From: Candidatus Omnitrophota bacterium
GTDB lineage: Bacteria; Omnitrophota; Omnitrophia; Omnitrophales; Aquincolibacteriaceae
Direction of reading: 5' to 3'
Length of the DNA: 64,000 nt
Assembly: GCA_035352955.1 (NCBI GenBank)
Contig: DAOPYQ010000008.1
Coordinates: 9,701-73,700 of the forward strand
Part shown: in pieces, positions 1 through 64,000 of the stretch
Layout of the letters: each line of letters opens with the position of its first letter
Position numbering within the stretch: the stretch's first letter is position 1
Notes under the pieces: model-generated
What the model saw: the letters and a program-made list of their open reading frames with translations, nothing else
What the model was told of the DNA's origin: nothing
Database searches by the model: none
Made by a program: the position numbers and the translations under genes

Positions 1-984
1 GATTTCGAGCCCTCGAAGCGAAGCCGCCTCCCCCGCCTTGTCGCCGTCATAGACCACCGTCACCTCCTCCACAAAACGTTTCATCAACCGCACATGGTCT
101 TCGCCGAGCGCCGTTCCGAGCGTCGCGACCGCGTTTTTGAAACCGTGCTGGTAAAGCGCGAGGAAATCCATGTAGCCTTCGACCAGGATCAGGTTCGGCC
201 AATCGCGATCGATGAATTTCTTGGCAAGGTTAAGACCGAACAATTCACGCCGTTTGGAAAAGACCGGAGTTTCCGGAGAATTGAGATACTTAGGGCCTTC
301 GGCATCGCCGATCAAACGACCGCCGAACGCGATGATCTTGTTCTGGAGGTTTTGGATCGGGAAAATAAGGCGCCCGCGGAACGTATCATAGTAGTTCCCT
401 TTCGGAGATTGCTGAATGAGCGCCGCCTGTTTGAGAAACTCCTCGGAATACCCCTTTTTCTTCAGATGATCATAAAGGGTCCGCCATTCCTGCGGTGCCC
501 AACCCAGTTTAAATTCCCGGATGATCTCGTCGGAGACCTGTCGCTTCGCAAGATACGCCCGCGCCGCCGCACCCGGTTCCTTGAGGAGCAACTGGTGGTA
601 AAGTTCCGCGGCCCGTTGACAAGCTTCATACATTTTTTCTTTGATCCCGGAATCTTCCTTGGAACCCCGGCGTTCGGGCAAGGTAATGTGGGCGCGATCG
701 GCAAGAAATTTCAGCGCCTCCGGAAAGGTCATGTTCTCGTGACGCATAAGAAAGCTGAAAACATCACCGCCCGCGCCGCACCCGAAACAATGGAAGAGCT
801 GCTTTTCAGCCTGGACCATGAACGACGGGGTCTTTTCTCCGTGGAAGGGACAACAGGCCTTGAGGTGCCGACCAGAGCGTTTCAGGGGAACGTATTGGGA
901 AATGATCTCGACGATATCGTTGGCGGCGCTCACCTGCTCAACAACATTTTCTTCGTAACGCGTCGCGCCGGGTACGGAACTCAT
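1..984 (-). CDS. dnaG: DNA primase DnaG, partial (ATG at 984..982; 3' end beyond window start)
   Basis: My translation of the minus strand from 984 gives MSSVPGATRYEENVVEQVSAANDIVEIISQYVPLKRSGRHLKACCPFHGEKTPSFMVQAEKQLFHCFGCGAGGDVFSF. This matches the primase CHC2 zinc-finger motif and TOPRIM region. It is absent from the ORF track because no stop lies inside the window. The plus ORF 94..1146 is its shadow. Confidence 0.85.
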   Translation of the reverse strand, partial: MSSVPGATRYEENVVEQVSAANDIVEIISQYVPLKRSGRHLKACCPFHGEKTPSFMVQAEKQLFHCFGCGAGGDVFSFLMRHENMTFPEALKFLADRAHITLPERRGSKEDSGIKEKMYEACQRAAELYHQLLLKEPGAAARAYLAKRQVSDEIIREFKLGWAPQEWRTLYDHLKKKGYSEEFLKQAALIQQSPKGNYYDTFRGRLIFPIQNLQNKIIAFGGRLIGDAEGPKYLNSPETPVFSKRRELFGLNLAKKFIDRDWPNLILVEGYMDFLALYQHGFKNAVATLGTALGEDHVRLMKRFVEEVTVVYDGDKAGEAASLRGLEI

Positions 985-993
985 ATCGGTCCG

Positions 994-1581
994 CTAGGAT
1001 TTCGAAAGCTTGACCGTCTTCACGGATTTTTCGAAAGGCTGGGCGATCGCCTCATGAATTTGAGGAACGATCCGCGCGACCGTCTGGCCGGAAAAACTTT
1101 GCCCGGGTTTATAAACTTTCTGGAGACTTTCGATCGGAAGGAATAAAAGGAATTGGGAAATAAAACTAGCAAGAAGCACAAAATAAACCACCCCGAGCCC
1201 CATGCCCCCGAGGAATTTTAGGCTCCCGGAAACCTCAAGCCGTAAGAACTTCCCGATAATATTCACGGTCCAGGACACTGAGATCCACACAAAAACACCG
1301 AGCAGGAAAAAAGAGAACGCTTCGGACATCTCCTGAGGCATCGAAGAAATGATCCCGCGCATGGAATCCGCGGCGCTGTGATAAAAGGTCATCACGAGCA
1401 TGCTGACGAGAAGAACCGTGAACGTCTTTCCGAACATTTCACTGAACCCCTGGCGTCCCCCATGCACCAACCCCCAAAGGACCCCGAAAAGAACGATCCA
1501 ATCAAACGCCGAAAGATGCTGAAGGGCCGCAAAGGCCGCGTTCTTCTGGAGAGAATCGATCAATTGCCACAACCAATCCAT
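994..1581 (-). CDS. cvpA: CvpA-family membrane protein (colicin V production protein-like)
   Basis: About four hydrophobic helices (FDWIVLFGVLWGLVHG..., VLLVSMLVMTFY..., FFLLGVFVWISV..., GLGVVYFVLLASFISQFLLFLP). Size and topology fit CvpA. The internal ATG at 1581 is preceded by AAGGGGGAG, so I take it as the start rather than 1665. The stop lies 10 nt before dnaG. Confidence 0.55.
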   Translation of the reverse strand: MDWLWQLIDSLQKNAAFAALQHLSAFDWIVLFGVLWGLVHGGRQGFSEMFGKTFTVLLVSMLVMTFYHSAADSMRGIISSMPQEMSEAFSFFLLGVFVWISVSWTVNIIGKFLRLEVSGSLKFLGGMGLGVVYFVLLASFISQFLLFLPIESLQKVYKPGQSFSGQTVARIVPQIHEAIAQPFEKSVKTVKLSKS

Positions 1582-1598
1582 GCGCGCTCCCCCTTCTT

Positions 1599-2912
1599 TT
1601 AATCCACCGCCGTCCCGAAGACGCCGTCCTGGTAAAGTTTTTCCAAACGAAGCGTTATGATACACCCTTGGGCGGGACGTGGGTACTTAAAAAAGACTTT
1701 GAGGTAATTTGCCGCGCGGCCGTTGGAAAATTCCGCGTCTTTTTCTTTTTCCTCGCCAAGAATCCGCAGAGTTCTGCCGAAATAGCTTCCGCGAACCTCT
1801 TCCGCGATCCGTTCCGCCAGCACGATCAGCTTCCGGACGCGATCTTTCACCACCGCCGGCGGCAGACACGGCCAATCCGCCGCACGCGTCCCCTCGCGAC
1901 GGCTGTAAGGAAAAACATGGGTTTTGAGCGGCCGTACGCTCCGGAGAAGTTCCACGCTATTTTCAAACTGCTCCTCTGTCTCGCCGGGAAATCCGGCCAT
2001 CACATCGAGACTTAACGCAAAATCCGGAACCTGCGCCTGTAGCCGCCGGATCGTTTCGAGATAAAATTCGCGTGTATACGAACGATTCATCCGGCGAAGG
2101 ACTTCGTTGTCTCCGCTCTGAAGCGGGATATGAAGGTGCGGACAAAACTTCGGAATCTCCCGGAAAGCCGCCACGATCGGCGCTCCCACATCCGTAATCT
2201 CGATAGAACCTAACCGGACCCTTTCGATCCCGTCCACCTCCGCGCAAGATTCGATGACATCCCGCAACCGAATCGTGCTGCCGGCAAACCGGAAGTCCAG
2301 ACCGTACGCGCCGAGTTGAATACCGGTAAGGATGATCTCACGGTAACCAGCGTCGCGGAGCCGGAGAACTTCTTCGCGGATCTCCGAAAGCGCACGGCTC
2401 CGGGAGCTTCCGCGAACCAGCGTCACTTTGCAAAAGCTACAGACATGATTGCATCCGTCCTGGATCTTCACGTAGGCCCGGGTATGCCCCTCGGATCGGG
2501 AAACGGACAACGGCAAAAACGATCCGGGCGCAGGGGCAACGGAAACAGTGCCCCCCAACAACCGTTCCGCGAGAACAGCCTTGTCCTCGTTCGGGAAAAC
2601 GGCGTCCACTTCCGCCATCGACTCGATCTCTTTGCGATTCCTTTCCGCATAACATCCGGTCACAACAATCCGCGCGGCGGGATGTTCCCGCCGGAGACGC
2701 CGGATCCAGTATCGATTCGTCCGGTCTGAATCTTCGGTGACCGTGCAGGTATTCAGGACAACCAGGTCGCAGCGCACGCCCTTTTGCCCTTCGATATCGC
2801 ACGCGCCTTTTTTCTCCATGGCTTCCCGGATCGCCTGGGTCTCATACTGGTTGACCTTGCAACCGAGCGTATAGAACCGGACATTCGTGGTGGGGAAAAG
2901 ACCGGAAGACAT
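1599..2912 (-). CDS. Radical-SAM methylthiotransferase, MiaB/RimO/MtaB family
   Basis: N-terminal MTTase domain YTLGCKVNQYETQAI. Radical-SAM cluster CNHVCSFCKV (CxxxCxxC). C-terminal TRAM-like segment. Length 437 aa. Confidence 0.8.
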   Translation of the reverse strand: MSSGLFPTTNVRFYTLGCKVNQYETQAIREAMEKKGACDIEGQKGVRCDLVVLNTCTVTEDSDRTNRYWIRRLRREHPAARIVVTGCYAERNRKEIESMAEVDAVFPNEDKAVLAERLLGGTVSVAPAPGSFLPLSVSRSEGHTRAYVKIQDGCNHVCSFCKVTLVRGSSRSRALSEIREEVLRLRDAGYREIILTGIQLGAYGLDFRFAGSTIRLRDVIESCAEVDGIERVRLGSIEITDVGAPIVAAFREIPKFCPHLHIPLQSGDNEVLRRMNRSYTREFYLETIRRLQAQVPDFALSLDVMAGFPGETEEQFENSVELLRSVRPLKTHVFPYSRREGTRAADWPCLPPAVVKDRVRKLIVLAERIAEEVRGSYFGRTLRILGEEKEKDAEFSNGRAANYLKVFFKYPRPAQGCIITLRLEKLYQDGVFGTAVD

Positions 2913-3718
2913 CAGGAGGGGGAAAGAATTCCGGAAAAACGGAGCGCGGCAACGATCCCGACAAAAGCGGTATCAGCTCGCAAAAGCACTTCCCCAAGCC
3001 CCACAACCCAGAAATTCTTTTCCTTTCGTTTCCAACGGACCCATGCAATCTCATCGTCGGAGAATCCGCCTTCAGGCCCGATTATGATATTCAGGGCGGT
3101 CATCCTGTCCTTGAGCGGCCTAAGCCCGGAAATCCATTCGGAAAAATATAGCGCACCCGGCCCGGGATGGAAGATCGCAAGAGGTTCTCCTTCGGGAATC
3201 AGTTCCACCGCGGTTTTGAGAGGAACCGGCTCTTTAATCCGCATGATATTCAGGGCCCCAGACTGTTTGCTGGCTTCGCGCGCGATACGGCACCAACGCT
3301 CCGTCACCTTGCCGACCTTCTCGTCCCCGATCTTGATCTCACAACGGTCCGAAAAAAGCGGTCGGAACTCCCCCACCCCGAGCTCCTGGGCTTTCTCCAC
3401 GAGAAGATCCGTCTTTCCCTTCCTCAAAAGAACGGGCATCACCCGAAGGAAAATGCCGGTCCCCTCGACCGCCGTCTCCCCGGTAAAATGGGTCACCTCA
3501 AGACGGACCCGGCCGTCCTTCACAAACTCATGGATCATGGCCGTGGCCTCATGGCCCTCCCCATCCGTCACGAGGCACGTATCCCCGGCTTTCAGGCGAA
3601 TGCTGTCCCGGAGATGCTGCGTCTCGGAGGGCTCCAGCCACAGTTCCTGACCAAGCTCCCCAAGCGGGACGGCGGTGAAAAATCTTCTTAATTTTCTGTT
3701 CTGTTTTTTTTCCGGCAT
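2912..3718 (-). CDS. rsmE: 16S rRNA (uracil1498-N3)-methyltransferase RsmE
   Basis: RRFFTAVPL...LRKGKTDLLVEKAQELGV...IIGPEGGFSDDEI are RsmE hallmarks. The ATG at 3718 (MPEKKQNRKLRRFF) gives the usual ~265 aa. The track start at 3805 adds a 29 aa atypical extension. Confidence 0.75.
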   Translation of the reverse strand: MPEKKQNRKLRRFFTAVPLGELGQELWLEPSETQHLRDSIRLKAGDTCLVTDGEGHEATAMIHEFVKDGRVRLEVTHFTGETAVEGTGIFLRVMPVLLRKGKTDLLVEKAQELGVGEFRPLFSDRCEIKIGDEKVGKVTERWCRIAREASKQSGALNIMRIKEPVPLKTAVELIPEGEPLAIFHPGPGALYFSEWISGLRPLKDRMTALNIIIGPEGGFSDDEIAWVRWKRKEKNFWVVGLGEVLLRADTAFVGIVAALRFSGILSPS

Positions 3719-3829
3719 AAATTCTTTCGAATTCCCCCAAGATCCCCGGGAAAAACAAGACCCGTTGGCGAGAAAGCCAACGGGTCCCGGATCTTCATGC
3801 TGCAAATGAATAAAATCTTGAAAAAGGTC

Positions 3830-4126
3830 CTATTTTTTACCCTTATCGTCGCCTTTTTTCTTATCGTCTTTCTTATCGCCCGAACCCCCGCCCTGGGCCG
3901 CGCCTTCTTCCTTCGGCTTTTTAGTGCGAAGAACGTTCTGGGCCTGCGGTCCCTTTTCACCCTGGACGATATCGAACTCGACCTCTTCATCCGGATTCAG
4001 ACGTTTATAGCCTTCGCCCTGGATCGCGGAATAGTGAATAAAAATATCACGTTCCTCGCCTTCCTTGCGGAGAAACCCGAAACCTTTCACATTGGAAAAC
4101 CACTTCACTTTGCCCTTGTCTGCCAT
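3830..4126 (-). CDS. Cold-shock protein (CspA family) with a C-terminal Lys-rich tail
   Basis: MADKGKVKWFSNVKGFGFLR...IFIHYSAI contains the RNP1/RNP2 cold-shock motifs. The ATG at 4126 is preceded by AAGGAGGG. The C-terminal ~35 aa is KKPKEEGAAQGGGSGDKKDDKKKGDDKGKK. Confidence 0.85.
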   Translation of the reverse strand: MADKGKVKWFSNVKGFGFLRKEGEERDIFIHYSAIQGEGYKRLNPDEEVEFDIVQGEKGPQAQNVLRTKKPKEEGAAQGGGSGDKKDDKKKGDDKGKK

Positions 4127-4212
4127 ACCGCCCTCCTTGAACATCTATTTCAAACTTCCGCTCAACAAACAACCCTGTGCCGGAAAAACACAGGCACGCC
4201 CTTCTTTAAAAC

Positions 4213-4485
4213 CTATTTCACCTTAATCTTTAAAATAAGGCCCGGTTTAAAAACAACAACCTTCTTTTCCGGAACCGTTACTTCCTCGCCCGTCCTGGGA
4301 TTGCGTCCTAAACGACCGCGCCGGTTCTTCACCTTGAACACACCGAAGTTGCGAAGTTCCACGGTCTCGCCGCGCTGTAGGCTTTCGGAAATAACATCCA
4401 GAGTCTTTTGGACGATCTTTTTGACATCGATCTGGGTGAGATTGGTTTCGTTCGAGACTTTCATCACGATATCTTTTTTAGTCAA
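4213..4485 (-). CDS. hup: HU/IHF-family nucleoid DNA-binding protein
   Basis: LTKKDIVMKVSNETNLTQIDVKKIV...RNFGVFKVKNRRGRLGRNPRTGEEV is a classic HU/IHF arm. The start codon is TTG at 4485 with a perfect AAGGAGGTG 5 nt upstream. Confidence 0.85.
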   Translation of the reverse strand: MTKKDIVMKVSNETNLTQIDVKKIVQKTLDVISESLQRGETVELRNFGVFKVKNRRGRLGRNPRTGEEVTVPEKKVVVFKPGLILKIKVK

Positions 4486-4556
4486 GTCTCCACCTCCTTA
4501 TATCGAAAAAGCAACTCCACTATTACCCAACTGCTTATCCTGTTTGAAGATGCAAG

Positions 4557-4585
4557 AAAATATCAAAACATCAGAGCACTGTCAA
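4557..4585 (-). promoter_or_regulatory. Candidate sigma70-type promoter for hup
   Basis: On the minus strand: TTGACA (comp 4580..4585), a 17 nt spacer, TATTTT (comp 4557..4562). This sits ~70 nt upstream of the HU start in an AT-rich 560 bp gap. A GTAAC-N7-GTTAC palindrome lies at 4598..4614 just upstream. Confidence 0.4.
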
Positions 4586-5049
4586 GCAATTTAAGTTGTA
4601 ACTTCAATTGTTACAGGGAGTTAAAGAAAACAGGGATTTTAGACAGGAATTTTTGAAAATTTCTATTGGGAAATCAAGCAACGATCACCCACGTCGATCA
4701 TTTCGTCCTCAGGAGCCCCATTTAAGCGGCTATGGCAATCTCTAGGTTGTTTTTATAAGTCTGCTCGAGAGAACCGAGAAGGCTTCCTCAACAGTCCAGA
4801 ATTCGCCATCTTTTTTTACGCCGTCGAAATGGATCGCTTCTCCTCCAGAAATAGCCCAAAGCAGCGCCGTCACAGAAGTTTCGCTTTTCTCGCTTTTTGC
4901 TTTCGCGAACAGAACTCTTTTCCGCATCCACAGACACCGTTGCCGTCCGAATTTTTCAGGTTGTTATAAATTGATAAAAACAGCTATTTCGTGCAAAAGC
5001 AGCGGCGGGAATAAAAAACTCATGAAACCACTTCAAAAAACAGTCGGAT

Positions 5050-8000
5050 CTATGCGCGAATCTTAACGCAGTCTTCCCCCAATAGCGCTTCTAATTCCTT
5101 GAACAACGCATCGGAGGTGGTCACTTTCAGATTCTCACCTGAATCGATGATAGTCCGGCCGCCTTTGGGGTCCTGGAGGGTGAAATAAACAGGGGTCGTC
5201 CCTTTGTGACGAAAGAGGATCTTACGGACCTCCTTGAGCACTTCGGGGCCGAGACCGGCAGTCTTGAGATTGATCGCGATCATCCTCGTGAAGCGTTTGG
5301 GAACCTCTTCGAGAGGGACCACTTCGTCCGCAAGGATCTTCGGCGTGTCGTCGCGCGCATCCACTTTGCCGCGGACAAAAACAAGGGAATCCTTCTGGAT
5401 CTGGGCGAGCGCCGCCTTGTAAACGCTCGGGAACACGACTACTTCACAGGAACCGCTCAGGTCCTGAAGCGTCACAAAAGCCATCTTATCGCCCTTCTTC
5501 GTCAAGATCTCCTTGAGACTATCGATGATCCCGCCGATGGTGACTTCGGCCTGATGATTGAATTCAGAGAGCGTTTCCGTCGAAGCGGTCGCGTAATTTT
5601 TGAGAATCGTCGTAAAAGGCGCAAGCGGATGGGAGGAGACATAAAATCCGATCAGTTCACGCTCGTAGGCCAGCTTCTGGCTTTCAGGCCACTCCGGAAT
5701 ATCCGGCACGCTCGCCTGCTGATCGTGGAACGTCTCCTGGGCTCCCCCGCTTTCGAAAAAAGAAAGCTGACCGCGGCTCCGGTCCTTCTGAAGGTTCGCG
5801 CCCATGTCCAAGACCGGATCGAGCATGGCCATAAACTGGGAACGATGAAGTTTCCATTCGTCGAAAGCACCGCATTTGATAAGACTTTCCAGAACTTTCC
5901 GGTTACAGGTCCGAAGATCGACACGCTGGACAAAATCAAAGAGCGATTTAAAAGGGCCGTCCTTCATCCGCGTCGCGATGATCGACTCGATGGCCGTGGA
6001 ACCCACGTTCTTGATGGCCGCAAGCCCGAACCGGATGTGATTTCCGACACAGGTGAAATCGGAAAAACTTTCGTTCACGGCGGGCGGCAGAACATTGATC
6101 TCCATTTTTTTCGAAGCCTCGATGTACTGCACCACCTTATCGGTGTTGCCCATTTCCGAAGTGAGCAACGCCGTCATAAACTCCACCGGATAGTGGGCTT
6201 TAAGATAAGCCGTCTGGTACGAGACCGCGGCGTAGGCCGTCGAATGGGATTTATTGAACCCGTACCCGGAAAAGTAATCGATCTGGTCCCAGATCTTTTC
6301 GGCGATCTTTTCCTTAGCGCCGCGCTTCAGGGCGCCGTCCATAAAAGCCTTCTTTTCCTTGGCCATGACTTCCGGGATCTTTTTCCCGATCGCGCGGCGA
6401 AGCGAATCGGCCTGGGCGAGCGTGAAGCCCGCGAGATCGCTGACGATCCGCATCACCTGCTCCTGATAAAGAATAACGCCATACGTTTCCTTGAGGCTCG
6501 GCTCAAGCGCAGGATGATCGTACTGGATGAGCTTGGGATTGTGCATTCGCTTGATAAAATCGTCCACCATGCCGCTGCCCAGCGGCCCCGGCCGGTAAAG
6601 CGCCAAAAGCGCCACAAGATGCTCGAAACGGCTCGGTTTCATTTTTTTTAGAAGGTCCCGCATCCCCGAACTTTCAAGCTGGAAGATCCCGATAGCATCG
6701 CCTTTTGCGAGCATCTCGTAAGTTTTCGGATCGTCCTCCGGAAGATTGTGGATATCAACCGCCGTGCCGCGCATTTTCTTCACGATCTTAACCGCCTCAT
6801 CGATCACCGTAAGCGTCTTAAGGCCGAGGAAGTCCATCTTGAGAAGACCGATCTTTTCGAGATCTTTCATCGTGAACTGCGTACAGATCTGGTCCTCCGT
6901 TTTGAACAGAGGCACGTGTTCCGTCAGGTGCACGTCCGAGATCACAACACCGGCGGCATGGATCGAAGCATGGCGGGAAAGACCTTCGAGAGCTTTCGAG
7001 GTCTCGATCAGCTGCGCGATGCGGGAATCCTTCACAACCAGCTCTTTAAGCGCCGGCTCTTTTTCCAGGGCCTGATCGATCGTGATACCGAGTTCGTTGG
7101 GGATCGCCTTGGCAATACTGTCCGCCTCACCGTACGTGAGCCCCATGACGCGCCCCACGTCACGCACGACAGCCTTGGCCTTCATCGTCCCGAACGTGAT
7201 GATCTGCGCGACATTTTGTGTGCCGTACTTGCGCTTCACATAATCGATGACCTCGTCGCGGCGTTCATAGCAGAAATCGATGTCGATATCAGGCATGCTG
7301 ACGCGGTCGGGGTTAAGGAACCGCTCGAAATAAAGGTGGTGCTTGAGAGGATCGATGTCCGTGATGTGGAGCGCATAGGCGACCAGACTTCCCGCCGCAG
7401 AACCGCGGCCCGGGCCGACGGGAATGTTCTTTTCCCGGGAGAAACGGATAAAATCCCACACGATAAGAAAATAACTGATATAGCCCATCTTGGCGATCAG
7501 TGCGATCTCGAGACGGAGCCGGGCCTCGTAATCCTTGGGGATCCCTTCCGGAAATCTCCGGTTCAGATTTTCGAAGCAAAGCTCTTCCAGGTATTGCGTT
7601 TGGGTCTTCCCCTGCGGCGGCGGGAATTGCGGCAGGAAGATCTTGTGAAAATCCAGCTCGAGGTTGCAGCGCTCTGAGATCGCGATAGTGTTCTTGAGCG
7701 CCTCCGGGACGCCCCGGAAGATCCGCTGCATTTCTTCGGCGGACCGGAGGTAATACTGGTCGCCCTGATACCGCATGCGGTTCGGCTCGGCGATCTGTGA
7801 TCCGGTCCCGATGCAGATCAGCGCATCGTGGGCCATCGCCTCGTTCTGATGGATATAATGGACATCGTTGGTGGCCACAAGCCCGACCTTGAGTTCCTTG
7901 CCGAGCGCGAGCGAACCTTCAATGACTTTTTTCTCCACATCGAGCCCGTGATCCATTACTTCGAGGAAGAACCGGTCCTTGCCGAAGATCTCGCTGTATT

Positions 8001-8499
8001 CCCGCAGGACTTTCCGGGCGTCGTGCGGCTGGTCGTGATAAAGGTAATAAGGAATTTCCCCTTTGAGGCCGCCGCTCAACCCGATCAACCCTTCGGAATG
8101 TTCTTTGAGGATTTCTTTATCGATGCGCGGGCGGTAATAGAAACCTTCAACGTAGCCGATGCTCGCGAGCTTCATGAGATTCCGGTAGCCTTTTTCATTC
8201 GCGGCCAGAAGCGTAAGATGGAAGGACGCTTCCTTGATCCCGTGGGCTTGCTTTTCGAGCCGGGACCCGGGGGCAACATACGTCCCCATACCGATGATCG
8301 GTTTGATCCCCTCTTTCATGGCCTGGGAATAGAACTGGATCGCACCGAAAAGGTTGCCATTATCGGTCATGGCAAGTGAAGGAAATCGCAGTTCCTTGCT
8401 ACGGACCATCAGCGCATGGATCTTGCAGGTCGCGTCAAGAAGGCTGTACTCGGTGTGACAGTGGAGATGGACGAAATCGCTATGGGACATTGAGCTCAA
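5050..8499 (-). CDS. dnaE: DNA polymerase III alpha subunit DnaE
   Basis: PHP domain FVHLHCHTEYSLLDA, then the palm/fingers and OB regions, 1149 aa. The track start at 8499 is TTG. An ATG at 8490 (MSHSDFVHLHCHTEYS) is equally plausible. Neither has a clear SD. Confidence 0.95.
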   Translation of the reverse strand: MSSMSHSDFVHLHCHTEYSLLDATCKIHALMVRSKELRFPSLAMTDNGNLFGAIQFYSQAMKEGIKPIIGMGTYVAPGSRLEKQAHGIKEASFHLTLLAANEKGYRNLMKLASIGYVEGFYYRPRIDKEILKEHSEGLIGLSGGLKGEIPYYLYHDQPHDARKVLREYSEIFGKDRFFLEVMDHGLDVEKKVIEGSLALGKELKVGLVATNDVHYIHQNEAMAHDALICIGTGSQIAEPNRMRYQGDQYYLRSAEEMQRIFRGVPEALKNTIAISERCNLELDFHKIFLPQFPPPQGKTQTQYLEELCFENLNRRFPEGIPKDYEARLRLEIALIAKMGYISYFLIVWDFIRFSREKNIPVGPGRGSAAGSLVAYALHITDIDPLKHHLYFERFLNPDRVSMPDIDIDFCYERRDEVIDYVKRKYGTQNVAQIITFGTMKAKAVVRDVGRVMGLTYGEADSIAKAIPNELGITIDQALEKEPALKELVVKDSRIAQLIETSKALEGLSRHASIHAAGVVISDVHLTEHVPLFKTEDQICTQFTMKDLEKIGLLKMDFLGLKTLTVIDEAVKIVKKMRGTAVDIHNLPEDDPKTYEMLAKGDAIGIFQLESSGMRDLLKKMKPSRFEHLVALLALYRPGPLGSGMVDDFIKRMHNPKLIQYDHPALEPSLKETYGVILYQEQVMRIVSDLAGFTLAQADSLRRAIGKKIPEVMAKEKKAFMDGALKRGAKEKIAEKIWDQIDYFSGYGFNKSHSTAYAAVSYQTAYLKAHYPVEFMTALLTSEMGNTDKVVQYIEASKKMEINVLPPAVNESFSDFTCVGNHIRFGLAAIKNVGSTAIESIIATRMKDGPFKSLFDFVQRVDLRTCNRKVLESLIKCGAFDEWKLHRSQFMAMLDPVLDMGANLQKDRSRGQLSFFESGGAQETFHDQQASVPDIPEWPESQKLAYERELIGFYVSSHPLAPFTTILKNYATASTETLSEFNHQAEVTIGGIIDSLKEILTKKGDKMAFVTLQDLSGSCEVVVFPSVYKAALAQIQKDSLVFVRGKVDARDDTPKILADEVVPLEEVPKRFTRMIAINLKTAGLGPEVLKEVRKILFRHKGTTPVYFTLQDPKGGRTIIDSGENLKVTTSDALFKELEALLGEDCVKIRA

Positions 8500-8503
8500 A
8501 TCT

Positions 8504-8611
8504 CAAAATTCAAAAATAAAAATTACGGAGTCGCTTCGCGACATTACAAGAAACGCGTCTCTTTGAGTTTTTCGTTTTGCTTTTGAATTTTGCTTTTTAA
8601 CTTTTGAATTG
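8504..8611. repeat. AT-rich TTTTGAATT repeat cluster (one inverted, two direct copies) between guaA stop and dnaE start
   Basis: CAAAATTCAAAA (8504..8515) is the reverse complement of TTTTGAATTTTG (8581..8592). A further TTTTGAATT lies at 8602..8610. Related TTTGAATTT copies occur at ~23106 and ~23153 upstream of ubiA. Confidence 0.35.
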
Positions 8612-8615
8612 ATTA

Positions 8616-10157
8616 TTATTCCCACTCGATCGTCGCGGGAGGCTTCGAGGAGATGTCGTAACAGACGCGGTTGATACCGCGGACTTCATTGATAATGCGG
8701 TTCGAGATACGGCCGAGAAGTTCCGGGGGCAATTTCGCCCAGTCGGCCGTCATGCCGTCAAGGGACGTCACGGCGCGGACCGCCACGGCGTTCTCGTAGG
8801 TCCGCTCGTCCCCCATCACGCCAACACTCTGGACGGGAAGCAGGACCGCGAACGATTGCCATACCTTGTCATAGTAACCGGCTTTCTTGATCTCATCGAC
8901 CACAATCCAATCCGCCTTGCGGAGAAGATCGCAACGGTCCTTGCGGACCTCTCCGAGAATCCTCACCGCAAGCCCCGGCCCGGGAAACGGTTGCCGACCA
9001 ACGATATCCTTGTCGATCCCGAGCGCGTAACCGACCGCGCGAACTTCATCTTTGAAAAGTTCTTTCAACGGTTCGACGAGTTTAAATTTCATATCCTTCG
9101 GAAGCCCGCCGACATTGTGATGACTTTTGATCATGCTGGTCGGTCCGCCAAAGTAGGAAACCGATTCGATCACGTCCGGGTAAAGCGTCCCCTGAGCGAG
9201 GAACGGTACCTTGCCGAGGCTGTTGGCTTCTTTCTGAAAAACATCGATGAACGTCTTTCCGATGATCTTGCGTTTTTTCTCCGGATCGATCACTTTTTTA
9301 AGCCGGTCAAGAAAGATCTTCTCGGCATCCACGACCTTGAGGTTCATCTTGAAATGCCCGCGGAAGGTAGTCTCAACTTTGTCCGCCTCTTTATAACGCA
9401 ATAACCCGTTGTCGACAAAGATACAGTTGAGTTTTTTGCCGATAGCCTTGTGGAGAAGAACCGCAGCCACCGAAGAATCCACTCCACCGGAAAGCCCGAG
9501 CACCACGCGATCGCGGCCAACCTGCTCGCGGATCTTCCGGATGCTTTCCTTGATGAAAGATTTCGGAGTCCAGTTCTGCCGGCACCCGCAAACGCCTACC
9601 AGAAAATTTTTGAGGATGCGGGAGCCTTGTTCGGTATGAACGACCTCGGCGTGGAACTGGATCGCATAGATCTTTCGCTTGGGGTCACCCATCGCGGCGA
9701 ACGGCGCATTCTCCGTATAAGCCAGCCGTTCAAAACCATCCGGGATCTTATCGAGCTTGTCGCCGTGGCTCATCCAGCAGGTCAATTTCCTTGCGACCCC
9801 CTTGAAAAGCGGACTTTCACGCTTGGAAATATGGAGCGTTGAAAAACCGTACTCGCGTTTTTTGGATTTATGGACCCGGCCACCGAGCTTGTGGGAAAGG
9901 AGTTGCATGCCATAGCAGATCCCGAGGATAGGAACGCCGCAATAGAAGAACCGGCGGTCCGGGATCGGAGCTCCCTTGCCGTACACATTGGCCGGAGAAC
10001 CCGAAAAAATGATCCCCTTGGGCTTCTCGGCCATCACCTTCTCGAACGGCACGCTAAAGGGATACACCTTCGAAAAGACCTTGTTCTCACGAACGCGACG
10101 GGCAATGAGCTGTGTGTACTGCGATCCGAAATCCAATACAACAATGGTTTGGTCCAT
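8616..10157 (-). CDS. guaA: GMP synthase (glutamine-hydrolysing) GuaA
   Basis: [24 protein letters not shown] glutamine-amidotransferase N-terminus. [10 protein letters not shown]-loop. Conserved C-terminal PATIEWE. The ATG at 10157 is preferred over the TTG at 10181. Confidence 0.95.
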
Positions 10158-10172
10158 GAATGATCCTGATAC

Positions 10173-10232
10173 AACGCACAACGCTCAACACGCAATGCAA
10201 AAGCCTTTCCGCTGCGCGTTGAGCGTCGACCG
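10173..10232. repeat. GC-rich palindromic intergenic element, copy A (REP-like)
   Basis: ACGCTCAACACGCA...(17 nt)...GCTGCGCGTTGAGCGT forms a ~13 bp stem with one mismatch. Between the guaB-like stop and the guaA start. Confidence 0.45.
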
Positions 10233-10239
10233 TTGTTCG

Positions 10240-11400
10240 TTATTTACACATTCCGAGTTTTTGTGCGGACTGAAAAAGTTTTCCTTCGGTCTTGATGGCC
10301 GGAGCGATCACGATCTCGGTCAACTGCATCTCCCGGATGTTTTTCGCGCCAACATTCCCCATCGAAGTCTTGAGCGCCCCGACAAGGTTCTGTGTCCCAT
10401 CATCGAGCCGTGCGGGACCGTAAAGGATCTCTTCGAGCGAACCGGTCGTCCCGACGTGAATACGCGTCCCGCGAGGAAGATTCGCATGCGGCGTCGCCAT
10501 CCCCCAGTGAAAACCGCGGCCGGGCGCCTCTTTGGTCCTGGCAAACGCGGAACCGACCATCACACCGTCCGCACCGGAAGCGATCGATTTACAAATATCG
10601 CCGCCTGTGGACATCCCGCCGTCGGCGATAATGGAAACGTACTTTCCTGTTTTTTTATGGTAGTGTTCGCGCGCCGCGGCACAATCGGCGATCGCGGTCA
10701 CCTGCGGCACACCGATCCCGAGAACCCCACGGGTCGTACAAGCGGATCCGGGACCGATCCCGACGAGAAGACCCGCGCAACCGGTTTCGGCAAGTTCGAG
10801 AGCGACCTTGTAGGTCACGCAATTGCCGAGAATCACGGGAATCTTCGTTTTTTTGCAAAGTTTCGAAAAATCCACGACCTGATAGGCCTTGGAGATGTGG
10901 CGAACGGTCGTCACCGTGGACTGAACGACAAGGATATCGGCCCCCGCCTCTTCCACGATCTTGCCGAAACGTTCGGCCCTTTGCGGGATCGCACTCACGG
11001 CGCAAAGCACTTTTGCCTTTTTGATCTCCCGGACGCGCTTCACGATCAACTTTTCGCTGATGGGTTTTACATAAAGTTTCTGGACCAGTTGCGTCGCTTT
11101 CTCCGGCGTCGTTTTGGAGATTTCATCCAGGATCGCCTCATAATCATCGTAGCGGGTATAGATCCCCTCGAGATTGAGTACGGCCAAACCGCCGAGCTTT
11201 CCCATCGCGATCGCAAATTTCGGATCGACAACGCCGTCCATGGCCGACGCCAGGAACGGAATCGGAAGGGTCATCTTCCCCAAAGGCATCCGGATATCGA
11301 CTTCCTCGGGATTGATCGTAACATCTCCCGGCACCAACGCGATCTCATCAAATCCATAAGCGCGACGGGCCTTGCGGTCTTTACCGATAAAAACTGACAT
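10240..11400 (-). CDS. IMP dehydrogenase-family protein lacking the CBS pair (GuaB-related / GMP-reductase-like)
   Basis: IMPDH TIM-barrel motifs are present (catalytic-loop region [20 protein letters not shown]). It is only 386 aa and the CBS subdomain is absent. ATG at 11400 with AAGGAGGA 7 nt upstream. Confidence 0.8.
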
Positions 11401-11436
11401 GGTGGATCCTCCTTAGGTGGTGATGGCTGAAATGAA

Positions 11437-11480
11437 AAAAGGCGCAAAGACGAACGCTCGCTGCGTTCCCTTGCGCCCTT
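11437..11480. repeat. GC-rich nested hairpin, copy B (related?)
   Basis: AAAGGCGCAAAGACGAACGCTCGCTGCGTTCCCTTGCGCCCTT: inner GAACGC/GCGTTC and outer GGCGCAA/TTGCGCC stems. In the divergent region between the guaB-like gene and the SurA_N gene. Confidence 0.35.
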
Positions 11481-11564
11481 GAAATATGCTGGATGGATAA
11501 TGTTTCGTGTCCCATTTGCGGTATCATACTAAAGCGTCTTTTTCTTGTCAACGCACGAAAACAG

Positions 11565-11612
11565 CTCAACGCGCAACGCACAGCGAGTCCTTTTTTCCGT
11601 TGCGCGTTGCCC
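11565..11612. repeat. GC-rich palindromic intergenic element, copy C (REP-like)
   Basis: Perfect 12 bp inverted repeat CAACGCGCAACG (11568..11579) / CGTTGCGCGTTG (11598..11609) with a 19 nt T-rich loop. Preceded by GCTCAACGCG as in copies A and E. Confidence 0.5.
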
Positions 11613-11668
11613 GACGCGCCCTTCTTGCTTGTGCTTTTACGAGCAGGTGTGCTACATTATCCGCCATC

Positions 11669-12313
11669 ATGCTGAAGATTTTCCGCAAATATACCAAAGT
11701 CATTATCTGGATCGTCGTCGTCTCTTTTGTCCTTTGGGGCGGCTATTCGATCAGCGCGATGAAAAAAGAGGGCCGCTTTGCCGGCGAGGTCTTCGGCAAG
11801 ATCGTCACCTTCCAGGAATTCAACCGGTTTTACCGCGCCACCCAAATCTTCATGCCTTCGAAGGAACCGGTGAAAGACCCCGACCTTCTCCGCAACTACA
11901 CCTGGCAGAACATCGTTTATTCCCGGGAAGCCCAACGCGAAGGCCTCAAGGTGACCGATGAAGAGGTCCGCGGAGAGATCTCAAACATCCTTAATCAGCA
12001 GGGGCTCATCAACCCGACCCCGGAACAATATAAGGTCTGGTTGACCCGGGCCCTGCAGATGTCCCCTCGCGAATTCGAAGAAGGCCTGCGGGAATTCATC
12101 CGGATCCAGAAATTGCTCCAGGGCAAGATTCCTGCCCCTGCGGTCCCTGAAGCCGGCAAGCCCGTCGACAAAAAGGCGGAAGCAGAAGCTTTCGCGAAGC
12201 AAAAAGAAGTATTCATGAAGTGGACCGACGAGCTGAATAAAAATTCCGGTTTCAAGGATTATCTCGCCGTCCAGCAGGGATCGACCGAACCCTCCGAACC
12301 GCCTCAGAGCTGA
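11669..12313 (+). CDS. SurA N-terminal-domain periplasmic chaperone-like protein (PpiD/SurA_N type, no PPIase domain)
   Basis: N-terminus MLKIFRKYTKVIIWIVVVSFVLWG (signal-anchor helix). Then VTDEEVRGEISNIL...PEQYKVWLTRALQMSPREFEEGLREFIRIQKLL, typical of SurA_N. The ATG at 11669 is chosen because the track start at 11507 would read through a palindromic repeat. No SD upstream. Confidence 0.6.
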   Translation: MLKIFRKYTKVIIWIVVVSFVLWGGYSISAMKKEGRFAGEVFGKIVTFQEFNRFYRATQIFMPSKEPVKDPDLLRNYTWQNIVYSREAQREGLKVTDEEVRGEISNILNQQGLINPTPEQYKVWLTRALQMSPREFEEGLREFIRIQKLLQGKIPAPAVPEAGKPVDKKAEAEAFAKQKEVFMKWTDELNKNSGFKDYLAVQQGSTEPSEPPQS

Positions 12314-12316
12314 TCC

Positions 12317-13369
12317 ATGACGAAAAAAACCGTTGAAGAATTCGCGAAGCTTGTCGGTGGAACCGTTATCGGGGACGGAAGGCTCCTGATCGAGGGGATC
12401 ACGAATTTCGAAAATCCGCTGAAGGGTCACCTCTCTTTCGTCCAGGACGAAAAAGGCTTCAAGATCCTCGAAACCTCCGAGATCGCCTGCATGATCGTTC
12501 CGAAACAAATCCAGCGATCCTCCAAAGTCCTGATCCAGGTCGATCATCCCAAACGGGCGTGGGCCGCACTTCTCCGGGAACTCTTTCCCCCCCGAAAATT
12601 CATCCCTGGGATCTCCCCGCAAGCTTCCGTCGCGAAATCCGCGAAATTGGGGCAGAACGTCACGATTGAGGCCTTCGTTTGTATCGGAGAAAATTCCGTC
12701 ATCGGCGACGGAACGGTTGTGAGATCGAGCGCTTTTATCGATGAGAATGTCAAAACCGGTGCGAACTGCGTCATTCATCCGAACGTAACGATCTACCGGG
12801 ACACCGAGCTCGGCGCGAACGTCATCCTCCACGCGGGTTCCGTGATTGGCGCGGACGGGTTCGGCTATGTCGCAACCGCGACCGCACACGAAAAGCTCCC
12901 CCAGATCGGCAATGTTGTGATCGAAGATGACGTGGAGATCGGATCCTGTTCGACGATCGACCGCGCAGCGATCGGTTCCACTCGCATCGGCAGAGGCTGC
13001 AAGATCGACAATCTCGTCCAGGTCGCGCACAACGTGCAGATCGGCCCGCACACCGTCATTTCCGCGCAAACCGGCATCTCCGGCAGTTGCAAGATCGGCT
13101 CTCATGTCACGATGGGCGGCAGTGTCGGGGTCGGGGATCACGTGGAGATCGGCGACTGGGCCATGATCGGCGCCGGCGCGGGGTTCCCTTCTAACAAGAA
13201 AGTCCCTGGTAAACAGATCTATTTCGGCCAGCCTGCCCGTCCTTACGCAGAAATGAGAAAACAGTTCGGTGCGCAGCTCCGCTCCGCCGAAACGTTGGAT
13301 GACGTCCGCGCCCTCAAGAAAAAAGTCGCGGAACTCGAAAAGAGACTAGAAGAAACTTCTCAGAAGTAA
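12317..13369 (+). CDS. lpxD: UDP-3-O-acylglucosamine N-acyltransferase LpxD
   Basis: Left-handed beta-helix hexapeptide repeats throughout ([43 protein letters not shown]...). 350 aa. The start overlaps the upstream stop (ATGA-type junction at 12311..12319). Confidence 0.9.
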
Positions 13370-13376
13370 TCCCCTG

Positions 13377-13433
13377 CCAGCGCAACGGACAACGCGCAGC
13401 GTAAAGATCTTTTCGTGAAACGTTGCGCGAATC
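13377..13433. terminator. GC-rich palindromic element copy D, placed as a candidate bidirectional terminator between convergent lpxD and folE
   Basis: GCGCAACG (13380..13387)...ACAACGCGCAGCG...CGTTGCGC (13421..13428). Fills essentially the whole 64 nt lpxD-folE spacer. No clean U-tract. Confidence 0.4.
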
Positions 13434-14024
13434 TTACTCTTCCCTTTTTAGCCGGATTAGGCTAAGGAATTCGCTGCGGGAGCGGGCGTCTTTGCGGAAG
13501 GCCCCAAGCATGGAGCTCGTAATCGTGTACGCGTCGGCCTTTTTAACACCCCGCATAGACATGCATAGATGTAAAGCCTCGATCACAACCGCGACGCCCT
13601 TCGGTTTTAACGCGTCCATCATGCATTCGGCAATCTGGGTCGTAAGGCGCTCCTGGACCTGAAGACGCCGCGAGAACACTTCGACAAGGCGCGGGATCTT
13701 CGAAAGACCGATGATCTTTCCGTTGGGGATATAGGCGATATGGGCCTTGCCATAGAATGGCAGAAGGTGATGCTCGCAAAGCGAAAAGATCTCGATGTCT
13801 TTCACGATCACCATCTCGTCGTAGGGCTCTTTGAAAACCGCATGCGCGAGGATCGCTTTGGGATCCATTTGATAGCCCTCGGTCAGATAGTGGAGAGATT
13901 TGGCCACACGGACTGGCGTCCGCTGAAGCCCTTCACGTTTCGGATTCTCGCCCAAAAGACCCAATAATTCCGCAACAAGTTTTGGAAACCGTTCTTCTGA
14001 ATCGATCATCTTCTGCTTTGCCAT
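13434..14024 (-). CDS. folE: GTP cyclohydrolase I FolE
   Basis: [56 protein letters not shown] matches the FolE active-site region (CEHH). The ATG at 14024 with GGGAGAG SD is preferred over the GTG at 14057. Confidence 0.9.
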
Positions 14025-14074
14025 AAATTCGCTCTCCCTGAGGAAAACAGGCGCCACTTACTGGAGCCAGTCCC

Positions 14075-15106
14075 CTATTTCAATGATTTTCGAACTGCTT
14101 CCGCAATCTTGATAAAACGCCCGCTTACCAACCCCTGGGAATCCTCCTGAACCACCGGCAGCCCTGAATCTCCGCACTCGCGGATCCGGGCCTCCAACGG
14201 AATGTCCCCCAAGAACGGGATTTGAAAAACCCCGGCCATGGTCTCGCCACCGCCTTTGCCAAAAATAGCGCCGGTCATATTTTCGACCACTCCGAGGATC
14301 GGGATCTCAAGCTGGCGGAACATATTCACCGCCTTCCGCACATCGGCAAGCGCCACTTCCTGCGGAGTCGATACGATCACGACCCCGGACAAATTCACCC
14401 ACTGGGCGAGCGAAAGCTGAATGTCCCCCGTTCCCGGCGGAAGATCCACCACCAGAAAATCCAGCTCCCCCCAATCCACTTTATGGAGAAACTGTTCGAT
14501 CGTCTTGTGAAGAAGCGGTCCCCGCCAGATCACCGGCTGCTCGGGATTCGCAAAAAAACCGATCGAGATCGTCGGCATCCCGTGCGCTTCGACCGGGAGG
14601 ATCCTTCCGTCCGCGGTCCCGTTCGGCCGTTTCTCCGAAGGGATCCCGAGCATGATCGGGATATTCGGCCCGTAAATATCCCCGTCCATGAGCCCGACCT
14701 TTGTTCCAAGCTTTTTGAGAGCGAACGCGAGATTCACAGCCACCGTCGATTTCCCGACACCGCCCTTCCCGCTCGCCACGGCGATCACATACTTGACCCC
14801 CGGAATAGATTTTACCGCGGCAGATTCCCCTGCTGCGGCGGCACCGCAACGCGCCCGGGAAGAAAAATGGATCGTTACCGCATCAACGCCTTCAAGGGAA
14901 CCGAGGACTTGCTCGATCCGGCTACGGAGCGCCGTCTGGATCAAAGAATCCTCCGACGCCTCCAGGTGAAGAAAAACATGTTCGCCGTCGATCGCAATTT
15001 CGCGAACGATCCCGAGTGAGATGATGTCCTCTCTCAGGACCGGCTCTTCGACATGCTTGAGATATTCGATGATCTTTTCGCGGGTGATCTTATTAAAAGT
15101 GGTCAT
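14075..15106 (-). CDS. apbC: Mrp/NBP35/ApbC Fe-S cluster carrier ATPase
   Basis: N-terminal DUF59-like segment. Deviant Walker A VASGKGGVGKSTVAVNLA. CxxC region. 343 aa. Confidence 0.9.
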   Translation of the reverse strand: MTTFNKITREKIIEYLKHVEEPVLREDIISLGIVREIAIDGEHVFLHLEASEDSLIQTALRSRIEQVLGSLEGVDAVTIHFSSRARCGAAAAGESAAVKSIPGVKYVIAVASGKGGVGKSTVAVNLAFALKKLGTKVGLMDGDIYGPNIPIMLGIPSEKRPNGTADGRILPVEAHGMPTISIGFFANPEQPVIWRGPLLHKTIEQFLHKVDWGELDFLVVDLPPGTGDIQLSLAQWVNLSGVVIVSTPQEVALADVRKAVNMFRQLEIPILGVVENMTGAIFGKGGGETMAGVFQIPFLGDIPLEARIRECGDSGLPVVQEDSQGLVSGRFIKIAEAVRKSLK

Positions 15107-15110
15107 AACT

Positions 15111-16022
15111 TCAAACGTTTCCCTTGGGCGCCTCGCTCGCCGACGGCTTCAGAAGGATCCACACAAGCGCCGTCATAAGGATCAGGAATCCCCATCCGAG
15201 GATCCCGTCATAAAGGATCTTGGAGCCCCAGAAAAGCGACCATTTCTGGTGCTGCTTCATAAAAATATCATCCAACCGGACAAAAAAAACACAACCCGCG
15301 TGAAGCCCGATCGACGCATAAAGCGACCCGCTCCGGTAGGCCGCCGTGTTCAGAGCCCACCCAAAAAAGAACAGCCCCACCGCCTGCGGCCAGAACTTCG
15401 GCCATGCGGCCAGAGACAGGAACGGCGCCGTCATTAGGCGAAAACTATCGACCACCGAAGGGGTCTGATCCACAAAGATCTTCTTGATCCCGATGAAATG
15501 GATGAGGGAATAAAAAACCGTCGTGACCAGAATGCTCAGAAACACACGGTTCCCGAAAGTTTTGAGAAGCGACCGGAACACGAATCCGCGAAAAAAGAAC
15601 TCCTCCATAATCCCGATCAAAAGCCCCGTCGCGAGCGCCGCAAGGATCTTCCCGCCCCAGACCACCCACGGGAACGAATCCGGCGCGAAAACCGCCTGCC
15701 CCGCATAAACCCGCAAAGCGCCGACACTTCCCAAGAGAACGAGCCCCGTAAAAAAACCTGTTTTAAAAAGACCCAAGCTCCGCGTATTCCAAAGTAATCC
15801 GAACCGCACCAGCGTCTCCTTACGGATACGAACAAACAAAACGGCGGCCACAAGCGTCCCGATCATCACGATCCGCTGGAAGACCCGTTCGAACTTGTAG
15901 ATCTTGTCGAACCCGAAAAGCCCGAGGAATTTCGGCAGCCAGACATAGAAGAACGGAGCGAGGACCGCGCTCAAAAGAAGGATCACCGCAAAAATGAGAA
16001 CGAATTTAAAAAAACCTTTCAT
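15111..16022 (-). CDS. CPBP-family intramembrane metalloprotease (CAAX protease / Abi-like)
   Basis: Polytopic membrane protein with the CPBP motif EEFFFRGFVF, a downstream HFIGI-type motif and a second conserved His region. 303 aa. Confidence 0.75.
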   Translation of the reverse strand: MKGFFKFVLIFAVILLLSAVLAPFFYVWLPKFLGLFGFDKIYKFERVFQRIVMIGTLVAAVLFVRIRKETLVRFGLLWNTRSLGLFKTGFFTGLVLLGSVGALRVYAGQAVFAPDSFPWVVWGGKILAALATGLLIGIMEEFFFRGFVFRSLLKTFGNRVFLSILVTTVFYSLIHFIGIKKIFVDQTPSVVDSFRLMTAPFLSLAAWPKFWPQAVGLFFFGWALNTAAYRSGSLYASIGLHAGCVFFVRLDDIFMKQHQKWSLFWGSKILYDGILGWGFLILMTALVWILLKPSASEAPKGNV

Positions 16023-16081
16023 GATTTCCTTTCTTTCTTGGAGGGAGAAACATTCTTTTTCTTAAAATGAGCCATTTCTTA

Positions 16082-16537
16082 TCATTTCAACTCAAGCACC
16101 AGTTCGATCTCGACCGCGGCATTCATGGGAAGACTTGCGACACCGACCGCGGACCGGGCATGCGTCCCCTGTTCCCCAAAAACATCGCCCAAAAGCCCGG
16201 AGGCTCCATTCACAACGGCCGGGATCTCATAAAAATCCGGCGCAGCCTGAACAAAACCGGTCATTTTTACGACCCGGGCGATCTTTTCGAACCCGATAAG
16301 ATGCTTCATAACGCTAAGCGAATTCAGCGCCGCAAGACGCGCGGCCTTCTGGCCCTCTTCCAGCGACAGATCCCTGCCGACCTTTCCAGCCAGGACTTTC
16401 CCGTCCGCGTCTTTCGAGACCTGCCCGCTCAGGAAAGCCAGCTTCCCGGACACTACCACAGGTTGATAAAGCCCTACGGGTTTCGGCGCCAGAGGCAATT
16501 GCAGACCTATTTCTTTAATCTTGGAATCTACATCCAT
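16082..16537 (-). CDS. ridA: RidA/YjgF-family reactive-intermediate deaminase
   Basis: 151 aa. Conserved PAR...V.V..LP (ARSAVGVASLP) C-terminal signature and chorismate-mutase-like fold motifs. Confidence 0.8.
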   Translation of the reverse strand: MDVDSKIKEIGLQLPLAPKPVGLYQPVVVSGKLAFLSGQVSKDADGKVLAGKVGRDLSLEEGQKAARLAALNSLSVMKHLIGFEKIARVVKMTGFVQAAPDFYEIPAVVNGASGLLGDVFGEQGTHARSAVGVASLPMNAAVEIELVLELK

Positions 16538-16583
16538 GAGGAAATTTCTCTCCGAATCTTCCGCCGGTATAACAGGGACCGCG

Positions 16584-17291
16584 TCACTTGCGCCCTATAA
16601 TAAGCGTAGCAGTCCCAAAAGAAAAGGATTTCGTGGAAAGCTCAGAAAAACCCGCTTTTTCCATCCTCTCCATGACCACGGAGGGAGACTGGAAATGCCG
16701 CACGGACTCCGACAGGAACCGATAGGCGGTGTCGTTCCCGGAAACCCAACGCCCCACAAGCGGCAGGTAAATTTTCACGTACGGGATAAAGAAAAGTTTG
16801 AGAAGGAAGTTCCGGGGCCGGGTCAGCTCAAGAAAGGCCACTCTTCCTCCCGGTTTCAGAACGCGGAAAATCCCGCCAAGGAATCGCGGCATATCCTGTA
16901 CGCTGCGGAGCGTGAACGCGGAAAGAATCAGATCAAAGCTGGCGTCCGGGAACGAAAGCTCATGGAAATCCCCGGCCTGAAGTTCCACCGGCAGCGGTAA
17001 TTTCATCCTTGCTCGTTCGAGCATCGCCGTCGAAAAATCCAGGCCCACGGCCCTCGTCCAGGGTTTTACTTCCATAAAGCACTTAAGGAAATCCCCCGTG
17101 CCGACCCCGAGGTCCAAGATCGAATCCCCGGAGAGAAGATGTTCGCGCTCCAAAACGTCTTTGGCCTTCTGTCTCCAACCGTCCGAGGCGCCCAAACTCA
17201 GGATCCGATTCAGAAGGTCATAGCGCGGGCTGATCGAATCGAACGTCCTGCAGATAAAATCCTTATCCGGTGCCACGTAAGACTTCGTCAT
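16584..17291 (-). CDS. ubiE: Demethylmenaquinone/ubiquinone C-methyltransferase MenG/UbiE
   Basis: FDSISPRYDLLNRILSLG...ILDLGVGTGD (SAM motif I)...LKPGGRVAFLE. This is the classic UbiE/MenG architecture. The 4 nt overlap with the upstream GNAT is an ATGA junction. Confidence 0.8.
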   Translation of the reverse strand: MTKSYVAPDKDFICRTFDSISPRYDLLNRILSLGASDGWRQKAKDVLEREHLLSGDSILDLGVGTGDFLKCFMEVKPWTRAVGLDFSTAMLERARMKLPLPVELQAGDFHELSFPDASFDLILSAFTLRSVQDMPRFLGGIFRVLKPGGRVAFLELTRPRNFLLKLFFIPYVKIYLPLVGRWVSGNDTAYRFLSESVRHFQSPSVVMERMEKAGFSELSTKSFSFGTATLIIGRK

Positions 17292-17788
17292 GACACAAGG
17301 CCCTTTTCCATCCGGTAGTCATCCAGGAAAAACCCGCCGCCGATATCCTGCGTCACAGATTCAACGTTCTTGAAGCCCATTCCCTCATACGCCCGGATCG
17401 CGGCAATATTTTTCTTGTTCACCGCCAGAACAACCTTACGAAACCCTTTCTTCCTGGCTAACCCTACCGCAAAAGCCATGACTTTCCCTCCGTAACCTTT
17501 CCCGCGGACCGGCGCACGAAGGTAGATCTTACTCAAAAACAGCTCCCTCTTTTCCTCCCTCGGGAGGATCCCAAGATACCCTTCCTCTTGGCCGTCGATC
17601 TGAATCAGATAATAGAAAAACCCTTCCTCAAGCTGCTCCGCAATGGCTTCCTTCGACTGAAATTTCTTGAGCATGTATTCGACTTGCGCCACGCCAACGA
17701 TCGGGGGATAGTGCTCACGCCATATCTCCTGCGCGAGCTTCTCCACCCGGCTGAGGGAGTCCCCAGCCAACGCTTGCGTAATGATCAT
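17288..17788 (-). CDS. GNAT-family N-acetyltransferase
   Basis: Acetyl-CoA binding motif RGKGYGGKVMAFAVGLARKKGFRKVVLAVNKKNIAAIRAYEGMGF. The internal ATG at 17788 forms an ATGA overlap with the upstream stop, which the track start at 17800 would not. Confidence 0.7.
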   Translation of the reverse strand: MIITQALAGDSLSRVEKLAQEIWREHYPPIVGVAQVEYMLKKFQSKEAIAEQLEEGFFYYLIQIDGQEEGYLGILPREEKRELFLSKIYLRAPVRGKGYGGKVMAFAVGLARKKGFRKVVLAVNKKNIAAIRAYEGMGFKNVESVTQDIGGGFFLDDYRMEKGLVS

Positions 17789-18921
17789 CGTTCCAGCCAT
17801 GGTTCCTCGAATCTCTTTACGACATCGTAATTTGTGTCGCGCTGGACCGGCACAAAACCGGCATCTTGGATAAGACGGATTAGGTCCTCCCGCCGCGTAT
17901 TCACCTTAATACCCGTAGGTTCAAGCACCTTATCCTCGAACAAGGTGCCGCCCATGTCGTCGCAGCCGAATGCGAGTGCAATCTGTCCGAGCTTCAGACC
18001 CTCCGTGAGCCAACCACTCTGAATGTGATCAAAATTATCCAGCATGAGCCGCGAGATCGCGACGGTTTTCAGGTAATCATCCCCTCCCGCAGACCTCACC
18101 CCCGCCAACACTCGGAGGCTGCCTTCGTGTTTCCGAGGTCCGACACCGGGTGCTGCATTCGGCTCAAAGTTCATGAAACTCCACGGGATAAACGCGCGGA
18201 ACCCGTGCGTCAGGTCCTGCAACTCGCGAAGCCGGATCAAATGTTCGATCCTTTCCTCCTTTGTTTCAAGATGCCCAAACACCATCGTGGCAGTCGTTTT
18301 GAAACCGGCTTCATGCGCGGTCTTCATCACTTCGAGCCAACGATCGGAAGATATCTTCCTGGGACTGATCAATTTACGGACCCGTTCCACGAGGATCTCC
18401 GCCCCGCCGCCGGGAAGCGAATTCAGCCCCGCCTCTTTGAACCTCCGGAAAAGATCCGGCAAAGGGATACCCGATCTTTGTGAAAGCACGTCCATTTCAA
18501 TGGCAGAAAAAGAATGGATATGGATCTTGGAAAATTTCTCACGGATCGCGCAAACGATATCCAGATAGTAGTCAAACCGGAGATCGGGATGGATACCGCC
18601 CTGGATCAGGACCTGCGTTCCGCCAAGATCCGAAAGCTCCTGTACTTTAGCGAGGATCTGTTCCTTGGAAAGGATATACGCCCCGGAAGCTCCCGGCACG
18701 CAATGGAACGCACAAAATTCGCAACCGATCGTGCAGACATTGGTGTAACTGATGTTGCGGTCCACCACGAAAGTCACGGCATCCCGGAAAAGCCTCGGCG
18801 TAACCGCCTGGGCGGCCTTCCCAAGCGCGAGAAGATCACAAGTATAAAGCCGGACGCCGTCCTCCAATGTGAGACGTTCGCCTCGAATGCGCTTCTCCAG
18901 GATTTTATCGTGAATATCCAT
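17785..18921 (-). CDS. Radical-SAM menaquinone (futalosine-pathway) enzyme, MqnE/MqnC (CofH-like) family
   Basis: CTIGCEFCAF cluster motif. TIM-barrel radical-SAM fold of ~378 aa. IHIHSFSAIE and GFKTTATMVFGHLET resemble MqnE/MqnC/CofH. I cannot distinguish MqnE from MqnC by eye. Confidence 0.75.
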   Translation of the reverse strand: MDIHDKILEKRIRGERLTLEDGVRLYTCDLLALGKAAQAVTPRLFRDAVTFVVDRNISYTNVCTIGCEFCAFHCVPGASGAYILSKEQILAKVQELSDLGGTQVLIQGGIHPDLRFDYYLDIVCAIREKFSKIHIHSFSAIEMDVLSQRSGIPLPDLFRRFKEAGLNSLPGGGAEILVERVRKLISPRKISSDRWLEVMKTAHEAGFKTTATMVFGHLETKEERIEHLIRLRELQDLTHGFRAFIPWSFMNFEPNAAPGVGPRKHEGSLRVLAGVRSAGGDDYLKTVAISRLMLDNFDHIQSGWLTEGLKLGQIALAFGCDDMGGTLFEDKVLEPTGIKVNTRREDLIRLIQDAGFVPVQRDTNYDVVKRFEEPWLER

Positions 18922-18971
18922 TCAAACTCCCAAGGAGACCGGGACTTTTTCTCAAAAAGAACCTGCCCCTA

Positions 18972-19817
18972 TCATTCGAGAAATCTCAACGGCTGCGGCA
19001 ACGGTGAAAGCCCTTGTTCGTGAGCCAGCTCAAAAAAACGCGCGACCCCTTCGTTCATGTCAGAGGTCAACTCATACTGAAGATTCACGAAATAACCGAG
19101 CAACTGGCAGAACCGCCGGTCGTCAGGCGTGATCTCGAGCGCCTGTTTCAACAACCCCTCCGGATCGCTCAGGTTCTTCAGAAGATTTTCCCTAAGAAGG
19201 TCCCGGAAAGCCGCCACCTGCACGGGATATTGCTCCGCGGCCGCTTTACGGACGGCCCAAAGGGCGAACACGAACGGCTTGCCGGTCCATTGCTGCCACA
19301 ATTCCGCAAGATCATACTTGTAAACCATGTCTTTGGGCTGGCAAAAAAGCGCCTGATCCCCGATCACGATCGCCGCCGGATACTTCTGAAGCATGGCTTC
19401 GGGATTCTGCTCCACGGTTTCGAAAGTGTTCGTAAAATCATACCGCCCTTTGAGCAGAATCCGCGCGAGCGTCACGGAACTCAGGCTTTCTTTCGAAAGT
19501 GCGATGACGGCACCATCGAGGGTTTCGAGCTTTTTCCTCGAAAGCAGTAGGACACTCCTTGAAAAGAGCCTCGCGCCGATCCCGAAGCCCAGGAGAAGAT
19601 AATCGTCCTGATGCTGGAGGTATTCCATGGACGAAATGGGAGCCAGATCAATCTCGCCGCGCTGCATCGCATCGTTGATCGCCGCGGGATACGTTTCGAG
19701 GAAGCTCACACCCTGCTCCCACTCTTTTCCCTTGAGCGTTTCTGCGAGTCCGAAATAGAACGGCAGACAATTGAGGTAGCGGATCTTTCCGATCCGGAGT
19801 TGGGTCTGCGTGGTCAT
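18972..19817 (-). CDS. mqnA: Chorismate dehydratase MqnA (futalosine pathway)
   Basis: LRIGKIRYLNCLPFYFGL is the MqnA/MqnD N-terminal motif. Periplasmic-binding-protein-like fold length. The ATG at 19817 overlaps the UbiX stop as ATGA. Confidence 0.75.
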   Translation of the reverse strand: MTTQTQLRIGKIRYLNCLPFYFGLAETLKGKEWEQGVSFLETYPAAINDAMQRGEIDLAPISSMEYLQHQDDYLLLGFGIGARLFSRSVLLLSRKKLETLDGAVIALSKESLSSVTLARILLKGRYDFTNTFETVEQNPEAMLQKYPAAIVIGDQALFCQPKDMVYKYDLAELWQQWTGKPFVFALWAVRKAAAEQYPVQVAAFRDLLRENLLKNLSDPEGLLKQALEITPDDRRFCQLLGYFVNLQYELTSDMNEGVARFFELAHEQGLSPLPQPLRFLE

Positions 19818-20455
19818 GAGCGTTCTGGAATATACCTGGAAAAACTTCCGACCCACCGGGGATAAAGAGCATGCGGTATGTCCATCTGGTCCAAGACCTT
19901 CCCCACCACAAAGTCCACGAGGTCCGACACCTTTTGCTGGGAACCGTAAAAAGCCGGCATCGGAGGAACGATCTTCACGCCTAATCTTGCAAGCTTGAGC
20001 ATGTTCTCAAGATGAATAGCGGAAAGCGGCGTTTCACGTGGTACAAGAACAAACTTGCGGCCTTCTTTGATCGTGCAATCTGCGGCGCGGTGGATCAGAT
20101 TCTGGGAAAGGCCCGACGCAACCGCCCCGAGCGTTCCCATGCTGCACGGAATGATAATCATGCCTTCCGTCGGGTACGACCCACTCGCGATCGGTGCGGT
20201 GAAATCGTGAAAGTCGTGGATCGTGATAGGAACGGGTTCTTTTTTTTTATTATAAAAAAGAGCCCTGTCCTTTTTTTTTATCAAGGGGGACAGTGCCTCA
20301 AAATCGGAATGGCTCCCTTCCTCACGCATAACGATCCGCGCGGTATCGGAGATAACGAGCTCCACCGGAATCTTCTGCTCCGCCAGAATCTCGAGCAGAC
20401 GGATCCCGTAGATGGCCCCGCTCGCACCCGTCATCGCAACAACATAGGGTTTCAT
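19814..20455 (-). CDS. ubiX: Flavin prenyltransferase UbiX family (MqnM-like partner of the UbiD-type decarboxylase)
   Basis: MTGASGAIYGIRLLE...IIIPCSMGTLGAVASG...VLVPRETPLSAIHLENMLKL match the UbiX/Pad1 flavoprotein. It carries a ~17 aa K-rich insertion encoded by two T9 homopolymers (approx 20230..20239 and 20271..20279). Confidence 0.85.
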   Translation of the reverse strand: MKPYVVAMTGASGAIYGIRLLEILAEQKIPVELVISDTARIVMREEGSHSDFEALSPLIKKKDRALFYNKKKEPVPITIHDFHDFTAPIASGSYPTEGMIIIPCSMGTLGAVASGLSQNLIHRAADCTIKEGRKFVLVPRETPLSAIHLENMLKLARLGVKIVPPMPAFYGSQQKVSDLVDFVVGKVLDQMDIPHALYPRWVGSFSRYIPERS

Positions 20456-20520
20456 GAGGTAGTCCTGTTATAAGATTGCATCACGCTTTTTGCAGTTCTG
20501 ACGAGCAATAGCACCTTCAG

Positions 20521-20549
20521 AAAAAATTCGAGGAGCCCGGCAATGCCGG
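20521..20549 (-). terminator. Weak intrinsic-terminator candidate after the PAS histidine kinase
   Basis: Minus-strand RNA: CCGGCauuGCCGG stem (comp ~20537..20549). An UUUUUU run (comp 20521..20526) starts ~10 nt after the stem, so it is non-canonical. Confidence 0.25.
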
Positions 20550-20565
20550 AAGTACGAAGAGAGCC

Positions 20566-22023
20566 TCATCCCTGCGAGGCGTCGGCAGATGCGGTTTTCA
20601 GCGGCAGCTCAAAAGCAAAATAGCTGCCTTTCCCTTCTTCGCTTTCGACCCAAATCCTCCCGCCGTGCAATTCCACGATCTCCCGAGAGATGGTCAAACC
20701 AAGCCCGGTACCGCTGACTCCTTGCATGGCTTGGGATTCGATACGTGAAAACTTTTCAAAAAGCTTCGCGAAATCTTTTTCGGCGATCCCCGGCCCGGTG
20801 TCACGGATCCCGAGCTCGATCTTCTGCGCATCAGCCTTACGCTTTCCCACGACGGTGACCGTCCCACCGTTGGGAGTAAACTTCAGCGCGTTGCCGATCA
20901 GATTGGTCAGAACCTGACTAATCCGATCCTGGTCAGCCTCGATCTCCAACGGTTTTTCAAGCTCTGTATGGATCGTAATACCTTTGGTTTTGCTCCACGC
21001 CGCAAACTCGTTCACCAGAGTTTGAACAAGGTCTTCGGCGTGGAATAGCGTGGGCCTCATGGTGAATTTTTTCGATTCGAGCTTGGAAAGGTCCAAAAGA
21101 TCGTTGATCAGTCGCGAAAGCCGCTCGATATTTCGCAACGCAGTCGCGACGTTCTTTCCCTGGCCCGGTGTGAGAAAATTACCGGCACTGGTGTCCGCCA
21201 GAAGTTGGAGGGACCCCTGAATACAGGTCAGCGGCGTCCGAAGATCGTGAGAAACATTGGCCAAGAATTCATTTTTAAGAGTCTCGATCTCTCGTTGTTT
21301 TGTGACGTCGGAGATCACGGAAACGAAACCCACGGTCTTGCCGTCCTCGCTCTCGATGACGGCGTTGCTGGCAAGGAGCACTTTTTTAACCTGATCATTC
21401 TGGCTCTGGATCACGATCTCTTTGCTTTTTGCCCCGTCCGCCGGCTGCTGCACCAAACTGACCAGCTGCTCTTCCTTCAGATCGCTTAAGATCGATTGGC
21501 CAATCTTTTCTTCCTTTTTGACCCCAAGCAGCTTTTCGGCGGCCGGGTTCATCAGCATGATCTCACCCTTTTTGTTTACCATGATCACGCCTTCAGCCAT
21601 GGAATGGACAACTTCTTCGGTCTGTTTCTTTTCCTCCCCAAGTTCCTTAAACGAGGTATCAAGCTTTTCGAATTTCTCCGTCACGATCTTGACCTTATTG
21701 ACCGCGATATCAAGTGTCTTGTTCTTCTCTTCGATAACGCGCTCGAAGCGTTCCCGTAGCTCGGTGGTCTTTTCCATCGTCTTCTTCTCAACTTCTTTGG
21801 TGACGATCGCGGAGAGCTTTTGCGTCAAAACGCTGGCCTGTTGGGTGTCCCCTTCGATATGCTCTTCAACCTCTTTTGCAAGTTTGTCCGCGAACGTCGC
21901 TTGGGGGACAGCCTCGGGCGAAACCTCGATCTCCCGCTTGCGCCGAAGCACTCCAAAAGCCTGAAAAATGAGGAATATGATCGATAGGACCAAAACGATC
22001 AAAAATATTTGCAGTGCGTCCAT
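20566..22023 (-). CDS. Sensor histidine kinase (TM - coiled coil - PAS - HisKA - HATPase)
   Basis: N-terminal TM helix. Long coiled coil. PAS-like segment. H-box SHDLRTPLTCIQG. N/G1/G2 boxes (NLIGNALKF, DTGPGI, GTGLGL). No response regulator is adjacent. Confidence 0.85.
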   Translation of the reverse strand: MDALQIFLIVLVLSIIFLIFQAFGVLRRKREIEVSPEAVPQATFADKLAKEVEEHIEGDTQQASVLTQKLSAIVTKEVEKKTMEKTTELRERFERVIEEKNKTLDIAVNKVKIVTEKFEKLDTSFKELGEEKKQTEEVVHSMAEGVIMVNKKGEIMLMNPAAEKLLGVKKEEKIGQSILSDLKEEQLVSLVQQPADGAKSKEIVIQSQNDQVKKVLLASNAVIESEDGKTVGFVSVISDVTKQREIETLKNEFLANVSHDLRTPLTCIQGSLQLLADTSAGNFLTPGQGKNVATALRNIERLSRLINDLLDLSKLESKKFTMRPTLFHAEDLVQTLVNEFAAWSKTKGITIHTELEKPLEIEADQDRISQVLTNLIGNALKFTPNGGTVTVVGKRKADAQKIELGIRDTGPGIAEKDFAKLFEKFSRIESQAMQGVSGTGLGLTISREIVELHGGRIWVESEEGKGSYFAFELPLKTASADASQG

Positions 22024-22087
22024 TAAAATGCGTCTCTCTTGGTTGCCGGCAATGCACGCTGGCCGTAAAACGTGTTAAAGATGGGAA

Positions 22088-22095
22088 ATTCTACA
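22088..22095 (-). promoter_or_regulatory. Possible extended -10 promoter (TGTAGAAT) for the histidine kinase
   Basis: The minus strand reads ggTGtAGAATttc ~95 nt upstream of the kinase ATG. The -35 is weak. Hand-identified only. Confidence 0.25.
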
Positions 22096-22174
22096 CCTTC
22101 CAATGCCTTTTCGACGAACCTTTTTACAACTTCGTCTATTCCGCCCACGCTCCTCCGGTAGGGACGCGGGATCC

Positions 22175-23029
22175 CTATAAAGTCACATCAAGTACCGCCG
22201 CGAAGAAAATCGCAAGGCTAACAACCACATTCATCAAAAAAAAGGCTTCGTTGACCCTGGCGACGCCAAAGTTACGAACCAAGAAATGCTCACGGAACAG
22301 AAATCCCGCAACCACCGCCAACCCGATCCAGTAAAAGAAGCCCATTCCCGCAATCGTCCCGGCGAGGCCCCAACAAAGAAAACTTATGGCGTGAAGCAAA
22401 CGCGTCAGTTTCAAAGTGCTCGCGATGCCAAACCGAGCAGGAAATGAAAAAAGCCCCTGCTGAATGTCAAAATCGATGTCCTGAAGCGCATAAATCATGT
22501 CGAATCCGGCAACCCAGCAGGTCACACCGGCCGTCAAAAAAAGCGGCGCCCATGCACATTGCTGCGTGGCAGCGATCCATGCGCCGGACGGCGCAATCCC
22601 GAGGATCAGTCCGAGGATAAAATGGGAGAGCCACGTAAACCGTTTCGCGAAAGGATAAAGCCAAGCCAGTATCAACGGAACGGGCGAAAGCCAGAGGCAG
22701 ATGTTCCCAAGCCGGGCGGCGCTCGTTTCGAAGATCATGAACGACACAAGAATAAGCACCCAGACAAGCGGTGCCATGATCCGGTTCCCCGGAAGCGCCC
22801 GATCCCGAGTCCGGGGATTCAGGGCGTCGATCGAGCAATCGAACAGACGGTTCAGCCCCATCGCCATCGTCCGGAAGCTCACCATCGCGACCGTCACCCA
22901 AACGAACACATCAAGATCCGGCCAGCGCCGGCCGGCCATGAAAAGCCCGAGATAAGCGAAAGGAAGCGCAAATAAAGAATGTTCGAGTTTGATGTCTTTA
23001 AAAAAAATCCCGAGTTTTTTTAAAATCAA
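22175..23029 (-). CDS. UbiA-family aromatic polyprenyltransferase (MenA/MqnP-like)
   Basis: NRLFDCSIDALNPRTRDRALP Asp-rich motif and a second D-rich motif region. ~8 TM helices, 284 aa. Start is TTG at 23029 (no in-frame ATG upstream; stop three codons later). Confidence 0.8.
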   Translation of the reverse strand: MILKKLGIFFKDIKLEHSLFALPFAYLGLFMAGRRWPDLDVFVWVTVAMVSFRTMAMGLNRLFDCSIDALNPRTRDRALPGNRIMAPLVWVLILVSFMIFETSAARLGNICLWLSPVPLILAWLYPFAKRFTWLSHFILGLILGIAPSGAWIAATQQCAWAPLFLTAGVTCWVAGFDMIYALQDIDFDIQQGLFSFPARFGIASTLKLTRLLHAISFLCWGLAGTIAGMGFFYWIGLAVVAGFLFREHFLVRNFGVARVNEAFFLMNVVVSLAIFFAAVLDVTL

Positions 23030-23164
23030 TCGATCGCCTTTTGTTAATTTTGAAACTCGAAACAGCTATCGAATAACGCAAAATCCGCATCGAGGGTTAC
23101 TGGAAAATTTGAATTTAAGATTTATTTCGGGCTTCGCTTCTCGGAGTTTGAGGTTTGAATTTTG

Positions 23165-24631
23165 TTAAAGATATTTCGGATCGAGCCCGTATTCCTTCCA
23201 CCGCGTCTCGACCCGGCGTTTGATCTCATCGGTCATGATAATATCCTCCGGCCAGGGGCGTTCCATCCCTTCATCTCCGCCCTTCCGGGTTGCGTCGATC
23301 CCGATCTTGGAACCGGAAAAATCCCGCGCGGCACCATGATCCAGTTCATCCAGCGGCCCTTCCCCGAACACGATATCGCGCTTCGGGTCCATATTATTCA
23401 GCACGCGCCAAGACACTTCGCGAAGGTCCTGGATGTTCGTATCACCGTCAAGCACCACGATCATCTTGGAAAACATCATCTGCCCGAGGCCCCAGATCCC
23501 GTGAATGATTTTCTTCCCCTGCCCGGGATAGCTCTTTTTGATCGAAACGATCAAGCAGTTATGGAACGCGCCTTCCCACGGCAGGCAGATGTCCAAGATC
23601 TCCGGAAACTGTTTTTGGATCATGGGCAGAAAGATCCGCTCGATCGCCTTGCCTATGTAACAATCCTCCATCGGCGCGCGGCCGACAATGGTCGAAATAT
23701 AAATCGGATTTGTGCGATGCGTCATGCAGGTGACATGAAACACGGGAAAATCTTTGGCCCGCGAATAAAACCCCGTGTGATCGCCGAACGGCCCCTCGAG
23801 ACGCAATTCACCTTCTTCGACATAGCCCTCAAGCACGATCTCGGCGTCGGCCGGCACTTCAAGGTCCACGGTCTTGCACTTCACGAGTTCGACCGGTTTC
23901 TTTCGCAGAAATCCGGCAAGCATTAACTCATCTATCCCGGCCGGCAACGGGCATGCGGCCGAAAACAGGGTCGCCGGATCGGCGCCGATCACACACGCCA
24001 CCGGAAGCCGCCCTTTACTTCCCTTCCCGAGTTTTCGGAAATGTTCAGCGCCATCCTTATGGATCTGCCAGTGCATCCCGGTCGTCTGGTCATCATAAAC
24101 GTGCATCCGGTAAAGCCCGACGTTCCGCTTCCCGTTCTGGGGATCTTGGGTAATGACCAGCGGGAACGTAATAAATTTACCCCCATCTTTCGGCCAACAC
24201 TGGACCACCGGCAGCCCGTCCAAGATCGGCTTCTCGCCGGGCAGAACGACTTTTTCCTGGCACGGCGCGTGCTTCACCCTTTTCGGAAGCACCGCGTTCA
24301 GTTCCGTCAGTTTCGGGATCATCGCGATCTTCTCGAAAATCCCTTGGGGAGGTTTCATGTCAAGAAAGGAACGGATACGTCCGGCGATTTTAGAAACGTC
24401 TTCCACCCCTAAAGCGAGGGACATCCGCTTCGAAGAACCGAACAGATTGATCGCAAGCGGGACGGAGGAACCTTTCACATTTGTAAAAAGAAGCGCCGGC
24501 CCCTCCTTTTTCACGATTCGATCGTAGATCTCCGTGATTTCAAGCACAGGATCGACCGAAGCAGAAATTTCCACAAGCTCTCCGGCATCCCGGAGCGTCT
24601 TAATAAATTGACCGAGATCCTTAAAACCCAT
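23165..24631 (-). CDS. ubiD: UbiD-family (prFMN-dependent) decarboxylase (MqnL-like)
   Basis: MGFKDLGQFIKTLRDAGELVEI...GPALLFTNVKGS...GLYRMHVYDDQTTGMHWQIHKDGAEH fit UbiD. The ATG at 24631 is the conserved N-terminus. The track start at 24748 would overlap the upstream gene by 128 nt. Confidence 0.85.
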   Translation of the reverse strand: MGFKDLGQFIKTLRDAGELVEISASVDPVLEITEIYDRIVKKEGPALLFTNVKGSSVPLAINLFGSSKRMSLALGVEDVSKIAGRIRSFLDMKPPQGIFEKIAMIPKLTELNAVLPKRVKHAPCQEKVVLPGEKPILDGLPVVQCWPKDGGKFITFPLVITQDPQNGKRNVGLYRMHVYDDQTTGMHWQIHKDGAEHFRKLGKGSKGRLPVACVIGADPATLFSAACPLPAGIDELMLAGFLRKKPVELVKCKTVDLEVPADAEIVLEGYVEEGELRLEGPFGDHTGFYSRAKDFPVFHVTCMTHRTNPIYISTIVGRAPMEDCYIGKAIERIFLPMIQKQFPEILDICLPWEGAFHNCLIVSIKKSYPGQGKKIIHGIWGLGQMMFSKMIVVLDGDTNIQDLREVSWRVLNNMDPKRDIVFGEGPLDELDHGAARDFSGSKIGIDATRKGGDEGMERPWPEDIIMTDEIKRRVETRWKEYGLDPKYL

Positions 24632-25298
24632 CCGCAGTCTCCTTTTTCCGGAAAAAATTGCAGCAAGCCCCGAAAGGCACCCGAACAATACTGGCAAGTC
24701 CCTGGAAAGCGATCGCTTGATTGAGCTTCTTGATGTGGACGTACTCATTCTGCTGAAAATGCCCCGACCCTCGAAGGAATTCGGAGGTCCTTTCCTCGAC
24801 CTCTAGCTCAAACGGAAGATCGAAGACCGCAAGCACCATCACCACGGTGAAACATCCGAGACCCATATTGATAAAAAAGTTCAAAGGTCGAAAAAAAACA
24901 CCGAGCAGGAACAGGGCCCATCCGGAAAATACCGCGATCCGAACCACCAACGCCATCCGGTTCTTCAGTCGGACCCAAAAGGTCATGTTGGAGAACTGGC
25001 TTTTGAGAAAAGCCAGCCGCGCGGCTTGGATGAGCGCGAGAAAATCCCGGCCCTCATAGATCTTCGGATCAAGAAAGAAGCCTTCCATCGAAGGATATTC
25101 CCCGGAGGGTTCAAGGGGGGTGACGCTCACGTGAAGGAAACCGCGCTGATCCAAAACATAGCGGGCCACTTCGCAGCCGGTGACCGCGGTCCGGTGGGAC
25201 GGCAAGGTGTATTTCAAAAAAACCCATCGCAAATAGAGGGCGAAGCAAAGGGAAACCACGGCCGTCCCGATGAAAAAAAAACACTGGATAAGATTCAT
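24621..25298 (-). CDS. Polytopic membrane protein, YugP-like (zinc-metallopeptidase-family topology). I see no HExxH in this ORF.
   Basis: MNLIQCFFFIGTAVVSL...SHRTAVTGCEVARYVLDQRGFLHVSV resembles, from memory, the YugP N-terminal region. No HExxH anywhere in the ORF: the expected position reads AARLAF. Two C-terminal TM helices. ATG at 25298. Confidence 0.35.
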   Translation of the reverse strand: MNLIQCFFFIGTAVVSLCFALYLRWVFLKYTLPSHRTAVTGCEVARYVLDQRGFLHVSVTPLEPSGEYPSMEGFFLDPKIYEGRDFLALIQAARLAFLKSQFSNMTFWVRLKNRMALVVRIAVFSGWALFLLGVFFRPLNFFINMGLGCFTVVMVLAVFDLPFELEVEERTSEFLRGSGHFQQNEYVHIKKLNQAIAFQGLASIVRVPFGACCNFFRKKETADGF

Positions 25299-25422
25299 GG
25301 CGTGCAATTATAGGCCAACTGGAGCCACGACTCTATTGATTTTAAAACCTTTTCTGGCCTTCCGCGTTAGCGAGAGCCCTGGAATCAATGAAAAAAACCG
25401 AGGGGCTGGGGGTTTGGGCGGT

Positions 25423-26346
25423 TTACGGCTGCGCTTCAAGGAACCTTAAAAGGTTCTGCATATCTTCTGGCATTTCGCTTGTCAACCGGATCCATTTTTT
25501 CGTACGAGGCTGCTCAAATCCAAGAGCCGAAGCATGCAACGCCTGACGGCGGATCGGAGGAAACGGGGTCCCGTAGAATGAATCCCCCAGCACGGCATGC
25601 CCCATGTGCGCAAAATGAACTCGGATCTGATGCGTGCGGCCGGTCTTGGGGCGGATCTCGACGAGGGTCGCGTTCGGAAACCGCTTTAGGACCTTGAAAC
25701 AAGTGGTCGCCTCCTTGCCTCCGGAAGGACGGACAACAACCTTTTTCCGGTTCAAAAATGCGCGCCCGACGGGTTCTTCGCAAACTCCCTCGTCATGCTG
25801 CACGACCCCCCGGACGATTGCGTGATAGACGCGGTCGATCGAGTGGTCTTTGAATTGTTTTGCAAGTTTGGCGTGCGTGTAATCGTTTTTCGCGACCACC
25901 AAGAGCCCGGAAGTGTCTTTATCCAACCGGTGGACGATCCCCGGCCGGATCTTGTCCTCGGAATTTCCGAGGTTCTGCACATGAAAAAGAAGCGCGTTGA
26001 CGAGCGTGTGATGGGGATTCCCCGGCGCGGGGTGGACCACCATCCCGGCGGGCTTGTTCACGACAAGACAGTCGTCGTCCTCATAAACGATATCCAAGGC
26101 GATCGGTTCAGCGGGAAGTTCTTCATGCGGGGTATCGAGTTTTTCGACATGGATTTTTTCCCCAGGCTTGACGGCATAATGCGGCGTCACGACCTTACCA
26201 TCCACCAACACACCGCCGTTCTTGATAAGCTTCTGGAGCTGCGCCCGGGAATGTTGGTCCGACATCTTCTGGGCAAGAAAAACATCCAACCGCTGCTCAG
26301 CCTCGTCAGCTTCGACAATGAATTCGGAAAAACGATTCTTCGGCAT
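25423..26346 (-). CDS. rluD: 23S rRNA pseudouridine synthase, RluD/RluA family
   Basis: S4-like N-terminus. Catalytic motif HRLDKDTSGLLVVAKN. GRTHQIRVHFAHMGHAVLGD. 307 aa. Confidence 0.9.
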   Translation of the reverse strand: MPKNRFSEFIVEADEAEQRLDVFLAQKMSDQHSRAQLQKLIKNGGVLVDGKVVTPHYAVKPGEKIHVEKLDTPHEELPAEPIALDIVYEDDDCLVVNKPAGMVVHPAPGNPHHTLVNALLFHVQNLGNSEDKIRPGIVHRLDKDTSGLLVVAKNDYTHAKLAKQFKDHSIDRVYHAIVRGVVQHDEGVCEEPVGRAFLNRKKVVVRPSGGKEATTCFKVLKRFPNATLVEIRPKTGRTHQIRVHFAHMGHAVLGDSFYGTPFPPIRRQALHASALGFEQPRTKKWIRLTSEMPEDMQNLLRFLEAQP

Positions 26347-26350
26347 GACG

Positions 26351-27103
26351 TCAGCGGCCCTTTTTCCGGCGGGTCTGATGCTGCCGGAACATAAAAAAAC
26401 CGAACGCCGCCGTCACGGCCAGGATACTCGTCCATTGACCGGAGCTCAGCCCCAACCAAACCAGATTGGGTTCACGGAAAAACTCGATCATATAGCGCCC
26501 GAAACCGTAGAAGGCGAAATAGAGAAGAGCAATCTGACCTTCGAAACGGGCGCTCTTCCGTTTCGAAAGAAGGAACACAAAAAGGAACAGGTCAAATGCG
26601 GCCTCATACAGCTGCGCAGGATGGACGGCATAGGCCATGTCAGGAAACCTGACAGCCCACGGGAATCCGCATTCCTTCCCAAAACAACAACCATTCAGAA
26701 AACAACCGATCCGTCCGAAGGCCTGACTGAGCGCCGTATAGGGTACGATAAAATCCAGCATCTTCCAGAAAGGGATCTTCTTTTTGCGGGCCGTAAGATA
26801 AAACCCGAGAAGCCCCGCAAGCAAACCACCGTAAACGATCAACCCACCTTCCCATACGGCAACTATCTTGAGCGGATACGCGAGGTAATACGAAAAGTTC
26901 TGCCCGATATAGGAGAACCGCGCACCCGCAAATCCCCAGACCAACGTCCAAAAGGAAATATCCAGTACATCGTCCGGAGCCGGAAATCCTTCCCGAACGG
27001 CGCGCCGCGTCATCAAAAAGACCGAAAGAAGCACGCCCAACGCGATACAAACGCCGTAGGAGTAAAGGTGCAGCGGACCAATGGACAAAAGGACCGGGAT
27101 CAT
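26351..27103 (-). CDS. lgt: Prolipoprotein diacylglyceryl transferase Lgt
   Basis: Lgt signature LYGGLLAG...GRIGCFLNGCCFG. Polytopic. ATG at 27103 overlaps the lspA stop (ATGA). Confidence 0.9.
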   Translation of the reverse strand: MIPVLLSIGPLHLYSYGVCIALGVLLSVFLMTRRAVREGFPAPDDVLDISFWTLVWGFAGARFSYIGQNFSYYLAYPLKIVAVWEGGLIVYGGLLAGLLGFYLTARKKKIPFWKMLDFIVPYTALSQAFGRIGCFLNGCCFGKECGFPWAVRFPDMAYAVHPAQLYEAAFDLFLFVFLLSKRKSARFEGQIALLYFAFYGFGRYMIEFFREPNLVWLGLSSGQWTSILAVTAAFGFFMFRQHQTRRKKGR

Positions 27104-27558
27104 GATTTTTTCGCGGAAGACTTCTGCGGCAAGAAAAGGCTCAGAAGATAGAGGCAAACCCCGATCGTGATCGCGGAGTCCGCGAGATTGAAAACGGGCC
27201 AGATATGAAAATCAATAAAATCAATCACGGCGGCAAAACGCAACCGATCGATCCAGTTCCCGATCGCGCCGCCGAGGATCAGCCCCAAGGCCCAGCGATC
27301 GCGTTCCGACACATGCTGTTCGGGACGGTTGGCCAAAAAGAAAAGGGCCACAAGACTGATCGTGATCACTGTAAAAAGCACCGGCGCGGCATCGCTAAAA
27401 AGACCGAATGCCACCCCCCGGTTATGGACGAGCGTCAGGGAAAGGACCTTGGGAATCACCGGAACGGAAGTCTCGGGAGAGAGAAGCTTGAGAGCGAGGA
27501 ATTTCAGAAACTGATCGGTGAGAACGATCGCCCCCACAAGGCCGTAGAAGAAGATCAC
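27100..27558 (-). CDS. lspA: Lipoprotein signal peptidase II LspA
   Basis: VHNRGVAFGLF...GGAIGNWIDRL...FNLADSAI are the LspA catalytic-Asp motifs. GTG start forms a GTGA overlap with the upstream stop. Confidence 0.9.
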   Translation of the reverse strand: MIFFYGLVGAIVLTDQFLKFLALKLLSPETSVPVIPKVLSLTLVHNRGVAFGLFSDAAPVLFTVITISLVALFFLANRPEQHVSERDRWALGLILGGAIGNWIDRLRFAAVIDFIDFHIWPVFNLADSAITIGVCLYLLSLFLPQKSSAKKS

Positions 27559-28037
27559 AGACGGCGTTTGTTCTTTTCCTCTTCTTCCTGGGCCTTCTTA
27601 GAAAGACGGGTATAGGGCATGACCATCAGACGCTTCTTGGGGATCGCCTCTCCGGTCAGCTCGCAGATCCCGTAAGTCCCTTCGTCAATGCGCTTCAGAG
27701 CGACATCGACATCGTTAAGGATCTGCTGCTCGTTGGAGGCCAGCCCGATATTGAGCTCGCGGTCATAATTGTCGGTCGCTTTGTCTCCCACATCGGAAAG
27801 CTCATCCGGGCTTTCGCAACGGTCCCCGTTCAGGGAGTTTCCTTCGATCTGGGAAAGATCACCCACGATCTTCTTGCGAAGATCCATGAGAAGCCGCTTG
27901 AAGAGATCGAGATCTTTTCGGGAAAGCCTCTTGGCTTTGCTGGCCTTGGAAACTTTCGCGACCTTAAGAGTTTTGGAGGTTTTCGCCTTTGCGGGTTTGC
28001 TAGCTTTCTTTTTTGAAGCTTTTTTCGCCTTCGGCAT
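27555..28037 (-). CDS. DksA/TraR-family regulator, Cys-poor variant, with N-terminal Lys/Ala-rich histone-H1-like tail
   Basis: C-terminal coiled-coil plus GTYGICELTGEAIPKKRL aligns to the DksA zinc-finger region. Only one of four Cys is kept. The N-terminal 40 aa is MPKAKKASKKKASKPAKAKTSKTLKVAKVSKASKAKRLSRK. ATG at 28037. Confidence 0.65.
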   Translation of the reverse strand: MPKAKKASKKKASKPAKAKTSKTLKVAKVSKASKAKRLSRKDLDLFKRLLMDLRKKIVGDLSQIEGNSLNGDRCESPDELSDVGDKATDNYDRELNIGLASNEQQILNDVDVALKRIDEGTYGICELTGEAIPKKRLMVMPYTRLSKKAQEEEEKNKRRL

Positions 28038-28127
28038 AGGATCCAGATCCTTTTTTTTTGGAATTAAACCGCCCGACTTCCAAGCAGACCGGGGTTCGCC
28101 TTCCGTGTTCTATGATTCGAGGCGGCA

Positions 28128-28156
28128 TTATACTGATGCCTGCTTGAGGAAGCAAG
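28128..28156 (-). promoter_or_regulatory. Candidate sigma70 promoter for the dksA-like/lspA/lgt/rluD unit
   Basis: On the minus strand: TTGCTT (comp 28151..28156), a 17 nt spacer, a perfect TATAAT (comp 28128..28133). ~90 nt upstream of the ATG. Confidence 0.45.
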
Positions 28157-28204
28157 CTCTAAACAAGGAATCGAACGAGGTAAAAAAACAGAAAAACTCC
28201 CGCA

Positions 28205-29524
28205 CTAAAGGTGGTGAAGAACGAAGTCTTTACCCTTTTTCTGGAGCTCTTTCTTGAGAACGCTGATGAAGGCCTCGACGACCACGGGATCGAACTGAGA
28301 ACCGGCGCAATTCTGTAATTCATCAAAGGCCACTTCGATCGACCGGCCCTCTCGATAGCAACGGGTTGAAACGATCGCATGAAAACTGTCTACCACACTG
28401 ACGATCCGGGCCTCGATCGGAATCTGATCCCCTTTCAACCCGTGGGGATAACCACTCCCGTCGAATCGTTCGTGGTGAGCCAGGATGATCTCCCGGACCT
28501 TCTTAAAATCAGTCAACGGTTCGAGGATCTTGGCGCCCTTTTCAACGTGCGTTTTCATGATCGCCCATTCGTCCGGGTCCAAACGGCCCGGTTTGCACAG
28601 GATCCCGTCCGGGATCCCGATCTTCCCGACGTCATGGAGGATCAGCGCGGCAGAAATAATATCCTTCGCTCGGCCCACGGTATCCATCCCGAGTTCCCGG
28701 GCCGTCATCAACCCCAACCGTTCGACTTCGGAGACATGCCCGAACGTATACGGCTCCTTGGCGTGAACTTCTTCGGCGAGCGAACGCATGATCTCATAAT
28801 AAGTCCGCTGCTCCTTACGCCGCATCCCTTCGATCTCTTCGAGGCGCCGTTCCAGTTCACGATTCTGTTCAAGGAGGCTTTGATTGTATTCCGAGGTCTT
28901 CACCGCCATCGAACAATCGTGGGCCAACGTCTGGAAAAAAGTGACTTCCTGCTTCGCAAAGCACCGGCCGTTGAGGCGACGGCCGAGCATGAGCACCCCG
29001 ACCAGCGTGTCCTTAAAATAACCGGGAACCGCCAACTCAACCTTCAGGTTTTGCATCGCCTTCTGCACCCCGGCAAGCTGTTCAGATTTGGAGTTTGAGG
29101 CCAAACGGAATTCGGCGCGGGAAAGCATTTTTTTAACGTCGGAAAGGAAAAGGTACTCCCGGGAAATAGCCTGTTTTTTCTTGGGATCGGAAAACCACTG
29201 GATCAGGGCATGATCGGGGTCGAACTTAACGAGATTGGCCGGAAGGCGGCCCGTCCCCTTGGAATTGACGAACTCGTAACGCTTCTTTTTGGAATCCAGG
29301 ATCAGGAGAGAGGTGTGCGTCAGACCGAACTGACGGTCAATGAAGCGGGTAATGAGCTTGAGAAGACGGTCGGGCCGCTTGAGACGGACCATGCTGCGAG
29401 CAACATCCCGCAAAACTTCCTGATAATCAAATTTTCCGTTGTTTGTGAAACCGGTACCGGTCGGCATCGCAGACTTGCCCCCTCCGGGGGCGTTCCTTTC
29501 AGGCCTTCGGATCTCGAAAAGCAC
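28205..29524 (-). CDS. GAF-domain HD-GYP phosphodiesterase (c-di-GMP signalling)
   Basis: N-terminal GAF-like domain. HD motif LILHDVGKIG. HHERFDGSGYPHGLKG (HD-GYP signature). GTG start. Confidence 0.85.
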   Translation of the reverse strand: MLFEIRRPERNAPGGGKSAMPTGTGFTNNGKFDYQEVLRDVARSMVRLKRPDRLLKLITRFIDRQFGLTHTSLLILDSKKKRYEFVNSKGTGRLPANLVKFDPDHALIQWFSDPKKKQAISREYLFLSDVKKMLSRAEFRLASNSKSEQLAGVQKAMQNLKVELAVPGYFKDTLVGVLMLGRRLNGRCFAKQEVTFFQTLAHDCSMAVKTSEYNQSLLEQNRELERRLEEIEGMRRKEQRTYYEIMRSLAEEVHAKEPYTFGHVSEVERLGLMTARELGMDTVGRAKDIISAALILHDVGKIGIPDGILCKPGRLDPDEWAIMKTHVEKGAKILEPLTDFKKVREIILAHHERFDGSGYPHGLKGDQIPIEARIVSVVDSFHAIVSTRCYREGRSIEVAFDELQNCAGSQFDPVVVEAFISVLKKELQKKGKDFVLHHL

Positions 29525-29526
29525 CC

Positions 29527-29901
29527 TCAGGCGATCTTAGCAAGAAGATCGATCTTATCCTGCACGTCCTTTTCGAGATATTCCAAGCTCAGGGGTTTGG
29601 TGATGTAATTGTCAGCCCCGAGACGCATGGCTTCTTCGATCTTGTCCTGCGTCTCAACCGCCGTCACCATAATGACCTTCACCTTCGGGTAGCTTTCCCG
29701 GATCTTCTTGAGTGCGCCCAACCCGTCAAGTCCGGGCATCTGAATATCCAAAAGCACCACGTGCGGCTGAAAAACCGCTACCTGCCGGAGGGCGTCCTCT
29801 CCCGAAACGGCAGTCGCCACCTTAAAATCACGGTCTTCAAAGAAAGACTTGAGGAACTCACAGATCTCCACTTCATCATCCACGATCAGCAATTTCTTCA
29901 T
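29527..29901 (-). CDS. Stand-alone response-regulator receiver (CheY-like)
   Basis: LLIVDDE...LLDIQMPGLDG...VIMVTA...KP. 124 aa, no output domain. AAGGAGAA SD. Confidence 0.9.
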   Translation of the reverse strand: MKKLLIVDDEVEICEFLKSFFEDRDFKVATAVSGEDALRQVAVFQPHVVLLDIQMPGLDGLGALKKIRESYPKVKVIMVTAVETQDKIEEAMRLGADNYITKPLSLEYLEKDVQDKIDLLAKIA

Positions 29902-29943
29902 CCTTGTGTTCTCCTTATGTCCTTGTTTTAAAAATCCGGATCT

Positions 29944-31461
29944 TCAAACCTTCTGGGCGGTCACCTCAACCGTACCGCTATTTTTGATCTCCGCCGCCGG
30001 AGGAATCTCCGTCTGGCGGGGCAACTGTATGATAAAAAGACTGCCTTCGCCAGGCTGGCTCTCCACCCGGATCGCACCACCGTAACGGTGTACGATCTGT
30101 TTTGTTACAAAAAGCCCTAGTCCCACGGCCTCATGCCGCGTTGTAAAAAACGGGTTAAAAACTTTGTCGACATGCTCCGGCGGAATCCCCCGCCCCGTGT
30201 CCGAACAAAAGATCTCGATCAGATCATCCTCACGGCGGTATTTCAGTTCCACCGTGATCCGGCCTTCTTTGCCGACGGCCTCAACCGCATTCAACAGCAG
30301 ATTGAGAAAAACCTCGCGGACCTCCTGCACGTTCGAATAAAAACGCGGCAGTTCCGGATCCAGATTCCTCGTGATCTCGATCTGGTCGAGGGTCGCCTGA
30401 TACGCTAGAAGCGCCAGCGTCTCGTCCAGCACCTTTTCGAGCGAAACCCAGTCCCGCGGGCCACGCGAGCCCTGCGAATACAAAAGAAGTTTCCTTGTAA
30501 TATCGGCCGCGCGTCGCGTTTGCTTCACTATCGTGTTAAGCGATTCTTGAACGTTAGGCTCCAGTTGCTTAGGACCCTTCTGCATGAGAAGGACCTGTGC
30601 CTTGCCGGAAATGATCGCGAGCGGGTTATGGATCTCGTGTGCGATGCCGGCCGCAAGTTGCTCGATGGCGTTCAGTTTGGTCTTCTGGATCCACTGGGAT
30701 TGGGAATCCTGAAGCTCGAAATTGAGCTGTCTGAGCCTCTTGACGATAAGCGCGTTGTGGATGCTCTGGGCGATCGTACCCGAAAATTCCCGGAAAAACT
30801 GAAAATCCGATTGGTCAAAAACAGTGTCGGGATAAAGTGAGCCGAAAGCGATGAGCCCCACCGGTTCCCCCTTCACGAAAAGCGGGATGACCCAGCCCGC
30901 CTGGAGAACATCGAAATCACGGGAAAGCGTGTTGGCTTCCTGCCAGGACAGGCTCTGCAGGAGCAGCCCCCGGACCAGCACATGCGGCCCGGTCTGGTGG
31001 ATCAACTTGAGAAGCGGCGAATCGACCGCAAGCCGGATCTTTTTCGAAGCCGAGATCGCCCACCCGTAGGCCGATGCCACTTCAAAATTGTTCTGAAGCG
31101 GATCCGGGACAAGGAGCGCCACGCTCTTGAGATGCAGCACCTCGCCGAACGTGTTCACCACCAGGTTTGACAGCTCCTGGAGGTCCAGGTTCACGGTCAG
31201 TTCCTGCGCCAAATCCATCAGCGTCATCTGGGCAAAGGTCTTTTTATGAAAAAGATATTTCTCGAGGAACCATTTAACGGAACGTTCGATCGGCTTGAAC
31301 GCCGCAAGAAAGATCCCGGTCATGATGAAGATCGGAAGGAGCGGGTGGTGCGCCAAGGAAAAAGGCAGAAGGAACGGAAAAAGATACGCGGCAAGACCGC
31401 CCAGGAAGAAAAGAATCAGTCCCACCAGGACCTTTTTCAGGACTTTTTTCGGAGCTCTCAC
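29944..31461 (-). CDS. Membrane sensor histidine kinase with GAF-like sensor domain
   Basis: Two N-terminal TM helices. GAF-like region. H-box IAHEIHNPLAIISG. HATPase boxes (NLLLNAVEA, DTGRGI, GLGLFV). The track start is GTG at 31461 with no obvious SD, so the start is uncertain. Confidence 0.85.
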   Translation of the reverse strand: MRAPKKVLKKVLVGLILFFLGGLAAYLFPFLLPFSLAHHPLLPIFIMTGIFLAAFKPIERSVKWFLEKYLFHKKTFAQMTLMDLAQELTVNLDLQELSNLVVNTFGEVLHLKSVALLVPDPLQNNFEVASAYGWAISASKKIRLAVDSPLLKLIHQTGPHVLVRGLLLQSLSWQEANTLSRDFDVLQAGWVIPLFVKGEPVGLIAFGSLYPDTVFDQSDFQFFREFSGTIAQSIHNALIVKRLRQLNFELQDSQSQWIQKTKLNAIEQLAAGIAHEIHNPLAIISGKAQVLLMQKGPKQLEPNVQESLNTIVKQTRRAADITRKLLLYSQGSRGPRDWVSLEKVLDETLALLAYQATLDQIEITRNLDPELPRFYSNVQEVREVFLNLLLNAVEAVGKEGRITVELKYRREDDLIEIFCSDTGRGIPPEHVDKVFNPFFTTRHEAVGLGLFVTKQIVHRYGGAIRVESQPGEGSLFIIQLPRQTEIPPAAEIKNSGTVEVTAQKV

Positions 31462-31505
31462 GTGAAAAAGCGAAGCCTTTTCAGAAATAGAGCACTTCCT
31501 TTTGT

Positions 31506-34358
31506 TTATTTTTGGACTGTCCGGACGGCCTCAACACATTTGGGGCAAAGGACCGCGTGCTCCGGATCTCGGCCGACAGCAGAAGAATAATTCCAGCAGC
31601 GGGGGCATTTCGTACCGTCCGCCTTCACTACAAGAATATTGAGCCTCAGTTTTGTCTGGAGGACTGCGGAAACACTTTCTGTGGCCTCCATACCCGGCAA
31701 GGCTTTCGCCTCAAGACAGACCTGAGACACGACCATGACCCGAGCAAGTTCCTTTTCATATCTATGTAATATTTCGGCCGATTTTCCGTCTTCTGCATAT
31801 AGAAAAACCTTCGCCTCAAGCCCCGCGCCGATCACTTTCGCCTCGCGTTGCTTTTCCAAAAACGGCGTCACCAGATCACGGATCTCACGGAGGTGTTCCC
31901 ACTCCCCAAATTCGTCCCCCGGCTTCACGTCCCCGAGTACCGGCCAGCCGCTCGCGTGAACGGACGCCACGCCTTCTTCGAGCGGATAGGCCTTCCAGAC
32001 CTCATCCGACGTAAAAGGCATGATGGGCGCTACGATCCTGACCAGGCTGGACAAAATGTCAAAAAGTACGGTCTGGGCGGAGCGGCGAATCCACGAATCC
32101 GGCGCCGCGGTATAAAGGGTGTCTTTGAGCGCATCGAGATAATAAGCGCTCAGATCCACCACGCAAAAATTGTAGACCTCGCGGTAGATCTGGTGGAATT
32201 CGAACCTGTCATAAAGGTCCGTCACGGTCTGCACGAGCTTTGCAGTCTTCACCATCGCCCAGCGATCAAGCGGATGCTGTTTCGCATACGGCACCCGGTG
32301 CTTCCGGACGTCGAAATCGTAGAGGTTCGAAAGCAAATACCGGAACGTATTCCGGATCTTCCGGTAAGTATCCACCAGCTGCTTCAGGATCTCGTTGGAG
32401 AGCCGGACATCGAACTGGTAATCACAGGAGGTCACCCACAACCGGAGCACATCGGCACCGAATTCTTTCATCACATCCTGGGGCGTCACAACATTGCCCG
32501 CGGATTTCGACATCTTCTTCCCCTGCCCGTCCATCACGAACCCGTGCGTCAGCACACTTCTAAAAGAGCTCTTGTTCTCCAGCGCGACTGCCGTCGTAAG
32601 AGCGCTCTGGAACCACCCGCGATGCTGGTCCGAACCTTCCAGATAAAGATCCGCCGGGAACTGAAGTCCCGGATATTGACGCAGAACCGCTTGGTGACTC
32701 ACGCCGGAGTCAAACCACACGTCAATGATATCGGTCTCTTTCTCGAATTCACTTTTATGGCACTTCGGGCACTTCGTTCCCTCCGGCAGAAAATCTTCCG
32801 CCGCATGGGCGAACCACGCGTCCGCGCTTTCTTTTCTAAAAAGTCCGAGAATCTTCTCCTTGGACTCTTTGACAAAGTGTACCCCCGTACAATGTTTGCA
32901 GCGAATGATCGGTATCGGAACGCCCCAATAACGCTGCCTCGAGAGACACCATTCCGGCCGCGTTTCGACCATGGCCCCGATGCGGTTCTTCCCCCAATCG
33001 GGAATGAACCGAATGTCTTTCTGGATCGCTCCCTGCATCCGCGCGCGGAGATCCTTGTGGTCGATCTTCATGAACCACTGCGTCGTCGCGCGGAAAAGAA
33101 TCGGCTTCTTGCAACGCCAGCAATGCGGGTAAGAATGCGAATGATCGGCCTCGTGCAGAAGAAGCTTTTTTTCTTTCAGGAGTTCCGTGATCTTCGGGTT
33201 CGCCTTAAAAACATGTTCGCCGTGACAAAAATGGAATTCTTCGGTGAACCGTCCGCGAGAGTCCACGGGCGAAAGAATCGGAAGCCCGTTATCGAGATGC
33301 CCGAACTTGTAGTCCTCTTCCCCGTGCCCCGGCGCGATATGAACGATCCCGGTGCCGTCTTCGCTGGAAACATAATCCGCAAGGATCGCGCGGCCTTTGC
33401 GCGCAAGAAAAGGATGATCGTATTCGACCCCTTCAAATTGCTTTCCCGGCAGGCTGAGAAGACTCTCGGCAAGCGGATTTTTTAGCTTCAGGGAGTGAAG
33501 GAACGGCACCCGTGCATCCGCGAGACACCAGATCTCGTCTCCGAGATCCAAAAAAGAGTACGAAAGCTCGGGATGAAGCGCCACCCCAACATTCGCCGGA
33601 AGCGTCCAGGGCGTTGTCGTCCAGACAAGAAAATAAACCGGTTTGCTGCCGAACCGGGCCAACTCGGTCGGGCCGATCTTCTGCCGCAAAGCCTCCTGCG
33701 CGACCAGAAATTTCACATAGACGGATTTTGAGATCTTGTCCTCATATTCGAGTTCGGCGTCGGCAAGCGCGGTCTCGCAATCAAAGCACCAGGGAACCGG
33801 CTTCAACCGCTGCTCGATGTAACCGTCTTCATACAATTTCAGAAACGATTCTGCGATCGAGGATTGATATTCGTAGTTCATGGTGAGATACGGGTTCGAC
33901 CATTCCCCGAAGATCCCGAGTCGCTTAAATTCCTCGCGTTGGATCGCGACGAATTTTTCCGCGTATTTGCGCGCCTGCTTGCGGAACTCGACACGGTCAA
34001 CCTCTTCCTTGCGCTTCCCCATCTCCTTCAGACACTGATGCTCGATCGGGAGCCCGTGGCAGTCCCAGCCCGGCACATAAAGCGCGTCATGACCGCGCAT
34101 ACCTTGATATTTGACGATAAGATCCTTCAAGACCTTATTGAGGGCGTGACCGATGTGGATGTGACCGTTCGCGTAAGGCGGCCCGTCATGGAGAATATAT
34201 TTCGGCTTGCCCGCGGACCGCCGGCGGATCTCCGAATAAATCCCGTGTTCTTCCCAAGCTTTAAGCATCTCCGGCTCGCGCTGGACAAGGTTCGCCTTCA
34301 TGGGAAAAGGCGTTTGCGGAAGATTTAAAGTGTCTTTGTAATTCTTAGCTTCGCTCAT
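31506..34358 (-). CDS. ileS: Isoleucyl-tRNA synthetase IleS (type 1, C-terminal zinc finger)
   Basis: HIGH motif ([14 protein letters not shown]). KMSKS. Editing domain. C-terminal CPRCWNYS...CPKC. 950 aa. Confidence 0.97.
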
Positions 34359-34376
34359 AATTCAGTCATGGGTGAT

Positions 34377-34417
34377 GAATCACGGGCAACAAGATCGTTT
34401 CACGCTGCCCGTCATTC
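34377..34417 (-). promoter_or_regulatory. Imperfect 12 bp-stem hairpin in the ileS 5' leader / downstream of the PNP stop
   Basis: GAATCACGGGCA...(17 nt)...TGCCCGTCATTC, 11/12 complementary. It lies 19 nt upstream of the ileS ATG and 10 nt after the PNP stop. No U-tract follows. Confidence 0.3.
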
Positions 34418-34427
34418 GTTAGTTTGG

Positions 34428-35276
34428 TTAAAATTTCGCGATCGCCGCCGTAATCAGCTTGTCCAGTTTCGGCCCGGCTTCATTCGCCGTCTTGATGATC
34501 TCCTGGATATTGCACGGCTCGAGATGATCGGGGTCACAAAGGTCGGTCACAATACTGAAACCCAGGATTTCCATGCCCATGTGGACGCCCACGATCACTT
34601 CCGGCACGGTCGACATCCCGACAAGGTCCGCGCCCAAATGCCGCATCATCCGGTATTCCGCCCTGGTTTCGAGGCACGGGCCGGTCACTCCGATATAAAC
34701 CCCCTGATTCACCGGCACCTTGACCTCCCGCGAAGCCTGAACGGTCAGATCGATAAGCCGCTTCGAATAGGGCTCGTACATATCCGGGAACCGCGGGCCG
34801 AACTTGCTCTCATTCGGACCCACCAGCGGATTGACGCCCATAAAATTGATCTGATCGGCGATCAGAACAATCTCGCCTTTTTTATAGCCGAGGTTCACCC
34901 CCCCCGCCGCGTTCGAAACGATCAGGATCTTCGCTCCAAGCTGGCGCAGCACGCGCACGCCGAATGTCACTTCGTCAAGCGAATAGCCTTCATAGAAATG
35001 GAATCGTCCCTCCATCGCCGCGATCTTCTTTCCCGAAAGTTCTCCCAGCACAAGCTGTCCCTTGTGGGATTCTACGGTCGATTCCGGAAAATGCGGGAGC
35101 TTGTCGTAGGTCAGAACCGTTTCGGCTTTGATCCGCTTGGCGAGATTCCCGAGCCCGGTCCCGAGCACCAGCGCGATCTCGGGAACGAAATCCGTTTTCT
35201 TGCGGATCCCGGCAACACACGCATCGACCTTTTTCAAAAGAGTGCCCGAAGGTTTCTGGGTACGTTTCATAGGCAT
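34428..35276 (-). CDS. Purine nucleoside phosphorylase (PNP/MTAP family I)
   Basis: LVLGTGLG...GHMGMEILGFSIVTD...VGMSTVPEV match trimeric PNP family motifs. 282 aa. Confidence 0.85.
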   Translation of the reverse strand: MPMKRTQKPSGTLLKKVDACVAGIRKKTDFVPEIALVLGTGLGNLAKRIKAETVLTYDKLPHFPESTVESHKGQLVLGELSGKKIAAMEGRFHFYEGYSLDEVTFGVRVLRQLGAKILIVSNAAGGVNLGYKKGEIVLIADQINFMGVNPLVGPNESKFGPRFPDMYEPYSKRLIDLTVQASREVKVPVNQGVYIGVTGPCLETRAEYRMMRHLGADLVGMSTVPEVIVGVHMGMEILGFSIVTDLCDPDHLEPCNIQEIIKTANEAGPKLDKLITAAIAKF

Positions 35277-35280
35277 CGGA

Positions 35281-35583
35281 TCATCCCCCGCTAAATTGGA
35301 AAGCCATTTTTAAAAGAACCGTCACAAGGACCCGGTTCGTCACATAAAGAATAAAAAACGCCAAAAGCGGCGAGAGATCCATCATCCCGAAACGCAGCGG
35401 CAGGCGCTTGAGCGGGTCCAGGATCGGATCCGTCACCTGCTGAAGGAACCGGACGGGCGCGGAAAACGGATCGACCGGAAACCAGCTCACGATGATCCTG
35501 GCAAAAAGCAACCAGTAAAGGATCTTGCAGATGCTGTCCACCATCAGCGCGGCCCCCTGAAAAATGATCCCGAACACGAACAT
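35281..35583 (-). CDS. yggT: YggT-family membrane protein
   Basis: ARIIVSWFP...DPILDPLKRLP. Two TM helices. 100 aa. Confidence 0.75.
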   Translation of the reverse strand: MFVFGIIFQGAALMVDSICKILYWLLFARIIVSWFPVDPFSAPVRFLQQVTDPILDPLKRLPLRFGMMDLSPLLAFFILYVTNRVLVTVLLKMAFQFSGG

Positions 35584-35591
35584 GAAAACTC

Positions 35592-35645
35592 CTTGCGCTC
35601 AACGCGTAAAGCACAACGTAAAAGCTTTCCCGTTGCACGTTACCT
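35592..35645. repeat. GC-rich element copy E (REP-like), between proC stop and yggT start
   Basis: TTGCGCTCAACGCGTAAAGCACAACG...CCGTTGCACGTTA shares the GCTCAACGCG core with copies A and C and has an imperfect inverted arm. Confidence 0.35.
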
Positions 35646-35728
35646 TGAGCCTCATTAGTGCTTATTGGAAATCAGGGCTCTCCTGACTATCCGATCAATA
35701 TTTAAAGCGGTCAGGATGACCGTTGCGC

Positions 35729-36541
35729 TTATTTTTTCCTCAATTGCCGGCTGCGGACCATTGCAGCGGCAAGCGCCCGGTGAAAGATCCTGCCGAATTT
35801 TTTCTGTTTCAGCACTTTGAGCGCGGCATCGGTCGTCCCCTTTTTCGAAGTGACTTTTTCCCGAAGCTCCGCGCACGAATGCTCCGATCCTTTGGCCAGA
35901 AGCGCCGCGCCAAGACCGGTCTGAACCGCAAGCGTCGCCGCCACATTCGCCGGCAGGCCCTGCATCACACCGAAATCCGCCATCAGTTCCATCAAGTGAA
36001 AGAAATAGGCCGGCCCGCTGCCGCTCACCGCGGTCACGAGATCAAAAGACTTTTCGGGAAGCCGGACAACCGCCCCGCACCCTGAGAAAAGATTCTCCGC
36101 GAAAGCGATCCATTTTTTATTCTTCCCGCAAACCGCCGTCATGGATTCGCCGACCTTTGCGCCAAGATTCGGCATCGCGCGGACCACTTCAGCCTTTCCG
36201 CCGAAAGCTTCCCGGATCCTTTCCGTCGTCAGCCCGGCCAGGATCGAGATCACGCAGTGGCCCGGTCTGAAGAAATATTTATGCTCTGCGGCGAACGGCG
36301 CGAAATCCTGCGGCTTCTGGGCAAGCATCACCACATCGGACTTATCCAGAAGTTCCACCGCCGAGGCCGCGCAATGGACGCGGGTCTTGCGGGCAAAACC
36401 TCTTGCTTTGGCTACGATCTTGTCATAAACCCATATTTGAGAAGGACTTGCGATCCCTTTGCGGAGGACCCCCTCAAGGATCGAAGTTCCCATGTTCCCG
36501 ACCCCGATCAAGCCTATCTTCCATTTACCGAGTCTCTTCAT
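35729..36541 (-). CDS. proC: Pyrroline-5-carboxylate reductase ProC
   Basis: IGLIGVGNMG Rossmann. MPNLGAKVGESMT. SGSGPAYFF. 270 aa. ATGA overlap with the yggS stop. Confidence 0.9.
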   Translation of the reverse strand: MKRLGKWKIGLIGVGNMGTSILEGVLRKGIASPSQIWVYDKIVAKARGFARKTRVHCAASAVELLDKSDVVMLAQKPQDFAPFAAEHKYFFRPGHCVISILAGLTTERIREAFGGKAEVVRAMPNLGAKVGESMTAVCGKNKKWIAFAENLFSGCGAVVRLPEKSFDLVTAVSGSGPAYFFHLMELMADFGVMQGLPANVAATLAVQTGLGAALLAKGSEHSCAELREKVTSKKGTTDAALKVLKQKKFGRIFHRALAAAMVRSRQLRKK

Positions 36542-37212
36542 ACCCTACTCTCCCTAGGAAATATCAAAGAGCCAATTCTAAGCAAATTTGCGCCTTCTTC
36601 AATGGCAATCTTATAGTCCACGGACATTCCCATGGAAAGGACATCCCAGTCATAACCCGGAAATTTCTTCTTGAGATCTTCAAGAAGCGCTTTCGTCTTC
36701 CGGAAACATTCCCGGATCTTCGCCGTATCGTCGGTCAGCGGACCGATGACCATCAACCCCCGGACCCGGATCGCCGGCCGGGACGGAAGACCGCGGACAA
36801 AATCCTCGACCGCGGAGGGATTGAACCCGAATTTGCTCTCCTCGCCCGACATGTTCACCTGCACGAGGCACGGGATTTCCGTGATCCCTTTGTTTTTGGC
36901 ACATTTCTCAATCGCGTCCGCGAGTTCCGCACGATCAAGCGAATGGATCAGCGCCACTTGCCCGACCACATACTTGACCTTATTGGTCTGAAGATGCCCG
37001 ATCAAATGCCAACGGACGTCTCCGGGGAGCGCGTCTTTTTTCTCCTGCCACTCCTGCACACGGTTCTCTCCGAAATCCCGTTCTCCCACAGCATACGCTT
37101 CAAAGATCCGTTCCGGCGAAACCGTTTTGGTGACAAGCACCAACCCGACATCACGGCCGGCAATTTCACGGATCGAACATTTCAGATGTTGAATGCGGGA
37201 TGCGATGGTCAT
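36538..37212 (-). CDS. yggS: YggS-family PLP-homeostasis protein
   Basis: VTKTVSPERI...HLIGHLQTNKVK...MGMSVDYKIAIEEGANLLRIGS. ATG at 37212, 5 nt after the upstream stop. The track start at 37293 adds an extension overlapping the upstream gene. Confidence 0.85.
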   Translation of the reverse strand: MTIASRIQHLKCSIREIAGRDVGLVLVTKTVSPERIFEAYAVGERDFGENRVQEWQEKKDALPGDVRWHLIGHLQTNKVKYVVGQVALIHSLDRAELADAIEKCAKNKGITEIPCLVQVNMSGEESKFGFNPSAVEDFVRGLPSRPAIRVRGLMVIGPLTDDTAKIRECFRKTKALLEDLKKKFPGYDWDVLSMGMSVDYKIAIEEGANLLRIGSLIFPRESRV

Positions 37213-37219
37213 GAAAATC

Positions 37220-38242
37220 TCAGGGGATCGGCTGAGAGGGTGCCGAGGACAACGTATCCGGTTTATTAACTTTCGCCCCACGGCCCTCGACATCCTTTTC
37301 GACAGCCTTTAAGAGATCGAGGAACTGGATCACCTTCATCCGGTCGATCAAAAAAGCAGGCTTCTCTCCTTCGCGGAGACCGTAATAAGCGTTCTGCTCG
37401 GACACTTCATTACCGAAGTGAAAGAACTCAGTCTTGCCAAGGTCCGGTTCGATCCAGATCCGGTCGTGGATAATAAAAAAACCGAGCTCGGCCTGGGATC
37501 GTTTTTCCCCGTCGAGGAATTCCTTAATATAAAAATTTTGAAGCGCCACGAGAACCTTTCCCATGGATTCCGCCGGCATCTTCTGCCCGAGCTTTGCGAT
37601 CGGCTCCATCCAATACCACTCCCCCCCGGTATCTTTTTTCCACTGCCAGGTATTCGGCCCCATTTCAACCGAGACTTTATGGATCGTTTCCGGAGGAGCA
37701 CGGAACACCCGTTTTTCCCTCAGTAAATAAGCACTTGGCCGAAGCGCCGAACCCATCTCCCCTTGCAACAAGAAATAACCCCGTTCCGAATCCCACCGCG
37801 CATACACGCCGTTGCCGATCGGGGTCTTTGCACCGAGCTTGAGTGTTTCCGCTTTTTTCCCGGGCATCTCGACGACCATTTCGAGCCCCGGCTTCGCAAG
37901 ACCGTATTCGTCCCACTCTTTCGCGGCCCGCAAGCGCGGCCGTTCGGAAGCCATCCTCAACGCCATCACAAGCCCTCCGACGATCCTTCCATCAGCCGGA
38001 TAACGGACCGGCGCGGTAAGCATCCAGCGGTCCCCTTCCTTTTCAAGAACCGTTTCCGTCTTTGCGGTATGGTCCAGGATCCTGAGACGTAATGGAACGT
38101 CGGTCTTTGCAAGTACAAAATTCCGGTTCACTTCATCGGGAGAAATCGTCAGGGCCTGTTTCTCAAGGCGGGTTTGAAAAAAATAAATCGCCATGACCGC
38201 GGCGAACAAAAGACAGAAAACGAACGTACGCCGGAGCCTCAT
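37220..38242 (-). CDS. DUF4340-type protein (accessory partner of GldG-type ABC systems)
   Basis: N-terminal signal/anchor helix, 340 aa periplasmic-type domain. Gene order ATPase-permease-GldG-this gene is the conserved arrangement I recall for DUF4340. ATGA overlap with gldG. Confidence 0.55.
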   Translation of the reverse strand: MRLRRTFVFCLLFAAVMAIYFFQTRLEKQALTISPDEVNRNFVLAKTDVPLRLRILDHTAKTETVLEKEGDRWMLTAPVRYPADGRIVGGLVMALRMASERPRLRAAKEWDEYGLAKPGLEMVVEMPGKKAETLKLGAKTPIGNGVYARWDSERGYFLLQGEMGSALRPSAYLLREKRVFRAPPETIHKVSVEMGPNTWQWKKDTGGEWYWMEPIAKLGQKMPAESMGKVLVALQNFYIKEFLDGEKRSQAELGFFIIHDRIWIEPDLGKTEFFHFGNEVSEQNAYYGLREGEKPAFLIDRMKVIQFLDLLKAVEKDVEGRGAKVNKPDTLSSAPSQPIP

Positions 38243-39669
38243 GAAGTCCGCAACCGGATTACAAGATAGAGCCCGCCCAGCAAAAGAAACGTGAGCGGAA
38301 AAACCGCAAGGACCACGATCAAGAACTTCGTCCGCTGCGCCGCGTTCATCAGAATCGGACTAAAACGAAGTTCCGCGCGCCGCACATCGACAAAACGGTC
38401 GTCCCTCGCCAGCCAACGGATCATATTCAACCCGAGCTCTTTATTGCCGGAAAGGTTCAGATAACCGTTGGAGAGAAAATCACTGTCGCCCACGATAAGC
38501 ATCCGCCCCCCTTGGGAGACATTGGGTGCAGAATGTGGGAGGGTGGATGGCGAAGCACCCGGTTTCTCGTCTTCCGCCTTGCGCTTTCCGTCAGCCTGTT
38601 TTTGTTCAACCGCCACCAAAACCGGCAGCGGTCCCGCCACGTCGGTTTTCATATCAAAAATCGCGTTTCCTTTTTCAAGCTGGGGAAGATCGGTCTCGGC
38701 CCAGCTTTCGTCGCTTGTCATGGCCAGCGGTGTCACTTCAAGCCCCGCGGGACCCTCGGTCGAAGGCTGGATCGTTCGCACGAGCGGAAAAAAGGTCGCT
38801 TCCTTGATCGTCCGGGTAACCGGGTGATCCACATAATACTGGCTCACGAGCGGCATCAGAAAATCCCCGCCCACAATTCGGCTCTTTTTGTCTACAAGCA
38901 CGTTGTTTCCCATAACAACGCCAAACTGTTTCGTGAACTCTTCAAAGGAAGCCCCCGTCCCGGGATCCATCGGATCAAACATCAAAAGAACGCCCTTGCC
39001 GTTTTCAAAGGCTTTCCGGATATCCGCGAGCTCTTCGGGTTTCAGTTCCCATCGGGGGCCGGCAAGCGTCACCACCTGACAAGTGTCCGGGACATGATCC
39101 CGCGACAACACGATCTCATGGAGCATGGCGTTGTAACCTTCAAGGGTATCGCGAAACTTCTGGATTCCGTTCGGATCTTCCCCGAAAAGCTCCGCCTCAC
39201 CGTGCCCCGTCACGAAACAAACATCAAGGTCCTTGGGATGAAGCAACCGCAGAAACGCGTTTGTGAAATCTTCTTCGCTGGGCCGGGTAAGGCGCTCTTC
39301 GCGCTCACCCACCCGCACCAGGATCACGGACGGCTCCCGGACGTTGAATTGTTGCGCAATACGCGGCCGGCGGTTCGGATCAAAAAAGTCATAATGAAAA
39401 TCCGGATGATACCGCTGGCATTCCTTAAGGAACACCTCAAGCCCCTGCTTTACCGGATCCTCCTGCAAATAAAAAAGCACGACCTCAAGCCTCTGGCCCT
39501 TCAGCCCCCGGAGGACATCCGCGGTCGCGGGCGGAAGCGAATACACTTTTTCCCGCGTCAGGTCCCACCGGTAGTGGTAATTGGAGATCAGGAAATAAAC
39601 CATCCCGAGCGTCGCAAGCAAAATAAGCGCTTCGAACAGCATCTGGAATTTCAGGAGAAATTGTCGCAT
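38239..39669 (-). CDS. GldG-family ABC-transporter auxiliary protein
   Basis: N- and C-terminal TM helices flank a large extracytoplasmic domain (VVLFYLQEDP..., GRMLIVGDSDFLSNGYL... typical of GldG). 476 aa. Confidence 0.75.
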   Translation of the reverse strand: MRQFLLKFQMLFEALILLATLGMVYFLISNYHYRWDLTREKVYSLPPATADVLRGLKGQRLEVVLFYLQEDPVKQGLEVFLKECQRYHPDFHYDFFDPNRRPRIAQQFNVREPSVILVRVGEREERLTRPSEEDFTNAFLRLLHPKDLDVCFVTGHGEAELFGEDPNGIQKFRDTLEGYNAMLHEIVLSRDHVPDTCQVVTLAGPRWELKPEELADIRKAFENGKGVLLMFDPMDPGTGASFEEFTKQFGVVMGNNVLVDKKSRIVGGDFLMPLVSQYYVDHPVTRTIKEATFFPLVRTIQPSTEGPAGLEVTPLAMTSDESWAETDLPQLEKGNAIFDMKTDVAGPLPVLVAVEQKQADGKRKAEDEKPGASPSTLPHSAPNVSQGGRMLIVGDSDFLSNGYLNLSGNKELGLNMIRWLARDDRFVDVRRAELRFSPILMNAAQRTKFLIVVLAVFPLTFLLLGGLYLVIRLRTS

Positions 39670-40445
39670 CAGCTTTTCCAGTTCCGTGTTTCAACCGAAC
39701 GGATGGCGAGATAAAGAAAATAGAGGAAAAAGAAAAGGAAATAGACCACGTCCTGCAAATCCACGATCCCGAGCGTGAAATGGCGGTAGTGGCCCAAAGG
39801 CGAAAGCGCCCCAAAGATCTTCGCCCAGACCCCGTCGCTGATCTCCGTGACCCACTCGAAGACCCAGAAGACCACAAGCACGCTGAATGTCCCGATCGCG
39901 CTCACCACCGTACTCCGGGTCAGGCTCGATACAAACACCCCGGCGGCAAGGTAAGCCATTCCCAGAAGCCAGAACCCAAGAAATCCGGAAAGCACGGGCC
40001 CCCAGTCGAGCTCCCCGCCGATCCAGCGGAACACCGCGAGATACCCCAGAAGCGGCACCAGCAGGAACTCAAAGAACCAAACGATCCCAAGCATTTTCCC
40101 CGCGACGATCTCAAAATCCGACAACGGATATGTAAAAAGAAGCTCCAGGGTCTCCTGCCGCTTCTCCTCCGCAAAGGAACGCATGGTCAGAAGCGGCACG
40201 AAAAAAAGGAGAATGATGCTAAGGTTCGAAAAAAACGAACTGAACACGAACTGCGTCTGATTAATCCCGTTGAGGCTCGAAAGACCGAATTGCCGGGGAT
40301 CCATCGAGATCTTCACATAACTCAGCACCAGGATCACAAAAAAGACCCCCGTGACCAGGAAGAACAGGACCCCCATCATTACCCCGAGCCAGGAATGGAA
40401 GCATCCGGTGAATTCCCTGCGAGCGATCACGAACAGCTTCGTCAT
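39669..40445 (-). CDS. ABC-2 family transporter permease (GldF-like)
   Basis: Six TM helices, 258 aa. 1 nt overlap with gldG, 4 nt overlap with the ATPase. Confidence 0.75.
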   Translation of the reverse strand: MTKLFVIARREFTGCFHSWLGVMMGVLFFLVTGVFFVILVLSYVKISMDPRQFGLSSLNGINQTQFVFSSFFSNLSIILLFFVPLLTMRSFAEEKRQETLELLFTYPLSDFEIVAGKMLGIVWFFEFLLVPLLGYLAVFRWIGGELDWGPVLSGFLGFWLLGMAYLAAGVFVSSLTRSTVVSAIGTFSVLVVFWVFEWVTEISDGVWAKIFGALSPLGHYRHFTLGIVDLQDVVYFLFFFLYFLYLAIRSVETRNWKS

Positions 40446-41446
40446 GACGGTTTTCCCTCGACCTTCCCTTCCTTCAGCAGGTGAAGGAAGATCTCTTCCA
40501 GAGCCAGTTTCACGCGCTGGATTTCCACAACCGGGATCCCGTGTTCCACGAAAAGTTTTGTGATCCGCGGCCTGAGGTCCTCTGCATACGAAGTTTCGAA
40601 CGATAAATCGATCTCCCCGCGGGCTGCTTCGCAGGATTTCAACCCTTCGACCCCGGGAAGCGCCCTCAAAAGCCGCAACGCAGCCTCCTCATACTGTTTG
40701 CTCTGGATCACGACATGAACGCCATCGCGATCCTTCAGGCACGACTCGAGCTCACGCACGGTTCCGCTCGCAATGATCCGCCCCTGGTTAATCATCATCA
40801 CGCGGTGGCAAAGCATGGAAACTTCGGGAAGGATGTGGGTGGAAAGAATGATTCCGCGATTGTGTCCCAGCGCGCGGATCAATTCACGGATCTCCGTAAT
40901 CTGCTTGGGATCAAGCCCGGTCGTCGGCTCATCAAGGATCAGGAGCGCAGGATCCCCGATCAACGCCTGCGCGATCCCGACACGCTGACGGTACCCTTTC
41001 GAAAGCCGGCCGATCAGACGGTGCCCGACCTGCCCCAGCCCGCAAAGTTCCATTTTCCCGCGCACGTGAACGTTAAAATCCCGGCGACGGACCCCTTTGA
41101 GTTTGGCGACGAACTTGAGGTATTCGCAAACCTTCATGTCCGGATAAAGATTCACCGATTCGGGAAGATACCCGAGAAAGCGTTTCGCCTTTTTGGGATG
41201 CTTGAAAAAATCGGCCCCCTTGATCCGGACACGCCCTTGGGTCGGCGGAAAAAAACCTGAAAGAATGCGCATCGCGGTCGTCTTGCCCGCACCGTTGGGC
41301 CCGAGAAACCCGATGATCTCCCCCTCCTTGATCTCGAAGGAAACATCGTTGAGCGCAAGAATACGGCCGTATTTCTTGGAAACATTCTCGAACCGGACGA
41401 GAGGGGAAGGATTACTTTTTTCGCTAGCGATCATATCGTCTTTCAT
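40442..41446 (-). CDS. ABC transporter ATP-binding protein (GldA-like)
   Basis: Walker A GPNGAGKTT. Signature LSKGYRQRV. Walker B LLILDEPTTGLD. H-loop. 334 aa. Confidence 0.9.
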   Translation of the reverse strand: MKDDMIASEKSNPSPLVRFENVSKKYGRILALNDVSFEIKEGEIIGFLGPNGAGKTTAMRILSGFFPPTQGRVRIKGADFFKHPKKAKRFLGYLPESVNLYPDMKVCEYLKFVAKLKGVRRRDFNVHVRGKMELCGLGQVGHRLIGRLSKGYRQRVGIAQALIGDPALLILDEPTTGLDPKQITEIRELIRALGHNRGIILSTHILPEVSMLCHRVMMINQGRIIASGTVRELESCLKDRDGVHVVIQSKQYEEAALRLLRALPGVEGLKSCEAARGEIDLSFETSYAEDLRPRITKLFVEHGIPVVEIQRVKLALEEIFLHLLKEGKVEGKPS

Positions 41447-41491
41447 GGGGCAGAAGCTCTTTCAAAAGTCACCTGTCCCCTTTTCCATAGA

Positions 41492-42703
41492 TCACGAAGG
41501 TACGATCTTTGCAAATTTCCGCTTGCCGCATTGAAGAATGATGGCTTCCCCGACCGTGATCACAGCCTTGGGGTCCGTAACTTTCTCCCCGCCTATCTTA
41601 ACGCCACCTTGCTCTACCATCCGGCGGCCTTCGGACTTGCTCGCAACCAGCTGCGCCTCCGCAAGAAGGCTTACAATATCGATCGTCGGGTGGGCGATCT
41701 TTACGACCGGCACTTCATCAGGCAGCCCTTTGTTCTTAAAGATCTCGTCGAATTCCTCGCGCGCCCGTTTCCCCTCTTTTTCGGAGTGGAAGAGCGTCAC
41801 GATCCGTTCCGCGAGACGCGCCTTCATCTCGCGCGGGTGCATCTCACCGGACTTTAACCCCGCGAGGATCCCGTCCACCTCGTTTTTGGGCATCGCCGCG
41901 AGATAGCGGTAATAGCGTTCCATCATGGCGTCCGAGACCGACATGACCTTCCCGAACATTTCTTTGGGGGTATCCTTGACTGCAATATGATTGCCGAGGC
42001 TTTTGGACATCTTCTGGACGCCGTCGAGTCCTTCGATGAGCGGCATCGTCATCACGACCTGCGGCTCCTGACCGTCCGCCTTCTGCAGTTCGCGCCCCAC
42101 GAGCAGATTGAACATCTGGTCCGTCCCTCCGAGTTCGATATCGGAACGGAGCACCACGGAATCGTGCCCCTGAAGCAACGGATAAAGGAACTCCACAAGA
42201 GCGATCGGTTCTCCGGACTTGTAGCGCTTTGAAAAATCATCCCGTTCGAGAATCCGCGCAACGGTATACTGCGCCGTCAACCTCAGAAAATCTTCCGGCG
42301 TCATTTTCCCGAGCCATTTGGAATTAAAATAGACTTCGGTCTTTTTCTTGTCCAGGATCCGGAACACCTGGTCTTGGTACGTCTTGGCATTTTCCAGGAC
42401 TTGCTCTTCCGTCAGCATGGGCCGGGTCTCGGATTTTCCGGAAGGATCGCCGATACGCGCCGTAAAATCCCCGATAATGAAAACAACGTCATGCCCCAGG
42501 TCCTGCAACTGGCGTAATTTGCGGAGAGGCACGGTATGCCCGAGATGAAGATCCGGCGCCGACGGGTCCGCGCCGTACTTGATACGAAGAGGGCGGTTTT
42601 TCTTGATCGAAACCTCGAGCTTTTGGGCAAGCTCCTTTTCGGAGATAAGATCCACGAGGTTCTCTCTGAAAACTTCAAGCTGATCCTGGACGGACGGAAA
42701 CAC
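41492..42703 (-). CDS. tyrS: Tyrosyl-tRNA synthetase TyrS
   Basis: HLGH motif (PDLHLGHTVPL). KMSKS. C-terminal S4-like domain. GTG start at 42703 with GGGGAGGG SD. In-frame stop three codons upstream. Confidence 0.95.
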   Translation of the reverse strand: MFPSVQDQLEVFRENLVDLISEKELAQKLEVSIKKNRPLRIKYGADPSAPDLHLGHTVPLRKLRQLQDLGHDVVFIIGDFTARIGDPSGKSETRPMLTEEQVLENAKTYQDQVFRILDKKKTEVYFNSKWLGKMTPEDFLRLTAQYTVARILERDDFSKRYKSGEPIALVEFLYPLLQGHDSVVLRSDIELGGTDQMFNLLVGRELQKADGQEPQVVMTMPLIEGLDGVQKMSKSLGNHIAVKDTPKEMFGKVMSVSDAMMERYYRYLAAMPKNEVDGILAGLKSGEMHPREMKARLAERIVTLFHSEKEGKRAREEFDEIFKNKGLPDEVPVVKIAHPTIDIVSLLAEAQLVASKSEGRRMVEQGGVKIGGEKVTDPKAVITVGEAIILQCGKRKFAKIVPS

Positions 42704-42831
42704 TGCTATCTACCCTCCCCTCAATAGGTTACAAATCAGGGAAACATTTTAGCAATGAAGGTGGGGAATGGAAAGGACTTAGTAAAGGCGTCAGACACCC
42801 TTTTGAAAAAGGAGGAGAAAAAAGCAGTTCC

Positions 42832-45800
42832 TTACGCAGCTCGCGCGACGAGCTTCATCTCGACGAACTGCTGGGCCAGCTTGGCGATCTGGCTGATGAT
42901 GAACCCGTTGGTGCCGTTCGCCCGGACTTCCGGCAAATTCTCAGCGACAAAGTTCTTCAAAAGATCCCCTCGCATTTGCGCATCGGGAATGCTGGCGATC
43001 AGATCCGCCAGGGATTTGAGCGGCATGGCCAGAGCACTTGCAACCGCAAGATCCTCGGCACCGATCTTCTCACCGAACGCGAAATGCGCGCCGTCCGCAA
43101 GTCCGGCCATTTGTGCCGCAGTAAGGTGCAACGTCGTGATCCCGCCCCGGGTCGACGCGCCAAGTCTGTTAAGGACCGCCGCTTCCGTTGTTTCCCCGGC
43201 CCGCATCGGCTCCACCCGAAGGATGCTTTGTTTCTCAAGGGCCTCAAGAACTTTCCCGAGCGATCCAAGCTCTGAGGCTGGCACGACGTCTTTACTCTGG
43301 ATTTTTTTACGGATCTCCGAAATAAGCGCAGGCGATCCGACCGTCACAAGCGATGTCTGACCGTCTTCCGTCATAAACATTTTGAGAAGGTAATAAAGAG
43401 CCGTAGGATTCTGCGACAAATACTCCGTCATAAGGTCCTGACCAATCGCCAAAGTCCCGCGCGGATTCTTGACCGTCTGAACTGAACTGTCGGTAACGGT
43501 CAGCGCCCCCACAGACACGGGCCGGGAAATATACAACGGCTCCTCCCCCGGGATCAAACTATGGAGCACCGAACTATAGGCCGTATCATCCGCCGCGTAG
43601 CCGACCGGAATTCCCACAAGTTCCTGAAGCGTCCTCACGATCGCTTCCTTGCCGCCCAATTCATCAAGCTCCTCGATAAGGCGCGAAGGAATAATATTGA
43701 AATAGTAGTAGCGGATAAGCTCGAGCCGCTCGACCGTCATGAGTTCCCGGATCGTTGTGGCCGGAAGGATCGATGTGCGGACTTCGTTCCGGGACGGCCC
43801 TTTCGCGGGAACGCTACCAACTGTGCCAGAAAAACCGGGCGAAGGCAGGCGGATGGACGCCGGAGAAGAACTCGTAGCGACCTCTTTGATTACCGCTCTG
43901 GTCGCGGCAACCGGAATCGCAACCGTCTGAGGAACCTCCGCTTGAATACCTTCCGTCTGAGAAACTTTCGAACGCCTTTCGGAGCGTTTTCCAAGAAATA
44001 TCTGAAAGTGAGCGTCCGCCTTTTCGAAAAGTTTAACGTTCGCGGGAAGATTGGGAGCGCGCTTCCCTGCAGAGGCTTCCTCGTTTTCCAGGATCCAGTG
44101 CCTCAGGGCCATCAGCAGCTGCTTGTGGAGGGCCGGATCCGTCGCCCGTATCCGGGAAAGCAACGAAGGCGTAATCGACACCCCGTCCAGGGAAGCAATA
44201 AATTTGGTTTCATCTGCGGGTATCGAAAATCCTCTGGAACCCTTCGTGACAGCCTCGCCCGTCAGGGGTTGCATTTCACGCCACGCAACCTCTTCGCTGA
44301 GAACTTCCTCTAAAGGTTTCAGAGCCTGAACTTCCCCGGCTTTTAACAACTTCGCCCGCCTGCTATCCACCGAATGAATCAACCCGAAGCCCAAGGTCAT
44401 AGTGATCAAGACAACGGAAAGCGCCGCCATCAGACTGAGAAACGCGAACGACGCTACGGCAGTCACGATCATTCCGCCCGTCACCCACGTAAGAACTTTA
44501 AAGAACTGCTGCTCTTTCGACAACTGTTGGACCTTATCAAGGATATCCCTAAGGTTCCCTGTCTTTTTATCGTTGGTATTTTGTTCTCCAACCTTTTTAC
44601 CCACAAGATGCGGAAACTCGGCGGCGAGCATACCCCAAACCCGGCTGGCGTCAGCATACTCTTGGGTCCCTCTGGGGTAATGGGCTGCGATCATCTTTAA
44701 AACATACTCCATCGGATGGTCCTGGGAGTAGATTGCATGGCTATTCTGGTCACCGCCCTTTTTATTCGTCTTGGGCGCCGAAAGAGCAGGCGCGTTTTCC
44801 AATTTCTTCGCAGCGGCCGCAGCACGCTCTCTGTCCTGAGCTTTTTCGACCGCAAGCTTATAAGCGCCATCCGCTTGACGGATCTCCGCCTTGATCGCAG
44901 GATCCTTCACCGCCAATTCCTCGGCCAAAGCCTTGGGGTCCCTTATCACTTCGGCAAGAGTCGCGGGCCGAATCTCGCCATATTTATCTTTGTCCGCTTT
45001 GTTCTGAACGGCTCTTACGGAATATCCTCCGGGCGCTGTGTAAACCACTTCAATGTTCACGTCCCGGCCGTCGATCTTTCTGATAACGGTGGCCAGGACA
45101 ACCGGCTGGCTGGGCACTTTAGGAGAGGCCATTGAATCGTCCGGCAAGAAGCTGCCATTTTGCACCTGCCCCGTTTCTTTTTTGAGCTTGGCCGCCGCCT
45201 GAAGCCGCTTAACTTCCAAGTGACCGCTGAACCACTTTTGAACCTCGCTTATCACCCCGGGCATTTCTTCCGGAGTCGGCTCAGGCTGCGTTTTGAAGGT
45301 AAAAAGAGGTTCGGTCGGATTTTTCGGATCGAAATAAACAATAACCCCAAAACTGTTTTTCCCCCTGGTCACAAGCTTGTTCCCTATCAGAACCGGTTCT
45401 TTGGAAACAACCGCCGCGACGGGAGACATAGCATGGCTAGCGGATGCCGCAGGGGTCATCGGAGATATTGCCGCCGGCGCTCCCACCACAACCGTTGGGA
45501 CAGCGCTTTGGGGTTTTTGCCCGACCAGCTTTGTCCGTTTGAAATTCTCCGCCGCAGCTTCAAGATCCTGGGAAGTTTCGACAATCTCAAGCCTGTCATC
45601 ATCCGTCACACCTTTGACAAACCAACGGTCCTTAATCGAAGGATCCTGAGCCGGATCAAAAAGGACAACGTATCTCCGTCCTTGGAACTTAAATATGCCG
45701 AAAAGGATCCGCCCCTTGTAATCTACCGTCCCGTCTATGCCATAGCCATCAACACCTCGGTCATCTTGCCACGCCTCATTCGGGTTGCCGATAACCTGCG

Positions 45801-48800
45801 GCGGCGTTCCTTCAATGATCGCCAGAGGAATCTTATGTGAAATTCTGTAGCGAGCTCCGTCCGAACGCCGCTCGGCACGAAGCACTGAGGCTTCGGGAAT
45901 CCTGCGCTGACGTCCACGGGCTTCGACCCCGGCGATCGCCATCTCGATATCTCCCGTAACGTTCGCGGCCATCTGTCTCCTGGAACGCTCCAGCTGACGC
46001 GTCATCGCAGCATCCGCTTCAGCTGCCGCAAGATCCGGATCTTCCGCCACATTCGCGACAAACTCGCGAGCCCGAAGCATCGCAAGCTGACGCTCGAAAG
46101 CAACGTCCACTTCCTGCGCTGCGGCGGCGGAATCTCCAGCCACGTCCGCGATCCAGAGATCATCCCCAACGCGCCGTTCCTTCCTCGCGGTCGAAACAAT
46201 AAATTTTTCCGCAGCAGCGCTCAGAGGCTGCTCCTTACCGCCCACTGTCATAACCCAGGGGGATTCCCCGCGATCAAATGCGCCATAATCAAAAAGCACG
46301 ACCGTCGATCCGTTCGTTCCAGGCAGGGATGCAAAAACGATCCGGTTCCCGGAATCTCTCTGGACCGGTCCGGAAACCACCACGGTCGTACCGCTAAGAG
46401 CAATCACCGCTCCAGTCGGAGATTGGTACCGGATCACCGCTCCTTCGTCCCGCTTCTCCGCACGCAACCGCACATCACCCCGGGGAGCACGAACGGCTTT
46501 CTGGAAAAGAGCCGGTGCGAGAGCTTGGGATGCTCCGAGGCTGAGAAGTTCGTGAAAAGCCAGTCGATCGCCCGTCGTCTTAACGCCTGTGATCAGAGTA
46601 GAGGCGCCTTCCGACCCGATCGCAACAGCCAGCGCCGCCCATCCGGGATTAAGCACGGATCCGTTTTGAACGTGAAGGCCCTGAATCCTGTTAATCGCCT
46701 GATCCAGCACCGCAGTATAAAATGCCGCCTGTTCCTTATAAACCGGGGTCCCGGCCTCAGGATCCTCAAACCGGTTGGTCTCGACATCTTTTCGTGCCAC
46801 CCGGAGCAAATTCAATGCCGCAGAACGAAGCTGTTCCGCAGCAAGTATCGTATCCTTCTCGAGCGCCATCAAATGTTCCACGAGGATCTCCACATGGCCG
46901 GAAAATGGGTGTTCCACTTCCCTATGGATGATCAAAAGACCGATATCCCGCCTTATCCCGTTGATGTCCGCGATCGCCTGCGCACGGCTCACCGCTTCCG
47001 CCGTACTCCGGAGTTCTTTGCGATGTTGTGAACTGTTGCTGGCGAGCGCTATTTGCAAAATACCCGCAGGGCCGGAAAGAACTGGGAGATGTCCGGCCAC
47101 GGATACCGTCTGAGCCTGCGGGTGGAACGACTTCTCCTCTTTCTTCGCACCTTTACCGGCTTGAAGATCAACCGATTCCTTCCCTTCGTCAATAGGAAGA
47201 GTGACCGATGTCGAACCACGACGTTCCGCGCGGATGATCCAGCCACCTTTCCCGTCCATGATCTGTTCCAGCTGATAGGTCAAAAAGTTAAAACCTTTAT
47301 CATCCTCACGGTTTCCCTCCGTATTTTCATCCGAAGGATCTTTGATCCCTTCGATGCGTTTCGTATACCAGGGCGCGAAACCATTCAAGTCACCATCATT
47401 GGTAACTCTCCCTTTCAGGGCTTCCTCAACGTAACGGTTAATGAAAAATTTCATCTGCTGGGTACTTCCGGTAGCGGAGATCATCTCAAATCCTGCTTCA
47501 TCCAGCGAAACGCCGTAAGCATCCCTAAGCTCCCGCAAAAGCCCTTGAGCCCACGCCCGTTTCGCCTTGTCCGTCGTATTCCTCGAAACATTCCGCAGCT
47601 CCGTCACAACGATCGCACGCGCCGCGACATCCAAATTCTCAAGCTGATTTTTTTCGATATATTGGGACTCGACCGCCCGCACAAGCTCGTTGGTTTCCGA
47701 GTCCCCGCTCGAAGCAAGCGCTTTCACGAGAATATCGCAACTATCCGCATAATGGGACTGCGCCAGCACATTTTTTGCGGCCGCCGGGAACGCCCCGAGA
47801 TTCAGGTTCGAGATCCTCTTCAGATCGGCCAGGGCTTCGGCCGGCTCGGGCTTCTTGTCACTGCGCGTCCAGGCTGTCCGTTCGAAATAACCAAGCCGGG
47901 TCCCCTTTCGGATCTCGTCTTCAAGAGAACTGAAAATACCGGCCTTTGCCTTCGCGGCCCCCCCCAGAAACGCTGCCGCCCAAATCCCTTTCAAAGAAAA
48001 CTCACGCCGTGTCATATCACCGCTCCGGATCTCCGCGCGATGCGAGGTTTCGCCCCCGGCACTCCGGGTCTTTTTCCCTGGACCCTGTAGAGAGGATTTT
48101 CCGGAACGGTCGGCCTCCTTCCGTTTTTCTTCCAAGATATGCCGGGCGTGAGAATAAACGGCAAACACAAAGATCGCCACACCGGCCACTGCAGCCGCGG
48201 GGAACAGCCATTGTCCGGCGTTCGTAATGGAAGATGACGCGTCCGCAAGGACCGGAAGTCCTTCAGTCCATTCGGAAGAACGACGCTCTTGGCGAGAAAC
48301 CTTGTTTGTCGCCGGTGCTTCCGTAGCCTGGGCCGAAATCCCGAACCCCCGCGCGGAAACCACCTCGGCGGTAAAAAACGCCGCAACCCCCAACATCAGT
48401 GCGAGCGTTATGGCATTCGAGGCACGCCGCTCCGCCCTCGGACCAACGTGCGTCTCTCCGTATTTGGGCTCCAGATTCACGACCAGCATTCTGCGGGCCT
48501 CGGTCACATCGTAAAAAATACCGTTCTCCCCGAGTCCGAGGATTCTGGAAAATTTCCTGGCCGGTTCGCTCTGCCCCGCGATCCGCTTGATCGCGGCCAT
48601 ATCATGAGCGGCCAATCCCTGAAGGATCGCGTTGTAAAGGGCTTCATAATTCGAATCTCCCGCAACGCGGTCGGCGGCAGTTGAAAAATTTACGGTTTCC
48701 ACCTCTCCGGGACCGAACGTTTTCTGTCCCGTAAGGTCGAAAACCTTTGCCACCGCGGATTTTTCAGAAAGTTTTGAGAGCATGTAAAGAAGACGGATCA

Positions 48801-51800
48801 GGCTCCGGGGATCGCGGGATTTGATCTTGCGGAAATTAAAGATCGCATTCTTGAAGTTCACGGTTCTCATAAAATCCACGAAGGACTCGAAATCGCCCTG
48901 TGCACTGATGTTTTGAAGTTCTTTAAAAACTTCCGACAACTCGATTTCACGCTGGTTGGCAACCTCCGCCGCCCGTTTTTGTTCGAGAAGGCGATCTTGC
49001 TTGTCCCCCAGATCTTTTTCCAGGCGCTGTTTTTCCCGCTGTTTCTCGGGGATCCCCGCCCGTCCGCCGTTCTCTCTCAGAGAGTTCACTTGAGCAGTAA
49101 CACTGTGGATCGCCTGAACATCCGCCGCGATCTCTTCCTGGAGCCGGTTATGATCCGCCGTCAGGGCCTGGACCTTTTCCTGTGCCTGCTGAACCTTTTT
49201 TTCCGCGACTTCCAGCAGCCCCTTCTTTTCGTAAGGTTCCCAAGCTCGCGCGATCTCAAATGCCTGTTTTCCTTCCCCGAGAAATCCTTCGAAAAGCCGC
49301 ACGGCCGGCCAGCTGCCTTCGATGTGGGCGAAAGAACTGAATTTTGAGAGATCCTGGAGAAAAGCAAAATTTCTGATATGTGCATCTGTGGCGACGCTCG
49401 CGAACCGCGACAGAACATACGTGGCCGCCTGCAGCGCGGCGATCTTGAAATACCGGTTGCGTTCGCTGAGCTTCCGGTTCCCGAATTCAAAAACCGGCAC
49501 GCCGTCCACGGTCTTGATCGCGATATCAAGCCCGAAATCCTTCAGAGCCATCCGGATCTCTTCAAAAGGTCGCTGCGTCAGTGTGATGATCGCCCCAAAG
49601 GAAAAGGCATCGCTCCCAAAGATCTCCTCGATCGGTTCTTTGCTGAACGGGGCAACCCCCGAGGGAGCGGTAAAATTGATACGATGAATATCGGGTTTGC
49701 CCGCGGTCTCACGGGCCTTCAACACGGCCAGGCTTACGAAGAAAAGGAGCCGCACGAGGGTCTCGGCATTTAAGGACTGCAGAAAGAAAATACTGTAATC
49801 GAGCGTGCTGGCTTCTTCGGGATTATTGAAGAAATCGTAGAATTTCTGATACTCCGCCGGATACTCCCGCTGCAGCGCATCGATCGCTTGCTTGGCCTCA
49901 TCAAAGGTCGCCTTGGAAATATGGGACTGCCCGTTAGAAGCGAACTTGCGGATCCGGTGCCAAAAGAAACCCTGGTTGAACCGGTTCAGGAAATCGTCTT
50001 CCTGAAAGACCCTCAGGAAAAATTCGAGTTTCTCCCGGGACATCGCCTCACCCTCGCGCGTCGCCAGTACATCGAGGGAATTAAGCAGTGCCAACGTCCG
50101 GAGATACTGTCTTTCCTTGCCGAAAGGCGCCGGATAGTTCCCGTAAAAAAGATTCTGGGTGCTGCGTTCGCCAAATTCGATCGTGCCGAGATCCACATGG
50201 AACCGGATGAGCCAGAGCACTTCTTCCACTTCTTCGGACGAATATCCCATCGTCTGCAAAATTGCGGCTTCCGCGATAAGCCCCGCCCCGATATCCTCAT
50301 GGTTGCCGGCGCCGAGCCCGATCCCGATGTCATGAAAAAATACCGTCAGATAAAAAAGGTTCCGCCGTTTGGCGACCTTCGCCGCGTCTCCGTCGGTCCC
50401 GTAGCGGATGATCTCCTGAAACGCCTTGCGGTAAAGATCGAACTGCGCCTGGTTGAATTTGATCCCCTTCTTGAGCTTGTTAAACGTATCGAGGTCCCCT
50501 TTTTCGATCAGATCGAGGAATTCGATCAGTTCGAGCGTGTGCTGGCTCACCGTCTTGTTGGGATATTTCTTGAAAATATCCCGGTCTTTCCGTGAATCCG
50601 TTCCGCTCTCAACGCGCGGGAACCATTCGAACATGGTTTTGGTCTTTAAAAGTTCTTCCAGACGGGCCCGGATACTGAGTCCCTGCGGTTTCGTCGGGGC
50701 CAACGCCTCGTCAAGCAACGGCGGCAGACGGACGCCCTTAAGATCGGCGTGGTCCTTGTTCACGAGCGGAACCTCGACCCAATCGCCCCACCGCGGATGC
50801 TTCGCCCCGGACTTCGCCTTCGCCGGACCGGCCACGGCGTTCTTGTCCTGAAGGTGGGCCTGGACCTCCTGCCACCGTTCGCGCATCGAATCGATCGAGC
50901 GCCGCAACCATGTAGGCGAACCTTCTCCGAAGTGCAACGTGGAAAAATTCCTCTGGAGCGTCACAAGGCTGTAGATGAGGTCCCGCTCTTCATCTTCTTT
51001 GAAAATGTCGAGCGTTTGCAAAAGCTGCGGGATGATGAGCCAGGAATCGGTCGCCTCGTCGTTGAGGAAGATCCTGGCATAATGCTGGAGAAATGCCGTA
51101 AGCCAGAGGATCTTCTTGAGCGGTTGGGTCTTCTTGTCCGTGTAATCGTTACTCTCGACGATATGGTAGGCCTTATCCAGTTTGTCAACGGCGTCAGCAT
51201 CCAGAGGAGCTTCCTGCCCTCTTCTTTGGTCAAAGAACGCCTTCAGTCCGCCTTCGGAGGTCCGCCGGTGCGCTTCGAGCAGACTCAGGATGTCGTAAGT
51301 GGTCCTCAGCTGATCGTAACGCGAAGAGGTGATCACCAGCGCTTCGGGAATATAGACCAGTTCGCGGATCAAGGTAACGTCGTTCAAGGCCTTCCAGAAT
51401 TCGTCGAGATTCGCACCCGGACTCTCCAGGATCCCCTTAAAAGTCGCCTTTTTGTCAGCCGGAATATTCTGGTGGAACAGGTTGACCGCATCGGTCAGCT
51501 TCCCCCTCAGGTTCCGTTTCCGTTCGGGATCGGTCGTCGAAAATTCGATGCCTTTGAAATAAGCGTGTGTGGCGTTCCGGTAATCGCCGAGCTCCCGGTA
51601 ATGGTCCCCGAGTTTCTCGAAAAGGTCCAGAAACTCTTTTCCGTTGATCTCGGGGATCTGCGCTTTTCCGAAAAGTTTCGCGACATAAGACTTCACCACA
51701 TGCATCGCGCCTTCCGGATCCAAATAGTTTTTCCGGTATTCTCCGAGCAAATTCCGGATCGCCGGAGAAAATCCGTCCCGTTTTTCCATCGCCGGAAGGA

Positions 51801-54800
51801 ACCGATCCAGAACGTTCTGGAACGGGGAAACCGCCTGAACGCCCGGGTTCTCAACATCCTGGACGATCAGATAATCCAGCACATTCATCAGCAGGAAAAC
51901 CTGTTCCGTCAGGAACATTTCTTCGGTCGTGGCTCCCGCGGCAACTTCTCTCGAGGCGAGAAAAGCCTGGATCGATTCCTGGTAAAGAAGCGCCTCAACG
52001 AAAAGGACTGCGGCTTCCGTCGTCTTCTCGTCAAGTCCCTCTGTCCCAAAGACCGACTCGGACAACCGGACACGCTTGCCGGCGGGATCGTAATCTCCCA
52101 TGACCCAGAGGGTCCTGCCTCCGTTGCTGAATTCGCTCACCATCGGAATGTTCCGCGCAAACTCGATAGCGCGGACCGCTCCGGCCGCAGAATAAGCTTC
52201 TTTGACCAAACCGTTCTGGGAAACAAGGCGGGAGAATGCCGTCTCGAAGATCTTCCGTTTCTTTGCTTTTTCATCGTCATCGCCGGAAAAACCCACTTGC
52301 GCAAGTTCTTGTTCGAGTGTCCCGCCCGTCGATATCTCGCCGATCTTCTGGGATTGATAATCCTGAGAAGGTGAAAGGACGCCGTCAAGCGCCCACGGCA
52401 GGCTCACGGGCAAAGGCTTCGCAACCCCGGCGACGCTTCTCCGTTCCGCACGGCTGCTGTCATCGAAAGTCCCCGCGATATCACTCCGGGCGCCCAGATC
52501 GGCATCCAGGATGTCTGAGACCGTACCGTCCGTCCCGACCAGAACCGTTCCGTCAAAAGCGACCGGCCGGCGATCCGACATTTTCCGCGTTCCGTGCCGT
52601 TTCGCGATCCTCGCGCCAAAATCGGCATTAACATCCGCCGCCGGCACGACAACTTCCCCGGTCACCCGGGTTGTCTTTCCGGCTGCCAAAAGAGATTTCC
52701 GCGAAGCGATCCTTTTTTCCACATTCCTGAGATCGCGCCGGAGATCCATAAGATTAAAAGCCTGCACCGAACTCGGAAGATTGTCCCCCAAAAGTTTCAT
52801 CTTGGCCGCGATCCTGGCCTCAAGCGCCGCACGTTTGTCTTCCATCTGCGCAAGCTCCGCATCCAAAGCGCCGGCGCCCGCCGCAGAGGCTGCAACCTCG
52901 GCCCTCCGCTCGGCACGACGGTCGAGAAAAGTTGCCCATGGAATGTCATACAAGGGTTTTACTTTCAGGGTCACGGTGCCTTCGTATTTTCCGGAAACGG
53001 GCTGTTTAACAGGATCGACCCGGACAACGTTGATCTCAACAGAAACGTCCTCGTATTGTCCTGCGCCAACACCGCGTTTCCCCACCGAAATGATTTTCGT
53101 TTCGCCTTCCTCAAGCGTCAGATTGTTGTTCTCTTTTTTATCCTGTTGCTCTCCGAGGATCCGGATCTGGGCCTTCGCAGGAGTTCCCGGAAAAGTTTCC
53201 ACGAGAAAAGCCGAAAAACCATTCCCAATGCCTTCCGAATGCTGCGGCCTTTGCGCATTAAGCGTCACTTCAAAAGGTGCAACTCTACGGGGAGCGTAAT
53301 GTTGCACATATTCCCACAACAGGGAATCATAGTTGCCTTTCAGAAGAGAAACATCCCAACCTTTGACCCCCTTCAAAAGACCTTCGATATGTCGAAGAAC
53401 ACTCAGAGTGAACCCCTCGTCCTTATGCCGAAGAATACTCTGCGTAAAACCAACATCCCTATCCGGGGATTCCTCCTGCCGGATCGCGGCGTCGATCAGG
53501 GGAGTCAGCAACGGTTTTAGAAAAGGCAGTTCGTAGGGCATATACGTATTGATGGCGTGCTTGGCGTTTTTCCAGGTCGCAAACACCGCTTCGGTCTCAG
53601 AAACGCGCTGCCATTTCCATCGGCGAAGCACTTCCTGCACAGTCTCCTCTTCGCCCAACGCAAGACTGCTCAGCATGTCGCGCATGAGTCGCAGGTCATA
53701 CGCCGTCAGGGCCCAATTTCCGGCAAGAAGGATGTCGGGAGAACTGTAAGCCATGACCGGAAATGCTTGGCCCCCCATCGCCTTGACGAGCCCAAGGATG
53801 CGGTCCCCGAGAGCATCGTATCCATGGACCACAAGGATCTCGTTGGGAGCCAGCTGCAAAACTTCACCGTTCGTGCCATTCTCAAGACGGGTCGTGATCT
53901 TGTGCCCTTGAAGCGCACGGGACACATCTTCCACCGTTTGATAATCCAGATCCAGGATATTGGCGTTAATCCCCCGCTCACGAAGTTTTGCGAGAATGAG
54001 ATTGCCCAGTTCCGGCTTTCCGGAAGCACGCGGCCCGCCGATCAGGATCACACTACCCCGCTCTTCCGGAAGCTCGTCAATAGCTTCTTCGACGAGCGCG
54101 TCAAGTTTTTGTTGCATGGCCCGATCCGCTCGTCGGATCAGCTCAAGCCTCTTTTCCGTAGAGTCGACCTCGTTAAGCTCCGCCAAAGTCTCCGGCCGCC
54201 AACGCTTCGCTCCGGTATCCATAACATAAGAAGGATGCGCTTCATCAAAAGGAGCCGCAAGGTCCGGATCCGCCGCAAGCATCGCGTCCACGATCCGGCT
54301 GATGGCGATCTGATAGGCCGCCTCGCGAAGCGTGATCTTTTGAGACTCCGAAACCCGCGAAATATCATAGAATGCGCTCACCACCTTATCTTCCATAAGG
54401 CCATTCCCGGCAACCTCAGGCCAAAGCTCCCCGATATTGTTCTGCCTCCATTCTAAAGAGGAAAAAGCCACCCCGCCGTCGTTGGTGGCCACATCGGGAA
54501 GAATGATGGCGCCTTTGTCGAGAAGGATCTGTTCGGATCCGTCATTTTCAAGAGGGCCGTTCGCGCCCTCGGAAATGATCTTGGCACGAATAAGCTTGGC
54601 GATATCTTTGTTAACGGTTTTTTCCTTCGCCGCAAGCGCCAGGACCGTGACGTCGCTTGCCCAGAAATCTTCTATAGATTCCACGCGAGCGTCCTCAGGA
54701 TGCGCTTTCGCATACGTCAGGATTGTGTTCTTTTTCGACGTCCCGTCCGCGTTCCTCTCGGCCAAATGCTTGTCGAGCGCGTTGAGATCGAGTCCCGTAT

Positions 54801-57800
54801 CCTTCACGGCGGCCACAGCGACGGACTGGCCATCCACGAATTCCTTGATGGCCATGACGTGCGCTCCGTTATCATAAAAGCTTCGAGCCGCATAACTGCC
54901 GACATTCCCGTAAGCTTCCACGGCGATTCTCTGACCCGCAACACCGGCGCCGATCCCGAGACGTTCCCCGTAGATCTTCAGCGCTTCTCGCGTCACATAG
55001 TAGAGGCCCAGACCCGTCGCCGGAGTGCGCCCCGCGGCGCCGCCCTTGCCTTCTGGTTTTGCGGTCACGGTGGCCACAGGAGAGCCTTCACTCCTGTCGA
55101 TATGCCGCTGGCCATAATAATGTTTCATATAGTATTCGAGATAAGGGAGGGCAGTCTCATCCTCCTCCGCAAGCGCAGCGCGGAATGCATCGTTATCGAA
55201 AAGCTCCGGATTCTTGATCTTCAGGAACTCATCAGCAAACCATCCCATTTCTCGGGAAGTCGTTCCGACGTCGCCGGCCGGCACATCCGAAAGAGGCCCG
55301 AAGGCGTTAGGATCCTGCTTTAAACATTCCGCCACATACCCGCGCATCAACCGCGCCAATTCCTTGACGGAGAGTTCTTTGGGATTGATCGCCACGCCGC
55401 CTTTACCGCCACCATAGGGAAGCCCCGCGATCGCATTTTTGACGCTCATTTCCGTCGCAAGGGCTTTGATCATAGATTCGTTCACCCCAAGGGCGAAGCG
55501 GATACCGCCTTTGTAAGGCCCTCGGTAGGGCGCATGACCGATGCGGTACCCATCAATGTATTGCGTCTCTCCGCCTTCATCCAGAGTCAGGGGGATCCTG
55601 ACACGAATGACTTTCGTGAACTGTAACAACTTCTCAAGGATCCTTGGATCAAGCCGGATCTGCTCGGCCACTTTTCGGATCTGCGCCTGCGCATTCCTCA
55701 GGAAACCTTCCCCCTTCTCTCCAGCTTCCGTCTTGAGCTTCACACCCTCCGGATCTGTCTCCATATAACGAATCTTCTTCCACCGCTCAGCAATCTTCGC
55801 AGTAGTTTCCGACGCTCCAGCTCCCGCATCCTTCCGCAATTCCGAACGACGGACAGTCGCATCAAGCGGCCCAGCGGCAGCCGAACGCGCCACAAAATCA
55901 GCGGCAGTGATCGTCAGAGTCTTCAGATTGCAATTCTTGGCAAGCATGATCTCGACGCGAGTCAAAGGCAGTGCGGGATCGATCGCATCAAGAGGGATAT
56001 CGAACCCCCGGGTCGTTGCGGTCACCGGATACATGTAAGTGCCAAGGACCCTTTCACGGGAACCTTTCAGCCCATAAACAAGAACCTGAATGTTTGCCGC
56101 CTGCCCCTCCTGAGAAAGTTCTGGCGCCAGAGTTGTCAAACGAAGCGATGCCGCTTCCGAAGCGGGTTTATTGGGAGTCAGAGCCCACAGAGCGCTCCCG
56201 GCCTTTTTGGCATCGTTGCGCTGGATCAAGACCGTTCCGTTCGTCACAATCACCGAAACAGCCTCCAGAGAGGTCCACCCCGCCGTAAAATCAAACGGAT
56301 CCACCGGCGTCAGCGCTACCCGGTGAAAGCGTAAAGGCTCCGTCAGCATAGCGGAATCCGTAAAAGAAATGGTGTTCGTCTGCCCCGGCACGATCGTCAT
56401 TTCGTCGCTCGTTACCGGCGTCCGTTCCCCTGTCAGTGCATTTGATCCCAAGACGAACGCAACCGCTTTAAAAGACGCGGCATTGGTCCCTGAAACAACA
56501 AATCCGATCGTTCCGGTCCCGCTCACCCGACCCGGGTCGTAGCTCGTGGTACGAACCACCAAGTCTTCCGCAAAAGAGAGAAAAGCCGACATAAAAAGAG
56601 CCGTAAACGCAATCCCCCTCGCGGCGTTCGAGCGCGGCGTAAGATTGCTCAGCCGCTTCTCGGCGCGAGACGCTTTTTGCTCCAGTAACGCTAACACGTC
56701 CGCGTAGAGAGCCGGCTGTCGATCCTTAAGAAAGATCTGCTCCTTGCCATGACTGCGCGAGATTCGAAGGCCTTCCAATCCCACGATGGCCTCGAAGTAA
56801 ATGTCATGGTAAGGCATACGATAAACCGTGTAGTGATGAGCCAAAGTGGGAAGAGATTGGATCGCTACATCTCCGGACCGAAGATAGATCGCGTACTCCT
56901 GTAGCGTCAGATCCATACCAAGTTTCAACCTCGGCACGATTTCTTTTAGCCTTATAGCATTCAACGCCGGGGTCACAGCCGCGACGACCCGCGCAAAAAC
57001 ACCGCTAAAGCCGGATTTGCCGGAAGCGGGCGTTTCTTTTAATGCCGGAAGCCGGACAGGCTTGTGTTGGAGCGAAACCGACAGCGCCGCCGCGTCAATG
57101 GCGCCCGCAATCGTGTTCCCGCGCCTGGCGATCGACGTACCGATCACGCGATTCACCGCCAAGGCCTCTTCCAAGGTCAGAACGGCATAAAACTTCTCTG
57201 CAACCTTCGGCGCCTCCGTCAAATTCGAGGCCCGGAACACCCTGGCGACGTTACGCACTTCGTCTGCCGTAAAGGTCTCGGCTGAACCCTTTCGCGCAAG
57301 CACTCCGTTAAAAATATCCGCGAGCGACTGATACTGGCTCGCGGTCAACGCATCCTGCTCCGTCGCACCCGTCTCACGCAATTCCGCGCGCCAGGCGCTA
57401 ACAAGAGCGCTCACGAACATATCGCGATGCCAGGACTGGCCCAGCACCCATTCGACCTCTTGTAATTCTTCAAAACTCATCATCCCCGCCCAGGCGAGGA
57501 AATCAAACCGAAGGTTCGCGCCTTCCTCTTCAGTCTTGCCCGGAAGAAGTTTCTTGAGCAATTCACTCTGGAGACCGTAGCCTGCGCGGCCAAAGATCTC
57601 GTTGGCGACAAAAAGACCGGCCCCTTTTTCAAAATCGATCCCGACCTGGGGATCATAATTAGAATCGCCCTTCTTGAACCAGGGCGGACTCGTCACGCCA
57701 CCGCGGGGCTCGCGGATCGGCTGATCCGCGCGGTTGATATCGACGCCGCTCCCAATACGAGCCTTTTCATCTCGAGCCGAGGCGGACGCATTCTTCCTGT

Positions 57801-60800
57801 CATCATTGTCGTTACGCTGGGGCATGATGGCGAACACGATCACAAGCGCTCCGGCGGCCCGGTAGGCCGAAATCAGCTTTCGGTCAAGAAGCAATCTTTG
57901 TTCCTCTGTCACACTCGTTCCCTTCGCCGATCCCAAATATGCGATTGCGAAAAGACCGCGCGCCGCCGTGCCATAGTCCGAGATCGTCTTAATGGAAGGA
58001 CATTCGATATCGTTCGGAAGAATAAGGCAGGAGAACTTCGCCCCCGGTTTCATGAAGACGCCGCGCATGAACTCGAGCGCGTCATCCATCACCATCGGCG
58101 TCGTGTCCCCCGCCGCGAGCGCTTTTTGATAAGCCTTTTGCGTTTTCAGATAATTTTCATAATTTTTCTTAAGCGCTGTCTGCTCGCCTTCAGGAAGCGC
58201 TTCAAAGATCTTCCTCATGTTCTCCGTGGTTTCGTCAGCCTTCATGGCGATGGCGAGCGCCTTGCCGAGATGACGGTCGAGAACGTTCCCAAAATCATCT
58301 CCCTCTTCGCGTTCCGCGAAAGGATCCACGTCCCTCTTGTAATCAAAAACCTTGTCTTGGTTCTCCGGACCGATCCCCTTCAGTTCGATCCCCAGCTGGT
58401 TGTGAAGCTTGGCAATAATCCCTTCAGTCGTATTCCCATCGCCGTTGATCATCTTGACGTAGCGCTCGGCCTTCTCCCGTCTGGAATCACGCAGCATTTT
58501 CTGAAGCGCGGGATCCCGAAGCTGAGCGATTGAATGGACCAGGACATAGATGGTTTTAGCTCCGGGGTAATTGATCTCTTTGCCCTCCAACGGCGTTCCC
58601 TTGGAATTAACCTGGATCTCGAAACCAACCGTAGCTTTGATGCCAAACTTCTTCGCGGCCGCGAGGAACCGCTCCGCTCCGGCCAACGTGTAATGATCGA
58701 TAAGGCCTACCGTCTGAAGCCCGGCGCGCCAGGCGCGGTAAACGATCTCTTCGGGATAGAAGGGGCTGTAAGAATCCTTGCCGTGAACGTGGTTGTTGCT
58801 TTCAAGTGAAAGCGGCGCACGGCGGATCTTGCCCGCTTTCGCAAGCGCGACGATCTTGTCAACCGCGGCTTCGCGGGTAGCCTGGCTACGGCTCTTCAGA
58901 TCGTTTTCGAGGAAAAGAAGTTCATTTTCGGAGGCGATGTCGTTCCCCATTTGATTGAGCGTGGGGTGGTCACTGCCGCGCAGGTCCGCGGCAAGTTTTT
59001 CATAAATGCGCGGGGGAATGAACTGCAGCACATACGGCAGATAAAGCTGGCGGAAGAGCGCGAGCGCGGCATTCGGGTTCTCTGCCGCTGCCTTGGCAAG
59101 GATCTCCGTCTTAAAATATTCCATTGCGCCTTCAAAATCGCGGTTGCGGTCGTTCTCGACTTTTCCGATATTGCTGTAAAAACTGAGCAGTTTCTCGAAC
59201 CGTTTCGACCGGTATTCCGGATGCGTCGTATCGAACGCGAGCCTGAGGAGCGCCATCGTCCGGCGTAATTCAAAAGGGTTTGTCTTAAGGTCGATGGTTT
59301 CCTGGGCAATCCCGCTTTTTTCGATATCAAACCGGGCGACTTCGTCACCGGGGCGGGCCCCATAAAGAACGACCTGTATCGTTTCCTCGCCGGCGCGGGA
59401 GACTTTCTCGATCACGGCGCGCACAGCCAGTTTGTCGTCCGCCAGCTTCACCGGGTCGCGAAAGCTTACGGAATACGACTTGCTTCCCCACCCCATGCTT
59501 TTTACATCGTGGACCGTGTCTGGCCTGAGACTATCCGTCAACTGATCAAAATAATCGTAGGTAAGGCCGCGCTCCTGCATGATCTCCGGCACCGACGCAG
59601 TCGAGGCTTCAAGCGCCTCCACAGCCTTTTGATATTCTCCCTTCTGCACCAGATTCCGGAATTTCTCTTCACTGCGAACTTCCGCGCGGAAATCTCTGGC
59701 TGAAGCTCTTGGAAGGGCTAATCCCCTGTCAGAGGCCTGAGGCACCAACAGCAAAGTACCGTCCTTCGGTTCGACCACAAAGATCGTGCGGGAAGATGTT
59801 TGATAAGGCCGGAACCCGCCGGGCCCGGACGTTGTGAACATTTCAAGCCGGTTCTTCCGGACACGCGCGGAAACAAAAGTAAGCGGAGCCGACGGATAAC
59901 CGGTCAGCATCGCCAAAGACACTTCTTTTGAACCGGCCAAACGCTCGAGCAATTTGACCCCCTGCTCAAAAGTCAGCCGCTTATTTTCGGACGGAGGATT
60001 CACGACCCGTGTCGCGACAATCTCCCGCAATTCCGCACGAGAGCCCAATATGTTCGCAAGCGCGGCTTTCGGGCTCTCCCCGCGCAGTAACTCGGCAGCG
60101 ATCGCAGAGACGACAAACGGGCCCTCGGCGATCAAGTCTTCACCGAAAAGACCCCAGAAAGCATTGGGAGACAATTCCCTGATCGTTTGTTTATGACCAT
60201 CCGAAATGACGGCGATGGAAGGAAAAGGCCGCGTCGGTGGTTGAGACGGATCCACAAGCAATGACATCTGCAGACTTACCACAAAATCCTGAACCCGTTG
60301 GGCCGCCATAGCCACCAGCGCCCCTTGGGACGCCTCCAGCATCACTGCCACAAACCCTGTGAATTCCCCTTTTTTCTCGAGGATGTCAAGAACCTGGCCC
60401 ATCGTAACCACGTCGGCTTCCATGATTTGACCGGCTTTTGCATTCGGCTTCCGGGATTTCCCTTCCCTCCGTTCGGCCCTTTCACTCTCGCCCCATGCCG
60501 CGGCTCGCTCCTCGGGAGATTGAGCCTGGAAACGCCGCCACTCTTCGCGCTCCGCTTCGGGACCGGTCAATTGCGATCCGTCTTGCAAGGAACGGGATGC
60601 GGTTTTCCGCCCAAAGTCTTCAACATACCGGACGCCTGCCGCCTGAAGCAACTGCGCGACTTCAATTCCGACCGGCCCTGCCAGTTCCACATCGGGACCC
60701 ATCAGTTGATCGAGGCGCACCGCATCGAAAAACGCCCCGCCCCGGAGCTCGGCACGGACAGTTTGGGCCTTCTCCTGATGTCCGCGGATCGCGGCGTCGA

Positions 60801-63800
60801 TCAACTGGATACCGCCGCCCTGATCAATAGCCTTGCCCAACTCTTCGGGAGCGGGTAAGAAGAAATACTTTCTTTCCGCAAGAAGTTCTTCGTAGGCTTG
60901 TTTGGCAACCTTGAAACGATCATCCCCGGGCTTTATCACGCCAGGGACCTTCGCCCGGACACTCTCATAATAAAGCCCGCGAACGACCATCAGCTCGTTC
61001 TCTAACATCTGCTCTATCATGGACTTCACGGCGGTTCCCGCCGAAACATCGAGGCTTGAACGCTTCTCTTTCCGGGATTCCTCGGATCTCATGTCTCTTT
61101 CCGGAGCAGATACCCTCGCCGTCGCCGATACGTTTTCTGCCGGAAGAAGATACGGCAAGAGCCTGGGAGTAAAAATCAATGCGCCGCCGAGGGCTGCCCC
61201 TACGGCAAAAGTGATCCATCCCAAATAAGCCGCGCCCGTAAGAATGGCCACGGCTCCGCCCGCGTTCGGCGCGATAAGCGCAACAAGATAAAGGCCCGAA
61301 AGCCTGAAAGGCTTCGCAATCCCCGCCAACGATTGGGCATTGACCTCGGGGAAGAAAAACTTCATGGCTTTCCAAATCGGGACAAGCACTGCAGCAAGCG
61401 CCGCCAAAAAACCGATGTGCGCAATCGCCGCGATCAATTCCCAAACGCCGGAAAGCTTGTCCGCCACGACTTGTCCCACGGAGCGGTCCGCCGCCTTTTC
61501 AACAGACCCCGGTACGGTGATGCTTTCCCGCTTCTCGGCGCGGAATGCCGCAAACAGCTTGGCGCTCTTCTCCTCCGCGGTAAGTTTGTTCGCTTTTTTG
61601 TCACTGGAAGGGTCTTCAGTGACCCGGCCATCCTCATAAACGGTAACTCTTTTCTTCTCGCTCGACACCACAAGTTTCCCCGGTTTTGAGGTATCGATCC
61701 GGAACGCGCCGTAAATCGTAGGCTTGTTAACCGGCGTCACATCAATGACAGAAATATCGCTGCCAACGTCCGCAAAGGACAAAGCAGCGTTCTCGCCATA
61801 CGGTTTGCACATTTGCCGGAACTGCTCAATAAATTTTGTCACAAATGCGGGCGTCGGGACCCGGACAAGCAGCGGACGAACTTCCGGACCCTGTTCCCGG
61901 AATGCCGCGACGTCGGCGCTCTTCCACTCCATTTCCCCCGTTTCCACTTTCGCGGATGTAACGCGGATGATCAACTTCTGAGCACCGGCCTTCGACCGGA
62001 CATCGAAAATGGTAAAACCCGGAAAAATACCATGACCGTAATAGGCATCACTAAACTTTCTTGAGAAATCGGCACGCATTTCTTCGAATTTCTTTTCTTG
62101 CGTTTTCTCAAGCCAATACGAATACGCCCTCATATGCAGCGCGTCAAAAAATTGGCCGTAGTTGCGGTGTCCGGTCAGCATCGTCTTGAGCTTCAGATAG
62201 AATGCCCCGGTCGGACCTTCCTTGTCGTAAACGGACCAAAGGGCCGAGAGGATCTCATCTGGATAGAGCTCAGCCAGGCCCATCCGGCGGGTCATATCCG
62301 CCATGATCGCTTGCTCATCCCGCAATTCCGCGCGCCAGGCCCCATACGGGGATCCGTCATAACCGGTCTGGCGGCTATTGTCATCTGCATCAGACGCATT
62401 GGACGCTTCCTCGGCCGCCCTTGCCGCCTCGGCAGCGAGCTGGTTATCAAAAGACTGCAGAGCTTCGCTCGACCGGGGATCCCCGATCTTCCGCAATTCA
62501 GCCGCGATCATTTTTCTGAACGCAGGGGAATTTTTTTGATTCTTCAGCCTTGCGACTAATTCAGGCACACTCTCAGCCCCGCGAAATTCCACCAGCGCAG
62601 GAACCGCGGCCATACGGACATACTCGAAAGAAGAATCCAGCCCCTCCGCAAGCTCGGCCCACGCGCCCAAGTCTTTCAATAAGTCAGCGGTGGCCTCGCA
62701 AACACGGTAGTCCGGATACTTCAAATTGTTCCGGAGCCGGGGGATCACAGATTCCGGTGATCGTTTAAATTCAGGCAGCAAGTCCTGCAACAAGTGGGTC
62801 ACCGCGATTCGCACGCGGCCGGCATCATCATTTAAGGCCGCCGTCAGTTCAGGAATGGCCCGGCTTCCGTCACGCTCGCGAAGTGCCCAAAATGCCGCAG
62901 CCCGAAGATCTTCATAGGGAGATTTTTTTTGTCCGGCAAGAATATCCCACTGCTTTTTCTGAAAAAGTGCGGGCACCGCGATTTCCCGAACCCGTTCCTC
63001 ATCATTGACCAGTGCCAGGCTGAGCCCATGCAAATCATTGAGTTCTTTGATGCCCTCTACCGCAGCTCTCCGGGCTTGCAGGCTATCATCGGCTAAAGCG
63101 CCTTCCAGGAGAGGCAGGGCTTTGGCTCCCTCCGTTTTAACAAGTATCCGGAGGATCTTCTCACGGATCATTTCCGCTTTCAGGCCCATTTTGGATGGCT
63201 TCCAGATCTTCATCAGTCGGGGTCCCACGGAACTTCCGATCTCGATCAATCGGGCGGCAGCCTCGCTCGAATATTCCCAATAACCGAGTCTGCGGATATT
63301 CCATTGAACAGGATCTACGATCCTCAATGCCAAATAAAAAATCCACCTCATTGTTTTGACAAAAACGGTGATGACCGATGTGGCGACAAGCGCCAGAATG
63401 CCTGCCATCACGGCAAGGGTGAAGATTCCGCTAAAACCCCAGACCCCGAAAAACGTCACCGCCGTCATACTGCCAATAAAAATCTTGCCGAGCGAACGAT
63501 CCCACATATATTGATCCCAAAGCTTAACCAAAACAGGCGCTTCCTTCCGCTTCTCGGCGCGAGGAAAGAAAAAACCTTTTTCCGGAGCAGCAGGTTTGAC
63601 GTCGGCCAGAACCCAAACTCGCAAATCAGGCTTTGTGAAAGAGATCGCGTAAAGAACGACCGCCGACGGATCCGCTTTTGCCCGGGCAAGAGCTGTTTCG
63701 GATTGGATCGGCCCCCCGTCTTTGACGCTTAAAATGAATTCTTCGGGCGTCCGATGGTTCAGTGAAGTTTGAATGGCCTGAAGGCCGGTCGCATAACGCC

Positions 63801-64000
63801 AGGTAACATTGTCTACCTGACGGATCGCTTCCGGCATTCCCGTAAGGATCCCGTGCTCGAACTTTCCGTCCTTCATTGCCTTCGTAACCGCTTGATAGCG
63901 CATCGCGGTAATCGAGCGGAGCACTTCGGCTTTAAAAGCTGACAGAAGATCTTTTGTGAGGTCAACAGGATATTGACTGGAACCATAGCCGAGGCGATTC
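42832..64000 (-). CDS. Giant multidomain membrane protein, at least 7,055 aa, 5' partial (continues beyond window end)
   Basis: One uninterrupted frame with a stop at 42832. The track start (GTG 63924) is not the true start: the same frame through 63925..64000 reads NRLGYGSSQYPVDLTKDLLSAFKAE with no stop. The in-frame modules are listed as separate features below. Confidence 0.8.
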   Translation of the reverse strand, partial: NRLGYGSSQYPVDLTKDLLSAFKAEVLRSITAMRYQAVTKAMKDGKFEHGILTGMPEAIRQVDNVTWRYATGLQAIQTSLNHRTPEEFILSVKDGGPIQSETALARAKADPSAVVLYAISFTKPDLRVWVLADVKPAAPEKGFFFPRAEKRKEAPVLVKLWDQYMWDRSLGKIFIGSMTAVTFFGVWGFSGIFTLAVMAGILALVATSVITVFVKTMRWIFYLALRIVDPVQWNIRRLGYWEYSSEAAARLIEIGSSVGPRLMKIWKPSKMGLKAEMIREKILRILVKTEGAKALPLLEGALADDSLQARRAAVEGIKELNDLHGLSLALVNDEERVREIAVPALFQKKQWDILAGQKKSPYEDLRAAAFWALRERDGSRAIPELTAALNDDAGRVRIAVTHLLQDLLPEFKRSPESVIPRLRNNLKYPDYRVCEATADLLKDLGAWAELAEGLDSSFEYVRMAAVPALVEFRGAESVPELVARLKNQKNSPAFRKMIAAELRKIGDPRSSEALQSFDNQLAAEAARAAEEASNASDADDNSRQTGYDGSPYGAWRAELRDEQAIMADMTRRMGLAELYPDEILSALWSVYDKEGPTGAFYLKLKTMLTGHRNYGQFFDALHMRAYSYWLEKTQEKKFEEMRADFSRKFSDAYYGHGIFPGFTIFDVRSKAGAQKLIIRVTSAKVETGEMEWKSADVAAFREQGPEVRPLLVRVPTPAFVTKFIEQFRQMCKPYGENAALSFADVGSDISVIDVTPVNKPTIYGAFRIDTSKPGKLVVSSEKKRVTVYEDGRVTEDPSSDKKANKLTAEEKSAKLFAAFRAEKRESITVPGSVEKAADRSVGQVVADKLSGVWELIAAIAHIGFLAALAAVLVPIWKAMKFFFPEVNAQSLAGIAKPFRLSGLYLVALIAPNAGGAVAILTGAAYLGWITFAVGAALGGALIFTPRLLPYLLPAENVSATARVSAPERDMRSEESRKEKRSSLDVSAGTAVKSMIEQMLENELMVVRGLYYESVRAKVPGVIKPGDDRFKVAKQAYEELLAERKYFFLPAPEELGKAIDQGGGIQLIDAAIRGHQEKAQTVRAELRGGAFFDAVRLDQLMGPDVELAGPVGIEVAQLLQAAGVRYVEDFGRKTASRSLQDGSQLTGPEAEREEWRRFQAQSPEERAAAWGESERAERREGKSRKPNAKAGQIMEADVVTMGQVLDILEKKGEFTGFVAVMLEASQGALVAMAAQRVQDFVVSLQMSLLVDPSQPPTRPFPSIAVISDGHKQTIRELSPNAFWGLFGEDLIAEGPFVVSAIAAELLRGESPKAALANILGSRAELREIVATRVVNPPSENKRLTFEQGVKLLERLAGSKEVSLAMLTGYPSAPLTFVSARVRKNRLEMFTTSGPGGFRPYQTSSRTIFVVEPKDGTLLLVPQASDRGLALPRASARDFRAEVRSEEKFRNLVQKGEYQKAVEALEASTASVPEIMQERGLTYDYFDQLTDSLRPDTVHDVKSMGWGSKSYSVSFRDPVKLADDKLAVRAVIEKVSRAGEETIQVVLYGARPGDEVARFDIEKSGIAQETIDLKTNPFELRRTMALLRLAFDTTHPEYRSKRFEKLLSFYSNIGKVENDRNRDFEGAMEYFKTEILAKAAAENPNAALALFRQLYLPYVLQFIPPRIYEKLAADLRGSDHPTLNQMGNDIASENELLFLENDLKSRSQATREAAVDKIVALAKAGKIRRAPLSLESNNHVHGKDSYSPFYPEEIVYRAWRAGLQTVGLIDHYTLAGAERFLAAAKKFGIKATVGFEIQVNSKGTPLEGKEINYPGAKTIYVLVHSIAQLRDPALQKMLRDSRREKAERYVKMINGDGNTTEGIIAKLHNQLGIELKGIGPENQDKVFDYKRDVDPFAEREEGDDFGNVLDRHLGKALAIAMKADETTENMRKIFEALPEGEQTALKKNYENYLKTQKAYQKALAAGDTTPMVMDDALEFMRGVFMKPGAKFSCLILPNDIECPSIKTISDYGTAARGLFAIAYLGSAKGTSVTEEQRLLLDRKLISAYRAAGALVIVFAIMPQRNDNDDRKNASASARDEKARIGSGVDINRADQPIREPRGGVTSPPWFKKGDSNYDPQVGIDFEKGAGLFVANEIFGRAGYGLQSELLKKLLPGKTEEEGANLRFDFLAWAGMMSFEELQEVEWVLGQSWHRDMFVSALVSAWRAELRETGATEQDALTASQYQSLADIFNGVLARKGSAETFTADEVRNVARVFRASNLTEAPKVAEKFYAVLTLEEALAVNRVIGTSIARRGNTIAGAIDAAALSVSLQHKPVRLPALKETPASGKSGFSGVFARVVAAVTPALNAIRLKEIVPRLKLGMDLTLQEYAIYLRSGDVAIQSLPTLAHHYTVYRMPYHDIYFEAIVGLEGLRISRSHGKEQIFLKDRQPALYADVLALLEQKASRAEKRLSNLTPRSNAARGIAFTALFMSAFLSFAEDLVVRTTSYDPGRVSGTGTIGFVVSGTNAASFKAVAFVLGSNALTGERTPVTSDEMTIVPGQTNTISFTDSAMLTEPLRFHRVALTPVDPFDFTAGWTSLEAVSVIVTNGTVLIQRNDAKKAGSALWALTPNKPASEAASLRLTTLAPELSQEGQAANIQVLVYGLKGSRERVLGTYMYPVTATTRGFDIPLDAIDPALPLTRVEIMLAKNCNLKTLTITAADFVARSAAAGPLDATVRRSELRKDAGAGASETTAKIAERWKKIRYMETDPEGVKLKTEAGEKGEGFLRNAQAQIRKVAEQIRLDPRILEKLLQFTKVIRVRIPLTLDEGGETQYIDGYRIGHAPYRGPYKGGIRFALGVNESMIKALATEMSVKNAIAGLPYGGGKGGVAINPKELSVKELARLMRGYVAECLKQDPNAFGPLSDVPAGDVGTTSREMGWFADEFLKIKNPELFDNDAFRAALAEEDETALPYLEYYMKHYYGQRHIDRSEGSPVATVTAKPEGKGGAAGRTPATGLGLYYVTREALKIYGERLGIGAGVAGQRIAVEAYGNVGSYAARSFYDNGAHVMAIKEFVDGQSVAVAAVKDTGLDLNALDKHLAERNADGTSKKNTILTYAKAHPEDARVESIEDFWASDVTVLALAAKEKTVNKDIAKLIRAKIISEGANGPLENDGSEQILLDKGAIILPDVATNDGGVAFSSLEWRQNNIGELWPEVAGNGLMEDKVVSAFYDISRVSESQKITLREAAYQIAISRIVDAMLAADPDLAAPFDEAHPSYVMDTGAKRWRPETLAELNEVDSTEKRLELIRRADRAMQQKLDALVEEAIDELPEERGSVILIGGPRASGKPELGNLILAKLRERGINANILDLDYQTVEDVSRALQGHKITTRLENGTNGEVLQLAPNEILVVHGYDALGDRILGLVKAMGGQAFPVMAYSSPDILLAGNWALTAYDLRLMRDMLSSLALGEEETVQEVLRRWKWQRVSETEAVFATWKNAKHAINTYMPYELPFLKPLLTPLIDAAIRQEESPDRDVGFTQSILRHKDEGFTLSVLRHIEGLLKGVKGWDVSLLKGNYDSLLWEYVQHYAPRRVAPFEVTLNAQRPQHSEGIGNGFSAFLVETFPGTPAKAQIRILGEQQDKKENNNLTLEEGETKIISVGKRGVGAGQYEDVSVEINVVRVDPVKQPVSGKYEGTVTLKVKPLYDIPWATFLDRRAERRAEVAASAAGAGALDAELAQMEDKRAALEARIAAKMKLLGDNLPSSVQAFNLMDLRRDLRNVEKRIASRKSLLAAGKTTRVTGEVVVPAADVNADFGARIAKRHGTRKMSDRRPVAFDGTVLVGTDGTVSDILDADLGARSDIAGTFDDSSRAERRSVAGVAKPLPVSLPWALDGVLSPSQDYQSQKIGEISTGGTLEQELAQVGFSGDDDEKAKKRKIFETAFSRLVSQNGLVKEAYSAAGAVRAIEFARNIPMVSEFSNGGRTLWVMGDYDPAGKRVRLSESVFGTEGLDEKTTEAAVLFVEALLYQESIQAFLASREVAAGATTEEMFLTEQVFLLMNVLDYLIVQDVENPGVQAVSPFQNVLDRFLPAMEKRDGFSPAIRNLLGEYRKNYLDPEGAMHVVKSYVAKLFGKAQIPEINGKEFLDLFEKLGDHYRELGDYRNATHAYFKGIEFSTTDPERKRNLRGKLTDAVNLFHQNIPADKKATFKGILESPGANLDEFWKALNDVTLIRELVYIPEALVITSSRYDQLRTTYDILSLLEAHRRTSEGGLKAFFDQRRGQEAPLDADAVDKLDKAYHIVESNDYTDKKTQPLKKILWLTAFLQHYARIFLNDEATDSWLIIPQLLQTLDIFKEDEERDLIYSLVTLQRNFSTLHFGEGSPTWLRRSIDSMRERWQEVQAHLQDKNAVAGPAKAKSGAKHPRWGDWVEVPLVNKDHADLKGVRLPPLLDEALAPTKPQGLSIRARLEELLKTKTMFEWFPRVESGTDSRKDRDIFKKYPNKTVSQHTLELIEFLDLIEKGDLDTFNKLKKGIKFNQAQFDLYRKAFQEIIRYGTDGDAAKVAKRRNLFYLTVFFHDIGIGLGAGNHEDIGAGLIAEAAILQTMGYSSEEVEEVLWLIRFHVDLGTIEFGERSTQNLFYGNYPAPFGKERQYLRTLALLNSLDVLATREGEAMSREKLEFFLRVFQEDDFLNRFNQGFFWHRIRKFASNGQSHISKATFDEAKQAIDALQREYPAEYQKFYDFFNNPEEASTLDYSIFFLQSLNAETLVRLLFFVSLAVLKARETAGKPDIHRINFTAPSGVAPFSKEPIEEIFGSDAFSFGAIITLTQRPFEEIRMALKDFGLDIAIKTVDGVPVFEFGNRKLSERNRYFKIAALQAATYVLSRFASVATDAHIRNFAFLQDLSKFSSFAHIEGSWPAVRLFEGFLGEGKQAFEIARAWEPYEKKGLLEVAEKKVQQAQEKVQALTADHNRLQEEIAADVQAIHSVTAQVNSLRENGGRAGIPEKQREKQRLEKDLGDKQDRLLEQKRAAEVANQREIELSEVFKELQNISAQGDFESFVDFMRTVNFKNAIFNFRKIKSRDPRSLIRLLYMLSKLSEKSAVAKVFDLTGQKTFGPGEVETVNFSTAADRVAGDSNYEALYNAILQGLAAHDMAAIKRIAGQSEPARKFSRILGLGENGIFYDVTEARRMLVVNLEPKYGETHVGPRAERRASNAITLALMLGVAAFFTAEVVSARGFGISAQATEAPATNKVSRQERRSSEWTEGLPVLADASSSITNAGQWLFPAAAVAGVAIFVFAVYSHARHILEEKRKEADRSGKSSLQGPGKKTRSAGGETSHRAEIRSGDMTRREFSLKGIWAAAFLGGAAKAKAGIFSSLEDEIRKGTRLGYFERTAWTRSDKKPEPAEALADLKRISNLNLGAFPAAAKNVLAQSHYADSCDILVKALASSGDSETNELVRAVESQYIEKNQLENLDVAARAIVVTELRNVSRNTTDKAKRAWAQGLLRELRDAYGVSLDEAGFEMISATGSTQQMKFFINRYVEEALKGRVTNDGDLNGFAPWYTKRIEGIKDPSDENTEGNREDDKGFNFLTYQLEQIMDGKGGWIIRAERRGSTSVTLPIDEGKESVDLQAGKGAKKEEKSFHPQAQTVSVAGHLPVLSGPAGILQIALASNSSQHRKELRSTAEAVSRAQAIADINGIRRDIGLLIIHREVEHPFSGHVEILVEHLMALEKDTILAAEQLRSAALNLLRVARKDVETNRFEDPEAGTPVYKEQAAFYTAVLDQAINRIQGLHVQNGSVLNPGWAALAVAIGSEGASTLITGVKTTGDRLAFHELLSLGASQALAPALFQKAVRAPRGDVRLRAEKRDEGAVIRYQSPTGAVIALSGTTVVVSGPVQRDSGNRIVFASLPGTNGSTVVLFDYGAFDRGESPWVMTVGGKEQPLSAAAEKFIVSTARKERRVGDDLWIADVAGDSAAAAQEVDVAFERQLAMLRAREFVANVAEDPDLAAAEADAAMTRQLERSRRQMAANVTGDIEMAIAGVEARGRQRRIPEASVLRAERRSDGARYRISHKIPLAIIEGTPPQVIGNPNEAWQDDRGVDGYGIDGTVDYKGRILFGIFKFQGRRYVVLFDPAQDPSIKDRWFVKGVTDDDRLEIVETSQDLEAAAENFKRTKLVGQKPQSAVPTVVVGAPAAISPMTPAASASHAMSPVAAVVSKEPVLIGNKLVTRGKNSFGVIVYFDPKNPTEPLFTFKTQPEPTPEEMPGVISEVQKWFSGHLEVKRLQAAAKLKKETGQVQNGSFLPDDSMASPKVPSQPVVLATVIRKIDGRDVNIEVVYTAPGGYSVRAVQNKADKDKYGEIRPATLAEVIRDPKALAEELAVKDPAIKAEIRQADGAYKLAVEKAQDRERAAAAAKKLENAPALSAPKTNKKGGDQNSHAIYSQDHPMEYVLKMIAAHYPRGTQEYADASRVWGMLAAEFPHLVGKKVGEQNTNDKKTGNLRDILDKVQQLSKEQQFFKVLTWVTGGMIVTAVASFAFLSLMAALSVVLITMTLGFGLIHSVDSRRAKLLKAGEVQALKPLEEVLSEEVAWREMQPLTGEAVTKGSRGFSIPADETKFIASLDGVSITPSLLSRIRATDPALHKQLLMALRHWILENEEASAGKRAPNLPANVKLFEKADAHFQIFLGKRSERRSKVSQTEGIQAEVPQTVAIPVAATRAVIKEVATSSSPASIRLPSPGFSGTVGSVPAKGPSRNEVRTSILPATTIRELMTVERLELIRYYYFNIIPSRLIEELDELGGKEAIVRTLQELVGIPVGYAADDTAYSSVLHSLIPGEEPLYISRPVSVGALTVTDSSVQTVKNPRGTLAIGQDLMTEYLSQNPTALYYLLKMFMTEDGQTSLVTVGSPALISEIRKKIQSKDVVPASELGSLGKVLEALEKQSILRVEPMRAGETTEAAVLNRLGASTRGGITTLHLTAAQMAGLADGAHFAFGEKIGAEDLAVASALAMPLKSLADLIASIPDAQMRGDLLKNFVAENLPEVRANGTNGFIISQIAKLAQQFVEMKLVARAA
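48880..49230 (-). other. Long coiled-coil segment of the giant protein
   Basis: EKKVQQAQEKVQALTADHNRLQEEIAADVQAIHSVTAQVNSLRENGGRAGIPEKQREKQRLEKDLGDKQDRLLEQKRAAEVANQREIELSEVFKELQ. Heptad-like, charge-rich. Confidence 0.5.
50120..50460 (-). other. HD (HDIG-type) metal-dependent phosphohydrolase domain in the giant protein (approx aa 4490-4600)
   Basis: SQHTLELIEFLD...LFYLTVFFHDIGIGLGAGNHEDIGAGLIAEAAILQTMGY...VLWLIRFHVDLG shows the H...HD...H...D pattern of HD domains. The FHDIG motif is encoded at comp ~50320..50334. Confidence 0.65.
53900..54100 (-). other. P-loop-like module with degenerate Walker A (GPRASGKP) in the giant protein (approx aa 3290-3340)
   Basis: SVILIGGPRASGKPELGNLILAKLRERGINANILDLDYQ...EILVVHGYDALGD resembles nucleoside/nucleotide-kinase P-loop proteins. 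Pro replaces the Walker-A Ser/Thr. Encoded at comp ~54001..54040. Confidence 0.4.
54440..55650 (-). other. Complete glutamate/leucine/phenylalanine/valine-dehydrogenase (GDH) catalytic + NAD(P)-binding domain embedded in the giant protein (approx aa 2760-3160)
   Basis: YIDGYRIGHAPYRGPYKGGIRF...LPYGGGKGG (Gly-rich catalytic-Lys motif, comp ~55396..55413)...DVPAGDVGTTSREMGWF...GIGAGVAGQRIAVEAYGNVGSYAA (Rossmann)...ILPDVATNDGGVAFSSLEWRQN. Order and spacing match canonical GDHs. One ~45 aa insertion follows the REMGW motif. Confidence 0.75.
58540..58800 (-). other. PHP-like metal-binding module of the giant protein (approx aa 1708-1795)
   Basis: HVHGKDSY (HxH...D) encoded at comp ~58768..58791. 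Then LIDHYTLAG and GFEIQ...IYVLVHSIAQ. This is the pattern of PHP-domain metal ligands. Only about the N-terminal half of a PHP fold is recognisable. Confidence 0.45.
62450..63050 (-). other. HEAT/PBS-lyase-type repeat region of the giant protein (approx aa 290-490)
   Basis: Repeated ...D..VR..A..AL..[LI]...A[IV]P.L...L.D... units: ARRAAVEGIKELNDLHGLSLALVNDEERVREIAVPAL, DLRAAAFWALRERDGSRAIPELTAALNDDAGRVRIAVTHLL, EYVRMAAVPALVEFRGAESVPELVARLKN. Coordinates are approximate. Confidence 0.55.

Follow-up and report, generated by a model that had tools for sequence, protein, structure and literature searches.

Archaeovorins and a class termed multi-enzyme metabolic have been described among the giant multi-domain proteins of Omnitrophota (West-Roberts et al. 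2023, bioRxiv 10.1101/2023.11.21.568195; Nielsen & Lui 2026, bioRxiv 10.64898/2026.06.07.730766). Cleavage of these proteins has been proposed (bioRxiv 10.1101/2023.11.21.568195), and both surveys state that the cleavage points are unknown (bioRxiv 10.1101/2023.11.21.568195; 10.64898/2026.06.07.730766). Term searches of the main text of the two surveys found no mention of a recurrent separator. The gene analyzed here lies in a 64,000-nucleotide stretch of DNA (the window). It shares with the surveyed giants an Omnitrophota host, an open reading frame (ORF) of more than 7,000 amino acids (aa), scattered transmembrane segments, HEAT repeats, embedded housekeeping-type enzymes (the surveys report PGI, PGM, and HD-domain regulators), and suspected cleavage into several products. 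It differs in size (7.8 kaa versus 30 to 147 kaa for the proteins central to the surveys), and searches of the giant ORF revealed neither a SecA-DEAD domain nor a C39 or S8 domain.

A dedicated protease processes viral polyproteins, such as those of picornaviruses and flaviviruses, at short sites that recur along the chain. As in the window gene, one ORF holds many self-contained proteins, a short motif stands at each boundary, and some of the products bear signal peptides. In flaviviral NS3 sites the cut is preceded by a basic residue and followed by a small one, a pattern shared by the motif described below at its presumed cut. However, the window gene is chromosomal and bacterial, set among housekeeping genes, and its cargo is metabolic enzymes. 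In addition, its cleavage is putative, and searches of the giant ORF and its neighborhood found no protease domain. Described here is a cassette grammar of Omnitrophota giant ORFs based on R-[AS]-E-x-R; on balance, we lean toward reading the giant gene as encoding a polyprotein cut at this motif, not one multi-enzyme machine.

The giant ORF and its relatives

The giant ORF runs from 42832 to 63924 on the minus strand (7,030 aa inside the window), and the frame remains open to base 64000. The full protein (P0123) has 7,823 aa, which as an intact chain would be about 860 kDa; the window translation differs from it at 1 of 7,030 residues. (Window residue numbers, used throughout, are the full numbers minus 793.) Every string quoted in the earlier note is present in this one unbroken minus-strand frame, and its claim of several unrelated catalytic units in one very long ORF was borne out. 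The same is true of its claim that the protein is not a repetitive adhesin: a search of the window ORF for internal repeats found none. The ORF has about 10 hydrophobic segments as well as HEAT repeats.

Open frames of the same architecture, 3,629 to 6,991 aa long, are present in five related genomes, although only one of these frames (L006; 4,906 aa) is complete. The kept frame across relatives, also described here, appears to be an N-terminal domain, a GDH+P-loop unit, and a C-terminal domain. The conserved N-terminal domain has an invariant H, E-G, and GG-x-H and no match in Pfam or PDB; we take it to be a candidate hydrolase. The C-terminal cassette, which follows the last separator (aa 6717 to 7030; 42835 to 43776, minus strand), is weakly conserved in the relatives (24 to 30% identity to the window protein), and in every case it ends in A-x-[AS]-A.

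The separator motif and the cassettes

The giant ORF contains 18 copies of R[AS]E[RLVKI]R, where residue shuffles give 0.17, and R-[AS]-E-x-R occurs 16 to 27 times per ORF in the five related Omnitrophota giant ORFs. Among gapped pentamers it ranked first in enrichment in the window ORF and in L004 to L008 (15 to 23 observed versus 0.1 to 0.3 expected), and P0001, P0135, and P0136/7 are enriched for it as well. Per residue, the motif is about 10 times rarer in the window's 33 other candidate genes (ORFs picked as likely genes). It is entirely absent from the distant relatives L009/P0002 and L011, although these carry the GDH+P-loop unit, an observation that speaks against a polyprotein.

The motif core, R..E.R, is invariant, the fourth residue varies, and the flanks have no conservation. 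Directly after the motif, 67% of the residues are G, S, A, E, T, or D, and 1 of 123 is Pro. Third codon positions at the motif vary like the background except for the third base of the first Arg codon, which is CGY in 88% of cases versus 43 to 45% in the background; Ser at position 2 is nearly always encoded by TCN. Thus, the motif is constrained at the peptide level, with that one base excepted. Note that a purely peptide-level site would not predict the CGY bias. The form of the motif is lineage specific, changing at all sites together (RAE[RLK]R here versus RSE[VAI]R in relatives), and such concerted drift is expected from coevolution with one trans-acting recognition factor.

Divided at the motif, the 7,823-aa ORF yields about 25 cassettes (median length, about 150 aa), each of which is a self-contained protein. 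In six proteins, motifs lie between recognizable domains throughout, and none falls inside a Pfam-matched domain. In the relatives the motif brackets complete ordinary proteins: PGI, PGM, UDPGP, and ACP. For example, PGI matches profile positions 1 to 486 of 486 both in L005 (between motifs at 1051 and 1623) and in L008 (between motifs at 1442 and 2029), and ACP occupies aa 1064 to 1131 of L007, between motifs at 1053 and 1137. Among 67 pairwise HSPs, a motif lies no more than 15 aa from the start in 43 and no more than 15 aa past the end in 34, and homologous cassettes occupy different ranks in different giant proteins. Signal peptides follow the motif as well. All four of the lipobox (LAGC) signal peptides in relatives lie 16 to 42 aa after a motif, L008 has a Tat+lipobox signal just after one, and hydrophobic segments begin within 30 aa of a motif in 26% of cases versus 12% at random.

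PHP, GDH+P-loop, and HD cassettes

The stretch flagged in the earlier note holds six cassettes: PHP, one with no recognizable domain, one with a signal-peptide-like start, GDH+P-loop, a short coiled-coil-like one, and HD. All are on the minus strand, as are their separators. The PHP cassette (aa 1418 to 2178; 57391 to 59673) is bounded upstream by RAEVR (aa 1413 to 1417; 59674 to 59688) and downstream by RAELR (aa 2179 to 2183; 57376 to 57390). It consists of an N-terminal region of about 250 aa without a match and then a PHP protein (aa 1690 to 2130; 57535 to 58857) that is homologous end to end to stand-alone PHP proteins of about 440 aa. HVHGKDSY is at aa 1712, and LIDHY, GFEI, and LVHS are also present. 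The PHP-like set of metal ligands that had been proposed is well founded: PF02811 matches above its cutoff (E = 4.4e-8; 34.1 bits versus 26.4), although only over the N-terminal half of the profile; there are 194 homologues, with E down to 7e-30; and the ligands (H1712, H1714, D1743, H1744, E1769, H1797, H1885, D2062, and N2064) are in invariant columns.

The PHP module is thus confirmed; its predicted fold (pLDDT 73) resembles TrpH/YciV-type phosphoesterases, with the metal ligands kept. The model matched RNase AM (PDB 9etk and 7ug9) and Cv1693, a 3',5'-nucleotide bisphosphate phosphatase (PDB 2yb1), with Foldseek E values of 4e-11 to 6e-9 and target TM-scores of 0.69 to 0.72; local NCBIfam matches and the ligands HxH, DH, E, H, H, and D are further points of likeness. 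However, the module is only about 15% identical to these enzymes and belongs to a separate family of about 440 aa with larger inserts, throughout which the last motif is D-x-N, not D-x-H. Several near-invariant residues of its own family are missing from the window copy, through D to Y and D to G changes and a deletion in YLGDV..S.TGDK.

Next is a cassette in which a Pfam search recognized no domain (aa 2184 to 2419; 56668 to 57375), and then, after RAEKR (aa 2420 to 2424; 56653 to 56667), the cassette with the signal-peptide-like start (aa 2425 to 2692; 55849 to 56652). Its signal-peptide-like segment, LSNLTPRSNAARGIAFTALFMSAFLSFA followed by ED, begins 13 aa past the separator; the remainder looks beta-rich (by eye, not computed). 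The hydrophobic segment (aa 2438 to 2456) is the only one between the PHP and GDH cassettes. Because of this cassette, an intact chain would place PHP and GDH, both presumably cytoplasmic, on opposite sides of the membrane. The earlier note saw the units as threaded into one membrane-embedded chain, which is probably not their working state; each module is in its own cassette.

The GDH+P-loop cassette (aa 2698 to 3669; 52918 to 55833) is the only one in this region that all relatives conserve. Identity of this block to the window protein is 70 to 75% in six related giant proteins, a sign of purifying selection, and in all relatives the block begins at the motif or within about 10 residues of it (here RSELR; aa 2693 to 2697; 55834 to 55848). 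Glutamate/Leu/Phe/Val dehydrogenase domains (aa 2771 to 3217; 54274 to 55614; Pfam E = 5e-40 and 4e-43) are followed by an atypical P-loop domain (aa 3270 to 3545; 53290 to 54117), fused to the GDH C terminus in every case. The proposed Walker A, GPRASGKP, is present (aa 3297 to 3304; 54013 to 54036), and its unusual Pro holds up: in each of nine homologues GK is followed by Pro or Leu and in none by Ser/Thr. Invariant among the nine are G, GK, D..RLMR, R.W...R, W.NA, and YE.P.L.

The description of this domain as kinase-like was not established: no Pfam or NCBIfam model reached its cutoff, no profile library assigned a family, the only matches were weak ones in the Walker A neighborhood, and the structure prediction had a pLDDT of 39. 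Small P-loop kinases (APS kinase, uridine/cytidine kinase, PRK09270-type nucleoside kinases, and PDB 1rz3) matched weakly and only over the strand-Walker A-helix region (E = 1e-4 to 1). Downstream of Walker A is a D..R..R motif, which we take to be lid-like, as in those kinases. The domain differs from them in having Pro/Leu for Ser/Thr and in its constant fusion to GDH. Most likely it binds a nucleotide at a regulatory or noncanonical site and is not a standard kinase.

Between two RAERR separators (aa 3670 to 3674, 52903 to 52917; and aa 3825 to 3829, 52438 to 52452) lies a cassette without a recognizable domain, coiled-coil-like by eye (aa 3675 to 3824; 52453 to 52902). The HD cassette of about 1,300 aa (aa 3830 to 5162; 48439 to 52437) follows; within it, aa 4006 to 4898 are colinear with P0124 (1,102 aa; E = 1e-80) and P0125. 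A third RAERR ends it (aa 5163 to 5167; 48424 to 48438), with a hydrophobic segment 2 aa downstream, and RAEIR (aa 5296 to 5300; 48025 to 48039) is then followed by the Tat-like signal SGDMTRREFSLKGIWAAAFLGGAAKAKAG.

The HD domain itself spans aa 4455 to 4625 (50050 to 50562). FFHDIGIG is at aa 4529 to 4536 (HDIG at 50323 to 50334). Among about 30 homologues, the ligands H4462, H4531-D4532, H4542, H4576, and D4618 (H..HD..H..H..D) are each kept in at least 80%. The domain is real and locally GlnD-like, but "textbook HDIG" was too strong: Pfam HD scored 16.6 bits, below its cutoff of 22, and TIGR00277 (HDIG) was absent among the NCBIfam matches. The local similarity to GlnD, the PII uridylyltransferase/uridylyl-removing enzyme (aa 4516 to 4581; E = 3e-9), includes the common pattern HD-x-G...H...G-A...H. 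In contrast to GlnD, nucleotidyltransferase and ACT domains were not detected with the window HD domain, the scores are far below full-length cutoffs, and the real relatives are a separate family whose members mostly lie within other large proteins of many modules.

The nucleotide- and phosphoester-handling theme suggested for this region is not conserved among the relatives: of the three modules, only the P-loop, as part of the fixed GDH+P-loop unit, recurs. PGI, PGM, UDP-glucose pyrophosphorylase, ACP, or two-component modules take the place of PHP and, in the fetched stretches of the closest relatives, of HD.

Proposed cleavage and its alternatives

Cleavage is suggested by how enriched the motif is, by its placement where domains and homology blocks begin and end, and by the signal peptides that follow it. 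The PHP cassette also matches stand-alone proteins of about 440 aa along their whole length, and the HD cassette matches a protein of 1,102 aa. We infer both the proteolysis at the motif and the protease itself. A dedicated Arg-specific endopeptidase would cut the precursor after the second Arg of the motif, freeing the cytoplasmic enzymes and leaving each exported cassette with its signal peptide at a free N terminus. Between lineages, whole cassettes would be gained, lost, and reshuffled, within a retained frame of N-terminal anchor domain, GDH+P-loop, and C-terminal domain. The signal peptides make a strong case, though not a decisive one, since internal signal-anchor segments can insert without a free N terminus. 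No protease domain was found within the giant ORF or its neighborhood, which counts against a polyprotein, as does the lack of any Pfam or PDB match for the conserved N-terminal domain.

The absence of an identified protease, the single unbroken ORF, the hydrophobic segments, and the HEAT repeats would also fit a whole chain kept as a membrane-anchored multi-enzyme scaffold, the view of the earlier note and the working assumption of the published surveys. The motif would then be a conserved interdomain linker serving as a hinge, a docking site for partners (e.g., HEAT/TPR modules), or a modification site. Large uncleaved multi-enzyme fusions, such as AROM and CAD, do exist. Published topology surveys treat proteins of this kind as single chains (bioRxiv 10.64898/2026.06.07.730766). 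We nevertheless consider this unlikely. The lone hydrophobic segment would split PHP and GDH across the membrane, lipoprotein and Tat signals right after the motif would be hard to account for in a chain that already runs for thousands of residues, and a linker has no obvious need of an invariant R..E.R without flanking conservation or of concerted drift across a genome's sites.

It is more doubtful still that the motif is the in-frame footprint of a nucleic-acid-level or translational signal, such as an RNA processing site, a ribosomal stop-go or reinitiation signal, or a short recombination site for cassette exchange. The CGY bias of the first Arg codon, the TCN codons for Ser, and the shuffling of cassettes exactly at the motif point that way, but the same shuffling would be just as expected were linkers the only places where junctions are tolerated. 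The remaining synonymous positions are unconstrained and the fourth residue is variable, only 10.6% of motifs have ATG/GTG plus a Shine-Dalgarno sequence within 12 codons after them, there are no stop codons, and no mechanism of this kind is known in bacteria. An artifact, whether genes merged by misassembly or gene calling or a decaying read-through fusion, might be suspected: the giant gene is unusual, and short-read metagenome assemblies can be chimeric. This explanation, which the earlier note had itself raised, is essentially refuted by 21 kb of open frame in the window, the same 7,823-aa ORF in a second record with its single difference, the same tyrS gene adjoining the 3' end in three assemblies, two from NCBI and one from ENA, the comparable giant ORFs in five related genomes, and the 70 to 75% identity of the GDH cassette in six related giant proteins.

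A single giant gene of a known kind

The region that the earlier note had singled out (window 50000-58800) lies inside one minus-strand ORF at window 42832-63924, which encodes 7030 aa counted from the first GTG and whose frame is open up to the window edge. An exhaustive HMMER search recovered the complete product, P0123, a database protein of 7,823 aa that shares 7029 of the 7030 window residues (window residue numbers, used here unless "full" is stated, equal full numbers minus 793). Because of the sole mismatch, at aa 4865 (window 49330-49332; Phe in the window, Leu in P0123), the two are taken to be separate records. By its neighboring genes, the window was placed on contig CAYPJP010000007.1 of NCBI assembly GCA_964411105.1. 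In addition, the giant gene is adjoined at its 3′ end by tyrS, an arrangement also found in two further assemblies, and three of the related loci (L004, L008, and L009) are from Candidatus Omnitrophota. These findings exclude, for practical purposes, the objection that the region is several genes joined by assembly error. No internal repeats were found within the giant ORF, and a repetitive adhesin, which the earlier note had already discounted, is thereby ruled out. The ORF has a HEAT match (Pfam, E 3e-20) and about 10 hydrophobic segments. The remaining window genes are housekeeping genes: those for TyrRS, IleRS, DnaE, GuaA, GuaB, Lgt, menaquinone/futalosine synthesis, an ABC-2 transporter, and histidine kinases.

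The giant gene belongs to a known group, since multi-enzyme Omnitrophota giant proteins ("Archaeovorins") are described in the main text of two surveys, which report HEAT repeats, phosphoglucose isomerase (PGI), phosphoglucomutase (PGM), histidine kinases, and HD regulators (bioRxiv 10.1101/2023.11.21.568195 [2023]; bioRxiv 10.64898/2026.06.07.730766 [2026]). Like the Archaeovorins, it is a giant ORF in Omnitrophota with transmembrane segments and HEAT repeats; unlike them, it gave no Pfam match to SecA-DEAD, C39, or S8 domains in ten tiles or in the N-terminal 665 aa. The texts of both surveys suggest cleavage from the C39 and S8 domains, ask whether the product stays one chain or is cut, state that the cleavage points are unknown, and call the predicted topologies implausible (bioRxiv 10.1101/2023.11.21.568195; 10.64898/2026.06.07.730766); in the 2023 text, the missing cleavage points are said to have blocked domain-wise structure prediction (bioRxiv 10.1101/2023.11.21.568195). 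What is new here is the separator grammar described below and a conserved frame consisting of an N-terminal domain, a glutamate dehydrogenase (GDH)-plus-P-loop unit, and a C-terminal domain. Literature searches for the separator strings, or for "polyprotein" with "Omnitrophota," returned nothing relevant, nor did term searches of the main text of the two surveys.

Cassettes and their separators

The giant ORF is divided into cassettes, i.e., self-contained protein units, by the pentapeptide R-[AS]-E-x-R. Copies of the form R[AS]E[RLVKI]R number 18 (0.17 in shuffles), and those of R.E.R number 24 (2.4 in shuffles); per residue, the motif is about 10-fold rarer in the window's other candidate genes. 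A scan of GTDB genomes with an alignment of the P-loop domain gave five related loci (L004 to L008) with 61 to 65% identity, whose giant frames carry 16 to 27 copies each, with the consensus R-S-E-[VAIL]-R and unconserved flanks on both sides. When these five proteins and the window ORF were submitted to an unbiased gapped-pentamer scan, R[SA]E.R ranked first in all six, and the motif is also enriched in the database proteins P0001, P0135, and P0136/7. Its form differs between lineages, RAE[RLK]R at the window sites versus RSE[VAI]R in the relatives, with all sites shifted together; such a lineage-wide shift would fit a single recognition factor with which the motif co-evolves. Directly after the motif, 67% of sites have a small or acidic residue, and 1 of 123 has Pro.

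Cassette boundaries coincide with boundaries of homology. Among 67 pairwise alignment segments from nine giant proteins, 43 begin ≤15 aa from a motif and 34 end ≤15 aa before one, and 23 of the 35 motifs within longer segments are aligned to a motif of the partner. Homologous cassettes occupy different ranks in different giant proteins. The GDH block begins at a motif, or within about 10 residues of one, in every relative. None of the motifs interrupts a Pfam-matched domain. Cassettes have a median length of 153 aa, and the relatives' inter-motif content (Pfam) includes full-length PGI (E 1e-228), PGM, UDP-glucose pyrophosphorylase, and HEAT/TPR arrays; in one relative, acyl carrier protein (ACP) fills an 84-residue interval. 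P0001 has a PAS-histidine kinase-receiver set, and the distant protein P0002 (locus L009) has a glycogen phosphorylase (Pfam).

The modules noted earlier fall into three cassettes on the minus strand: PHP between the motifs at aa 1413 and 2179, GDH+P-loop between those at 2693 and 3670, and HD between those at 3825 and 5163. By BLAST, the closest relatives (L004 to L008 and P0001) share with the window protein only the N-terminal ~580 aa, GDH+P-loop (70 to 75% identity), and the C-terminal ~200 to 320 aa. Of the three modules, these relatives thus have just the P-loop, as part of GDH+P-loop; the HD module recurs just in other, more distant proteins. A PGM cassette of about 800 to 1,000 aa, absent from the window protein, lies one or two cassettes past GDH+P-loop in L004, L005, and L006. 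In L007 and L008, too, PGM domains lie past GDH; there, the locus end truncates the cassette or the match to it is only partial.

The conserved N-terminal module (full aa 1-680, upstream of base 64000; L006 3248-5000) consists of a signal/anchor segment and a domain of ~550 aa with the invariants H, E-G, and G-G-x-H, present in L006, P0001, P0135, P0141, and P0133. This domain had no Pfam match at E ≤ 10 and no PDB profile match. Its pattern is suggestive of Tiki/TraB/ChaN-like metallohydrolases, and it is a candidate hydrolase. The C-terminal cassette (window 42835-43776) is weakly conserved in all relatives and is too divergent for a useful profile. The last four residues of every giant protein are A-x-[A/S]-A (ARAA, LASA, ATAA, or AKSA), a pattern that resembles a putative C-terminal recognition tail.

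R-[SA]-E-x-R is absent from L009/P0002 and from L011, two distant loci that both encode GDH+P-loop. Relatives without it (P0141, P0133, P0129, and P0002/L009) have other recurrent inter-module peptides, PTPDLVP[AP]G, G[KA]SLG, ASSA, and GLRQDAQQGVDLSVAGGDSSAAAA (twice), which may be lineage-specific separators.

Proposed processing at the separators

This architecture is established with high confidence, and a polyprotein-like cassette gene is the best explanation of it. As in viral polyproteins, a recurrent short site motif lies at every boundary of self-contained proteins; unlike in viral polyproteins, no cognate protease was found in cis or nearby. Pfam and PDB profile searches and inspection of the window genes found no protease domain in the giant ORF, in its conserved ends, or in its vicinity. 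The only protease-like gene of the window, for an Rce1-like CPBP intramembrane protease (window 15111-16022, minus strand), is 27 kb from the giant gene, and nothing ties the two together.

All four lipoprotein signal peptides (a hydrophobic stretch plus L-A-G-C) start 16 to 42 aa after a motif: L004 aa 142-163 and 307-333, L007 aa 1575-1622, and L008 aa 2589-2620. The one in L008 includes a twin-arginine motif (RSEVR, followed directly by GEETRREFIKK...LAGC). In the window protein, RAEIR (aa 5296) is followed by the Tat-like signal SGDMTRREFSLKGIWAAAFLGGAAKAKAG (aa 5301-5329, window 47938-48024), and a signal-peptide-like segment follows both RAEKR (aa 2420) and RAERR (aa 5163). Overall, hydrophobic segments start ≤30 aa from a motif at twice the random frequency. 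Only one hydrophobic segment separates the PHP and GDH enzymes, both presumed cytoplasmic, so that an intact chain would have one of them on each side of the membrane. The internal signal peptides and this topology count against the picture of several catalytic units threaded into one membrane-embedded chain; of that interpretation, the part that stands is that several unrelated catalytic units share one very long ORF. Read as separate proteins, the cassettes no longer pose the topology paradox of enzymes that are presumably cytoplasmic yet are predicted to be outside the cell. On these grounds, we lean slightly toward new N-termini being made at the motifs, and we infer, at a little better than even odds, that the motif is a site of proteolytic processing.

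The codons of the motif bear on readings that do not involve a protease. CGY (CGC or CGT) encodes the first Arg in 88% of the 120 motifs, which comprise all 24 separators in window 43777-63561 and those of L004 to L008, versus a background of 43 to 45%, including 43% for other Arg codons before TCN/GCN. The last Arg codon follows background usage, and all synonymous positions but the first Arg are free; the Ser at position 2 is TCN and almost never AGY. The CGY bias may reflect a translational, RNA-level, or DNA-level component of the motif. A Shine-Dalgarno or internal-start footprint (GAG-GTG or AGG mimicry) was rejected: the codons vary, and just 10.6% of the motifs have a downstream ATG or GTG with a Shine-Dalgarno sequence. 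Internal initiation at the motifs is therefore not general. Within the SGDMTRREFSLKGIWAAAFLGGAAKAKAG signal, Met at aa 5304 has GGAG 7 nt upstream.

The wider form of the polyprotein reading, which we hold tentatively and at somewhat less than even odds, is that an Omnitrophota clade encodes true chromosomal polyproteins, in which dozens of ordinary proteins would be made as one precursor and cut at a lineage-specific R-[A/S]-E-x-R. The cargo would include GDH, PGI, PGM, ACP, phosphoesterases, histidine kinases, lipoproteins, and Tat substrates; cassettes would be traded between genomes as units, and other lineages may employ different separator peptides. If true, this would be an alternative to the operon as a gene organization in bacteria. 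Confirmed cleavage would mean a bacterial polyprotein strategy for housekeeping enzymes and would bear on gene calling, on metabolic reconstruction (enzymes hidden in "hypothetical giant proteins"), and on protease discovery. The motif turns the one-chain-or-cut question into defined sites where neo-N-termini would be expected on cleavage, and it provides a rule by which giant ORFs can be divided into cassettes for annotation and folding.

The PHP, P-loop, and HD modules

The three modules described in the earlier note fared unequally in tile-wise profile searches, so that its observation was confirmed in part: PHP passed Pfam, the P-loop was not placed by profiles, and HD fell below the Pfam cut-off. 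A search of PDB sequences with all three gave marginal, uninformative matches only.

The PHP-like module was borne out. It (aa 1712-1805) matches PF02811 with 34.1 bits (gathering cut-off, 26.4; E 4.4e-8), the alignment covering the N-terminal half of the profile only, and has local NCBIfam matches to 3′,5′-nucleoside bisphosphate phosphatase, RNase RNM, and DnaE PHP domains. Homologues numbered 194 (best E 7e-30; 28 to 31% identity across 75 to 78% of the query), almost all of them stand-alone "PHP domain-containing" proteins of ~440 aa from Atribacteria, Sphaerochaeta, Coatesbacteria, and others. An alignment of 21 sequences shows that the window protein retains all of the invariant candidate ligands (H1712, H1714, D1743-H1744, E1769, H1797, H1885, D2062, and N2064), which by inference correspond to the canonical HxH, H, E, H, H, and DxH; the final His of DxH is Asn (N2064) throughout the family. 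In the same alignment, it lacks several near-invariant family residues and has inserts and one deletion. An AF2 model (pLDDT 73, core >80) has a PHP barrel with a helical insertion, as in solved TrpH/YciV members, and matches 3e0f, 2yb1, and RNase AM (9etk/7ug9) with Foldseek E values of 4e-11 to 4e-7 and target TM-scores of 0.69 to 0.75. The cassette is a new member of the PHP family.

The P-loop domain lies at the C terminus of GDH, to which it is joined in nine proteins, and has the invariant elements G, GK, D..RLMR, R.W...R, W.NA, and YE.P.L. This fusion and these residues argue that the domain is real. The Walker A sequence reported earlier, GPRASGKP, is present at aa 3297-3304, and its Pro is conserved: eight homologues have Pro directly after GK, one has Leu, and none has Ser or Thr. 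Since Ser/Thr is lacking in all homologues, the "degenerate" Walker A is an ancestral, selected trait of an uncharacterized family rather than recent decay. The kinase assignment was not established. GPRASGKP lacks the GxxxxGK[S/T] of P-loop kinases (uridine kinase/APS kinase type), and no Pfam or NCBIfam model of a defined kinase family matched above threshold. Pfam gave no match to the domain at E ≤ 0.1 on tiles, and sub-threshold matches to AAA_16, APS_kinase, nSTAND3, and Zeta_toxin are confined to the Walker A region; NCBIfam PRK09270 scored 21 bits (cut-off, 250), and the best single-domain PDB profile match was 1rz3 (E 7e-4). An AF2 model from only 3 sequences was unusable (pLDDT 39). 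Apart from a duplicate of L008, a metagenome scan with the P-loop alignment added just a single distant locus. The distant giant ORF of L011 (1-15863; at least 5,287 aa) has GDH+P-loop with the Walker A GGPTASGKL and, by eye, CoaD-like, RibB-like, nucleotidyltransferase, transglutaminase-like, and methyltransferase stretches.

The HD module had been called a textbook HDIG domain, and its metal ligands do support an HD assignment. As in the HD superfamily, they follow the order H...HD...H...H...D: H4462, H4531-D4532, H4542, and H4576 are kept in ≥80% of ~30 homologues, and D4618 is common to most of those aligned, on inspection, but falls under the 80% line. The profile scores are not those of a textbook case: PF01966 gave 16.6 bits (gathering cut-off, 22; E 0.01), and the HDIG model TIGR00277 was absent among NCBIfam matches at E ≤ 1. 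NCBIfam GlnD models match locally (E 3e-9 over ~65 residues; 35 bits, cut-off 959). The giant ORF does not have the GlnD architecture (nucleotidyltransferase, HD, and ACT, with a full-length score), and no nucleotidyltransferase or ACT domain was found in the Pfam tiles. A word-indexed homologue search gave no matches, and an exhaustive HMMER search gave 37 relatives (best E 7e-53). The module belongs to a GlnD-like HD family found mostly within large multi-module proteins, and aa 4006-4898 are colinear with P0124, a protein of just 1,102 aa. At 28205-29524 (minus strand), the window also encodes a stand-alone HD_5/HD protein (E 6e-37) that is not related to the HD cassette described here.

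Follow-up and report, generated by a model that had tools for sequence, protein, structure and literature searches.

We report that a complete, well-conserved glutamate dehydrogenase (GDH) of an uncultured Omnitrophota bacterium is the N-terminal half of a unit of about 850 residues, the C-terminal half of which is a uridine-kinase/PRK-like P-loop domain, and that this unit is embedded in a giant open reading frame (ORF) of 7,823 amino acids. On balance we lean toward explaining the locus as a whole as a GDH–P-loop cassette in a polyprotein-like Omnitrophota giant ORF. As to whether the unit would be released from its neighbors by processing, which we judge from sequence, we consider the chances evenly balanced.

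Coordinates refer to the window, the whole stretch of 64,000 nucleotides that was analyzed, and all features described lie on its reverse (-) strand. The giant ORF spans 42832..64000; its C-terminal 7,055 codons lie in the window, the frame is open to base 63999, and the full-length gene starts 768 codons past the window edge. The original prediction had the ORF start at 63924 and the GDH lie ~2,700 amino acids from one end and ~3,900 from the other; the GDH instead occupies approximately residues 3,540-4,010 of 7,823.

GDH and a P-Loop Domain Form a Conserved Unit

The P-loop domain (53290..54201), fused to GDH, contains the Walker A sequence GGPRASGKP (54013-54039) and carries a C-terminal helical extension of ~100 residues. 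It is followed by a lineage-specific cassette tail of ~125 residues (52918..53289) that, in the alignment, is not conserved in orthologues. The domain gives no match to Pfam PRK. Its Walker A is non-canonical, in that a Ser or Thr follows the Walker Lys in only 4 of 32 proteins (Pro in the giant), and in this Omnitrophota lineage His replaces the Walker-B-like Glu. The domain would most likely be a nucleotide-sensing regulatory partner rather than a kinase.

A phmmer search of 1.84 billion representatives detected the co-linear pair of GDH and P-loop domain in about 35 clusters; the proteins concerned are 750-7,823 amino acids long. P0130, from a Verrucomicrobiae metagenome-assembled genome (MAG), is a free-standing 800-residue GDH–P-loop gene whose flanking genes are unrelated. 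AlphaFold2 (AF2) modeled the whole unit with a pLDDT of 84.1 and a pTM of 0.85. Between species, identity is 70-75% across the unit and 75-82% across its GDH part, as compared with 81% for the adjacent TyrRS, and the GC and GC3 of the unit match those of the rest of the giant gene; as judged by sequence, it evolves like a housekeeping protein. We are highly confident that GDH and the P-loop domain constitute a discrete two-domain unit. The original prediction took the GDH alone as the module, whereas the functional unit is the conserved GDH plus Udk/PRK-like protein, which also exists free-standing at 800 residues. The unit, in which no signal peptide or transmembrane segment was found, would remain cytoplasmic, oligomerize through GDH domain I, probably as a hexamer, and catalyze the interconversion of glutamate with 2-oxoglutarate and ammonium.

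A Recurring Pentapeptide Brackets the Unit

In the syntenic giants of five related species, recognizable conservation is confined to the GDH unit and to one module at the head and one at the tail; elsewhere in the ORF similarity between species is undetectable. The head domain matches no recognizable family, and the tail (42835..43791), which ends in ...LVARAA, is weakly conserved (24-30% identity to orthologues). Alanine C-termini are common among related giants. The giant ORF combines the conserved head and tail modules and the GDH unit with about 20 modules that turn over rapidly. Other modules include a HEAT-repeat region (62404..63117; Pfam HEAT_2, E 7.3e-18) located wholly between two copies of the motif described below, a PHP phosphoesterase domain (58510..58791; Pfam PHP, E 2.3e-7), and an HD-domain segment (50182..50376; NCBIfam GlnD-type HD region, E 9.9e-8, well short of the family cut-off).

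The GDH cassette starts with the motif RSELR (55834..55848; residue 3486 of 7,823), exactly where conservation among six species begins, and is closed by RAERR (52903..52917). The other 21 motifs, of the form R-[SAKQN]-E-x-R, are distributed over 43777..63561, each running 15 nucleotides downward from its start (63561, 62334, 61542, 61074, 60756, 60480, 60039, 59688, 57390, 56667, 52452, 48438, 48294, 48039, 47232, 47022, 46464, 46185, 45879, 43986, and 43791). In all, the giant contains 23 R-[SA]-E-x-R-type motifs against 0.3 expected, and each orthologue contains 12-19; in the window outside the giant gene the motif occurs at chance level. The 10 residues before RSELR are unrelated among the six species, in all of which a motif lies 0-8 residues upstream of the conserved GDH block and none lies inside it; in L008, L010, and L011 the next motif follows 7-8 residues after the end of the block. 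A comparison of P0126 with P0127 gave a module-to-module match with its boundaries at the motif. In three other lineages the GDH unit is bracketed by motifs of another kind, namely R-x-S-P-S-G, [RH]-F-A-E, and R-P-S-M-T-G (permutation p <= 0.005 in each protein), and no over-represented short motif was present in P0131, P0134, P0135, P0140, or P0149, giants with the same GDH unit. The codons for the motif's Glu and final Arg vary synonymously, the latter using all six Arg codons, which indicates selection on the peptide. The fourth position can be any of more than 12 residues, the first Arg is encoded by CGY in 86% of cases, and the Ser is encoded by TCN in 97%.

Canonical signal peptides of the lipoprotein and Tat types begin at the motif in relatives. 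Cysteine is rare in the five orthologous giants, and nine of its 30 occurrences are the lipobox Cys of canonical lipoprotein signal peptides, 16-42 residues after a motif; one of these signal peptides has a twin-arginine motif. The protein in the window shows RAEIR-SGDM-TRREFSLKGIWAAAFLGGAAKAKA. Past the motif, hydrophobic segments are only marginally enriched in individual proteins (P = 0.03-0.49).

These observations suggest that the giant ORF is a string of separate proteins rather than one enzyme-studded membrane giant. It is because the motif brackets the unit, recurs about 23 times, and starts signal peptides in relatives that we read the ORF as a polyprotein-like string of pre-proteins. 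The motif would mark processing sites, the ORF would behave as a bacterial polyprotein, and some modules would then present Sec, Tat, or lipoprotein signals at their N-termini and be exported. Given the bracketing motif and the signal peptides, an internal module of a polytopic protein, as the GDH was originally described, is probably not its working state.

Intact Chain or Separate Proteins

The strongest competing explanation, which we regard as possible but rather unlikely, is that the 7,823-residue chain stays intact, with GDH and the P-loop domain acting in cis, tethered as one module within a membrane-anchored scaffold of multiple enzymes (for membrane metabolite channeling, for example) and the motifs being only flexible inter-module linkers or docking sites. 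The frame is uninterrupted in three assemblies, and a class of membrane-anchored 'multi-enzyme metabolic clusters' has been described (bioRxiv 10.64898/2026.06.07.730766). Moreover, the GDH, PHP, HD, and P-loop domains all fall within a stretch of ~4,200 residues flanked by strong hydrophobic segments (about 908 to 5168, numbering from the GTG at 63924), a stretch that could be one cytoplasmic loop. AF2 gave a pLDDT below 50 for ~40 residues at and after the motif, which are predicted to be disordered, and a brief conserved motif embedded in disorder may just as well be a linker, docking, or chaperone site. Likewise, internal signal-like helices could serve as signal-anchors in an uncleaved chain, and a domain profile search found no peptidase domain in the giant ORF.

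On the other hand, it would be sterically awkward for a hexamer-forming GDH core to be tied at both ends to thousands of residues, and the unit exists as a free-standing protein. An exact lineage-specific pentapeptide at more than 20 junctions is atypical of linkers, and linkers are not normally swapped for a different motif in other lineages. In addition, lipoprotein and Tat signals at the motif are sensible only where the N-terminus is free or cleavage has occurred. Finally, immediately before GDH in the chain come a weakly hydrophobic segment resembling a signal-anchor and then a beta-rich module, with no stop-transfer segment in between, so an uncleaved chain would put an NAD(P) enzyme outside the cell.

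Separate proteins could also arise from one mRNA by internal initiation at or near each motif, with no proteolysis, but we consider this improbable. It would account for the N-terminal-type signals at module starts and fits the presence, ~33 residues into the cassette, of a codon for Met or Val (RYMETD / TYVESD); the CGY and TCN preferences are likewise a nucleotide-level bias unexplained by the peptide. However, with no stop codons separating the modules, ribosomes arriving from upstream would continue into the next one, and the motif, variable at its fourth position, contains no conserved start codon. Moreover, AKIAERWKKI, between the motif and the Met, is conserved as protein, and the use of all six codons for the final Arg also argues against initiation there.

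The GDH Is Predicted to Be Catalytically Competent

From conserved residues and predicted fold, we think it very probable that the product of this segment is a functional NAD(P)-dependent GDH of the ~50-kDa hexameric class. The original prediction of a whole ordered GDH motif set is borne out by Pfam, PDB, and fold matches. Domain I, for substrate binding and oligomerization (55225..55614; ELFV_dehydrog_N, Pfam E 1.9e-39), contains the equivalents of K89 (55510-55512), K113 (55438-55440), K125 (55402-55404), and D165 (55270-55272). Domain II, the NAD(P)-binding Rossmann fold (54274..55044; ELFV_dehydrog), contains AYGNVG (54898-54915) and the equivalent of S380 (54460-54462). The glutamate-specificity residues (K89 and S380) and the catalysis residues (K125, D165, and K113) are invariant in 32 of 32 cluster representatives (27-100% identity), in keeping with the apparent competence originally ascribed to the catalytic Lys and Asp.

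An insertion of 45 residues had been thought the sole obvious deviation. The insertion is real (~47 residues after REMGWFADEF; 55084..55224), is aligned and conserved in six orthologues, and is predicted to be helical (block-mean pLDDT mostly 85-92, one block 67). It is not specific to giant proteins, because P0085, a free-standing 564-residue GDH from a high-GC organism, has it too, as does P0130. Several more deviations exist: a conserved N-terminal extension of ~55 residues, another small insertion, within the Rossmann domain, an NDGGV variant, and AYGNVG in place of GFGNVG, with Ala for the first Rossmann glycine.

An alternative is that the module is a pseudoenzyme, or acts on another substrate, with a structural, oligomerizing, or ligand-sensing role. 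The closest free-standing GDHs in a protein-homologue search are only 34-39% identical, and scores fall short of the NCBIfam GDH equivalog cut-offs, so that the substrate or cofactor may be a different one; the extra insertion, the AYGNVG and NDGGV variants, and the degenerate appearance of the fused P-loop domain point the same way. Nevertheless, the invariance of all five residues, the retained Rossmann GxGxxG core and EGANGP, and a confidently predicted GDH fold, active-site cleft included, make this improbable.

The Giant ORF Is Found in Independent Assemblies

The window sequence is identical to that of GCA_964411105.1, in which the ORF is called as 7,823 amino acids, and P0125 is a 100% match in phmmer; the ORF yielded no tandem repeats and no Rfam matches. 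As originally proposed, the GDH lies inside a giant ORF that contains hydrophobic segments. That the frame is an artefact of mis-assembly or missed stops around an ordinary separate GDH-kinase gene, as free-standing homologues and the possibility of chimeric MAG assemblies might suggest, is highly implausible: three independent assemblies from different samples (NCBI, JGI, and Logan) give the identical locus and the same call, five other species have the GDH at the syntenic position within open frames of 3,629 to >7,196 amino acids, chance cannot yield a 21-kb frame without stops at 55% GC, and neighboring genes use the standard code normally.

Comparison with Known Systems

The setting is less novel than originally supposed: metabolic-enzyme domains are known to tile Omnitrophota giant proteins (bioRxiv 10.64898/2026.06.07.730766; 10.1101/2023.11.21.568195), and NCBI names another such giant, P0139, 'Glu/Leu/Phe/Val dehydrogenase dimerization domain-containing protein'. 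The literature searched, both preprints included, does not mention the GDH domain, the GDH plus Udk-like unit, or the punctuation motifs, and the Archaeovorins preprint states that cleavage points are unknown (bioRxiv 10.1101/2023.11.21.568195). Like the Archaeovorins and 'multi-enzyme metabolic cluster' giants, our ORF has an Omnitrophota host, a length of more than 20 kb, an N-terminal signal, several hydrophobic segments, HEAT repeats, scattered cytoplasmic-type enzyme domains, and poor interspecies conservation. It differs in falling, at 7.8 kaa, below the size cut-offs of those surveys (at least 10 or 30 kaa), and SecA-DEAD, C39, S8, and dockerin domains were not found in it.

The GDH is 30-34% identical to the hexameric ~50-kDa enzymes of Thermus thermophilus (GdhB, 3aog/3aoe), Pyrobaculum islandicum (1v9l), and Thermococcus profundus (1euz), from which it differs by the helical insertion after the D165 helix, the N-terminal extension, the AYGNVG and NDGGV variants, the fused C-terminal P-loop domain, and its location inside a giant ORF. 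The large GDHs (L_115 and L_180, such as the 180-kDa GDH of Mycobacterium smegmatis, PDB 7a1d) provide a precedent for an interior catalytic domain with non-catalytic flanks. The P-loop fold matches uridine kinase, phosphoribulokinase, and pantothenate kinase (3asy, 1rz3, 3avo, 9qko, and 1xrj). According to work cited in PMC12301742, T. thermophilus GDH is activated via an AMP-binding, catalytically inactive APRT homologue. By functional analogy only, both systems pair GDH with a degenerate nucleotide-metabolism fold, through which energy or nucleotide status could be signaled; the partner there is separate and of a different fold, whereas here it is a fused Udk-like domain.

Processed polyproteins include those of viruses and the RgpA/Kgp/HagA precursors of Porphyromonas gingivalis, which are cut at Arg/Lys. 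As in those systems, one ORF would hold several functional units, short recurring Arg-containing sites, and products with different destinations. Distinguishing the giant ORF, with its putative cleavage, are a motif that differs between lineages and a complement of about 25 modules that includes an enzyme of central metabolism.

GDH Domain of the Giant ORF

The open reading frame (ORF) that carries the glutamate dehydrogenase (GDH) lies on the minus strand (window 42832–64000), and its frame is still open at the edge of the window. Contig CAYPJP010000007.1 of GCA_964411105.1 contains a sequence identical to the window, and the gene as predicted in that assembly, in one from JGI, and in one from Logan encodes 7,823 amino acids (protein P0125); that the giant frame is an artefact of assembly is a minor alternative. 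Samples with this contig include metagenomes of the anaerobic-digester type (for example, JGI 3300010352 and SRR4236661). All five peptide strings by which the GDH had originally been recognized were found in one frame of the minus strand, from window 55560 to 54439. Pfam identified ELFV_dehydrog_N (PF02812; residues 2771–2900, window 55225–55614, minus strand; 134.8 bits against a gathering cutoff of 25.3, E = 1.9e-39) followed by ELFV_dehydrog (PF00208; residues 2961–3217, window 54274–55044, minus strand; 146.2 bits against 23.4, E = 1.8e-42), residue numbers here being counted from the GTG at window 63924. The segment has the two-domain fold of GDHs with an NAD(P)-binding Rossmann domain.

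Alignment with 32 representatives of the family showed that the catalytic Lys (of GGGKGG) and Asp noted in the original prediction are present in the window protein and in 32 of 32 representatives, as are the α-carboxyl Lys and the γ-carboxyl Lys and Ser that specify glutamate; all five residues are kept throughout. Judged by these residues the GDH is competent-looking, and that it is a pseudoenzyme we regard as a minor possibility. NCBIfam models for GDH gave matches as strong as E = 2e-76 and well under the equivalog cutoffs for the named enzymes GdhA/GdhB (257 versus 620 bits and 251 versus 750), and the closest solved sequences are the GDH subunits of Thermus thermophilus (E = 2.7e-69). 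By sequence comparison the window GDH thus appears to be a divergent subfamily of the glutamate-specific, hexameric class. It does not fit the large GDHs (Bac_GDH, L_115/L_180), which have a Bac_GDH-type catalytic domain with flanking ACT-like or helical domains. The acidic residue that ends β-2 is E in the window GDH but varies among D, N, E, T, and S within the family and is therefore no guide to cofactor preference.

The insertion that had been flagged as the one obvious deviation is real (~47 amino acids, window 55084–55224) and family-wide, but it is not peculiar to the embedded enzyme. An unrelated, free-standing GDH of 564 amino acids (P0085; locus L013, positions 2411–4180 of a visibly GC-rich contig) also carries a ~47-amino-acid insertion, along with an extra loop before its D165 region. 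We therefore consider the insertion to be a subfamily trait rather than a result of embedding, and either older than, or independent of, incorporation into giants.

With the GDH segment as query, a protein-homologue search gave nothing but ordinary GDHs of ~417 amino acids at 34%–39% identity. This word-indexed search missed the query's own 7,823-amino-acid protein and its 75%–82% identical orthologues, both of which were recovered by phmmer against a library of representatives; because giant proteins seem invisible to the index, its result says nothing about the rarity of the fusion.

A P-loop Domain Fused to GDH

That the GDH is encoded deep inside the giant ORF was borne out, in that phmmer placed it in a unit at residues 3486–4343 of the 7,823-residue protein (window 53275–55848), but the GDH proved to be only half of a conserved unit that also occurs alone. 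Its C-terminal partner has the α/β P-loop fold of uridine kinase (Udk) and PRK-like proteins. The Walker A sequence in the window protein is GGPRASGKP, which departs from the canonical GxxxxGK[ST]; the Walker Lys is retained in 31 of 32 representatives and is followed by Ser or Thr in four of the 32, and the Walker-B-like Glu is replaced by His in the window's lineage. There was no match to PF00485, only weak matches in the P-loop region (best E ~5e-6 to 0.07) under the Pfam thresholds. A query of the protein-homologue index, which is seemingly blind to giant proteins, gave no matches with this domain, and scanning metagenomes with an alignment of the P-loop domain gave one locus, L014, which may be the same sequence as L009, a locus of an orthologous giant, since the two contigs are equally long (109,148 bp). 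Since Walker A is non-canonical and the Walker-B-like Glu is His, we take the domain to be nucleotide-binding and probably regulatory rather than a proven kinase. The fusion of GDH to a kinase fold appears to be undescribed and is a candidate for a new mode of GDH regulation.

Distribution and Conservation of the GDH Unit

A scan of species-representative genomes revealed five further Omnitrophota loci with a GDH 75%–82% identical to that of the window; in every one the GDH is embedded in a longer open frame, the lengths of which range from 3,629 to more than 7,196 amino acids. When these five frames were compared with the window protein by BLAST, only a block of ~855 amino acids (70%–75% identity) was conserved, together with a faint match over the last ~200 residues. 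One of the loci (L007) is syntenic with the window, since both giant ORFs adjoin a gene for TyrRS (81% identical; 3' of the ORF in L007). When 1.84 billion cluster representatives were searched by phmmer with the 858-amino-acid block, ~35 clusters proved to hold the two domains co-linearly, at 27%–39% identity, in host proteins of 750 to 7,823 amino acids. These hosts include the product of a free-standing gene in a Verrucomicrobiae MAG with unrelated genes on either side (P0130, 800 amino acids), a giant from Omnitrophota that carries the annotation of a HEAT-repeat protein (P0140), and a protein whose NCBI name already refers to a GDH dimerisation domain (P0139).

Module-by-module BLAST against a related giant, P0126, detected three homologous modules only, namely, a head of ~660 amino acids (54%), the GDH unit (74%), and the tail (28%), and no counterpart in P0126 for the ~20 other modules of the window protein. 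In the closer pair, P0126 and the related giant P0127, ten modules match one-to-one, with the GDH unit the best conserved (82%). In GC and GC3 content the cassette does not differ from the remainder of the gene; that it was acquired horizontally in recent times was considered in the light of this uniformity and set aside. Because the unit is well conserved amid mostly unmatched modules and uniform in GC and GC3, it appears to behave as a housekeeping protein within a fast-changing gene.

The head contains a conserved domain of ~500 amino acids that follows an N-terminal signal-like segment (P0125 residues ~40–600, within the first 768 amino acids of the gene, which lie outside the window). It is common to seven aligned giants with the GDH unit (alignment A5), and an eighth, P0135, has its signature by eye. 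The invariants are H47, E75-G76, and G488-G489-x-H491 (IQDAH...VEG...GGFHS). The domain gave no match to Pfam or to PDB profiles, and a homologue search returned only hypothetical fragments from Omnitrophota. Its motifs may resemble those of the TraB/Tiki GX2H enzymes; the idea that the domain is a protease of this kind, acting on the chain itself, was not supported by the Pfam, PDB-profile, or homologue searches and is a lead only. The tail module, the last ~200–320 amino acids, is weakly conserved. The window protein ends in ...LVARAA (window 42835–42900), and Ala or Ala-Ala ends are common in the relatives P0126–P0259: by eye, ~20 of ~30 apparently complete C termini end in this way after a hydrophobic or basic stretch (for example, ATAKSA, SIARAA, VLIKA, and LLRFA).

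Other Contents of the Giant ORF

What Pfam and NCBIfam recognized in the giant ORF besides the GDH was limited to HEAT repeats, a PHP domain, and an HD segment; a peptidase domain was looked for with Pfam, and none was found. The PHP phosphoesterase domain (window 58510–58791, minus strand; Pfam E = 2.3e-7) lies in a 766-amino-acid module and has a weak NCBIfam match to 3',5'-nucleoside bisphosphate phosphatase. The HD segment (window 50182–50376, minus strand) lies in a 1,338-amino-acid module downstream of the GDH and matches the HD region of the [protein-PII] uridylyltransferase GlnD, a similarity at the level of the domain only (E = 9.9e-8; 30 bits against a cutoff of 959). The proximity of a GlnD-like segment to a nitrogen-assimilation enzyme is suggestive. 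Opposite the giant gene, ~17 ORFs of 150–541 amino acids on the plus strand (window 43561–62559) most probably represent spurious frames antisense to a coding region of 55% GC.

A Pentapeptide at Module Junctions

Shuffled sequences give 0.3 copies of R-[SAKQN]-E-x-R, and the window protein has 23, of which 16 are RAExR; the orthologous giants have 12–19 copies each, mostly RSExR; outside the giant gene the motif occurs in the window at chance level. Copies at window 55834–55848 and 52903–52917 bracket the GDH cassette. In a six-species alignment conservation begins right at the motif, the ten preceding residues being unrelated, and in three species the conserved block stops seven to eight residues short of the next motif; the same alignment shows no motif inside the GDH block. 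Every Pfam domain of the window protein falls wholly within a segment between motifs, and the ~40 residues at and past the motif are predicted to be disordered. The motif thus recurs as do the sites of polyproteins, with junctions that coincide with homology boundaries. An RAEAR near the N terminus of the free-standing P0085 is most likely a chance match, because that gene stands among separate genes on a contig visibly rich in GC and in Arg/Ala.

In each of three other lineages a motif of its own brackets the GDH unit (permutation p ≤ 0.005 in ten of ten proteins). Over-represented were R-x-S-P-S-G in P0139 (in the form R-x-S-P-S-G-E, with 11 copies of SPSG), [RH]-F-A-E in P0146 and P0275 (in the form [SAT]-[RH]-F-A-E, 12–18 copies), and R-P-S-M-T-G in P0154 (three copies); A-S-S-L-G (three copies, P0128) is a possible further junction motif. 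Some other giants with the GDH unit lack an over-represented short motif.

Codon usage was counted at 130 instances of the motif in six giants. Synonymous codons for the Glu and the last Arg vary freely, at background usage, which argues that selection acts at the level of the peptide. For the first Arg, CGC or CGT (CGY) is used in 86% of instances against a background of 45%, and for Ser, TCN in 97% against 70%, a bias that may reflect interchange of Ser and Ala (TCN and GCN being one base apart) or a signal at the nucleotide level. Recombination at the DNA level, or an RNA signal, is disfavored by the synonymous variation and by the lack of tandem repeats and Rfam matches in the giant ORF, with the CGY/TCN bias remaining. 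The junction motifs have no mention in the searchable literature and appear to be undescribed.

Signal Peptides at Module Starts

Cysteine is very rare in the giants (two to ten residues each), and nine of the 30 Cys in five orthologous giants are lipobox residues (LAGC, LVGC, FSGC, FTGC, and VSGC) that end canonical lipoprotein signal peptides. In these peptides the motif itself supplies the charged n-region, with the Cys 16–42 residues further on. Interior lipoprotein signal peptides starting at RSExR were found in the orthologous giants at L009 (residues 3063–3094 and 3221–3246), L010 (~1575–1622), and L011 (~2104–2135 and ~2615–2655), and in P0127 (135–156 and 300–326) and P0126 (1220–1247). 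Twin arginines are also present in one lipoprotein signal peptide, which reads RSEVR-GEETRREFIKKALMFGVVAAVVGLAGC. No lipobox occurs in the window protein, although RAEIR-SGDM-TRREFSLKGIWAAAFLGGAAKAKA and several hydrophobic segments near motifs do; taken protein by protein, hydrophobic segments are only marginally enriched past the motif. Within the GDH unit there are none.

A free N terminus is where lipoprotein and Tat signal peptides ordinarily act, and lipobox sites are in themselves targets of cleavage by signal peptidase II. Modules of the giants equate in two ways with independent proteins, as polyprotein modules do: the GDH unit exists as the free-standing P0130, and lipoprotein or Tat signal peptides stand at module starts.

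Polyprotein or Tethered Chain

Because signal peptides start at the motif and the GDH unit exists free-standing, a polyprotein-like reading seems the most economical. In its strongest form, to which we give slightly less than an even chance, giant ORFs of this type would be genuine bacterial polyproteins with ~25 pentapeptide processing sites per chain, releasing both exported and cytoplasmic products, the cell's GDH among them. The pentapeptide would be lineage-specific (R-[SA]-E-x-R here; R-x-S-P-S-G, [RH]-F-A-E, or R-P-S-M-T-G elsewhere), and the processed products would comprise lipoproteins and Tat/Sec substrates for export as well as housekeeping enzymes of the cytoplasm, including the GDH joined to a Udk-like domain that senses nucleotides. 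The head, the GDH core, and the tail would be fixed, and the variable cassettes between them would be replaced rapidly.

A serious rival, unlikely as we judge it, is that the chain is an uncleaved, tethered multi-enzyme protein. The GDH unit is preceded, however, by a signal-anchor-like, β-rich module without a stop-transfer sequence, so the topology of an uncleaved chain would be implausible for an NAD(P) enzyme. The evidence favors, as far as the protein sequence can indicate, a released cassette over a catalytic domain acting within the 7,823-amino-acid chain. Internal initiation of translation is a minor alternative.

Giant ORFs are the most characteristic peculiarity of Omnitrophota. Of the modules compared in giants, the GDH + Udk-like unit is the best conserved and lends itself to assay, and the lineage-specific motifs, located at homology boundaries and signal-peptide starts, are concrete candidate processing sites; together they make the processing of giant proteins directly testable. 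If the cassette holds the organism's sole GDH, then a central carbon–nitrogen enzyme would be made from a polyprotein. This would, if true, be an unusual organization for a bacterial housekeeping gene and would explain the presence of cytoplasmic-type enzymes in "surface" giants.

Comparison with Known Systems

At 23.5 kb (7,823 amino acids) in an Omnitrophota genome, the ORF exceeds the 20 kb that defines the giant ORFs of Omnitrophota (Seymour 2023), and such ORFs are known (PMC10066038; bioRxiv 10.1101/2023.11.21.568195; bioRxiv 10.64898/2026.06.07.730766). From the naming of neighboring proteins as Candidatus Omnitrophota bacterium and the housekeeping neighborhood (TyrRS, IleRS, DnaE, GuaA, GuaB, ProC, and others), we therefore conclude that the window ORF is one of them and thus already a known kind of Omnitrophota gene. 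A gene for a CPBP/Rce1-like intramembrane protease (window 15111–16022, minus strand) also lies amid housekeeping genes, ~27 kb from the giant ORF, and is noted for its position only. The accessible literature calls the function, conservation, and above all the cleavage points of Omnitrophota giants unknown, the 2023 preprint (bioRxiv 10.1101/2023.11.21.568195) explicitly so for the cleavage points.

Archaeovorin-type giants (West-Roberts 2023) have many transmembrane regions, HEAT repeats, divergent SecA-DEAD and C39/S8 peptidase domains, and at least 30 kaa; the window giant shares the HEAT repeats and has ~10 hydrophobic segments, but it is 7.8 kaa long, has no SecA, C39, or S8 match, and so falls outside that type. 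The chains of the giants termed "multi-enzyme metabolic cluster" in the 2026 preprint are tiled by a large number of different enzyme Pfams without a dominating repeat, under a study cutoff of 10 kaa; the window giant, which lies below the cutoff, has no tandem repeats, and only four families (GDH, PHP, HD, and HEAT) were detected in it. For the GDH unit itself, a precedent for a nucleotide-binding regulatory partner is found in T. thermophilus, whose GDH is activated, according to work cited in PMC12301742, via an AMP-binding, inactive APRT homologue.
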